Program-made: the position numbers and the translations under genes
Notes under the pieces: model-generated
What the model saw: the letters and a program-made list of their open reading frames with translations, nothing else
Databases searched by the model: none
What the model was told of the DNA's origin: nothing
Source of the DNA: Synechococcus elongatus PCC 6301
GTDB taxonomy: Bacteria; Cyanobacteriota; Cyanobacteriia; Synechococcales; Synechococcaceae
Assembly (NCBI RefSeq): GCF_000010065.1
Contig: NC_006576.1
Coordinates: 1,740,001-1,772,000 of the forward strand
Direction of reading: 5' to 3'
DNA length: 32,000 nt
Shown here: piece by piece, positions 1 to 32,000 of the stretch
Position numbering within the stretch: the first letter of the stretch is position 1
How the letters are laid out: each line of letters begins with the position of its first letter

Positions 1-97
1 GTTTACACCTGGCGGTGAAGTCAACCAAGAGCAGTTCTACGTGGCGCGGATTCGCATGAAGCCCGACGGTCAAGGCGACTTTGAGTTGTTGCCCTAA
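1..97 (+). CDS. C-terminal end of a probable ABC-transporter solute-binding protein (partial, runs off the 5' edge)
   Basis: Frame 2 is open from the window edge to TAA 95-97 (...EQFYVARIRMKPDGQGDFELLP*). The stop overlaps the ATG of the next gene (TAATG), as expected for the binding-protein gene of a livJHMGF-type operon. The fragment is too short to identify by sequence alone. Confidence 0.4.
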   Translation, partial: FTPGGEVNQEQFYVARIRMKPDGQGDFELLP

Positions 98-1038
98 TGG
101 ATTGGTTGCAACCGCTGATCAATGGTCTGGCCATCGGGGGCGTCTATGCCCTGTTTGCCTTGGGGTATACCTTGGTCTTTTCGATCCTGGGGGTCATTAA
201 CTTTGCCCATGGTGCCGTTTTTACCCTCGGTGCCTACCTGACTTACGCTCTAGTGGGTGGGCGTTTCAGCTTCAACGGGTTGCTCGCCAATGCCGCGCTG
301 CCCTTCAGTTTGCCGTTCGCCTTGGCTCTGCTGCTCGGCAGTTTGCTGGCCGGCGGTGCCAGCCTCTTGATTGAGCAAGTGGCCTTTCGTCCCCTGCGCC
401 GCCGCCAAGCGGATCCCCTCCTAACCCTGATCTCCAGCCTTGGCGTGGCGGTGTTTATCGTCAATTTGATTCAAATCTTGGTGGGAGCCGAGATTTACAC
501 CTTCCCAAGCAACATCTACGGCGACCTACCCAGTGCCATCAACTTAGGCAGCAGCGATCGCCCGATCCAGATCCGCACGGTGCAAATCATCCTGTTTGTC
601 GTGGCGATCGCGATGTTCAGTCTGCTGACTTGGCTGATCAACGGCACCCGCGTTGGCCATGCCCTGAAAGCTGTTGCCGAAGATGCCACCACCGCTAGCC
701 TGCTGGGCATCGATCCCGATCGCTACATCCGGCTGACCTTCTTCCTGAGTGGCGTCCTTGGTGGTTTGGCGGGCACCTTGGTCGGTACCAGTGTCAGTAT
801 CACCGGCCCCTATTTCGGGATTGCCTACGGGCTGAAAGGCCTGAGTGTGATGGTCTTAGGTGGACTCGGCAATATTCCCGGCACGATTGCGGGCGGCTTG
901 TTGTTGGGTCTGGCGGAAGCTTGGGTGCCGCCACAATGGTCGGGCTATCGCGATGCCGTTGCCTTTGCGCTGCTATTTGCCATGCTCTTGATCCGTCCCC
1001 AGGGCTTGTTTAGTCGTGCTCGGACAGAGAAGGTGTAG
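97..1038 (+). CDS. livH: Branched-chain amino acid (HAAT family) ABC transporter permease, LivH-like
   Basis: 313-aa multi-pass hydrophobic ORF. LINGLAIGGVYALFALGYTLVFSILGVINFAHG at the N-terminus and GNIPGTIAGGLLLGLAE near the C-terminus are typical of LivH/BraD permeases. LivM-, LivG- and LivF-like genes follow it. Confidence 0.9.
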   Translation: MDWLQPLINGLAIGGVYALFALGYTLVFSILGVINFAHGAVFTLGAYLTYALVGGRFSFNGLLANAALPFSLPFALALLLGSLLAGGASLLIEQVAFRPLRRRQADPLLTLISSLGVAVFIVNLIQILVGAEIYTFPSNIYGDLPSAINLGSSDRPIQIRTVQIILFVVAIAMFSLLTWLINGTRVGHALKAVAEDATTASLLGIDPDRYIRLTFFLSGVLGGLAGTLVGTSVSITGPYFGIAYGLKGLSVMVLGGLGNIPGTIAGGLLLGLAEAWVPPQWSGYRDAVAFALLFAMLLIRPQGLFSRARTEKV

Positions 1039-1041
1039 AGC

Positions 1042-1965
1042 ATGGGCAATGTGGTCGCCACCTACGGGTTTCTGTTGGTTTCGATGCTGCTGGGCGCGAC
1101 GCTGGGTCTGTCAGTCTATCTGCCGCTGATGGCAGGACAACTATCCTTGGCATCGCCCGCTTTCTATGCTCTGGGCGGCTATCTGGCGGCCATCCTCTCG
1201 ACGAAAGGTCTGACTGCCAGCCCTGAATACAGTGTTGGGGCTTTGCTGCTAGAGATGGGTCTTGCAGCGATCGCGGCGGCGGTTCTCGCCTTTCTGGTCG
1301 GCTATCCGGTGCTGCGGCTGCGCGGCATTTATCTGGCAATCGCCACGATCGCGCTCGTGGAAATTGTGCGGGTTGTCGCACTGAATCTCTCGATCACGGG
1401 CGGTGCCGTCGGCATTTTTGGGATTCCCCAGCCCTTTAGCTCGGCGGTTGGCTACCTCTGGATTGCCTTGCCGCTGCTGCTGATCGCAGTTGCTGCCTGC
1501 TGGCGCCTGCAACAGGTGCGGACTGGCCTAGTGCTGGCCGCAATCCGTGAAGATGAACTCGCAGCCAGTGCGATCGCGGTCAACACAACCCGCTACAAGG
1601 TGCTGGCCTTTGTGCTGGGGGCGGTTCTGGCCAGCCTTGTCGGAGCGGTTAGCGCCCACTTCCTCAATACCTGGAACCCGCGCCAAGGCACCTTTGATGC
1701 CAGCATCACCTTTCTGGCCTTTGTGCTGATCGGCGGATCGCGCAGTGCCTTTGGCCCTGTGTTGGGCGGGATGGTGCTGACTGCCTTGCCAGAACTATTG
1801 CGGGCGATCGGTTCGGTGCCGGGCTTGTGGCCGGGACTGAGTCGCCTCTTGCAGGACGGTCGCCTGTTGATTTTTGGGCTGCTGCTGGTCTTGGGCAGCA
1901 TCTATTTCCCGCAGGGATTGATCAAGCCCCGCGCCAGCCAGCCACGCCGACGGAGGACCTCATGA
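1042..1965 (+). CDS. livM: Branched-chain amino acid (HAAT family) ABC transporter permease, LivM-like
   Basis: 307-aa hydrophobic ORF starting 4 nt after the livH stop. LRLRGIYLAIATIALVEIVR and REDELAASAIAVNTTRYKVLAFVLGA resemble LivM/BraE permeases. Confidence 0.9.
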   Translation: MGNVVATYGFLLVSMLLGATLGLSVYLPLMAGQLSLASPAFYALGGYLAAILSTKGLTASPEYSVGALLLEMGLAAIAAAVLAFLVGYPVLRLRGIYLAIATIALVEIVRVVALNLSITGGAVGIFGIPQPFSSAVGYLWIALPLLLIAVAACWRLQQVRTGLVLAAIREDELAASAIAVNTTRYKVLAFVLGAVLASLVGAVSAHFLNTWNPRQGTFDASITFLAFVLIGGSRSAFGPVLGGMVLTALPELLRAIGSVPGLWPGLSRLLQDGRLLIFGLLLVLGSIYFPQGLIKPRASQPRRRRTS

Positions 1966-2723
1966 GCCTCCTGCAGCTCGAGCAAGTGACGCGCCGCTTT
2001 GGTGGCCTTGTTGCGGTCAATCAAGTCTCCTTCAAGGTCGAAGTGGGTGAGATCTTTGGACTGATTGGCCCCAATGGTGCGGGCAAGACAACGCTCTTCA
2101 ACTTGATCACCGGCTTACAACCGTTAAGCGGCGGTGAGATTTGCTTTCAGGGCGATCGTCTCGATCGCCAGCGACCGGATCAGATCGCGCAGCGGGGCAT
2201 TGCCCGAACATTTCAGAACCTGAGGCTGTTCAATCAGCTATCAGTGTTCGAGAACGTGCTGGTGGCGCGTCATCGGCAAGCTCGTACTTCTCTGTGGGAT
2301 GAGCTGATCGGGTCGAGCCGAGCGACCCGTCAAAGTCGAGGCGATCGCCGCCGTGTGCAGGAATTGCTGGAGTTGCTCGAGCTGAGCGATCAAGCGGATC
2401 AGCCCGCTGCCAGTTTGGCCTATGGCGATCGCCGCCGTTTGGAAATTGCCCGTGCGCTAGCGCTAGAGCCGCAACTCTTGCTGTTGGATGAGCCTGCAGC
2501 TGGACTCAACCCTCGGGAAAAACAGGATTTAAGCGATCGCATTCGGGCGATTCGGGAGCAATTCCAGCTGACGGTGGTTTTGATTGAGCACCATGTGCCG
2601 CTGGTGATGGGTCTGTGCGATCGCATTGCGGTATTGGATTTTGGGCAATTGATTGCCCTTGGCGATCCGGCCACGGTTCGCCAGGATCCGGCTGTGATTG
2701 AGGCATACCTAGGCGATGAGTGA
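1962..2723 (+). CDS. livG: ABC transporter ATP-binding protein, LivG-like
   Basis: ATG 1962 overlaps the livM stop (ATGA). Walker A is GPNGAGKTT, the signature-like motif is LAYGDRRRLEIARAL and Walker B is LLLLDEPAAG. The C-terminal PAVIEAYLG is typical of LivG. The ORF-track start at 1827 lies inside livM and was not used. Confidence 0.9.
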   Translation: MSLLQLEQVTRRFGGLVAVNQVSFKVEVGEIFGLIGPNGAGKTTLFNLITGLQPLSGGEICFQGDRLDRQRPDQIAQRGIARTFQNLRLFNQLSVFENVLVARHRQARTSLWDELIGSSRATRQSRGDRRRVQELLELLELSDQADQPAASLAYGDRRRLEIARALALEPQLLLLDEPAAGLNPREKQDLSDRIRAIREQFQLTVVLIEHHVPLVMGLCDRIAVLDFGQLIALGDPATVRQDPAVIEAYLGDE

Positions 2724-3429
2724 GCCCCTGCTGCAACTGAGTCAGATCGCAGTGAACTATGGGGCTGTGGTCGCCCTGACTGACTTGACGCTCGAGATTT
2801 TTCCGGGCGAGATCGTGGCGCTAATCGGGGCGAATGGCGCCGGCAAAAGCACGACCCTACGGGCAATTTCTCGCCTTGTGCCGCTTCAACAAGGCCGGAT
2901 CTACTACGACCAGCAGGATCTGGGTTTGATCCCAGCGCCGCAACTGGTGGGACGAGGACTAGCGCATTGTCCTGAGGGTCGCCGTGTCTTGGCTCGTCAG
3001 AGTGTGCGGATCAATCTGGAACTTGGAGCTTACTGTCGGCGCGATCGCATTGGAATTCAAACGGATCTAGAGCTGCAATTCGATCGCTTTCCGCGCCTGC
3101 GGGAACGACAGAATCAACCGGCTGGTACCCTCAGTGGCGGCGAGCAACAGATGCTGGCGATCGCCCGAGCGTTGATGAGTCGTCCTCGCTTGCTGCTGTT
3201 AGATGAACCGAGCTTGGGCCTAGCTCCTCAGATCGTCCAAGAGATTTTTAGCGTCATCCGCAGCTTGCGTGAGCAAGGTATGACGATTCTCTTGGTTGAG
3301 CAGAATGCTACTTTGGCGCTCCAGACTGCCGATCGCGGCTACGTTCTGGAGGCAGGACAACTGCTCTTCTCAGGGCCAGCAGCGGATCTGCTGATTGATC
3401 CCCGCGTCAAGCAAGCCTATCTGGGCTAG
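2716..3429 (+). CDS. livF: ABC transporter ATP-binding protein, LivF-like
   Basis: Walker A is GANGAGKST, the signature is LSGGEQQMLAIARAL and Walker B is LLLLDEPSLGL. The C-terminus is VKQAYLG. The start overlaps the livG end by 8 nt. Confidence 0.9.
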   Translation: MSEPLLQLSQIAVNYGAVVALTDLTLEIFPGEIVALIGANGAGKSTTLRAISRLVPLQQGRIYYDQQDLGLIPAPQLVGRGLAHCPEGRRVLARQSVRINLELGAYCRRDRIGIQTDLELQFDRFPRLRERQNQPAGTLSGGEQQMLAIARALMSRPRLLLLDEPSLGLAPQIVQEIFSVIRSLREQGMTILLVEQNATLALQTADRGYVLEAGQLLFSGPAADLLIDPRVKQAYLG

Positions 3430-3595
3430 GAGCAGCCGGCGCTCCAACGAGTTGGCTGTATTGCATTTAGCAAGAAAATCAGGACTTTTGTGTCTAAGCT
3501 GCCTAGTCTCCAACCCGTGGTCACCACCGGCAAGTTTTACCCGCCGCGATCGCGATCCAGCCGATCAGTCGCACCCGAAATCTTGTTGCGGGGGG

Positions 3596-3650
3596 CTGGG
3601 GGAGTCGAGTCCCCCAGTGCGTGGGTGTGGGGGTGCGCAATCACCCCCAC
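3596..3650. terminator. Two adjacent GC-rich stem-loops between convergent livF and gyrB (candidate bidirectional terminator or structured RNA)
   Basis: CTGGGGGA (3596-3603) pairs with TCCCCCAG (3610-3617). GTGGGGGTG (3627-3635) pairs with CACCCCCAC (3642-3650). Neither stem has a clear U-tract on either strand, so the terminator call is tentative. Confidence 0.3.
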
Positions 3651-3834
3651 GGACAGAGGCTGTTGAATCCAAACCAACCAACTCAAAAATCGTCCTAACC
3701 TTCCTGCAGAATGCTATGGGCACCAACAAACGCCGCATTGACCGGCACTAGGATGCCTTAGCCGACTGCTGTTTGCTGAAGACTCGTTATGGCGGCAGAG
3801 CAAGACTGATGAGGAATTGCGACGGGCTGGGACT

Positions 3835-5832
<1,998 letters not shown>

Positions 5833-5893
5833 TCAAAATACTAGCACAAAAGCCTTAAAGCCGCTTCTGGATGGCTCTCAAGGCGCGATCGCA

Positions 5894-6820
5894 GTGGAGA
5901 TGGAATCGCGTTTGAAACCAGGTTTGATTGTCCTCTGTGGGCCAACGGCGGCAGGAAAATCGAGTTTGGCGATCGCGATCGCCCAGCGTTTGGGCAGCCC
6001 AATTTTGAGTGCTGATTCGCGGCTGGTTTATCGCGACTTTAATATTGGCACCGCCAAGCCCACCCCTGCCGAGCAGCAGCAGGTGCCCCACTATTTAATG
6101 GATCTCTGTGATCCCCGCCAAGTTTTTACCGTTGGGGATTATCAAGATTGTGCAGTGCCACTGATTCAGCAACTCCAGGAAAAAGGAATGCTGCCCTTGT
6201 TGGTAGGGGGTACAGGTCTCTACATCAAAGCGATCGTCAACGGTTTACGCTTTCCCCGCATTGCACCGCAGCCTAAGCTGCGATCGCAACTTCAAGCGTT
6301 AGGTCAGCCACTCTGTCATGCCCTATTACAGCGGGTTGATCCGGTGGCTGGCGACCGAATTCATGTCAATGATCGCGTTCGGACCTTGCGAGCCTTAGAA
6401 GTCTTCTATGTCAGTGGCGATCGCCTGACGGATCTGCAGCAGGAGCAACCGCCGAGCTATCCAATTCTGCAGATTGGCTTGGATAGCGATCGCTTAGAAG
6501 CCAGGATTCAGCAGCGCACCCAGCAGATGTTAACGTCGGGCTTCGTTGAGGAAGTGCAAGGATTGTGCGATCGCTACGGTAGCGATCTGCCGCTGCTCAA
6601 TACCCTGGGCTATCGCCAGGTTTGTGCTTTTCTACAGGGAAGTTTGAGTCGGTCAGAGTTGCCAGAGCAAATCGTCCTGCAGACGCGCCAGTATGCCAAA
6701 CAGCAGCGCACTTGGTTCCGGGCCGATTCATCGATTCAGTGGATTGATGCCGAAGCCGGCAATCGCCTGGAGCGGGCGCTAGACCTGATTGAGCGCTTCC
6801 GAAAGAGTGAGGGCGTTTGA
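5894..6820 (+). CDS. miaA: tRNA dimethylallyltransferase
   Basis: The P-loop LIVLCGPTAAGKS, then SADSRLVYRDFNIGTAKP, VGGTGLYIKA and RQYAKQQRTWFR, are classic MiaA blocks. The start is GTG 5894 or ATG 5900. Confidence 0.93.
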   Translation: MEMESRLKPGLIVLCGPTAAGKSSLAIAIAQRLGSPILSADSRLVYRDFNIGTAKPTPAEQQQVPHYLMDLCDPRQVFTVGDYQDCAVPLIQQLQEKGMLPLLVGGTGLYIKAIVNGLRFPRIAPQPKLRSQLQALGQPLCHALLQRVDPVAGDRIHVNDRVRTLRALEVFYVSGDRLTDLQQEQPPSYPILQIGLDSDRLEARIQQRTQQMLTSGFVEEVQGLCDRYGSDLPLLNTLGYRQVCAFLQGSLSRSELPEQIVLQTRQYAKQQRTWFRADSSIQWIDAEAGNRLERALDLIERFRKSEGV

Positions 6821-6914
6821 GCTAAGCTTCAGTCCCTACATCAAGCTCGGGGTCGAAGAGTGCTGAGAGCATAAGCACAAGCTTCGAGAAACGTGGCAAG
6901 GGGGAAACAGCTGC

Positions 6915-7190
6915 TCAGCGACCGTATTTGTAGCCAGCCGCGAGAGCCTCCTCGAAGCACGACTTCAGGCTAGGACTCTCATCCAAGAGCTGTCCAACCA
7001 CCAAGTGTGGATTTGCGATTGTAATCCGCTCATTGCGACTGCGACGATCGGACTGATATTGCCATTTCAGATGGTGCAGGCCGAGCTGCTGGAAAGCAGA
7101 CCCTAAAGCGCAGTACTCGCTTGTGCCCCAGTCTTCGATCTCCACAATCACAGTGGCCCAAGCTACCTGCTCGTAGCGGCACAGCCGCAA
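6915..7190 (-). CDS. Hypothetical protein (weak call, possibly a gene remnant)
   Basis: 91-codon ORF with host-like GC content but no ATG anywhere in frame; only TTG 7190 or internal GTGs could serve as a start. An in-frame TAA lies two codons upstream. I recognise no family. Confidence 0.3.
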   Translation of the reverse strand: MRLCRYEQVAWATVIVEIEDWGTSEYCALGSAFQQLGLHHLKWQYQSDRRSRNERITIANPHLVVGQLLDESPSLKSCFEEALAAGYKYGR

Positions 7191-7272
7191 CAGTTAGGCT
7201 GCAGAGCAAGCTGAACTGCGAAGATCTTGATCGCAGCAATTGAGAGGCAGGGGATTTTGCAGTGCCAAGAAC

Positions 7273-7881
7273 CTACGGCTGGCGGGGTTTGAGTCGTGAG
7301 GGCTTGCTTGGTGCTGGCTGAGAAGCTGGCGTCTGCAGCTCTGAGACTTTGCAGTCCTTCTTCAGGAATAAGTCAGTCAAATGTTCGCGGCGGGCGGTCG
7401 CCGTCCCTAGTTCACCGCCAAGCTTCATCAACTCTCCTTGGCTGGTCTCGAGTTCAGCTATTTGGGCTTCCAAAGCACTGAATTCGGCGGCTTGGGCTGC
7501 AGAGCTGGCAAGGCTGCCGACAGTACTAGTAATCAGGCCCGCACCTGGAATCAAACCTGCGAGGCCACTAAGCGTACTGATGGCGCTGGATGCCCCCCCA
7601 ATACCACCAGCAGAGGAAGTCATGGCGCGGCTCGTGCGACTGACTTTGTCCATCAGAGCTTCGTACTGGGTTTGGCGATCGCGGATCGTTGTTTCCAGAT
7701 CCTGCACTTCGGTGTAGAGCTGGGCACAGGTCAGCTCGCCATCGCCGAGTTTTTTGACTGGGCCGGTGGGAAATACCCCTTCGGAATCGAGCAGAGGGTC
7801 AAAAGTTTGAGCAAAGGCAGCACCGATACTCGAACTCAAGAGCATGGGGACGAGCAAAAGCTGACTCAGGAGCCAACGCAT
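7273..7881 (-). CDS. Hypothetical secreted/periplasmic protein with a coiled-coil-like C-terminal half
   Basis: It has an ATG start and a signal-peptide-like N-terminus (MRWLLSQLLLVPMLLSSSIGAAFA|Q). There is a Ser/Gly/Ala-rich centre, a heptad-like segment EFSALEAQIAELETSQGELMKL and a Pro/Lys-rich tail. Confidence 0.6.
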   Translation of the reverse strand: MRWLLSQLLLVPMLLSSSIGAAFAQTFDPLLDSEGVFPTGPVKKLGDGELTCAQLYTEVQDLETTIRDRQTQYEALMDKVSRTSRAMTSSAGGIGGASSAISTLSGLAGLIPGAGLITSTVGSLASSAAQAAEFSALEAQIAELETSQGELMKLGGELGTATARREHLTDLFLKKDCKVSELQTPASQPAPSKPSRLKPRQP

Positions 7882-7952
7882 AGTGGTGTCTCTCGGAAAG
7901 GTTAGGACTGCTGGAGACTGGGGCGATCGCTGCCTTCGCAGTGAACCCCAAG

Positions 7953-8171
7953 TTATGCAGCGGATTGCAGTTGATCGAGTCGCAACCAGACATTGGGCGT
8001 TGGGCGCGAGAAGCGAACAAGGGCATAGTCGCCTTTGATATCCAAGATCTCGCCGTTGGTTTCGAGCACATAGCTGGGAATGCGACCGTCACTGGCCAAC
8101 AGTTCGACGCTGCCTTGAAGTTGCTCGGCGATCGCACGAACCAAAGATCCTTTCTTGAGGGCTGCAGCCAT
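7953..8171 (-). CDS. ndhO: NAD(P)H-quinone oxidoreductase (NDH-1) subunit O
   Basis: 72-aa [12 protein letters not shown] and [25 protein letters not shown] match my recollection of cyanobacterial NdhO sequences. The size also fits. Confidence 0.75.
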
Positions 8172-8478
8172 GGGGCTTATCCGAGGAGCAATACGCCCCT
8201 CATTGTAGGCAGAGTTGGCGATCGCAACAGTTCAGGGACCTGATCAGAGATTGATGAAAATCATAAATTTAGGAATGATGACCTGACAGAACAGCCTTAG
8301 TTCTTATTTATTTAATAATCCTGAAGACTGGCAGCAAAGCTTCATTGAGACTTGACCTAGCGCTTTGGTAAACGCCGTGTTTGAACAAGGTTTGTATCCC
8401 GTGTAGCTAGTTACGGATCAGGTTGACTAAAGTCCGGCAGAATAGAATTAGATTTAAGAGAAGAGGGCCAGACGGTCT

Positions 8479-10059
8479 ATGGCTCGACGATGGGTCCACA
8501 AAAAACGCAACAGCAGCGATCGCGGCTATATCCTAGGCATCGTAATTGTCCTTGCCTTAGTTCTAGGGGTTAGTGTCGCTGCCCTAGCGCTCCGGAGTGC
8601 TGGTGAAAAAGCTGGGTCGAGCCAGCGGAATAGTGTTGATCTGAGCCTTTCAGCAGCAGAAATCGGTCAAGACCGCCTCTTTGCTAATCTCAATGGAGTT
8701 TTTGGACCTTATGCCTCAGCGGCGTTCCCTGATACAACGACAGGAGTTGCAACGACCGCAACTCGTTCTTGGGCACAACTCAGAACAGTTCTGACTTCGG
8801 GAGGGACAGCTAACGCTAATCCCTGCTCAACTCCAACTCCAGACTTTAATATCCTCACGACAGTTGGAACGAGTACTTTAGGAAATAGTGGTCAGCTGAG
8901 TTGGCAGTTGGTTAGCTATAAGCCTCAGGCTAACAATACAGCCCGGGTCGTCATGCGGGGTTTCCAAGGTACAAGTAGCTCAAACATACGAACAGAAGTT
9001 GAGCGAACCTACGCCACACGTCGAGTAACAGCCTTTAATACTGCTTCTACGTTTCCTGCACTGCTGACGGGCAGTGTGACACTAGGGAACAACGATGTAA
9101 TTTCTGTCGTAGATCCAAATACAGGACAATCTGTTTGTAACGCTAATGTTTACTGTCTAACTTGTACCGGTATTAATAATTTTGGCCAGAACCCTCAAAG
9201 TGTTGTTGATGGTGACTTGGTTTATCGTGCAACAACACCCGACGCCGATGGGAACTCTCTACTAAGTAATGGCATTGACTGGAATCAGAATACTAATTTT
9301 CCAGCTCCTAAGGTATGGCCAGGTTATCCAACAATCCCTATTCCTTTTTCTGCAGTAACTAACTTGCAAATTGCAGCTCTTTTTGCGGCACCTTCTTCTA
9401 CTCTAAATCCTGGGTTCTACAATGACTTAGGGGGTAGGCTAAGCCCAAGTAACCCGCTAGATTTACGGCTGAATCCAGATATCACAGGAAGTATCACTCT
9501 TCCGCGCTCAACTGATGTTATTGGAGCAAATGGAGCCTACAACTATTTAGTCCGGGATGTAACAACCAACGGTAATGAGTTTATTCGCGTCAATACGCCT
9601 GGCTGCGAAGGTGTAACCCCCGTCCCAACTTCAACCTGTAAGCCAGTTTATCTATATGTCGTGGGTGACGTGAATGCTGATTTCTTGCATACAAACTCGC
9701 CCACTGGGACTACAACGGTTAATGAGCCGGAAGACTTTGTGATTTTTGGTCGGCCTGGTGACTACACTGCCTCTGGCATTGATCAGACCATTACTATCAA
9801 TGGTGGCTCGCGAGTAACCAGTGCTTTAGTGGTCGCTCCCCGCGCACGAGTAGGCGTCAACGGGGGGTCTAACAACCCAGACTTTTACGGTGCTGTCTGG
9901 TCAAAGGAATGGAATGGCTCTAGTAGTAATAACGTTGAGATTGTTGTTCCCCTCGACATTGCTGAGAGAGCAAGAGAATTCTACAATTCACCCCGTCCAA
10001 CGGTCCTTCGCCTGAACTTCCTAGATATTTGGAGAGCAGGGGGTACGTTTAATCCATGA
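8479..10059 (+). CDS. Large PilX/GspK-like minor pilin (cassette 1), putative pilus-tip protein
   Basis: 526 aa. A basic N-terminus is followed by G|YILGIVIVLALVLGVSVAALAL, a prepilin-like hydrophobic helix without Glu at +5, as in PilX_N/GspK-type proteins. The rest is Asn/Thr/Ser/Gly-rich. It is a paralogue of 11617-13104. Its stop overlaps the next start (ATGA at 10056). Confidence 0.75.
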   Translation: MARRWVHKKRNSSDRGYILGIVIVLALVLGVSVAALALRSAGEKAGSSQRNSVDLSLSAAEIGQDRLFANLNGVFGPYASAAFPDTTTGVATTATRSWAQLRTVLTSGGTANANPCSTPTPDFNILTTVGTSTLGNSGQLSWQLVSYKPQANNTARVVMRGFQGTSSSNIRTEVERTYATRRVTAFNTASTFPALLTGSVTLGNNDVISVVDPNTGQSVCNANVYCLTCTGINNFGQNPQSVVDGDLVYRATTPDADGNSLLSNGIDWNQNTNFPAPKVWPGYPTIPIPFSAVTNLQIAALFAAPSSTLNPGFYNDLGGRLSPSNPLDLRLNPDITGSITLPRSTDVIGANGAYNYLVRDVTTNGNEFIRVNTPGCEGVTPVPTSTCKPVYLYVVGDVNADFLHTNSPTGTTTVNEPEDFVIFGRPGDYTASGIDQTITINGGSRVTSALVVAPRARVGVNGGSNNPDFYGAVWSKEWNGSSSNNVEIVVPLDIAERAREFYNSPRPTVLRLNFLDIWRAGGTFNP

Positions 10060-10649
10060 AGAGAATTCATAAACGATCGCGCCGGTCGCAGTTAGGCTTC
10101 TCACTGGTCGAGATCCTAGTCGCTGCTATTCTGACTGTCCTCTTAGCTCAAGCAACTGCGGCTGCTTTAAGAATTTCAGTCCAAACTCAAAATCGGGCCA
10201 GCACTGAAAACTCTTTTGAAAATGCCATTGTTGCTGATTTAGAGCAAGTTAGAGCTATCAATCGAAATCTTTGCCGTAATCCTAACTTTGATCGCACTGC
10301 AACAACTTCTCCTAACAACCTGAGCTATGGTCCTTTTGGTGACTGTGCTGGAACTATCTTTCAGGAAAGATGCCGGGCAACGGGCACCACACCCGGATTT
10401 GGTAATCTTCTCCAAGCGCAAGTCCCTAATTTTACGAGCCAGACTGTGATTGTGAATGGACAGACTTGGACTATATCTCGACAAACTCTTGTTCCCGATC
10501 GTCCTCTCAACTCAGGAGATGCCGGCTATGCAGAATCGAGTCAGTCAGTATTGAAGGTTAGATATGACTTGACTAGAGGAAGTACAACAATTGCACCGGC
10601 TTTTGTCACCGAGTTTGTTCCTGATGCAGTAGGCTCGTGTCAAGGATAA
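10056..10649 (+). CDS. Prepilin-type N-terminal cleavage/methylation domain pseudopilin, PilV/GspI-like (cassette 1)
   Basis: Canonical motif RRSQLG|FSLVEILVAAILTVLLAQATAAAL with Gly-1, Phe+1 and Glu+5. 197 aa with 4 Cys. Translationally coupled to the upstream gene. Confidence 0.8.
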   Translation: MKRIHKRSRRSQLGFSLVEILVAAILTVLLAQATAAALRISVQTQNRASTENSFENAIVADLEQVRAINRNLCRNPNFDRTATTSPNNLSYGPFGDCAGTIFQERCRATGTTPGFGNLLQAQVPNFTSQTVIVNGQTWTISRQTLVPDRPLNSGDAGYAESSQSVLKVRYDLTRGSTTIAPAFVTEFVPDAVGSCQG

Positions 10650-10794
10650 GTTAATTAACCCTAGTATTAAACTTTCTACTAGATTAAAGGTTTGCCCTTT
10701 CTAGCATGTCCATAGCATTCGTTTAATTCATTCTTTCATCCTGAAACTCAGTAGTCAGTATGACTCGTAGCCTAGCAACAGGAGAACTATCGAG

Positions 10795-11487
10795 ATGAGT
10801 ACGCAACGCCTCTTTTGGCGATGGTTTTTACAGCGTCATGGTGAAGCTGGTATCACTCTAGTCGAGGTTCTAGTTGCGGGTATTATTGGCGTGTTGGTTG
10901 TTTTGGCGGGCGGTTATGCGTTAGTGACCAACCTCCGAGTCGATCGCGAACTGTCATCAGCCGCAATTCAACGCAATCTTCAAACGAGAGCTTTGGAGTA
11001 CATCAGTAGTGAAGTCCGTCAAGCCAACTTAATCTACGCGCCGAATAACACACCGAACCTGTGCAGTAGCTATACGAGAGTCTTGGGGCTGCAAACAACG
11101 GTGAATGGTAGCAATCGCAATATTGTTTATGCGGTTGGCAATGCCAACAACCCATGGCGGGGCGATCGCGTGCTATATCGCTGTGGCCCGCCAATCGATA
11201 CCTCCACTGGACGTTACAGCTCAGGTAGCGACGTTGAAGAAGTGATTTTGGATGGCTTGAGCAGCGCTACCCTGGTGGCTAATAGCAATGGATGTGGTGC
11301 TGTCCCGACGGCCTACGCTGTTAGCAGCAGCAATACAGCAGGCCTGCGTGCTTTTTTCCGTACTGCCAGTAACGTCGTGAACACTAATTCCGCACAAATT
11401 CTGCTGGGGATGCAAATTGATCGAGGTATTCAAGGAAATGCAACGAGTTGTGCAAGCATTGTTGCTTCCAATCGTTCGACCCCTTGA
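10795..11487 (+). CDS. Prepilin-type pseudopilin, PilW/GspJ-like (cassette 1)
   Basis: GEAG|ITLVEVLVAGIIGVLVVLAGGYAL has Glu+5 but Ile at +1. GGAGAA lies 9 nt upstream of the ATG. RNLQTRALEYISSEVRQAN and YRCGPPIDTSTGRY blocks are shared with the 13716-14948 product. Confidence 0.7.
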   Translation: MSTQRLFWRWFLQRHGEAGITLVEVLVAGIIGVLVVLAGGYALVTNLRVDRELSSAAIQRNLQTRALEYISSEVRQANLIYAPNNTPNLCSSYTRVLGLQTTVNGSNRNIVYAVGNANNPWRGDRVLYRCGPPIDTSTGRYSSGSDVEEVILDGLSSATLVANSNGCGAVPTAYAVSSSNTAGLRAFFRTASNVVNTNSAQILLGMQIDRGIQGNATSCASIVASNRSTP

Positions 11488-11616
11488 TAAATGAGTAATG
11501 CTAAGTATTTAGCGATTTTTGATCGCCTAGAGAATCTAGTGAACTGTACTTGTCTACCGCTAGCAGCAAAAATTCACTAAGATTTGGGTATATTCGTCTC
11601 TGGTGCTTAGGCTGCA

Positions 11617-13104
11617 GTGATGGTGAGACCTATCCAACTTGTGCGGGCGTGGTTGATCAGGCGATCGCCTAAGGCACGGTACCGTAAGCCCGGTGGGTAC
11701 ATTTTGGCGACCGTCATTGGTTTGAGCCTTATTTTGGCGGTTGGCATCACCTCAGTCAGCATCCGAGCTGCTGCCGAGCGAGCAGGTAGTTTGCAGACAA
11801 CGACGATAAATCTTTCTCAATCCGCAGCCGAAATTGGGATCGAGCGCTTGTATGCCGTTCTCAACAACGGACCTTATCAGTCATTAGCAAGCAAAAGATT
11901 TGATAGAGATTCAGACACAACTACTTGGACAACAGAGATCAGTAATATCAACTCGGCAGCCAATCAGAACAGTAACAACGTAAGAGGGTGTGGTATTACC
12001 CCAGCAGTTACCACCCAGCAGCAGCTAAATGACTTGACAGCCGGGACTACAACAATTGCTTCTACTTCAAACAATATCTGGTGGAGACTGAAGAGCTATT
12101 CCCCACCGGATCTAACAACTAATCCAAAAACCCCTGCAACTATCGTGATGCAAGGTGGAACAGGTACTAGCTCTGGTGATACCTCAGGTCGAAGAACCGA
12201 AATTGAGAAAAAGTTTTTCCCTGAGAATGGAACCCCCATTCTTCGCAATGCACTAGGAAATGCTGCACTCTTTGCCGGGTCAATTGACCTTGGCAACAAT
12301 GATGTCCTCTCCAGTGATGCTACTCAGGGCTGCGCCAACGTCTATTGCCGGGATTGCCAAACTGGGCAAGGTCCAAACAGTACTGTTGAAGGGGCCGTTA
12401 TTACCTTGCCAGCTTCAGTTCCATTCCCGGAACCAAAAGTCTGGCCATCTTCTGGAGCAACCCAAGCGAATGGTTTCTACGACCGTAAAGGTCAAGCGCA
12501 ACCTTTTGGAACTCCCCCACTCTTACGAGTTGCAGATTTTCCTAATACAGATGCCAATAAGTTTATCAACATTCGAGTTGATGATATTCCTGCCAATTTA
12601 AAAGTCATTAATGACAGTTGTGGGGGAGCTATCAGCACTCCTGATCGATTGCCTGTCAATACCAATTCCGGCTGTAAGCGAGTTGCAATTTACTTTGAAG
12701 GCAATATCACTGGACCTATTACTCAACTTTATGCAGACCTTCCTACGGCTACCTTTCTTCCTTACCCAGAAAATCTAGTTCTTTATGGCTTGCCTTCCAC
12801 TGCCACCGGCAATCAAAACATTACCTTAAGTGGCAACAGTGACAAAATTCAAGGAGCAGTTATCGTAGCTCCCAAAGCCCGTGCTGGGATTAACGGTGGT
12901 CCGCCGAAAAGTCGTACTAACCCAGATGTTTATGGGCCACTCTATGTGGGAATTTGGGATCGCTCTAACAGTAATAACGCAGAAATTGTCGTTCCTTATG
13001 ATATGTTTGCCCGAATTGATGGCTTAATTCCCAATCTCAATGAGATCACGACTTTAGTTTCACTGCGGAGTGCAACATCATGGCAAAAGGGAGGCAATCT
13101 CTAG
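11617..13104 (+). CDS. Large PilX/GspK-like minor pilin (cassette 2), paralogue of 8479-10059
   Basis: 495 aa. G|YILATVIGLSLILAVGITSV lacks Glu+5. Blocks shared with the cassette-1 protein are SAAEIG..RL, W.L.SY.P, LGNNDV, C.NVYC..C, FP.PKVWP, VAP.AR.G.NGG and NN.EIVVP. The start is GTG 11617 or ATG 11620. Confidence 0.75.
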   Translation: MMVRPIQLVRAWLIRRSPKARYRKPGGYILATVIGLSLILAVGITSVSIRAAAERAGSLQTTTINLSQSAAEIGIERLYAVLNNGPYQSLASKRFDRDSDTTTWTTEISNINSAANQNSNNVRGCGITPAVTTQQQLNDLTAGTTTIASTSNNIWWRLKSYSPPDLTTNPKTPATIVMQGGTGTSSGDTSGRRTEIEKKFFPENGTPILRNALGNAALFAGSIDLGNNDVLSSDATQGCANVYCRDCQTGQGPNSTVEGAVITLPASVPFPEPKVWPSSGATQANGFYDRKGQAQPFGTPPLLRVADFPNTDANKFINIRVDDIPANLKVINDSCGGAISTPDRLPVNTNSGCKRVAIYFEGNITGPITQLYADLPTATFLPYPENLVLYGLPSTATGNQNITLSGNSDKIQGAVIVAPKARAGINGGPPKSRTNPDVYGPLYVGIWDRSNSNNAEIVVPYDMFARIDGLIPNLNEITTLVSLRSATSWQKGGNL

Positions 13105-13673
13105 TGGGATTGAGTTTTCTTACCAAGCCTTACAAATCCCTTGGCCGGCGGCGTCGCTCTCAACGAGGCTTTAGCATAACTGAAGTTATCGTTGCTGCCA
13201 TCCTGACCATTTTGATCGCTCAGGCAACAACTGCTGCTTTAGTGGTTAATGCTCGAACTCAGGGCACCTCTGTCGAAGAGTCGCAATTTCTGAGGATTGT
13301 TAACCAAGATGTTGAGCGAGTCCGAGATGTTGCTAGTGCACTGTGTAGAAGCTCAACTTCTCCCTTGAGCTACAACGGTTGCAATCCTCCAACTAATCCC
13401 AGCTTGAAACAACGCTGTGACAGTACAAGTTCTAATGCTGGGCTGGCACAATTACTTTCAAGTAGCCTACCCGCTTTCTCTGACAATATATTTACAAGTA
13501 AAAATCGTTCGACTGTGACGATCACTAGAACTTCCTCTATCCCGACTGTCCCGGGTGCCTCATCTTTCTCTGTGTTACGTCTGGCCTATACTTCATCTGG
13601 TCTATCACCGAATTTATCGTATGTGACGGAAGTGGTGCCGGACGTCGTCGGTTGGTGCTCAACTGCCATTTAA
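13080..13673 (+). CDS. Prepilin-type pseudopilin, PilV/GspI-like (cassette 2)
   Basis: RRSQRG|FSITEVIVAAILTILIAQATTAAL is canonical. The C-terminal VTEVVPDVVGWC parallels VTEFVPDAVGSC in the cassette-1 paralogue. ATG 13080 overlaps the upstream gene by 25 nt. An alternative start is GTG 13104, which overlaps the upstream stop (TAGTG) and has GGGAGG 9 nt upstream. Confidence 0.8.
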   Translation: MAKGRQSLVGLSFLTKPYKSLGRRRRSQRGFSITEVIVAAILTILIAQATTAALVVNARTQGTSVEESQFLRIVNQDVERVRDVASALCRSSTSPLSYNGCNPPTNPSLKQRCDSTSSNAGLAQLLSSSLPAFSDNIFTSKNRSTVTITRTSSIPTVPGASSFSVLRLAYTSSGLSPNLSYVTEVVPDVVGWCSTAI

Positions 13674-13715
13674 AAACCTTCATTCAACTGATCACTAGTT
13701 TTTACAGGCATATCC

Positions 13716-14948
13716 ATGAAGAGCGATAACTTAAGTGCCTTGCTAAGAATCTATTGGGCTCTAGTACCCAAGGATGAAGCGCGATCGCAGCAAGGGTTTA
13801 CGATTACCGAGTTATTGGTCGCCAGTACCATTGGTATCATTGTGATTTTGGGCGGAGGCTATCTGCTTAAGACTAATCTCGATGTCGATCGTGTTAGCTC
13901 TACCAACTCAGCTCAAAGGAATATTCAAAATCGAGCCTTAGATTTTATTAGTAATGAAATTAGGCGGGCCAATGCTGTTGTGAGTTCAAGCTCTCGTTCC
14001 TGTAACGGAGTAACGCCAGTCCTCAGTATTCGAGTACCTGATCCGAGCAACTCTACGAGCACTTCCGCAGTCAGAATTATCGACTACGCCGTTGCTACTC
14101 CAGCTGCTCCTTGGCAAACGACTAGTAATGCTCGGGCGATTTATCGATGTGGCCCAGAGATTAACAGTTCTGGTCAATATGATTTCACTTCTTCCACAAC
14201 CGTGACTGACCTGCTCGTTGATCGAGTTGCAAATGCTAACCCTACGGCAAGCGGTGTTTGTAGCAATCTTAATGCCAATGCAATTACTTCACCTTTTTCG
14301 GGCTCAGCAACAACTAGTGGAACAAACGGTTTAGTTGTTCGCTACGAAGCAAGTGATCCGCGATCGGCTCAAGTCTTGATTGCCTTCTTGCGAAACGTAG
14401 GGAATGGAGGTTCTCCAGGTACCGACTGCGTCACGAATATTGTTGCTGCTCGCGCGATTGATCCTGCCAATATTGCGTCTAGCCCATCGCCTAGCCCTAC
14501 GCCGACACCCACGCCTACGCCGAGCCCATCTCCTACTCCGTCACCTAGCCCTACGCCGACACCCACGCCTACGCCGAGCCCATCTCCCACTCCGTCACCT
14601 AGCCCTACGCCGACACCCACGCCCACGCCAAGCCCATCACCTGCGCCGACTCCCGTTTCTATCTCAATTGCCTCAATTTCTGGTGGAGGTAATAACTCAA
14701 CTGTTGGGCTTAACCTTGGTAGCCTTAGTTTGCTCGCAGGTGTAACCGGTTTCAGGATTTTTGGTTGCACACAAAACAATAGTACCTGTACACCTTCCAC
14801 GGGCGGTACGCCGACCTTAACTACTTCATCCACTACCCCTACTATTCCAAATATCGACTTGCAAGGTAATAGGAGAGCTTGTTTTACTGCTCAAGCAGTT
14901 GGACCTCTCAATATTGTTTTAGGAACTTCTACTGTGTGCACAAATTAA
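13716..14948 (+). CDS. Modular PilW/GspJ-like pseudopilin (cassette 2) with an (S/T)P-repeat linker and an extra C-terminal domain
   Basis: ARSQQG|[24 protein letters not shown] is canonical. The pilin body is paralogous to 10795-11487 ([32 protein letters not shown]). A linker of about 58 aa made of S/T/A-P dipeptides follows, then a module of about 97 aa with 4 Cys. Confidence 0.75.
14481..14654 (+). repeat. In-frame 54-bp tandem repeat (about 3.2 copies) encoding the SP/TP linker
   Basis: The unit agcccatctcctactccgtcacctagccctacgccgacacccacgcctacgccg encodes [18 protein letters not shown]. There are two full copies differing at 3 synonymous sites, flanked by a 42-nt and a 24-nt partial copy. 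Confidence 0.9.
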
Positions 14949-14959
14949 GTTCTATTCTT

Positions 14960-15838
14960 GTGAATTTTGACTTGAAGCCTCTAAATTTGATAAAAACTAT
15001 TTATGATTTCAGTCGACAAGAGGTTCTTTTAACTGAAACTGAGTTGTTTCAGTTACTCCAAAGCTTTGAGGACTGTCCACCTCGTGAGAGTCTACAAAGT
15101 TCCTCTTTTCAGTGGAGGAACCTGTTGTTTTCTCAGGTGTCAGCGGGTAATACGACTTACTGGTATTCCCAACAAATACCGATTCAAATCAATTCAAATT
15201 TAAGTGGTATTGCCAACCATCTAGCTGTAGAGTCTTCAACAGGGAAGCCAGATATTTTATATTGGCGAATCCTTGATTTTTTAAGCCCTGAAAAGCTACA
15301 ACAGCTTTGGAATTATTTACTAACTGCCCGATCGCAATTTAATCCGGCTCACAACTCCGCAGGTTTGAATAACTATCGACAATCTCTTTTTACTGCTCCT
15401 CCTCCTGAAATTTATTCCGAGATCAGTGAAAAGATTTTAGGTGCTTTGATACCAATTGCCGATGAGCTGCCCAATTCCTCACAAGAAATTGGCGAGATAG
15501 AGATGCAAATAACAGCTCACAACGATGGTCATTATTACAAAATTCATAATGATAACGGCAGTCCTGATACAGCTACACGTTTTCTCACTTACGTTTACTA
15601 CTTCTATCGACAACCCAAACCATTTACTGGTGGCGAGCTGCGACTGTATGAACTTGCTATCAAAGATGGCTTTTACGTTGCAGGCGATCGCTATCAAGAC
15701 ATTGAACCGCTACACAATAGCCTGATTGTTTTCCCAAGCCACTACATGCACGAAGTTCTACCGATTCGATGTCCTTCTCAGCGATTTGAGGATAGCCGCT
15801 TTACAGTTAATGGTTGGATTCGAGTTGCTATTGACTGA
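14960..15838 (+). CDS. 2OG-Fe(II) oxygenase superfamily protein, prolyl 4-hydroxylase-like
   Basis: The C-terminal half carries H-N-D (His 15545-15547, Asp 15551-15553) and a distal His in MHEVLPI (15749-15751). An Arg in RFTVNGW (15797-15799) completes the facial triad plus 2OG-binding Arg, with P4H/PF13640-like spacing. There is no in-frame ATG near the 5' end. Candidate starts are GTG 14960 (used here), TTG 14972, or TTG 14879, which has AGGAG 3 nt upstream but overlaps the previous gene by 70 nt. Confidence 0.75.
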   Translation: MNFDLKPLNLIKTIYDFSRQEVLLTETELFQLLQSFEDCPPRESLQSSSFQWRNLLFSQVSAGNTTYWYSQQIPIQINSNLSGIANHLAVESSTGKPDILYWRILDFLSPEKLQQLWNYLLTARSQFNPAHNSAGLNNYRQSLFTAPPPEIYSEISEKILGALIPIADELPNSSQEIGEIEMQITAHNDGHYYKIHNDNGSPDTATRFLTYVYYFYRQPKPFTGGELRLYELAIKDGFYVAGDRYQDIEPLHNSLIVFPSHYMHEVLPIRCPSQRFEDSRFTVNGWIRVAID

Positions 15839-15842
15839 TTTT

Positions 15843-16409
15843 CTAGCTTGAAGTTCGACAGCTACCGCTTTGCACAGTACCAGTTCTGACTAGCCCTAGG
15901 GGTCGTGCAAGAACGACACAGCGTTGTACTGGCGTTAATGTACTACTCAAGCGAATTTCTTGGGTTGCATTACCTGTCCAGTAAACATTGCCGCTGGGAT
16001 ATGCGAGTACGTTTGAACTTAGATTCTGAGCTACTGTGATTTGATTTCTAGCAAAGCTACGACTACGTAAAAGACAATTCCCCGTGGGTGCTGCTGTTGT
16101 ATCACGGTTAATTCCACCAGCAACAAGATCAGTGGCTTTCAAGGTACAGGTTCGATTTAACCGCTGAGCTTCACGTTGCATCTCTAGAATGGCTGACTGT
16201 ACTTCTGAAGTAGCTTGATCTAGCTCTTGCTGACCCAAAAAACCAGCCACGCTAGGTCCTGCGATCGCGGCTAGAATCCCTGCCACAATTAAAACGACTA
16301 AGATCTCAGTGATTGTAAAACCTTGCGATCGCACTGCTCGGCGTAAATGAGCATAAAGTAAACGCTGCTCTAAGACGAGTTTTAATCGTGACATTGCTAA
16401 CCTTTCCAT
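15843..16409 (-). CDS. Prepilin-type pseudopilin, FimT/FimU/GspH-like
   Basis: VRSQG|FTITEILVVLIVAGILAAIAGPS is followed by GFLGQQELDQATSEVQSAILEMQREAQRLN, a layout typical of GspH/FimT-family pseudopilins. It converges on the oxygenase gene with a 4-nt gap. Confidence 0.8.
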   Translation of the reverse strand: MERLAMSRLKLVLEQRLLYAHLRRAVRSQGFTITEILVVLIVAGILAAIAGPSVAGFLGQQELDQATSEVQSAILEMQREAQRLNRTCTLKATDLVAGGINRDTTAAPTGNCLLRSRSFARNQITVAQNLSSNVLAYPSGNVYWTGNATQEIRLSSTLTPVQRCVVLARPLGLVRTGTVQSGSCRTSS

Positions 16410-16909
16410 CCCAACGCGATCGCAGCTTACCTCTATTCTCGCAAACGATGCAGGGATTAGCTTGCCCTAGGCGAGCGATCTTGTGCCAAAGACCGATCGC
16501 CTGGCCTTTCCTGATCAATACTCAGTGACTCTCTAACTATAGTCAGCGCATGATCAACAGAGGCTACCTAGTAAAAAAGATAGGACTGGTGTAGTCGAAT
16601 AAGGATCAGCTTATCTTCAACAACAACTCACTACGCTCAAACATTGCTTAGCTACTCTCTGAGACTGTCGCGATCGCCTTCAACCCCTGCCAGAGTAGTA
16701 CTGCCAATGTCTGAATTCTTGTTGTGTCTACCGCTTCTCCTGCGCAGAGAGTAGATCAGTGATCGACCCCAAGAACTCTCTGGTATTCCAAAGAAACCAG
16801 TAATCTCCTATCCATTAGTGATAGCGATCGCTGTTGGGGCGGATTTCTCGCCTGCCAGCATCAAGGCCCGAGTGTCAGAGTAGAAGGAGAACCCTTCAGA
16901 GGCAGACTG

Positions 16910-17284
16910 ATGACCGACGTACTGCCCACGATCGAACTGTTTGATGGCATCGCTGAAGAACTCGATAACGTCAGCTTGCGGCGCGATCGCCAATCCGGCA
17001 CCCGCAATGTCTTGCTCCGCTTCCGTGCCCTCAAAGCCCTTGATCGCTTCAATAGTTTCCGAAGCCGCTTTTCCAAAGCGATTCGCCTCACCGATAGTGA
17101 AGGGGCAATCGAACTTTGGCCCGACTCCTCCAAGTTGGTGTTTGGCGGTGATGACGGCGATGAACTGGACCGCGTCGAGTTTGTCGTCCCGATCGACAAT
17201 GAAGACCACTGGCAACGCTTCATGCGATTTATGGAGCGCTACGCTGCGGCCAATGACATGACCTACGGCGATCGCCAGGCATAA
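16910..17284 (+). CDS. psb28-2: Photosystem II Psb28-family protein (Psb28-2 type)
   Basis: 124 aa. LRRDRQSGTRNVLLRF and HWQRFMRFMERYAAANDMTY match the conserved Psb28 blocks (..TGT..F.F and W.RFMRFMERYA). Confidence 0.85.
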   Translation: MTDVLPTIELFDGIAEELDNVSLRRDRQSGTRNVLLRFRALKALDRFNSFRSRFSKAIRLTDSEGAIELWPDSSKLVFGGDDGDELDRVEFVVPIDNEDHWQRFMRFMERYAAANDMTYGDRQA

Positions 17285-17299
17285 CGACGGGAGATAGGT

Positions 17300-18196
17300 G
17301 TGAAGATTGCGATTACGGGTGCGACAGGCTTCGTTGGGCAGCGCTTAGTCGAACGACTGCAGGCCGAGGGTCACGAACTGCGCATTCTCAGTCAGCGACC
17401 GACTGTGGCGCAGCAACTGACGGGCTGCCAAGTCTTCGATACTGCGACTGAAACGAGCTGGTTAGCAGCGCTAGAAGGTGCTGATGCAGTCGTCAATTTA
17501 GCGGGGGAACCGATCGCAGAACAACGCTGGACACCAGCCCAAAAACAACGCCTTAAAAACAGTCGTGTTCAAACCACTCGGGCCTTGGTGACTGCGATCA
17601 CGGCCGCAACCCAGAAACCCCAAGTCCTCGTCACTGCCTCTGCGATCGGCTACTACGGCACCAGCGAAACGGCGCAATTTACGGAGGAGAGTGCTGCTGG
17701 ACAGGATTACCTCGCGGAAATTTGCCAAGCCTGGGAACAGGAGGCGCAAGCGGTAACAGTGAGTGGGACCCGTTTGGTGACCCTGCGAATTGGAATTGTT
17801 GTTGGCCCAGGTGGCGCGATCGGCAAAATGCTTGGTCCCTTCAAGCTGTTTGCTGGTGGCCCGATCGGCAGCGGTCGGCAGTGGGTCTCTTGGATTCAAC
17901 GAGAAGACTTGGTCTCGCTGATTCTGGAAGCGATCGCTAATCCCAGCTATCAAGGGACTTACAACGCCACAGCGCCACAGGCAGTGCGAATGGCTGACCT
18001 CAGTGCCACCCTTGGTGAAGTCCTACAGCGGCCATCTTGGTTGCCAGTGCCGGCGTTTGCCCTCGAAGCACTCCTGGGTGAAGGGGCGCTACTAGTTCTG
18101 GAAGGTCAGCAAGTGCTGCCCAAACGCTTGGAAGCCGCGGGTTTTCAATTCCGCTATCCCGATCTGAAATCAGCGCTGCAGCAATTCCTGCCCTAG
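17300..18196 (+). CDS. TIGR01777/YfcH-type NAD-dependent epimerase family protein (SDR with a DUF1731 C-terminus)
   Basis: GTG start 15 nt after psb28-2. Rossmann motif MKIAITGATGFVGQRL, then NLAGEPIAEQRWT, SAIGYYG, GSGRQWVSWIQREDL and a C-terminal GFQFRYPDLKSAL. Confidence 0.85.
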   Translation: MKIAITGATGFVGQRLVERLQAEGHELRILSQRPTVAQQLTGCQVFDTATETSWLAALEGADAVVNLAGEPIAEQRWTPAQKQRLKNSRVQTTRALVTAITAATQKPQVLVTASAIGYYGTSETAQFTEESAAGQDYLAEICQAWEQEAQAVTVSGTRLVTLRIGIVVGPGGAIGKMLGPFKLFAGGPIGSGRQWVSWIQREDLVSLILEAIANPSYQGTYNATAPQAVRMADLSATLGEVLQRPSWLPVPAFALEALLGEGALLVLEGQQVLPKRLEAAGFQFRYPDLKSALQQFLP

Positions 18197-18504
18197 CTGA
18201 CAACCGCCATCGGAGCGATCGCCGCAGGCGTGAGCGATCGCTTCAGGATGACAAGTTGAATCAGGCCGCAAATCACCGTCAAGCCACAGAGGATAAAGGT
18301 GGGAGCGGCAACCACACCCACTGCCCACCAGCTATAGACATGGAGCACCATCAAGATCGCTGGCAGCGCTCCAGCCAGGGCGAGGCTGCGTTGCCAAATG
18401 CGAGGGGCTTCCGCCAATACCAGCAAAATCGCACTGAAGGTCAGCAGAATCGTCAGCGGTACCAAGGCGCCACAAAGGGCGATACAGTGCTCACGCGAAA
18501 ACAT
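18193..18504 (-). CDS. Small hypothetical membrane protein (about 3 TM helices)
   Basis: ATG at 18504; the ORF track extends to a GTG at 18570. The product is 103 aa and strongly hydrophobic (ALCGALVPLTILLTFSAILLVLA, ALPAILMVLHVYSWWAVGVVAAPTFILCGLTVICGLIQLVIL). I recognise no family. Confidence 0.45.
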   Translation of the reverse strand: MFSREHCIALCGALVPLTILLTFSAILLVLAEAPRIWQRSLALAGALPAILMVLHVYSWWAVGVVAAPTFILCGLTVICGLIQLVILKRSLTPAAIAPMAVVS

Positions 18505-18667
18505 CGACAGACTGCACAACCAAGACACGCGATCGCAAACTCCTACCGAAACAGAGACCGGCGATAGCACGGCTCGCTGATCAGCCTAACGCTGATACCA
18601 GAGAAAAACCGCGAACCGTAACGATCGGTGAGTATTTGCTCAGATTCGCAGCATCGAGCGATCGGCT

Positions 18668-20092
18668 TTAACAAGTGGCTTCCAAGCGTTGCCGCACAGA
18701 GGCCAAGGCTGATCGTACTTGCTCAAAACCCGTGCCACCCAAGCTGTTGCGGGCTGCAACAACCTGTTGCGGTGCGATCGCTGTGTAGATGTCGGCTTCA
18801 AACTGCGGGTGTAGAGCCTGCCATTCAGCCAAGCTCAAATCCTTCAGGAGTTTGCCTTGCTCCAAACAGGTGCGCACCACGCGACCGACGAGGTTGTAGG
18901 CTTCTCGGAAAGGCACACCCCGCGCTGCCAAGTAGTCTGCGACATCTGTAGCATTGGAAAAATCGGCTTCGACCGCTGCCGCTAGGCGATCGGGCTGGAA
19001 GCTCAGACCTTCTGCAAACAAAATCGTCATGGCTTCGAGGCAGCTTTCCACGGTTTGCACTGCGTCAAACAAGCCTTCTTTGTCTTCCTGCAAGTCCTTG
19101 TTGTAGGCCAACGGTAAGCCTTTCAAAACGACGAGCAGCGCTTGCAGATGCCCAAACACCCGTCCCGTCTTGCCCCGCACTAGCTCTGGCACATCAGGAT
19201 TTTTCTTCTGCGGCGTGATACTGGAGCCAGTGGCGCAGCGATCGCTGAGGCGAACAAAGCGAAACTCCTCCGAAGCCCAGAGGATCACTTCCTCAGCCAA
19301 GCGGCTGAGGTGCACCATGATCAAGCTGGCGGCTGCCAGAAATTCCACGAGACTATCGCGATCGCTGACGGCATCCAAGCTGTTGGCGTAGATGCGTTCA
19401 AAGCCGAGTAATGCCGCCGTGCGCTGGCGATCGATTGGGAAAGTTGTCCCCGCCAAGGCCCCTGCGCCCAAAGGAGAGGTATTCAGGCGCTTGCGCAGGT
19501 CGCCTAATCGTTCCCAATCACGCTCTGCCATCTCTAAGTAGGCATGGAGATGATGTGCCAAGCTCAAGGGCTGGGCGCGTTGCAGGTGGGTATAGCCCGG
19601 AATTAATGTCTCAAGGTGTTGCTCGGCTTGGCTCAGTAGAACACGCTGATAGTCACGCAATTGCTGACGAATGTGATCGACGCGGTCGCGCAGATAGAGC
19701 CGCGTATCTGTACCCACTTGGTCATTGCGCGATCGGGCGGTGTGGAGCTTTTTACCAACATCGCCGAGGAGTTCTGTCAGTCGCCGTTCCACCGCAAAGT
19801 GGACATCCTCAGCATCCAATCCTGGCTGGAATTGACCGGTGCGATATTCACTGCGAATCTGCTCAAGCCCAGCGACGATCGCCTCACCTTCCTCGCGGCT
19901 GATGATGTCTTGCTCTGCCAGCATTTGCGCATGCGCCTGGGACCCCGTGAGGTCATATTCGATCAGCGCCAGATCAAAACCGATACTGGCATTGAAAACC
20001 ACGATCGCTGGATGGAGCGCTGTCTCGAAGCGATCGCTCCAGGGTTGTGGGGCAGCAGCTTGGGTCACCAGAATCTTTGTGCGGAAGGCCAA
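18668..20092 (-). CDS. argH: Argininosuccinate lyase
   Basis: WSDRFE near the N-terminus, then [30 protein letters not shown] and the signature [12 protein letters not shown]. The listed start, 20092, is a TTG. GTG 20068 (giving [15 protein letters not shown]) is an equally plausible start. Confidence 0.95.
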
Positions 20093-20175
20093 AGGCGATC
20101 ATAGTCCCGACTGGCCTGTTAGGGGCAGCCAGACTGCAGCCCGGCCAAAGGCGCGATCGCCTCGGGGACTCACAA

Positions 20176-20337
20176 TCAGCCGTAGCTGGTGAACTTGGCA
20201 ACAAAATAACCAAACGCCATCCCAAACAGCGCTGCCCAAGCCTGACCAGAACTGACAAAGCCCTCCCAAGCCTGGCGCATATTTTGAAGGACATCGCTAT
20301 TGCTGACGTCAATGGCAAACCGGACCGCTTCTAGCAT
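20176..20337 (-). CDS. Small hypothetical protein with a C-terminal hydrophobic segment (53 aa, below the ORF-track cutoff)
   Basis: Hand translation from ATG 20337 to TGA 20176-20178 gives MLEAVRFAIDVSNSDVLQNMRQAWEGFVSSGQAWAALFGMAFGYFVAKFTSYG. It fills the gap between the PP2C gene and argH on the same strand and has host-like codon composition. Confidence 0.4.
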   Translation of the reverse strand: MLEAVRFAIDVSNSDVLQNMRQAWEGFVSSGQAWAALFGMAFGYFVAKFTSYG

Positions 20338-20392
20338 TGTTGCGTTTCCACAAAAGGGTCTACAGCAGATCGCTCACCGATCCATCGTCTCG

Positions 20393-21781
20393 TCAAACGG
20401 CCCGCAGGACTACGAGGGTCATGTCATCTTCATTGTGGCGATCGGGCCCAATGAAGCGCTGGACTCGGTTGAATAGGTCGGCTAGGAGGGCTTCTGCTGA
20501 CAGTCGTCGCCGGCAAGCCTCACGGAAGGCGATCGCGACGTTCTCCTCATCGAAGCGGTTACCCCGCGGATCAGCCGCATCGGTCAAACCATCGGTGTAG
20601 TAGAGAACCACATCGCCCGGCTGAAGCTGCACGTGCTGTTCGGCGTAGGCATTATCGGCTTCGAGGCCAATCATCATGCCAAAGGTGTCGAGGCGCTTGA
20701 GGGTGCCCGTTGCCTGTTGCCAGAGCAGGGGTGGATTGTGGGCCGCATTGCTAAAGGTCAGCAAGCGCGAGCTGGGATCGTATTCCGAGTAAAACAGCGT
20801 GGCGAAGCGATTGGAATGCTCGAGGTCCGCGTAGATCACCTGATTGAGGTGTGCCAAGACCCGACTGGGCCGGTGCCGGTTCAGCACCTCTGCCCGCAGC
20901 ATGCCGCGCAGCATCGTCATGATCAAGCCAGCGGGGACGCCTTTGCCCATGATGTCGCCGATTGCGATCGCCCAGGGCGAGCCTGCATCGGGCTGCAAGC
21001 GTCCCTGTTCATCGCTGTGGGTGCGGGTAGGAATGAAGTCGTAGTAATCCCCGCCCACGCGGCTCGCTGTTCGACAGGCCGCCGCAATTTCTAAGCCTTC
21101 AATCGCCGGGCACTGACTCGGCAGTAATTGCAACTGAATTTCAGCACCAATTTCTAATTCGCGATCGAGGCGTTCTTTTTGGCGTAGCTCGGTGGTCAGC
21201 GCATCATTTTCTATCGCAACAGCAGTTTGATCCGCCACTAAGCGAACCAGTTTTTGACGCGATTCATTCCAGCTGTACTGGCCATCTAAGCTGAAGACGT
21301 ACAGCCGTCCACGGGCTTGGTTCCGCACCAAAACGGCGGTGGCAAATAACTGCGCGTTGCGGCCTAGACAGCGTTGCACTTGGCGATCGATCTCAGCGAT
21401 TGCTTCCGTTGGGGAACCACTGGGAGCCGTCCCAACCGGCAAGCTTGCGGGAATTCGATTCAGGGTCTCCGCAAGGCGGGGATCAGTGCAGTGTAGTTGC
21501 GCCTGCCAAAAGCGACCGTCGGGCCGAAAGGTCAATAACAGACTGCCTTCAGTGTCGGTGACTCGACTGGCAATGAGTGGGATCAGTTCTAGGAACTGGC
21601 CCAAATTGGTGAAGCTGCGGAGCGCGAACCCTAGGGAGGCCAACAATTCCTGAGCTTTGCGCTGTTCGCGATCGAGGCGCGCGACCAGATCCTTGAGGGC
21701 AATGACTGGTGAAAGGCTAGCTGAACCTTCCCCCGCCGAAGCCGGCGAAGCCGCGGGTTGGAAATAGGGGAGCGTCGTCAT
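20393..21781 (-). CDS. PP2C-family (SpoIIE/RsbU-like) serine phosphatase with an N-terminal sensor (GAF-like) region
   Basis: The C-terminal half has GGDYYDFI, IGDIMGKGVPAGLIMTMLRGMLRAEV, LYYTDGLTDA and DDMTLVVLR, the SpoIIE/PP2C metal-binding blocks. The N-terminal region of about 200 aa is of GAF-domain size. Confidence 0.85.
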   Translation of the reverse strand: MTTLPYFQPAASPASAGEGSASLSPVIALKDLVARLDREQRKAQELLASLGFALRSFTNLGQFLELIPLIASRVTDTEGSLLLTFRPDGRFWQAQLHCTDPRLAETLNRIPASLPVGTAPSGSPTEAIAEIDRQVQRCLGRNAQLFATAVLVRNQARGRLYVFSLDGQYSWNESRQKLVRLVADQTAVAIENDALTTELRQKERLDRELEIGAEIQLQLLPSQCPAIEGLEIAAACRTASRVGGDYYDFIPTRTHSDEQGRLQPDAGSPWAIAIGDIMGKGVPAGLIMTMLRGMLRAEVLNRHRPSRVLAHLNQVIYADLEHSNRFATLFYSEYDPSSRLLTFSNAAHNPPLLWQQATGTLKRLDTFGMMIGLEADNAYAEQHVQLQPGDVVLYYTDGLTDAADPRGNRFDEENVAIAFREACRRRLSAEALLADLFNRVQRFIGPDRHNEDDMTLVVLRAV

Positions 21782-21960
21782 AAGAGGACGGGCAGCTACG
21801 CTAAAAGCGATGGGAGAAAAGTTCCCAACGGTTATAGCACCTTATTTCTGGATTCGTGCAAATCCCCATCTAAATTGAGGTTCCTTGCAGTGATTGCCCA
21901 AAACAACCGTCAGGCATGGTCAATCTAGTGCGAATCAATGTCGATTCAGTTCAAAAAAAC

Positions 21961-23517
21961 TTAGCCATCCAACAGCGCTTGGATGAATTCATAGCTGGAG
22001 AAAGGCCGCAGATCTTGAATCCGTTCACCTGCTCCCAAGAATCGAATCGGTAGCTGGAGATCCTGGGCGATCGCGAGGGCGACACCGCCTTTGGCTGTGC
22101 TGTCCAGTTTGGTCAGGGCAACCCCGCTCAGTTGGGCTGCTTCGGCAAAGACTTGGGCTTGGCGCAGCCCGTTTTGCCCTTGGGTGGCATCGAGGACAAG
22201 CAGGGATTCAACGATCGCATCTGGAGCTTTGCGATCGATAATGCGGCGGACCTTAGCCAGTTCGTCCATCAAATTCTTTTTGTTCTGGAGGCGACCGGCT
22301 GTATCTACTAGCAGTAGCTCAGTGCCCCGCGCTTGCGCTGCCGCGATCGCATCAAACACGACGGCAGCCGGGTCGGTGTTCTGGCCGGGGTTAGCAATCA
22401 CATCCACCTCACTGCGATCGCCCCAGACTTTCACCTGCTCAACAGCAGCGGCCCGGAAAGTGTCAGCGGCGGCAATCAGACAGCGATAGCCCGACTTAGT
22501 GGCCAGATGGGCGAGTTTGCCAATCGTCGTCGTCTTACCGACGCCATTAACGCCGCAGACCAGCCAGACGTTGAGGCGACCCTTTTCAGGAGCCAGAATG
22601 TAGCGCCCCGAGGTTTCTAGGGGTTGATCCAACAACTGCTGCAGCAATTGCTTGAGATAGGCGATCGCCTGTTCTGGTGGCAGGGCTTCTTGGCGAAGCT
22701 TGGCTTGCAGCTGCGTCAGGATGCGATCAGTGGCTTCGACCCCCACATCCGCCTGTAGCAACAGTGCCTCGATTGTCTCAACTGCATCGGCGCTGAGGGG
22801 GCCTTGGCCCACCGCAGACTTCAGTTGGTTGACGAGGCTGCGGCGGGTTTTATCCAGACCGCGCCGCAGGCTACTCAGCCAGTCGATCTCTTCGATCGAA
22901 ATTTCTTCAGGACGCCGCCCTTGAGCTGCTAGCACTTCAGACGACCAGACAAAGTCATCGTCAAAGGTTAGCCCTTGGGGGGCTGAGGGTTCTGCGATCG
23001 CAGGGGGCTGGGGCTTCGGTTCTGGCTCCGGCTCCGCGATCGCTTCAGCAGTTAATTGTTCGAGGCGGGCTTCCCGCTCGCTGGCGGCGAGGTCAAAGAA
23101 AGAAGGGGGCTCAGCCGGAGCTGCAGGTTCTGGTTCTAGCTCGGGAGTGGCCTCAGCGATCGTCTGAGGTGCACTGGTCGTAACGGCTGTGTCGTCGGTT
23201 GTTGGCTCAACCGTAGCGGCTAGGTCGTCAGAGACCGCCCCAGGATCTTCCTCAACGGCAGCAGGATGATCTTGCTGCTTCAGATTCTGATAAGCCGCCT
23301 TCGCCCAAGCCAAATAATCAGGGTTGATTGTGGGAGTGGGCGCAGGAGGGCTTGCCGGTGCAGCTTCGGCTTCGGCTGGTTGTTGCTCCGTCGGTGGTTC
23401 TACGGGAGTGCGATCGGCCTCACCAGTCGGCTCGCTAGCCTCCGGGGCAGCCTCGCTGGGCGCCTCAGTTAGGGACTCGGGTTGATTGAACTGACGGCGA
23501 AACCAATCGAAAACCAT
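21961..23517 (-). CDS. ftsY: Signal recognition particle receptor FtsY
   Basis: A long acidic, Pro/Ala/Glu-rich N-terminal A-domain is followed by the NG domain: GVNGVGKTTTIGKLA, DTFRAAAVEQ, LLVDTAGRLQNK and TKLDSTAKGG. Confidence 0.95.
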   Translation of the reverse strand: MVFDWFRRQFNQPESLTEAPSEAAPEASEPTGEADRTPVEPPTEQQPAEAEAAPASPPAPTPTINPDYLAWAKAAYQNLKQQDHPAAVEEDPGAVSDDLAATVEPTTDDTAVTTSAPQTIAEATPELEPEPAAPAEPPSFFDLAASEREARLEQLTAEAIAEPEPEPKPQPPAIAEPSAPQGLTFDDDFVWSSEVLAAQGRRPEEISIEEIDWLSSLRRGLDKTRRSLVNQLKSAVGQGPLSADAVETIEALLLQADVGVEATDRILTQLQAKLRQEALPPEQAIAYLKQLLQQLLDQPLETSGRYILAPEKGRLNVWLVCGVNGVGKTTTIGKLAHLATKSGYRCLIAAADTFRAAAVEQVKVWGDRSEVDVIANPGQNTDPAAVVFDAIAAAQARGTELLLVDTAGRLQNKKNLMDELAKVRRIIDRKAPDAIVESLLVLDATQGQNGLRQAQVFAEAAQLSGVALTKLDSTAKGGVALAIAQDLQLPIRFLGAGERIQDLRPFSSYEFIQALLDG

Positions 23518-23531
23518 AGGAACAGCAGAAG

Positions 23532-24173
23532 TTAGGAAGACGGACGGGCCGCACGGGCTGCTTTGCCTAGCATGGTGCTGAGGCGGCGCAACACGCCATT
23601 GATGAAGCGGCGACCTTCTTCATCACTGTACCGGTTGGCCAATTCCACTGCTTCGTTGATCGCCACTTGCTCGGGGGTACCTAAGAACAGAATTTCTGCG
23701 GCGGCTAACCGCAAAATGTCTTGGTCGAGGCGGGGCACGCGGTGCAGTTGCCAGTCCACCATCACATCATTCAAGGTGCGATCGATGCGTTCGCGGTTGT
23801 TGCTGACTTGCAGCACTAGCCGGCCGCCAAATTTGCGTACTTCTTCGCGATCGGTTAGTTGCACCCACTCGGGCAAGTCCAGGGCATTGCCGGTGCGGTT
23901 AATTGCAGCCTGGGCCATTTCGATCACCTCTTGGAGCATCGCCCGTGAGCTTTCCAGATCGGCAGAGCCCAAGGTGCTCAATAGCAAGCGATCGCTGCTC
24001 TGCTTCAATTCTGCGGAAGCGGCTTCTAGGTGATCGCGGGCTTCTGCGGCGAGGGTGCGGGTTGCCGCCAACAACAGCTCCGAGAGCATTTGGTCGGAGG
24101 GTGGCTCGGCTTTCGCTGGAAGCTGGCTCAAACTGAGCAAAGCCAGTTCACGAGCAATACGGCGGGGTTGCAT
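23532..24173 (-). CDS. nusB: Transcription antitermination factor NusB
   Basis: RRIARELALLSLSQL at the N-terminus, plus ILRLAAAEILF, VAINEAVELANRYSDEEGRRFINGVLRR. It is a long cyanobacterial-type NusB (213 aa). Confidence 0.9.
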   Translation of the reverse strand: MQPRRIARELALLSLSQLPAKAEPPSDQMLSELLLAATRTLAAEARDHLEAASAELKQSSDRLLLSTLGSADLESSRAMLQEVIEMAQAAINRTGNALDLPEWVQLTDREEVRKFGGRLVLQVSNNRERIDRTLNDVMVDWQLHRVPRLDQDILRLAAAEILFLGTPEQVAINEAVELANRYSDEEGRRFINGVLRRLSTMLGKAARAARPSS

Positions 24174-24319
24174 AGGTCGGCGGGAGGCAAAAGGCCAATC
24201 CTCACTCTAACTTGTTGGCCTGCTCCCAAGTCTGAGCAAATCCTGTCTGTAGGCGATCGCCTCGCAGGAATCACCAGTCCATAACGCTGTGCGATCGCCT
24301 CGAATGCCTGAGATTAGCC

Positions 24320-25087
24320 TTAGCGACCGCTCTCGTCTTCGCCCTTGCCACTGCTGCTGGCGGCCTCAACCAGCACTTTCTCTACCGCTTCCGGCAGGCT
24401 ATTCAAGGGAGCGGCTGGCGAATTGCCTTTGGGCGAGACGATGCCACCGGAAATCAGAATTTTGAAGGCATCCTCAACAGACATATCTAGGGTTAGCTCC
24501 TCCTCTTCGCAGACCACTGCATACCAGCCCGTGGTGGGATTGGGCGTCGAAGGGATAAAGACACTGACGAGGGCAGCATCTGGGCGCTTGGCCTGAATCG
24601 CATCGCTGACGATGCCAGTGACGAATCCGACTGACCAAAGGCCCTTGCGCGGATATTCCACTAACACTACGCGCCGAAAGCGGTTGCCGTTGTCCTTCAG
24701 GACCGTTTCGAGCAGTTGCTTGAGGGTTTTGTAGACCGATCCTGCGAGGGGAATCGCCTGCAGGGTGCGCTCGCCAAAATCCAGCAGGAAGCGACCGACG
24801 ATGTTGCGCGCCATCAGCCCGATCACCAAGATGGCGGTCAGGGGGACGGTCAGACCCACCCCTAGGTTGATTAGGTTGGTGAGCAGAGGATCGAGGTCAT
24901 TGAAGGGATTGACCTGTTTGGGAATTCCTGTCAGCAGGTTGACAACCCAGCGGGAGACCACTGCCGTCAGCCAGATTGTGGTTGCTAGGGGAATGACCAC
25001 CAGCAAACCGGCGATCAAATCATTTTTGAAATCCTGCCGCAGCCGTTGCCAAAAACTAAGAGAGCTGTGATTGGGGGCGTCAGACAT
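24320..25087 (-). CDS. DUF502 family membrane protein
   Basis: ATG 25087; the ORF track extends to GTG 25126. FKNDLIAGLLVVIPLATTIWL, GERTLQAIPLAGSVYKTLKQL, VEYPRKGLWSVGFVTG and IPSTPNPTTGW are typical DUF502 blocks. Confidence 0.8.
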   Translation of the reverse strand: MSDAPNHSSLSFWQRLRQDFKNDLIAGLLVVIPLATTIWLTAVVSRWVVNLLTGIPKQVNPFNDLDPLLTNLINLGVGLTVPLTAILVIGLMARNIVGRFLLDFGERTLQAIPLAGSVYKTLKQLLETVLKDNGNRFRRVVLVEYPRKGLWSVGFVTGIVSDAIQAKRPDAALVSVFIPSTPNPTTGWYAVVCEEEELTLDMSVEDAFKILISGGIVSPKGNSPAAPLNSLPEAVEKVLVEAASSSGKGEDESGR

Positions 25088-25310
25088 GGTCTTCGGGGAG
25101 TGAGGCAAAGGGTCACAGCGCAGCACCTTGGGCTGGCTCAGCGCTAAGTTTCCAGTCTCAGCAAGCGATCGCTAGCAGCTAGGGCCTGCTTCACTGTGAC
25201 ACAATCCGACTCCTCCGCGGGGGGGCAGGGGATCAAGGGCGATCGCAGCGAGTGTTAGATCCGACAACTGCGAGGCTAAAGCGCCGCTAGAGGAGGGCGC
25301 AGCTCAGCGA

Positions 25311-26081
25311 TCAGTTGTGGTTCGGACTTTGGCGCAGGATGCCCCAGCTGATGCCGCCATAGCCAATGACGAGCAGGATCCCAAGCAGCGAAGTTCGGAT
25401 CGTATTGCCGGTGACTTCGCGGCGAATGAGGTTAGATTGCTTCTCTTGGTTCGCTTTGATTTCAGCTTCTTGGGTTTGCTTAGCTTCTGCCGCACGCTGA
25501 TCGACAAAGCGATCGATTTCGGCTTCCGGTTTGCCTACTAGCTTTTCGAGCTCGCCAACTTGATCGGCCGGAATTTGGCCGCTGGCCTTGACTTGCTCAA
25601 ACAGGCCGGGGGTGCCAAATAGCTGCTTCAGTTGCTGTTTCTGCTGAGCGATCGCCCCTTGAAACTGCAGATCGAGGGCTTGTCGCTGTTGCTGCACCTG
25701 CTGCTGAACTTCTTCCAGCCGTTGGGCTTGGCTGGTGAAGGCATTGCTGAGGTGAATCGGGACCGCCAGGATAAAAATGACTGTGAGCACCAAGGGCAAA
25801 ATCCGCGCGATCGCCCGGATCAGTTTTTGTTGCGTGACGGACAAAGGATCGAGTTGTTGGGCGAGCCAATCGCCACTAAACCAGAACGTCAGGCCCACCA
25901 GCGGCACAACCCCGCGATCGATCCATTGGCTGCTGGTGGCCACGTACCAACGTGGTTCGCTCCAGTTGGCACCGACCAAACTGGCAACATAGTCAACGAG
26001 CACAGAGAGAACAAGGACGAGACCTACTAACCGCAAGGCTCGTGCAGCCAACGGTGCCACGGAACTCGGTGCAGCAGCCAT
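25311..26081 (-). CDS. Membrane protein with a central Gln-rich coiled coil, HpsJ-like (family assignment tentative)
   Basis: 256 aa with an ATG start. Several TM segments (LRLVGLVLVLSVLVDYV, VVPLVGLTFWF, ILPLVLTVIFILAVPI, SLLGILLVIGYGGISWGIL) flank QRLEEVQQQVQQQRQALDLQFQGAIAQQKQQLKQL. The HpsJ resemblance is from memory only. Confidence 0.55.
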   Translation of the reverse strand: MAAAPSSVAPLAARALRLVGLVLVLSVLVDYVASLVGANWSEPRWYVATSSQWIDRGVVPLVGLTFWFSGDWLAQQLDPLSVTQQKLIRAIARILPLVLTVIFILAVPIHLSNAFTSQAQRLEEVQQQVQQQRQALDLQFQGAIAQQKQQLKQLFGTPGLFEQVKASGQIPADQVGELEKLVGKPEAEIDRFVDQRAAEAKQTQEAEIKANQEKQSNLIRREVTGNTIRTSLLGILLVIGYGGISWGILRQSPNHN

Positions 26082-26206
26082 CGATGATCTTTCACAGGAA
26101 CAGGCTCAGTGTATCCCTTGGATGGGACGCTCGAACCGCGATCGTGTTGGGAAAGTGAGCTGCGCTTCAGCCGGGCGATCGCAGAAATGAATCGAGGCTG
26201 AAGCAT

Positions 26207-26232
26207 AAAAAAGCCGGACCTTGCGGCCCGGC
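26207..26232 (-). terminator. Rho-independent terminator of dnaK
   Basis: The minus strand reads GCCGGGCC-GCAA-GGUCCGGC followed by UUUUUUA. This is an 8-bp stem with one G-U pair and a GNRA tetraloop, 27 nt downstream of the dnaK stop. Confidence 0.7.
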
Positions 26233-26258
26233 GATTCATTCCCAAACTGCCTAGGTGA

Positions 26259-28181
<1,923 letters not shown>

Positions 28182-28341
28182 TTACATCTGCTGACGGCCA
28201 ACCGCCAACAGGGGTGAACTCTTTTGAGTTTCGACTATCTTGCCGGTGAGCCGCCCCCTCTTCCAAGGCGGGGTTCCCGAACCTCGGGGGACGGTGGCCG
28301 ATCGCCCCTAAGCTGAAAAAACGCTGTCCACTGGCTCTGTT

Positions 28342-29208
28342 ATGTCTGCTCTCACCGGTCGTACTCGCTTGCTCGGCATTATTGGCGACCCGATCGAACA
28401 TTCCCTATCGCCGTTGATCCAAAATGCCGCGATCGCAGAGCTGGGCTTGGACTACTGCTATGTGCCCTTTCCGGTTAAGGGTGCAGATCTGGCGACGGCT
28501 CTGGCGGGCTTGGCTGCGATCGGGGTGCAGGGCTTCAACGTCACCATCCCCCATAAGCAAGCCGTGATGCCGCTCCTCAGCCAAGTTTCAGAACTGGCGC
28601 AGTCGGTGGGTTCGGTCAACACCGTTTGGCAGACTGAGCAGGGCTGGGTGGGCACTAATACAGATGTGCTGGGATTCCTTGCGCCGCTACAAACCCTGCG
28701 CAGCGATTGGTCCGGCTGTCGAGTCGTACTGCTGGGCTGCGGTGGTGCGGCTCGGGCGGTCGTTGCCGGTTGCCTCCAACTGGGGTGCAGTGCGATCGCA
28801 ACGGTGGTTCGGGACGCCCAGAAAGGAGACGCTTTTCAGCAGAGCTGGGGTGATCGCGCTGATTCTCTGACGATCCATGACTGGTCAGACATTCCAGATG
28901 TACTCAGCACTGCGGACTTAGTCGTCAACACCACACCGCTAGGCATGGACCCGCACATTGAGCGATCGCCCCTTGATAATTCAGCCGCTCAGCAATTGCG
29001 GCCAGAAACGATCGCCTACGACCTGATTTACACGCCCAGCCCGACCCGCTTTTTGCAACAGGCGATCGCCCAAGGCTGCCACGCGATCGATGGGCTAGAA
29101 ATGCTGGTTCAGCAGGGTGCAGCTGGCCTCAAAATTTGGACAGGTGCAGAAGCGGTTCCCGTCGATACGATGCGATCGGTGCTCAACGCCCATCTGGGTT
29201 TGGCCTAA
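28342..29208 (+). CDS. aroE: Shikimate dehydrogenase
   Basis: LLGIIGDPIEHSLSPLIQNAA, GFNVTIPHKQ, VNTV......W.GTNTD, NADP-binding LGCGGAARAV, and NTTPLGM. Confidence 0.9.
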   Translation: MSALTGRTRLLGIIGDPIEHSLSPLIQNAAIAELGLDYCYVPFPVKGADLATALAGLAAIGVQGFNVTIPHKQAVMPLLSQVSELAQSVGSVNTVWQTEQGWVGTNTDVLGFLAPLQTLRSDWSGCRVVLLGCGGAARAVVAGCLQLGCSAIATVVRDAQKGDAFQQSWGDRADSLTIHDWSDIPDVLSTADLVVNTTPLGMDPHIERSPLDNSAAQQLRPETIAYDLIYTPSPTRFLQQAIAQGCHAIDGLEMLVQQGAAGLKIWTGAEAVPVDTMRSVLNAHLGLA

Positions 29209-29227
29209 GTCGTGTGGCTGAGCGATG

Positions 29228-29935
29228 CTAAGAGACCGCCAAACGGGTGGCCATTGCCTCGGGCGTAAAGCGATAGCCGACGTTGCGCACGGTTTGCAAA
29301 AGTTGTGGCGCCTGCGGGTTCTGTTCCAGCTTCTTGCGCAGCGACAGGATGTGCGTATCCACGGTGCGCGGGTTATCGATCGCATTCGGCCAAGCCCGCT
29401 GCAACAGATCGGAGCGACTCAAGGGTTGTCCTTGGGCTTGCACCAAAACGTAAAGCAAGCTGAACTCCTGGGGCGTCAAATCGATCGCGCGGCCGTGATG
29501 TTCCACTCGCCGCTGCACGAGGTCAACGACCAAATCTCCAAATTCAAGGCGGCTCAGCGGTTGGGGTCGCTGACGACGCAATAGGGCTTGAACCCGAGCC
29601 AGAAACTCTTGCAGGCCAAAGGGCTTTTTCAGGTAGTCATCAGCGCCCGCTTGCAGCCCAGCCACTACATCGGCTTCGCTCGATCGCGCCGAAATCATTA
29701 AAATCAATGCCGCCAAGTCCTGAGCTTGCAGCCAGCGACAGTATTCTAGACCGCTACCATCGGGTAGGTCGATCGCCAAGACAATCAAGCTAGGACATTG
29801 CGATCGCAGCAGTTGCCGCGCTTCACTCAACCCTGCCGCTAGCCCCACTTCCAACCCTAATTGGCTCAGGTGCCAGCGCAGGAGCGATCGCAGTTGGGGA
29901 TTGCCTTCGATGACATGGACGATCGCGGTCGTCAC
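29228..29935 (-). CDS. OmpR/PhoB-family response regulator with an atypical receiver domain
   Basis: GTG start. The receiver-like N-terminal half has LIVLAIDLPDGSG, LMISARSS and DDYLKKPF. The winged-helix C-terminal half has LTPQEFSLLYVLV, VDTHILSLRKKL and LQTVRNVGYRF. Confidence 0.85.
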   Translation of the reverse strand: MTTAIVHVIEGNPQLRSLLRWHLSQLGLEVGLAAGLSEARQLLRSQCPSLIVLAIDLPDGSGLEYCRWLQAQDLAALILMISARSSEADVVAGLQAGADDYLKKPFGLQEFLARVQALLRRQRPQPLSRLEFGDLVVDLVQRRVEHHGRAIDLTPQEFSLLYVLVQAQGQPLSRSDLLQRAWPNAIDNPRTVDTHILSLRKKLEQNPQAPQLLQTVRNVGYRFTPEAMATRLAVS

Positions 29936-30198
29936 ACTGAACGCGCTCTTGGGAGTTGTGACTTTAACCTAGCAAGCTGTCCATTGTGGCTTCTGTATTC
30001 GCCTTTACGAGCGCGACTTCGAGCACCCGTTGTCTTCCTCGGAACCGCGATCGCGGTCGAAGCTGTCTATGATCGAAAAGTGATCTTTAACCTCTTCTTC
30101 CAAATCTGAGCTGCTAACTTTTGGCAAGCTCAAGAAAAGATGAGAGGCCTGACCACGCAAGGTCCGATACTCTATCGACGGTGCAGGGGGGGAGCACA

Positions 30199-30450
30199 AT
30201 GTTGCAGGATACAGATACCGTTCGCCACTATCAGCGGCTGACCGACGCCATGGTGCAATTGTGGGAGCGTGGTTATCGGCCTGATGACATTCGCCTCTAC
30301 ATCGAAGGCTACTTGGCCGCCCTGCGCCAAAACGGCAGCATTGAAGCCTTTTGGCTGCACCGCCTCGAAGAGCAGGTGATTCGTTTCCTTTACGATCCCT
30401 CCAACTTTGAGGTCTATCCCTACCCGCAAGCCCAACGCGATCGCTACTAA
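30199..30450 (+). CDS. Conserved-looking small hypothetical protein (83 aa)
   Basis: ATG 30199 is preceded by a GGGGGGA purine run. The ORF-track start at 30121 adds a poorly coding-like extension. The product is MLQDTDTVRHYQRLTDAMVQLWERGYRPDDIRLYIEGYLAALRQ... and I recognise no family. Confidence 0.55.
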   Translation: MLQDTDTVRHYQRLTDAMVQLWERGYRPDDIRLYIEGYLAALRQNGSIEAFWLHRLEEQVIRFLYDPSNFEVYPYPQAQRDRY

Positions 30451-30618
30451 ATTCAGCTGCGCTGATCGACACGAATGTTGCCCATCTTCTAGAGCTGGCT
30501 TGAAGGCGGAAACAGTGCCTATTGCTATTCAGCTCGTGGGGGTCAGTCTTTGGTCACTGCTGCATCGGGACGAATTCCTATCGATAATGCAAGGGCAGGG
30601 TCTGGATTTAGGTTGCGC

Positions 30619-31317
30619 ATGGATCGACAGCAACAGCTTCGTCGCCTTCAGGGAGGTCTGATTGTTTCCTGTCAGGCACCTGCGGATTCTCCCCTGCATC
30701 AGCCAGAGATCATTGCCGCGATCGCAGTCGCAGCAGTTCAGCGTGGAGCTGTGGGCATTCGCTTGGATACGCCTGAACATGTGCGTGCCGTGCGCGATCG
30801 CCTACCGGAAACACCAATTATTGGCCTCTGGAAACGTACCTTTCCCGATAGCTCGGTCTACATTACGCCCCGCTACGTCGAAGCAGAAGCGATCGCGGCG
30901 GCCGGAGCCGACATTGTTGCCTTGGATTGCACCCTGCGCCCCCGCCCGGATGGCGAGGATTTTTGCCAAATCATTCCGCGCCTTCAGCAAGAACTCGGCT
31001 GTGCCGTGATGGCCGACATCGACACTCTAGAAGCAGCGATCGCGGCTGCCAAGGCAGGAGCTGATTTAGTCGGAACCACGCTCTACGGCTACACGGAAGC
31101 TACTCAGGGGCAAACCCCGCCGGGCTGGGATCTGTTAGAGACCGCCGCTCAACAATTGCCCAATACACCCGTGATCTGCGAAGGGGGAATTGCCAGTGCT
31201 CAAGCTGCCCGCCAAGCCTGCGATCGCGGCGCGTTTGCGGTTGTTGTCGGAACGGCGATTACAGGCATTGATCTGCAGGTCCAAGCCTACGTGACAGCTC
31301 TCAATGCAAGGCCCTAG
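30619..31317 (+). CDS. nanE: Putative N-acetylmannosamine-6-phosphate 2-epimerase (NanE family)
   Basis: ATG 30619 (the ORF track starts at 30550). LQGGLIVSCQA..DSPLH, AVGIRLD, GADIVALDCT, MADIDTLEAA..A..AGADLVGTTLYGYT and EGGI....A match NanE TIM-barrel blocks. Confidence 0.8.
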   Translation: MDRQQQLRRLQGGLIVSCQAPADSPLHQPEIIAAIAVAAVQRGAVGIRLDTPEHVRAVRDRLPETPIIGLWKRTFPDSSVYITPRYVEAEAIAAAGADIVALDCTLRPRPDGEDFCQIIPRLQQELGCAVMADIDTLEAAIAAAKAGADLVGTTLYGYTEATQGQTPPGWDLLETAAQQLPNTPVICEGGIASAQAARQACDRGAFAVVVGTAITGIDLQVQAYVTALNARP

Positions 31318-31413
31318 ATTGTCACTCAGATTATCTTCAAGGGGGACCCCCCCGCGCTAGGATGCTTTAGCCCTTGGTTGTTGGGCAAGCTTTTTCGGTA
31401 AGAGGATCCGTCG

Positions 31414-32000
31414 TTGACTCGTCGATATCTGTTCACCTCGGAATCGGTGACCGAGGGCCATCCTGACAAAATTTGTGACCAAATCTCGGATACGATTCTC
31501 GACGCTCTGCTGACGGAAGACCCCAGTAGCCGCGTTGCTGCTGAGGTAGTCGTCAACACCGGCTTGGTCTTGATTACAGGTGAAGTATCGACCCAAGCGC
31601 AGACCAACCTGATTGACCTTGCCCGTCGCAAAATTGCTGAGACTGGCTACACCGGCGAAGACAGTGGCTTTGGCGCCAATAACTGTACGGTCTTGATTGC
31701 TCTCGATAAGCAGTCGCCTGACATCGCTCAAGGCGTCGATACGGCCCAAGAACAGCGTCAGGCTTCGAGCGATGAACGCTTTGACAGCATTGGAGCCGGT
31801 GACCAAGGCATCATGTTTGGCTATGCCTGCAACGAAGCGCCGGAGCTGATGCCGCTGCCGATCAGCCTTTCGCACCGTTTGGCACGTCAGTTGGCGGTGG
31901 TTCGCCACAATGGCCAGCTCGACTATCTGCGACCGGACGGCAAAACCCAAGTCACGATCGCTTATGAAGATGGCAAGCCCGTCGCGATCGACACGATCTT
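31414..32000 (+). CDS. metK: S-adenosylmethionine synthetase (5' part, continues past the window end)
   Basis: Hand translation from TTG 31414 gives [32 protein letters not shown]...[38 protein letters not shown] lies 7 nt upstream and an in-frame TAA is at 31399. It is absent from the ORF track because there is no stop inside the window. Confidence 0.93.

Follow-up and report, generated by a model that had tools for sequence, protein, structure and literature searches.

A tandemly duplicated minor-pilin island of Synechococcus elongatus that probably encodes alternative priming complexes for one type IV pilus machine

Introduction

A 32,000-nucleotide stretch of the Synechococcus elongatus PCC 6301 genome (hereafter the window) holds two consecutive minor-pilin gene triplets and one H-like pilin gene, which raises the question of whether they encode alternative tip complexes for a single type IV pilus (T4P) machine encoded elsewhere, as a preliminary description of this DNA had proposed. 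In Pseudomonas aeruginosa and in type II secretion systems (T2SS), FimU-PilV-PilW-PilX and GspH-GspI-GspJ-GspK, respectively, form the complexes at the tip or nucleus of the fibre. Here we identify the locus, trace the paralogy and selective history of its genes, and weigh what published expression and mutant data imply for their function.

Results

Exact-sequence lookup matched proteins of the window to S. elongatus entries, and the region 8479-16409 is the known minor-pilin island of this species, Synpcc7942_2486 to 2479. Cassette 1 corresponds to rntA-rntB-2484, cassette 2 to 2483-2482-2481 and the H-like gene to pilA2 (2479):

8479..10059, + strand: RntA (X1), ortholog of Synpcc7942_2486, PCC 6301 syc1620_d; exact-sequence match
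10056..10649, + strand: RntB (V1), Synpcc7942_2485; exact match to ABB58515
10795..11487, + strand: W1, Synpcc7942_2484; exact match to ABB58514
11488..11616, + strand: inter-cassette spacer; five-strain alignment
11617..13104, + strand: X2, Synpcc7942_2483; RntA paralog by BLASTP
13104..13673 (alternative start 13080), + strand: V2, Synpcc7942_2482; PilV-type paralog of RntB
13716..14948, + strand: W2, Synpcc7942_2481; PilW-type paralog of W1
14960..15838, + strand: Synpcc7942_2480, 2OG-Fe(II) oxygenase; Pfam PF13640
15843..16409, - strand: PilA2, Synpcc7942_2479, FimT/GspH-type; prepilin motif, Pfam GspH, TIGR01708

All seven pilin-like reading frames described earlier are present at their coordinates, and the link to natural transformation raised there was right, as cassette 1 opens with rntA (2486) and rntB (2485). 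A G|(F/I)xxxE prepilin motif occurs five times and no more in the window (the small and medium gene of each cassette and the H-like gene), alongside two large proteins that lack Glu5, one per cassette. A major pilin, ATPase, platform protein and secretin are missing from the window, as had been stated, according to an ORF scan of 20.4-32 kb and, for the flanks at 1-8 kb and 16.4-20 kb, to the Pfam assignments already computed for the syntenic genes of UTEX 3055 and L008. The count of one H-like adaptor applies to the window only, because pilA3-pilW (2590/2591) lie elsewhere in the genome.

The K/I/J/H-like roles originally assigned to these proteins agree with the NCBI names (PilV family, PilW family) and with a preprint that sorts cyanobacterial minor pilins structurally into PilX, PilV, PilW and FimT families (10.64898/2026.02.12.705559), except that the large proteins are not detectably GspK by sequence or by Foldseek. 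They belong instead to the cyanobacterial DUF7305/PilX family. RntA is a 526-aa PilX-type cap minor pilin whose N-terminus, RGYILGIVIVLALVLGV, lacks Glu5; its family comprises 535 representatives, and Pfam DUF7305 is matched by 60 of 73 aligned members. The AF2 model of RntA (pLDDT 80.1) predicts an N-terminal helix at 18-71, a four-stranded sheet, a beta-rich insertion at ~190-490 and, behind it, a last strand at 508-521. This topology, in which a large beta-rich stretch is inserted into a pilin helix-and-sheet framework, is in line with what has been published for cyanobacterial PilX (10.64898/2026.02.12.705559). RntB is a 197-aa PilV-type minor pilin (motif G|FSLVE; NCBI name of ABB58515, 'type IV pilus modification PilV family protein') that the same preprint assigns to PilV_Com. 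The ATGA described at 10056 is confirmed as an overlap that couples its translation to that of X1. W1, the third gene of the rntAB operon, encodes a 230-aa PilW/GspJ-type minor pilin (motif G|ITLVE; NCBI name of ABB58514, 'PilW family protein') homologous to the last gene of canonical four-gene sets. None of the HMM matches to the PilV, GspJ and GspH models, whether from a small, a medium or the H-like protein, attained the curated cutoff.

The recurrence of the triplet holds up: in BLASTP comparisons the three gene pairs are true paralogs in identical order, with 34% identity between X1 and X2 (E 1e-53, end to end), 38% between V1 and V2 (E 2e-32) and 32% between W1 and W2 (E 8e-24, over residues 11-247 of the 410-aa protein), a similarity that by these scores far exceeds chance. 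Architecture and conserved Cys patterns are common to both cassettes. At the DNA level no conversion tracts were found between the cassettes, only patches of 61-73%. X2 is sister to RntA in the PilX family tree in 200 of 200 bootstraps, and the tree indicates that the triplet was duplicated in tandem inside the S. elongatus lineage.

Within cassette 2, X2 spans 494/495 aa from a start at GTG 11617 or ATG 11620. Its junction with V2 had been read either as a 25-nt overlap or as TAGTG coupling, and the latter is favoured: the window carries TAGTG at 13104, and a start there is likelier than one at 13080 because relatives carry TAATG after a conserved GGGAGG. The most likely V2 thus begins at 13104 and has 189 aa; the less likely form from ATG 13080 (197 aa) matches ABB58512 exactly. 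Compared with W1, W2 has an additional (S/T)P-repeat linker and a C-terminal module of ~95 aa with four Cys. The linker DNA contains a repeat at 14490-14642 (54-nt unit, 2.8 copies), and across strains the linker varies in length while the module is conserved.

PilA2 is a 188-aa FimT/GspH-type minor pilin (motif G|FTITE) encoded on the opposite strand. It scores 18.8 bits against Pfam GspH, for which the cutoff is 21, matches TIGR01708 at E 8e-8, and is 27-40% identical to the FimT-like gene product of canonical four-gene operons (E 1e-12 to 1e-23). Between cassette 2 and pilA2, within the low-GC island and syntenic in all strains, lies Synpcc7942_2480, a 2OG-Fe(II) oxygenase of prolyl-4-hydroxylase type (Pfam PF13640, E 2e-18); among solved structures it is closest to prolyl 4-hydroxylase 6t8m (E 3e-5). 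Its start is uncertain, the ORF opening at 14879, and it evolves fastest in the island (70% aa identity, dN/dS 0.13). It is a candidate member of the pilin system.

Both cassettes are intact and syntenic in UTEX 3055 and in the L008/L009 lineage, with 81-95% aa identity over the six cassette genes, and the cassette junction is intact and syntenic on the more diverged L010 contig (54-78% identity). Purifying selection acts on both, with dN/dS of 0.03-0.12 across the six genes against a lineage at dS ~0.8-1.5. Of the two histories first entertained for the duplication, old or diversifying, these values support the former and speak against the latter. In cassette 2, dN/dS is 0.070 for X2, 0.123 for V2 and 0.098 for W2, and X2 is intact in UTEX 3055, L008, L009 and L010. 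Pseudogenisation of cassette 2 in close relatives, which would have told against the proposal of interchangeable tips, was not seen: its three ORFs are unbroken in each of the strains compared.

Published expression data and the non-coding sequence back the suggestion of a separate control point between the cassettes. Cassette 1 belongs to circadian class 1 (dusk), peaks at 11-12.4 h, is dark-induced and responds to shade at +1.4 to +1.8, W1 following the same regulation as rntA/B (dusk class, shade +1.38). Cassette 2 is induced neither at dusk nor in the dark; it is non-circadian and its shade values are +0.2 to +0.36. Across five aligned strains the 5' part of the spacer is variable and the 3' ~50 nt are conserved, including an invariant block, TTGGGTATATTCG, at 11584-11596 that holds a -10-like TATATT at 11589-11594. 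This conserved 3' part is a candidate promoter or 5' leader for cassette 2.

Among the island genes, only rntA (-2.73) and rntB (-2.29) were significant in the published transformation screen (PMC7125226), where both are required, as are pilA3-pilW (2590/2591). In the same screen 2484 (+0.32, n.s.) and pilA2 (+0.97, not significant after correction) are dispensable, X2 scored -0.73 (not significant after Holm correction) and V2 -0.03. A 2482 knockout remains planktonic (PMC11345509), and we found no clear cassette-2 phenotype in published screens. In published fitness data, 2486, 2485, 2484 and 2479 show cofitness of 0.95-0.99 with pilBCMNOQ (2484, 0.95-0.99; pilA2, 0.95-0.98). A plain DNA-uptake tip made by cassette 1, one of the jobs first suggested, does not fit these data, as transformation proceeds without 2484 and pilA2, yet the fitness of both tracks that of the pilus machine. 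Deletion strains of rntA/rntB are reported as still piliated, so X1-V1 is not the sole route to pili, a result that a back-up primer would fit as well.

Discussion

Our analysis bears directly on paralogy, family membership, conservation and selection, and draws on published data for regulation and mutant phenotypes. Taken together, these lead us to favour, with a probability of roughly three in four, a model in which the island supplies parts of the tip or priming complexes from which type IV pili start on a machine encoded elsewhere, with cassette 1 and PilA2 as the main complex and cassette 2 as an alternative. The ancestral cyanobacterial unit would have been a four-gene operon of PilX (Glu5-less, with the DUF7305 insertion), PilV, a FimT/GspH-like pilin and PilW, and canonical X-V-FimT-W operons are present in four unrelated cyanobacterial contigs. 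The PilX-PilV-PilW triplet would then have been duplicated in tandem in the S. elongatus lineage, with the lone FimT-like gene pilA2 at the island end on the opposite strand. Because RntA, RntB, 2484 and PilA2 genetically resemble the core pilus machine, X1-V1-W1-PilA2 would most likely be the main priming complex; a preprint that pairs RntA/RntB with PilA3/PilW as a Com-type complex, rather than with 2484/PilA2, counts against this grouping (10.64898/2026.02.12.705559). Cassette 2 is an old paralogous set that selection has kept intact and that has its own regulation; it would most likely prime an alternative filament tip, where the W2 linker and C-terminal module could be displayed. We infer the physical complexes, their tip position and any distinct cassette-2 job. 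That alternative minor-pilin tips prime one machine is an already published idea (Taton 2020; Schuergers 2026 preprint). Experiments in Synechocystis and Thermosynechococcus have demonstrated such priming by sets with different jobs; one core set, whichever it is, suffices to prime pili in Synechocystis, and cells mutated in both are bald. The original proposal is supported in principle, minus the plain DNA-uptake role for the whole of cassette 1.

A tentative possibility, which would refine rather than replace this model, is that RntA-RntB form a shared PilX-PilV cap joining either of two PilW/FimT base pairs: 2484 and PilA2 for bulk pili, or PilW (2591) and PilA3 for dusk-time competence pili, with cassette 2 a third, independent tip. 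Such sharing would account for a transformation requirement that covers rntA, rntB, pilA3 and pilW and spares 2484 and pilA2, the latter if anything showing a gain, as expected if bases compete for caps. It also matches the presence of 2484 and pilA2, and not pilA3/pilW, beside rntA/rntB among the machine's top cofitness partners, the much stronger RpaA and dark control of pilA3/pilW than of rntA/B in published expression data, and a cyanobacterium (L013) with a separate FimT-like and PilW-like pair adjoining a full set. The basis is entirely published mutant statistics, however; the pilA2 gain falls short of significance after correction, W1/W2 redundancy in transformation could mask a requirement, and 2591 was missed by the PilW-profile search and so may not be a GspJ equivalent at all. 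It is unlikely that cassette 2 is merely a redundant back-up of cassette 1, kept for other times or conditions and with no new tip function. The shared architecture and Cys patterns, the differing expression profiles, the pili of rntA/rntB mutants and the lack of a cassette-2 phenotype would all suit such a role, but the sequences have diverged by 62-68% under purifying selection on both copies that predates the strain split, W2 has gained a linker and conserved module that W1 lacks, and cassette 2 cannot stand in for rntA/rntB in transformation or in the conditions of machine-like cofitness.

We consider it improbable that one set serves to prime not an external pilus but a short pseudopilus like that of type II secretion, which would export proteins such as the biofilm inhibitor through a shared T4P/T2S machine. 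Pilus-machine mutants of S. elongatus do have altered exoproteomes and lose biofilm-inhibitor secretion (PMC9260433), RB-TnSeq biofilm formers are enriched for rntA and pilA2 mutants, and the H/I/J/K logic is common to T2SS, but the T2SS GspH/I/J/K HMM cutoffs are not reached, and the published classification groups the proteins with T4P core minor pilins (10.64898/2026.02.12.705559). A decaying or silent cassette 2 might be read from its low-amplitude expression and the lack of a strong phenotype in published screens, but it is effectively refuted by conservation and selection: the three ORFs are intact throughout, even on a contig with only 54-67% identity, dN/dS stays at 0.07-0.12 at dS ~0.9-1.5, translational coupling and the upstream block are conserved, and its transcripts were measured in published data sets.

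The closest parallels to the island are the Synechocystis PilA5-8 and PilA9-12 sets and those of Thermosynechococcus, which consist of the same four families, include a PilX that lacks Glu5 and carries a beta-rich insertion, and likewise serve one machine from several sets per genome (10.64898/2026.02.12.705559). Unlike the Synechocystis Com/EPS pair, the S. elongatus sets are lineage-specific tandem paralogs of one Com-like type; neither triplet has an in-line FimT gene, the single pilA2 lying apart on the other strand, and the functional data cross the cassette boundary, in that 2484 and pilA2 go with rntA/B by fitness and differ from them by transformation. The island's first two genes are the competence genes rntA/rntB of PCC 7942, represented here by the PCC 6301 allele; Taton et al. 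2020 (PMC7125226) named only these two at the locus, made no mention of the triplet duplication, and did not find 2484, 2483-2481 or pilA2 to be required in their screen. The large pilin-like ComZ of Thermus thermophilus, a tip-associated competence pilin with a beta-solenoid, resembles RntA, according to the preprint that cites it, in its beta-rich insertion and in being required for DNA uptake (10.64898/2026.02.12.705559). RntA gave no sequence-profile match to any PDB chain, ComZ included, and no Foldseek match. The island shares the logic of the P. aeruginosa and T2SS tips by grouping the genes for a cap that lacks Glu5, for two pilins of small or medium size and for a linker of H type. 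It differs in that no island protein reaches the curated cutoff of the GspH/I/J/K or PilV models, the cap is a 500-aa protein with a DUF7305 beta-rich insertion where GspK has its alpha-domain, PilY1 is not encoded near the island, and X stands first in the gene order rather than last as in FimU-PilV-PilW-PilX. The species has a further full minor-pilin set, the four-gene pilin/GspH operon pg2263-2266 of UTEX 3055, which is needed for phototaxis; it occupies a different locus, is missing from legacy strains and from the window, and has its four genes in line, GspH homolog included (PMC9239245). A strain-specific set with a dedicated behaviour shows that minor-pilin sets are gained and lost as modules (PMC9239245).

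Results

Organisation of the island

Two tandem triplets of minor-pilin genes (cassette 1, X1-V1-W1; cassette 2, X2-V2-W2), followed by an oxygenase gene and an opposite-strand FimT-type gene, make up the island, and the open reading frames of the preliminary description were all recovered in our ORF check of the window. An exact-sequence lookup returned the 526-aa protein as the PCC 6301 allele syc1620_d of S. elongatus, and locus tags were mapped on the basis that GenBank protein numbers parallel them (ABB58512 is Synpcc7942_2482).

Genes of the island, with window coordinates and Synpcc7942 locus tags
8479-10059: rntA (X1), 2486
10056-10649: rntB (V1), 2485
10795-11487: PilW-type gene (W1), 2484
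11617-13104: rntA paralog (X2), 2483
13080/13104-13673: rntB paralog (V2), 2482
13716-14948: 2484 paralog (W2), 2481
~14960-15838 (ORF opens at 14879): 2OG-Fe(II) oxygenase, 2480
15843-16409, minus strand: pilA2 (H-like, FimT-type), 2479

Duplication of the triplet, as previously proposed, is borne out by BLASTP, in which the similarity within each of the three pairs far exceeds chance: X1/X2 share 34% identity end to end (E 1e-53), V1/V2 38% over nearly their full length (189/197 aa; E 2e-32), and W1/W2 32% over the initial ~247 residues of the longer partner (E 8e-24). Gene conversion between the cassettes was rejected, as DNA-level similarity is confined to patches of 61-73%. The ATGA overlap of X1 and V1 at 10056 was confirmed and spans 4 nt. 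The X2/V2 junction reads TAGTG at 13104 in the window, a 1-nt overlap, and since diverged relatives have TAATG behind a conserved GGGAGG at this point, 13104 is the most likely start of V2.

Housekeeping genes fill the remainder of the window (an ABC transporter, gyrB, miaA, ndhO, psb28, argH, ftsY, nusB, dnaK, aroE and others), as inventoried by direct ORF scanning at 20.4-32 kb and from precomputed Pfam families of syntenic UTEX 3055 and L008 (related lineage) genes at 1-8 kb and 16.4-20 kb. The eight-gene island (8400-16500) is compositionally foreign, with GC of 0.42-0.49 and GC3 of 0.33-0.48 compared with GC of 0.53-0.61 elsewhere in the window and GC3 of 0.57-0.62 in miaA, the epimerase at 17300 and argH; its dS also exceeds that of the flanks. 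Either horizontal origin or relaxed codon bias could account for this composition. Just upstream, between miaA and ndhO, a gene on the minus strand (7273-7881) encodes a conserved protein of 202 aa that starts with a signal-peptide-like N-terminus, continues as a coiled-coil-like body rich in Ala and Ser, and matched no family in a Pfam scan; the gene is syntenic in all strains (dN/dS 0.08). Between pilA2 and psb28 there is, in UTEX 3055 and in the L008/L009 lineage, a toxin-antitoxin pair of the nucleotidyltransferase/HepT type that is absent from the window as a clean ~880-nt indel (window 16410-16909; L003 18390-19089; L008 13187-13883). At a distance of ~10 kb from the island there is a gene for an Hsp70/DnaK paralog (26259-28163, minus strand); in Synechocystis, a DnaK1-DnaJ3 chaperone system has been tied to PilB and the motility pili (10.64898/2026.02.12.705559), and the closeness seen here may be coincidental.

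Subunit classes

A six-frame motif scan of the window revealed five G-(F/I)xxxE prepilin signatures and no more (GFSLVE, GITLVE, GFSITE, GFTITE and GFTITE), located in the small and medium genes and the opposite-strand H-like gene and all conforming to predicted class III signal peptides. Pfam N_methyl matches ranged from E 8e-5 to 0.36, with only PilA2 above cutoff, and HMM scans for PilV, GspJ and GspH models gave sub-threshold matches only. For the PilV type, TIGR02523 gave E 0.055 (13.9 bits, cutoff 52), for the PilW type there were only weak GspJ (NF006453, E 0.2) and HpsC matches, and PilA2 scored 18.8 bits against PF12019 (GspH; cutoff 21) across profile positions 1-105 of 108 and 32.5 bits against TIGR01708 (cutoff 80). 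NCBI names the proteins identical to 2485 and 2484 'PilV family' and 'PilW family', respectively, with a relative named 'PulJ/GspJ family', and RntB is listed as PilV_Com in a recent preprint (Schuergers et al. 2026, 10.64898/2026.02.12.705559). PilA2 is homologous to FimT-like genes lying within operons of other cyanobacteria (27-40% identity, E down to 1e-23), one of which carries a precomputed weak GspH match.

X1 and X2 begin with a hydrophobic helix without Glu5 (G-YILGIVIV and G-YILATVIG), and Glu5 is absent throughout their relatives, whose N-termini read GF(A/V/T)LP. Word-indexed homology searches with both proteins found a handful of relatives only; an exhaustive profile search yielded 535 cluster representatives, and a reference-genome scan with a small alignment returned two distant loci only, neither from the species of the window. 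DUF7305 (PF23981) was matched by 60 of 73 aligned family members, with X1 itself below cutoff (E 0.011), and PilX_N by one of the 73 relatives. The earlier assignment of these proteins as GspK-type caps failed at the family level: X1 and X2 fall outside the GspK (T2SSK) and PilX_N families, with no Pfam or NCBIfam GspK/PilX match for either, and Foldseek of the RntA model against the PDB gave nothing significant, its weak matches to ice-binding solenoids included. PDB searches with a single sequence and with the 73-member profile likewise found nothing relevant. AlphaFold2 modelling of RntA was unusable with a 5-sequence alignment (pLDDT 39.5) and reached pLDDT 80.1 and pTM 0.75 with 73 sequences, predicting that a long helix at the N-terminus (18-71) is followed by a sheet of four strands (131-184), ~300 beta-rich residues (~190-490) and a last strand at 508-521. 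The predicted topology agrees with cyanobacterial PilX as published, in which a beta-solenoid interrupts the pilin fold before the last strand (10.64898/2026.02.12.705559). Because of their motif and position, the X proteins would act like a K/X-type cap while not being members of the GspK family.

The W2 linker and its neighbouring oxygenase

W2 has gained an (S/T)P linker, polymorphic in length, and a conserved C-terminal module with four Cys. A tandem repeat with a 54-nt unit (2.8 copies, 94% matches; 14490-14642) encodes the linker, and C-terminal alignment shows that of UTEX 3055 to be 14 residues longer than that of the window. Called lengths of 2481 are 410 aa in the window, 424 in UTEX 3055, 412 in L008 and 434 in L009 (homologs at L003 15241-16515 and L009 10033-11337), the L009 call beginning ~22 codons further upstream so that its extra length is not linker. 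Directly 3' of this SPSPTPTP-type repeat protein lies 2480, a prolyl-4-hydroxylase-type 2OG-Fe(II) oxygenase (PF13640, E 2e-18; best PDB match P4H 6t8m) with no obvious signal peptide. Within the island this gene evolves fastest, with 70% identity to L008, and is 95% identical to UTEX 3055, where its neighbours reach at least 99.5%. No gene of this type was seen beside the pilin operons of the cyanobacterial contigs L001 or L011-L013. The enzyme might hydroxylate the W2 linker.

Origin and maintenance of the duplication

In four unrelated cyanobacterial contigs we found a same-strand operon of PilX (DUF7305), PilV, FimT/GspH-like and PilW genes, with the W-type gene in last position. A PilV partner adjoins PilX in X1/V1, X2/V2, L001 and L011-L013. 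Relative to this canonical unit, S. elongatus has the X-V-W triplet doubled and the in-line FimT gene missing, its only local FimT-like gene sitting last in the island, on the opposite strand. L001, a cyanobacterial MAG, carries at 10001-13208 a pair of PilX-like genes in tandem (477 and 517 aa; 29% identity across the N-terminal ~230 residues), followed by one PilV, one FimT-like and one PilW gene; here duplication has affected only the cap gene, not the triplet. In L013, a separate pair of FimT/GspH-like (163 aa) and PilW-like (223 aa) genes (8519-9678) sits 1.8 kb downstream of a complete X-V-FimT-W operon, an extra pair of the same kind as the published S. elongatus pilA3-pilW.

RntA, 2483 and their orthologs form one clade in all 200 of 200 bootstraps (neighbour-joining, 73 family representatives), and the duplication therefore arose within this lineage. 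The two-cassette arrangement is kept with intact ORFs in UTEX 3055 (CP033061), in L008/L009 (81-95% protein identity across the six cassette genes) and in the more diverged L010 (54-78%). The duplication had been described as either old or under diversifying selection; as judged from its retention in diverged strains it is old, and diversifying selection is contradicted by the dN/dS values. Nei-Gojobori estimates against L008, at dS 0.8-1.5, were 0.030 for rntA, 0.067 for rntB, 0.057 for 2484, 0.070 for 2483, 0.123 for 2482 and 0.098 for 2481, with flanking housekeeping genes at 0.012-0.106. On these codon-level estimates both cassettes are under purifying selection, cassette 2 evolving somewhat faster, and they reject pseudogenisation or decay of cassette 2.

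Published expression and mutant phenotypes

Values in Supplementary Data 1 of Taton et al. 2020 (PMC7125226) place 2486, 2485 and 2484 in the high-confidence circadian dusk class (peaks at 12.4, 11.8 and 11 h), with RpaA-KO changes of -0.45 to -0.58 and shade-pulse log2 responses of +1.84, +1.81 and +1.38. Genes 2483, 2482 and 2481 are not circadian (peaks at 22.4, 22 and 14.8 h), with RpaA-KO changes of +0.06 to +0.32 and shade-pulse responses of +0.21, +0.30 and +0.36 (PMC7125226). These differing profiles imply a control boundary between 2484 and 2483. A consensus promoter/terminator scan was uninformative, with fewer matches than in shuffled sequence and none in the 129-nt spacer, which was instead read by phylogenetic footprinting. 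In a five-strain alignment its 5' part is variable and its last ~50 nt are conserved; the invariant block TTGGGTATATTCG (11584-11596) includes a -10-like TATATT, 22 nt before the GTG at 11617 and 25 nt before the ATG at 11620.

Two of the transformation genes named in the preliminary description, rntA and rntB, are the first two genes of cassette 1. Both are required in the published RB-TnSeq transformation screen (-2.73 and -2.29), as is the remote pair pilA3 (2590, -2.67) and pilW (2591, -2.18), which is under much stronger RpaA and dark control than rntA/rntB (PMC7125226); a PilW-profile search aimed at Synpcc7942_2591 did not retrieve that protein. The single H-like adaptor noted previously thus holds inside the window and not for the genome, where pilA3-pilW sit elsewhere. 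In the same screen 2484 scored +0.32, 2482 -0.03, 2481 -0.35, 2483 -0.73 (not significant after Holm correction), 2480 -0.98 (n.s.) and pilA2 +0.97, and rntA/rntB and pilA3/pilW deletion strains are still piliated (PMC7125226). In the Fitness Browser compendium, 2486, 2485, 2484 and 2479 track pilB, C, M, N, O, Q, ogt and sigF1 at cofitness values of 0.95-0.99, and 2481-2483 and 2590/2591 are absent from those top lists. Biofilm formers are enriched for rntA and pilA2 mutants (PMC9260433), and a 2482 knockout remains planktonic (PMC11345509).

Discussion

Gene organisation, together with published S. elongatus and Synechocystis genetics, points to a model in which an X-V-W triplet and a FimT-type subunit would form a tip or priming complex for a type IV pilus machine encoded elsewhere. 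The physical complexes, their location at the tip and a ligand for cassette 2 are features that we infer. Cassette 2 is a maintained and separately controlled alternative, and could prime the residual pili of rntA/B mutants. Two lines of evidence bear on which subunits work together. The cofitness data argue for X1-V1-W1-PilA2 as the main complex, and the transformation data for a further partnership, at dusk, of RntA/RntB with PilW (2591) and PilA3.

Both could be accommodated if priming were combinatorial, drawing on two-gene sub-modules with a shared cap and exchangeable bases rather than on fixed four-gene sets, a tentative reading to which we assign a probability of roughly 0.3-0.35. One PilX-PilV cap, RntA-RntB, would then be common to two alternative PilW/FimT bases, with 2484 and PilA2 giving everyday pili and the strongly clock- and dark-gated PilW (2591) and PilA3 giving competence pili. 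The bases would compete for caps, and pilA2 loss would accordingly tend to raise transformation. Cassette 2 would supply a third tip displaying an extra PilW module, which the neighbouring prolyl-hydroxylase-like enzyme may modify.

S. elongatus is a main model for cyanobacterial genetics and biotechnology through natural DNA uptake, to which rntA and rntB contribute. Their place in a duplicated, modular island of tip genes explains the discordant phenotypes of their neighbours, marks the second set, 2483-2481, selectively maintained and uncharacterised, as an obvious target, and offers a concrete way of asking whether exchangeable sub-modules make up pilus tips.

In summary, the observation is confirmed and its interpretation partly supported: this is a known kind of system, with named genes already studied. 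The idea of alternative tips is right in principle and was already in the literature. [quoted passage not shown] A UTEX 3055-specific four-gene, GspH-containing pilin operon is needed for phototaxis (PMC9239245). Because the concept of alternative minor-pilin sets that specialise one machine is already published, the present analysis is of value for ordering existing data and focusing the next experiment, not for a new kind of system.

What the first reader, a model, noticed from the sequence alone, without database searches (positions are those of the whole stretch)
13716..15838. A P4H-like 2OG-Fe(II) oxygenase sits directly downstream of a modular pilin with an extensin-like (S/T)P linker: possible proline hydroxylation of a pilus-tip protein
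Seen in sequence: the cassette-2 PilW-like gene is 180 codons longer than its cassette-1 paralogue.
- The extra part is a linker of about 58 aa made only of S/T/A-P dipeptides, followed by a module of about 97 aa rich in Thr/Ser/Gly/Asn with 4 Cys.
- The next gene lies on the same strand, with an 11-nt gap or a 70-nt overlap depending on the start chosen.
- It carries the HxD...H facial triad and RFTVNGW 2OG-binding Arg with P4H-like spacing (15545-15553, 15749-15751, 15797-15799), plus an unassigned N-terminal half.

Established knowledge: P4H-type dioxygenases hydroxylate prolines in Pro-rich repeats such as collagen and plant extensin/AGP Ser-Pro motifs. Hydroxyproline is often then glycosylated. 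The pilin modifications I know of are N-methylation, Ser/Thr O-glycosylation and phospho-forms. I know of no description of proline hydroxylation of a type IV pilin.

Inference: the oxygenase modifies the SP/TP linker, or other Pro-rich parts of the tip proteins. This would give a rigid, protease-resistant stalk that displays the C-terminal module beyond the pilus tip.
Basis: partly seen in the sequence, partly recalled or inferred. Interest (0 to 1): 0.75.

Follow-up and report, generated by a model that had tools for sequence, protein, structure and literature searches.

The report
Prolyl hydroxylase beside proline-linker pilus protein
In Synechococcus elongatus a prolyl-hydroxylase-type enzyme gene sits directly after a pilus-tip protein gene with a long Ser/Thr-Pro spacer, and relatives of the enzyme in other cyanobacteria lie next to unrelated surface proteins with similar X-Pro spacers, so cyanobacteria may hydroxylate prolines in such spacers, as plants do in cell-wall proteins; this has not been tested biochemically.

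Summary
The window is Synechococcus elongatus PCC 7942-like. The pilin is Synpcc7942_2481 and the oxygenase is Synpcc7942_2480, annotated 'Prolyl 4-hydroxylase, alpha subunit' and never studied.

- **Enzyme class:** it is a bona fide PF13640 2OG/Fe(II) oxygenase. Its closest solved relatives are the PHD type (DdPhyA, Pseudomonas PPHD, PHD2), not the collagen/extensin type. It has no signal peptide.
- **No general link to pilins:** the family is widespread in cyanobacteria. None of 160 homologue loci carries a canonical prepilin gene.
- **Link to X-Pro repeats:** 27 of 160 loci have an ORF with at least 8 X-Pro dipeptides within 2.5 kb, against 1 in 1.15 Mb of outer flank.
- **The neighbours are unrelated to one another:** a PilW-like and a PilX-like pilus protein, PEP-CTERM surface proteins, and a PqqD-TM-(S/T-P)n-Cys-rich protein.
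- **Glycosylation neighbours:** in Coleofasciculus the oxygenase is followed by a PF11397 GlcNAc-transferase. In four other loci it faces a PMT protein-mannosyltransferase.
- **Shared island:** in S. elongatus the oxygenase shares the low-GC island of the pilin genes.

Linker hydroxylation therefore has real comparative support but no biochemical evidence. Confidence is about 0.5. It is directly testable in a model organism.

The parts
13716..14948 (+). Synpcc7942_2481, a PilW-like minor prepilin of cassette 2 (410 aa): pilin domain + X-Pro linker + C-terminal module
   Evidence: ORF. Prepilin motif GFTITELLV at nt 13794. N_methyl E 3.5e-4. 32% identity to paralogue 2484. Locus tag from Taton 2020 Supp Data.
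14481..14654 (+). Linker of 29 X-Pro dipeptides (SP/TP/AP), 58 aa; proposed hydroxylation target
   Evidence: Encoded by a 54-bp tandem repeat, 2.8 copies at 94% identity, nt 14490-14642.
14655..14948 (+). C-terminal 97-aa module with 4 Cys; FN3-like
   Evidence: Homologous (37% identity, E 4e-5) to the C-terminal module of a 907-aa modular PilW-like prepilin (P0123) and to FN3-like repeats of P0124.
14960..15838 (+). Synpcc7942_2480, a PF13640 2OG/Fe(II) oxygenase (292 aa from GTG 14960; alternative starts GTG 14936 and TTG 14879)
   Evidence: Pfam PF13640 E 2e-18. AF2 model pLDDT 81.6. Foldseek top hits are PHD2, PPHD and DdPhyA at E ~5e-11. 100% identical to P0001 of S. elongatus.
14960..15175 (+). 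N-terminal domain of the oxygenase (about 72 aa, alpha-alpha-alpha then three beta strands); unassigned
   Evidence: AF2 secondary structure. No Pfam hit. No Foldseek PDB hit better than E 0.27. Shared with the Pseudanabaena-type subfamily.
15545..15553 (+). H196-x-D198 of the iron-binding facial triad
   Evidence: Invariant in alignment A1.
15749..15751 (+). H264, distal histidine of the triad
   Evidence: Invariant in A1.
15797..15799 (+). R280 (RFTVNGW), the 2OG-binding arginine
   Evidence: Invariant in A1.
11617..13104 (+). Synpcc7942_2483, PilX/RntA-like protein of cassette 2
   Evidence: 34% identity to RntA, E 1e-53.
13080..13673 (+). Synpcc7942_2482, PilV/RntB-like prepilin of cassette 2
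   Evidence: 38% identity to RntB. Prepilin motif.
8479..11487 (+). Cassette 1: rntA (2486), rntB (2485) and the PilW-like 2484
   Evidence: rntA and rntB are required for natural transformation (PMC7125226).
15843..16409 (-). Synpcc7942_2479 pilA2, a GspH/FimT-like prepilin convergent on the oxygenase; marks the right end of the low-GC island
   Evidence: N_methyl and GspH hits. GC3 0.33. Cofitness with the T4P machinery (PMC9306852).

Best explanation
Synpcc7942_2480 is a cytoplasmic prolyl hydroxylase of the PF13640 family. It is Fe(II)-, 2-oxoglutarate- and O2-dependent. Its proposed substrates are prolines in long X-Pro dipeptide spacers of proteins destined for the cell surface. In S. 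elongatus the substrate would be the 29-dipeptide S/T-Pro linker of the PilW-like minor pilin 2481, encoded immediately upstream and probably co-translated.

Hydroxylation would occur on the unfolded linker before or during export. Hydroxyproline would stiffen the polyproline-II spacer, about 18 nm long if fully extended, and could provide glycosylation sites. The spacer would hold an FN3-like Cys-bridged module away from the pilus tip.

**Shown:** gene order, catalytic motifs, fold class, shared compositional island, and recurrent adjacency of the family to X-Pro repeat proteins and protein glycosyltransferases.

**Inferred:** the substrate, the timing relative to export, any glycosylation, and the structural consequence.
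For: 1. **Enzyme class.** PF13640 at 67.5 bits. The HxD...H triad and the Arg are invariant. The best solved relatives are all protein prolyl hydroxylases: DdPhyA 6t8m (profile E 3e-10), PPHD 4iw3 and PHD2.
2. **Local linkage.** The gene follows the pilin gene with an 11-nt gap or a 13-70-nt overlap on the same strand. It shares the pilin island's composition: GC3 is 0.35 against 0.57-0.71 in flanking host genes. 2480 and 2481 have similar non-circadian expression values.
3. **Enrichment of X-Pro neighbours.** 27 of 160 homologue loci have an ORF with (X-P) >= 8 within 2.5 kb (0.66 Mb searched). The outer flanks have 1 in 1.15 Mb, which gives an expectation of 0.57.
4. **Independent lineages.** Excluding the window, the neighbours fall in 5 separate enzyme clusters at 80% identity. 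They are non-homologous proteins:
   - a PilW-like protein with (TP)42, directly upstream on the same strand (L127);
   - a DUF7305 PilX-like protein with (SP)34 plus a Cys mini-module (L110);
   - XDD4 and other PEP-CTERM proteins with (AP)n (Nostocales, L033);
   - a PqqD-TM-(S/T-P)14-Cys-rich protein (L023, L099).
5. **Specificity for the linker.** All three pilus-protein neighbours carry X-Pro linkers. No other pilin-like gene in the window, L090 or L178 does.
6. **Glycosyltransferase neighbours.** PF11397 GlcNAc-T (E 2e-73) overlaps the oxygenase stop codon in L023/L099. PMT (PF02366) is convergent in L179, L070, L117 and L050.
7. **Precedent for pre-export modification.** A cytoplasmic-type glycosyltransferase (Ogt) is already needed for pilin glycosylation in this organism (PMC9306852).
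Against: - No hydroxyproline has been reported in any cyanobacterial pilin or surface protein.
- The enzyme has no signal peptide or TM segment, whereas the linker is extracytoplasmic. From general knowledge, prepilins are inserted by SRP/Sec, probably co-translationally.
- The closest solved relatives hydroxylate one proline in a specific protein, not repeats. Collagen/extensin-type P4Hs did not match the profile.
- 133 of 160 homologue loci have no X-Pro neighbour. This includes most of the subfamily closest to S. elongatus (Pseudanabaena, L111).
- Part of the signal is inherited synteny: 22 loci form one Nostocales cluster.
- RB-TnSeq shows no significant natural-transformation phenotype for 2480 (-0.98, p 0.08) or 2481 (-0.35). 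Neither appears among the genes with T4P-like cofitness.
- X-Pro linkers are common in bacteria that lack any P4H.
Confidence: 0.5

Rival explanations
1. The oxygenase is a housekeeping cytoplasmic protein hydroxylase with a conserved intracellular target, for example a translation factor or ribosomal protein, as for Pseudomonas PPHD/EF-Tu or OGFOD1/Tpa1/uS12. Its position next to the pilin in S. elongatus would be a by-product of island insertion. The S/T-Pro linker would be an ordinary unhydroxylated 'PT linker', possibly O-glycosylated on Ser/Thr.
For: - The family is present across cyanobacteria (1037 hits; 295 genome and 227 metagenome loci).
- The catalytic domain is highly conserved, with 48 invariant columns.
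- Contexts are variable and mostly housekeeping.
- No canonical prepilin genes lie nearby.
- The best structural matches are PHD2, PPHD and DdPhyA. JGI names it 'Rps23 Pro-64 3,4-dihydroxylase Tpa1-like'.
- It has no signal peptide.
- Neither 2480 nor 2481 has a clear pilus-related fitness phenotype.
Against: - It does not explain why non-homologous X-Pro repeat proteins sit next to the gene in five other enzyme lineages, against 0.57 expected by chance.
- It does not explain the adjacent protein glycosyltransferases.
- It does not explain why the gene shares the foreign composition of the pilin island.
Confidence: 0.27
2. The oxygenase acts on, or signals through, another recurrent neighbour rather than X-Pro linkers. 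One candidate is the ankyrin-repeat protein encoded convergently in many Oscillatoriales-type loci. Another possibility is that it is an O2/2OG/Fe-sensing module whose variable N-terminal domain (RHH-like in L127, MauE-thioredoxin in L023, unassigned in S. elongatus) couples sensing to control of surface-protein genes.
For: - An ankyrin-repeat protein lies convergently downstream in about 45 of 160 loci.
- An FIH-like JmjC/Cupin_8 gene is adjacent in L179, L127/L134 and L070.
- L127 has an N-terminal RHH_1 hit at E 0.007.
- N-terminal domains are swapped between lineages.
Against: - No ankyrin gene occurs in the S. elongatus window.
- The ankyrin adjacency looks like inherited synteny of one homologous gene, and it is convergent rather than operonic.
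- The RHH hit is below the Pfam threshold.
- The S. elongatus N-terminal domain has no DNA-binding fold match.
- The catalytic residues are fully conserved, so it is an enzyme rather than a pure sensor.
Confidence: 0.1

Closest known systems
PHD-type protein prolyl 4-hydroxylases: Dictyostelium PhyA (Skp1), Pseudomonas PPHD (EF-Tu), human PHD2/EGLN1 (HIF)
   Same: - Same Pfam family (PF13640) and double-stranded beta-helix fold.
- HxD...H triad and Arg for 2OG.
- These are the best sequence match (6t8m, E 3e-10) and the best structure matches (E ~5e-11, TM 0.6-0.7 relative to the target).
- Cytoplasmic location.
- In L023/L099 the oxygenase is followed by a PF11397 GlcNAc-transferase. This parallels the PhyA-Gnt1 pair that makes GlcNAc-O-Hyp on Skp1. 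The link between PF11397 and Gnt1 is from my memory of the Pfam description. Gnt1 as a Hyp GlcNAc-transferase is documented in PMC8724618.
   Different: - Only about 20% identity.
- An extra N-terminal domain of about 100 aa and unknown fold, which varies between lineages.
- The proposed substrates are long repetitive X-Pro spacers of exported proteins, not a single proline in a folded cytosolic protein.
- No HIF or Skp1 in bacteria, and no evidence for EF-Tu as a target.
Collagen/extensin-type P4Hs (Chlamydomonas Cr-P4H-1, PBCV-1 vCPH, plant P4Hs, Bacillus anthracis P4H)
   Same: - Same structural superfamily.
- From general knowledge, these enzymes hydroxylate proline in repetitive Pro-rich sequences such as (Ser-Pro)n, (Pro-Ala-Pro-Lys)n, extensin SPPPP and AGP AP/SP/TP modules. 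These are the same sequence types found next to the cyanobacterial enzymes.
- In plants the Hyp is then O-glycosylated.
   Different: - No collagen-type chain matched the family profile at E <= 10, and none appeared in the top 50 Foldseek PDB hits.
- The eukaryotic enzymes sit in the ER/Golgi lumen with their substrates. This enzyme has no signal peptide.
Bacterial Pro-Thr/Pro-Ser ('PT') linkers and known pilin modifications (Ser/Thr O-glycosylation; S. elongatus Ogt-dependent PilA glycosylation)
   Same: An extended S/T-Pro spacer between domains of an exported protein. The tandem-repeat coding makes its length labile. Pilin glycosylation in S. elongatus needs a cytoplasmic-type GT41 enzyme (PMC9306852).
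   Different: No hydroxyproline is known in such linkers or in any type IV pilin. Here a P4H-type gene is encoded next to the linker-bearing gene.
Core minor-pilin sets PilX-PilV-PilW-FimT of cyanobacteria (Com-type; RntA/RntB of S. elongatus)
   Same: The window holds two PilX-PilV-PilW cassettes plus a FimT/GspH-like pilA2. Cassette 1 includes rntA and rntB (bioRxiv 10.64898/2026.02.12.705559).
   Different: The cassette-2 PilW carries a linker and an FN3-like module that its paralogue and its only detectable homologue (P0121, 222 aa) lack. An oxygenase gene is inserted between this PilW and pilA2.

Membership tests
PF13640 / P4Hc-type 2OG-Fe(II) oxygenase (prolyl-hydroxylase structural family) | Match to the family HMM above the curated threshold | tested here: met
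   PF13640 at 67.5 bits against a cut-off of 27, E 2e-18, full-length profile match 1-98.
PF13640 / P4Hc-type 2OG-Fe(II) oxygenase (prolyl-hydroxylase structural family) | HxD...H iron triad and a basic residue binding the 2OG C5 carboxylate | tested here: met
   H196, D198, H264 and R280 are invariant in 20 family members.
PF13640 / P4Hc-type 2OG-Fe(II) oxygenase (prolyl-hydroxylase structural family) | Double-stranded beta-helix fold superposable on solved prolyl hydroxylases | tested here: met
   AF2 pLDDT 81.6. Foldseek versus PHD2, PPHD and DdPhyA gives E 5e-11 to 1e-9, probability 1.00 and TM (target) 0.60-0.70.
PF13640 / P4Hc-type 2OG-Fe(II) oxygenase (prolyl-hydroxylase structural family) | Prolyl hydroxylase activity | not testable with these tools
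   Needs an enzyme assay or mass spectrometry.
Collagen/extensin-type P4H (Cr-P4H, vCPH, plant P4H, BaP4H) | Closest sequence or structure relatives are collagen-type P4Hs | tested here: not met
   The family profile matched only DdPhyA and PPHD among P4Hs at E <= 10. The top 50 Foldseek hits are all PHD-type.
Collagen/extensin-type P4H (Cr-P4H, vCPH, plant P4H, BaP4H) | Located in the same compartment as the secreted substrate (signal peptide or anchor) | tested here: not met
   No hydrophobic N-terminal segment with any of the three possible starts. Only the L023/L099 homologue is membrane-anchored, through a MauE fusion whose topology is ambiguous.
Collagen/extensin-type P4H (Cr-P4H, vCPH, plant P4H, BaP4H) | Acts on repetitive X-Pro or Pro-rich sequences | tested here: inconclusive
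   Only a genomic association: 27 of 160 loci have an X-Pro repeat ORF within 2.5 kb, against 0.57 expected.
PHD / PhyA / PPHD-type prolyl hydroxylase | Best sequence and structure similarity to PHD-type enzymes; cytoplasmic | tested here: met
PHD / PhyA / PPHD-type prolyl hydroxylase | Known substrate present and targeted (HIF, Skp1, EF-Tu switch-I proline) | not tested
   HIF and Skp1 are absent from bacteria. EF-Tu as a target was not examined.
PHD / PhyA / PPHD-type prolyl hydroxylase | Pairing with a Hyp-directed GlcNAc-transferase (PhyA-Gnt1 pathway) | tested here: inconclusive
   A PF11397 GT (E 2e-73) lies directly downstream in L023 and L099 only. None is in the S. elongatus window.
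Type IV minor pilin, PilW-like (for Synpcc7942_2481) | Class III signal peptide with G|F-T-x-x-E and a hydrophobic alpha1-N helix | tested here: met
   [27 protein letters not shown]. N_methyl scores 20.5 bits, just under the 21.2 cut-off.
Type IV minor pilin, PilW-like (for Synpcc7942_2481) | Encoded in a PilX-PilV-PilW(-FimT) minor-pilin cassette | tested here: met
   Gene order 2483-2482-2481 parallels rntA-rntB-2484, with 32-38% identity for each pair. pilA2 is GspH-like.
Type IV minor pilin, PilW-like (for Synpcc7942_2481) | Incorporation at the pilus tip | not testable with these tools
   Needs pilus preparations or imaging.
Hydroxyproline-rich (glyco)protein, extensin/AGP-like (for the linker) | Repetitive SP/TP/AP glycomodule sequence | tested here: met
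   29 consecutive X-Pro dipeptides.
Hydroxyproline-rich (glyco)protein, extensin/AGP-like (for the linker) | Presence of 4-hydroxyproline and Hyp-O-glycans | not testable with these tools
   No report found.

The most novel reading that the evidence does not exclude
Cyanobacteria possess a previously unrecognised hydroxyproline, and in some lineages Hyp-glycan, modification system for X-Pro spacer regions of cell-surface proteins. The targets would include type IV pilus tip proteins and PEP-CTERM/exosortase proteins. The enzyme would be a cyanobacteria-wide PHD/PhyA-like prolyl hydroxylase that acts before export. In some lineages it is partnered with a Gnt1-like GlcNAc-transferase or a PMT-type mannosyltransferase. 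This would be a bacterial counterpart of plant AGP/extensin modification and of the protist PhyA-Gnt1 pathway, and possibly an evolutionary relative of them. S. elongatus PilW2 (2481) would be the first hydroxyproline-containing pilin.
Probability: 0.35. Interest if true: 0.85.

Novelty: new variant of a known kind. Interest (0 to 1): 0.66.

Why it matters
- Proline hydroxylation has never been described for a type IV pilin. Hydroxyproline-rich spacer proteins are regarded as a hallmark of plants and algae.
- If the link holds, it adds an O2-, Fe- and 2OG-dependent modification to pilus and surface-protein biology in cyanobacteria. It also explains a widespread, uncharacterised cyanobacterial oxygenase family.
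- It would give a bacterial context for the origin of the P4H + Hyp-glycosyltransferase pairs known from protists and plants.
- It can be tested quickly. S. elongatus PCC 7942 is genetically tractable, the candidate enzyme and substrate are adjacent genes, and both are non-essential in RB-TnSeq data.

Tried and rejected
1. **Co-occurrence with prepilin genes.** A regex that finds 5 of 5 prepilins in the window found none in 160 homologue loci. phmmer with all window pilins found only the L090-92 cluster, which has no oxygenase. A pilin-specific association is therefore rejected. The two pilus-protein neighbours (L110, L127) were recognised only by reading the X-Pro ORFs, then supported by DUF7305/HpsA hits and short BLAST matches. 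L127 lacks its N-terminus because the contig is cut there.
2. **A universally conserved gene neighbour.** None exists. The best neighbour clusters cover at most 20 of 80 genome loci and reflect lineage synteny.
3. **Homologues of the pilin domain.** Only one was found (P0121, 222 aa, no linker, no oxygenase nearby).
4. **Fold of the oxygenase N-terminal domain.** A separate AF2 model (pLDDT 72.5) gave no Foldseek PDB hit better than E 0.27. The winged-helix idea is not supported.
6. **Viral fold library.** Returned only uncharacterised cyanophage 2OG oxygenases.
7. **Promoter/terminator scan.** Nothing between the pilin and the oxygenase, and counts were not above shuffles.
8. **Literature.** No paper on Synpcc7942_2480, on hydroxyproline in pilins, or on a cyanobacterial P4H acting on Pro-rich surface proteins.
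9. **Naming the L023 glycosyltransferase beyond Pfam.** No PDB or NCBIfam match.
Full report
**1. What is in the sequence**

The window is Synechococcus elongatus. The oxygenase is 100% identical to a protein of PCC 6311/7942. Over 16.9 kb around the finding, the window is 99.96% identical to CP000100.

Using Supplementary Data 1 of Taton et al. 2020 (PMC7125226) and the CP000100 gene calls, the genes on the + strand run down the PCC 7942 numbering:

| Window coordinates | Locus tag | Product |
|---|---|---|
| 8479-10059 | Synpcc7942_2486 | rntA |
| 10056-10649 | 2485 | rntB |
| 10795-11487 | 2484 | PilW-like prepilin |
| 11617-13104 | 2483 | PilX/RntA-like |
| 13080-13673 | 2482 | PilV/RntB-like |
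| 13716-14948 | 2481 | PilW-like prepilin with linker |
| 15843-16409 (-) | 2479 | pilA2 |
| 16910-17284 | 2478 | psb28-2 |

The two three-gene cassettes are paralogous, at 34%, 38% and 32% identity.

The 410-aa pilin aligns with its 230-aa paralogue up to residue ~247. It then continues with 29 consecutive X-Pro dipeptides at nt 14481-14654 (58 aa; only S, T and A as partners). A 97-aa module rich in T, G, S and N, with 4 Cys, follows. The linker is encoded by 2.8 copies of a 54-bp tandem repeat at 94% identity, so it is young and its length is labile. Short-read assemblies of S. elongatus break there (L096 and L097).

The oxygenase can start at TTG 14879, at GTG 14936 (the GenBank choice) or at GTG 14960. 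This gives a 70-nt overlap, a 13-nt overlap or an 11-nt gap.

**2. What the oxygenase is**

It matches PF13640 (67.5 bits against a cut-off of 27) and PF13661. An AlphaFold2 model built on a 20-sequence alignment has pLDDT 81.6.

- **Structure matches:** the best matches among solved structures are HIF prolyl hydroxylase PHD2, the Pseudomonas putida EF-Tu prolyl hydroxylase PPHD (4iw3/4j25) and Dictyostelium PhyA (6t8m). E-values are about 5e-11, identity about 20%, and TM relative to the target 0.6-0.7.
- **Sequence matches:** a family profile searched against all PDB sequences found only DdPhyA (E 3e-10) and PPHD (E 0.009) among prolyl hydroxylases, even at E <= 10. No collagen- or extensin-type P4H appeared. 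The identities of 6T8M and 4IW3 are confirmed in PMC7864055.

The enzyme is therefore in the prolyl-hydroxylase structural family, on the PHD/PhyA side rather than the collagen side.

It has no signal peptide or TM segment with any start codon. Its N-terminal ~72 residues form a small alpha/beta domain shared with a Pseudanabaena-type subfamily. I modelled this domain separately (pLDDT 72.5) and found no significant fold match. It remains unassigned.

**3. Is the family linked to pilins?**

No, not as such. The family is widespread in cyanobacteria, with 1037 hits in the protein search. In five contexts inspected by gene calls, the neighbours were housekeeping genes.

I then collected 80 loci from species-representative genomes (1.33 Mb) and 80 from metagenomes (0.61 Mb). 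A prepilin-motif regex that finds 5 of 5 prepilins in the window found none in any of the 160 loci. phmmer with all window pilins found nothing near an oxygenase.

The pilin domain of 2481 has a single detectable homologue in 5.8 billion proteins (P0121, 222 aa, no linker). It lies in a small pilin cluster without an oxygenase.

**4. The family is linked to X-Pro repeat proteins**

While clustering neighbours I noticed a Nostoc neighbour with (AP)n runs, so I scanned all loci for X-Pro dipeptide repeats.

- **Count:** 27 of 160 loci have an ORF of at least 100 aa with at least 8 consecutive X-Pro dipeptides within 2.5 kb of the oxygenase (0.66 Mb examined).
- **Control:** the outer flanks of the same loci (1.15 Mb) contain one. 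This gives an expectation of 0.57 for all near regions together.
- **Independence:** much of the signal is inherited synteny, since 22 loci form one Nostocales cluster. At 80% catalytic-domain identity the 161 enzymes form 50 clusters, and X-Pro neighbours occur in six of them, five if the window is left out.
- **Rough probability:** five independent occurrences against 0.57 expected corresponds to a Poisson probability of roughly 3e-4. This is my hand calculation, and the independence assumption is approximate.

The neighbours are not homologous to each other. What they share is the repeat and an exported location:

- **Nostocales (Nostoc, Calothrix, Aliinostoc, Anabaena and others).** The next gene downstream on the same strand encodes a Sec signal peptide, one or two (AP)n/(TPAP)n runs of up to about 80 dipeptides, a globular domain that differs between genera (XDD4 exosortase-dependent surface protein in Nostoc, NF045504 E 3.5e-44), and a PEP-CTERM anchor.
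- **L033 (Coleofasciculus H7-2).** A PEP-CTERM protein with (AP)24 lies just upstream.
- **L023 (Coleofasciculus B1-GNL1-01) and L099.** The genes form an operon-like array:
  - a PqqD domain (PF05402), a TM helix, (S/T-P)14 and an 8-Cys module;
  - 16 nt later, a fusion of MauE (5 TM), a thioredoxin-like CPYC domain and the oxygenase;
  - overlapping the oxygenase stop codon, a PF11397 'GlcNAc' glycosyltransferase (E 2e-73).
- **L127/L134.** A protein with the PilW-type motif RVDLNRAQDFIADEVRMA (compare 2481: [18 protein letters not shown]) carries (TP)42, a Cys-containing module, a second TP run and DUF4082. It ends 91 nt upstream of the oxygenase on the same strand. Its N-terminus is cut by the contig end. 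A multi-TM protein and a JmjC/Cupin_8 oxygenase follow.
- **L110.** This enzyme belongs to the S. elongatus-like subfamily. A convergent 591-aa PilX/RntA-type protein (DUF7305 E 8.6e-5; collinear matches to 2483; HpsA N-terminus E 4e-4) ends in (SP)34 plus TCTTGTWNAKAGKCVGK.

All three pilus-type neighbours (window, L110, L127) therefore carry X-Pro linkers. No other pilin-like gene does, whether in the window, in L090, or in the modular-pilin cluster L178.

Protein glycosyltransferases also recur as neighbours:

- PF11397 in L023 and L099;
- PMT (PF02366, protein O-mannosyltransferase family) convergent in Allocoleopsis L179, Stenomitos L070, L117 and L050.

From memory, PF11397 is the family of Dictyostelium Gnt1, which puts GlcNAc on the hydroxyproline that PhyA makes on Skp1. 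The Gnt1/PhyA biology itself is documented in PMC8724618. PhyA is the closest solved relative of this family.

**5. Local evidence in S. elongatus**

The oxygenase belongs to the same compositional island as the pilin genes:

| Region | GC3 |
|---|---|
| Oxygenase | 0.35 |
| Pilin genes | 0.30-0.48 |
| Host genes on both sides | 0.57-0.71 |

The island runs from rntA to pilA2, about 8479-16409. The S. elongatus catalytic domain is also the most divergent in the sample, at 48-53% identity to all others against 57-80% among the others. This fits horizontal acquisition together with the pilin genes.

In the transcriptome columns of Taton's table, 2480 and 2481 are both non-circadian with similar amplitude, peak time and shade response. 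Cassette 1 differs: it peaks at dusk and is shade-induced.

Phenotypes are uninformative:

- RB-TnSeq natural-transformation fitness is -0.98 (p 0.08) for 2480 and -0.35 for 2481, against -2.7 and -2.3 for rntA and rntB.
- In the Fitness Browser cofitness list of ogt, cassette 1 and pilA2 track the T4P machinery. Cassette 2 and 2480 are not listed (PMC9306852).

**6. The C-terminal module**

A full-library search found three weak relatives. The informative one is the last ~85 residues of P0123, a 907-aa modular PilW-like prepilin (GFTLLELLIA...RVELNRALDYISEEIKGA). That segment and the repeats of P0124 look like FN3-type domains with two conserved Cys pairs.

The S. elongatus module is thus a small Cys-bridged beta-sandwich of the kind appended to other modular PilW proteins. 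P0123 has no X-Pro linker and no oxygenase next to it.

**7. Most likely mechanism**

Shown:
- a catalytically intact PHD/PhyA-like prolyl-hydroxylase-family enzyme;
- an operon-like position after the only X-Pro-linker pilin of the locus;
- a shared compositional island;
- recurrent adjacency of the family to X-Pro repeat proteins and protein glycosyltransferases.

Inferred: 2480 hydroxylates prolines of the 2481 linker in the cytoplasm, on the unfolded chain before or during Sec-dependent export. The Hyp-rich polyproline-II spacer would be about 18 nm long if fully extended at roughly 0.31 nm per residue (general knowledge). It would hold the FN3-like module beyond the pilus tip and might be glycosylated.

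The compartment mismatch is the main mechanistic objection. It is softened by three points. All candidate substrates are intrinsically unfolded repeats. The Coleofasciculus enzyme is membrane-tethered. Pilin glycosylation in S. elongatus already depends on a cytoplasmic-type GT41 enzyme, Ogt (PMC9306852).

I put this explanation at about 0.5. The main rival, a conserved cytosolic target with accidental adjacency, gets about 0.27. The enzyme's PHD-like affinities and its many pilin-free contexts favour it. The X-Pro enrichment does not.

**8. Novelty**

The gene is annotated as a prolyl 4-hydroxylase but has not been studied. I found no report of hydroxyproline in a pilin, or of a cyanobacterial P4H acting on surface-protein spacers.

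The enzyme is a new variant of a known kind. If the X-Pro link is real, it points to a bacterial analogue of hydroxyproline-rich (glyco)proteins.

Noticed in passing
window 8479-16409: The whole minor-pilin region (rntA to pilA2, including the oxygenase) is a low-GC island. GC is 0.41-0.51 and GC3 0.30-0.48, against GC3 0.57-0.71 in the flanking host genes. It was probably acquired horizontally.
   Followed up: partly
window 8479-13673 and 15843-16409: [quoted passage not shown] In published cofitness data, cassette 1 and pilA2 behave like core T4P genes, while cassette 2 (2483-2481) and the oxygenase do not. Cassette 2 plus the oxygenase looks like an insertion between PilW1 (2484) and the FimT-like pilA2.
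   Followed up: partly
L023 9056-10621 and L099 3492-5051: The oxygenase domain is fused to an N-terminal MauE membrane domain (5 predicted TM helices) and a thioredoxin-like CPYC domain resembling ResA/TrbB/PedC disulfide oxidoreductases. The topology is ambiguous: the positive-inside rule puts the thioredoxin-oxygenase part in the cytoplasm, while the thioredoxin relatives are extracytoplasmic.
   Followed up: partly
about 45 of loci L010-L177, e.g. L179 8703-10229 (-), L129 1070-2557 (-): A ~500-aa ankyrin-repeat protein is encoded convergently downstream of the oxygenase in many Oscillatoriales-type loci. In L179, L070 and L127/L134 an FIH-like JmjC/Cupin_8 oxygenase is also adjacent. From general knowledge, FIH-type enzymes hydroxylate ankyrin repeats.
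   Followed up: no
L127 3414-5123: A 569-aa protein with many TM helices and no Pfam or NCBIfam match lies between the oxygenase and the JmjC gene. It may be a GT-C-type glycosyltransferase analogous to the PMT found in L179.
   Followed up: no
Nostocales loci, e.g. L029 11012-12622, L031 10999-11895, L052 11510-12670, L063 11008-12435: The PEP-CTERM gene downstream of the oxygenase keeps its signal peptide, its X-Pro runs and a 'YYQPP...VPEP' anchor. Its globular domain is swapped between genera: XDD4, other beta-rich domains, and a KADYEK coiled-coil repeat in L063.
   Followed up: partly
window 14369-14833 (-) and 14404-14745 (+): The 154-aa and 113-aa ORFs overlapping the linker (GLGVGVGV... 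and HRLALRRHP... translations) are other-frame readings of the tandem repeat, not genes. UTEX 2973 gene calls list the antisense ORF in place of the pilin.
   Followed up: yes
L096 and L097 (S. elongatus short-read assemblies): These contigs end just upstream of the oxygenase, inside or next to the pilin linker repeat. Several homologue contigs likewise begin or end at X-Pro repeats (for example L033). X-Pro neighbours are therefore probably under-counted in fragmented assemblies.
   Followed up: no
window 6935-23837 vs CP000100: The window differs from S. elongatus PCC 7942 by 6 substitutions in 16.9 kb, with no indels. I did not locate the substitutions.
   Followed up: no
L178 622-6713: An unrelated metagenomic cluster (PilX-like 492 aa, 176 aa, 219 aa, a modular 907-aa PilW-like prepilin with repeated Cys-bridged modules, and a 171-aa prepilin) shows that modular PilW proteins with FN3-like C-terminal modules exist without an X-Pro linker and without an oxygenase.
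   Followed up: partly
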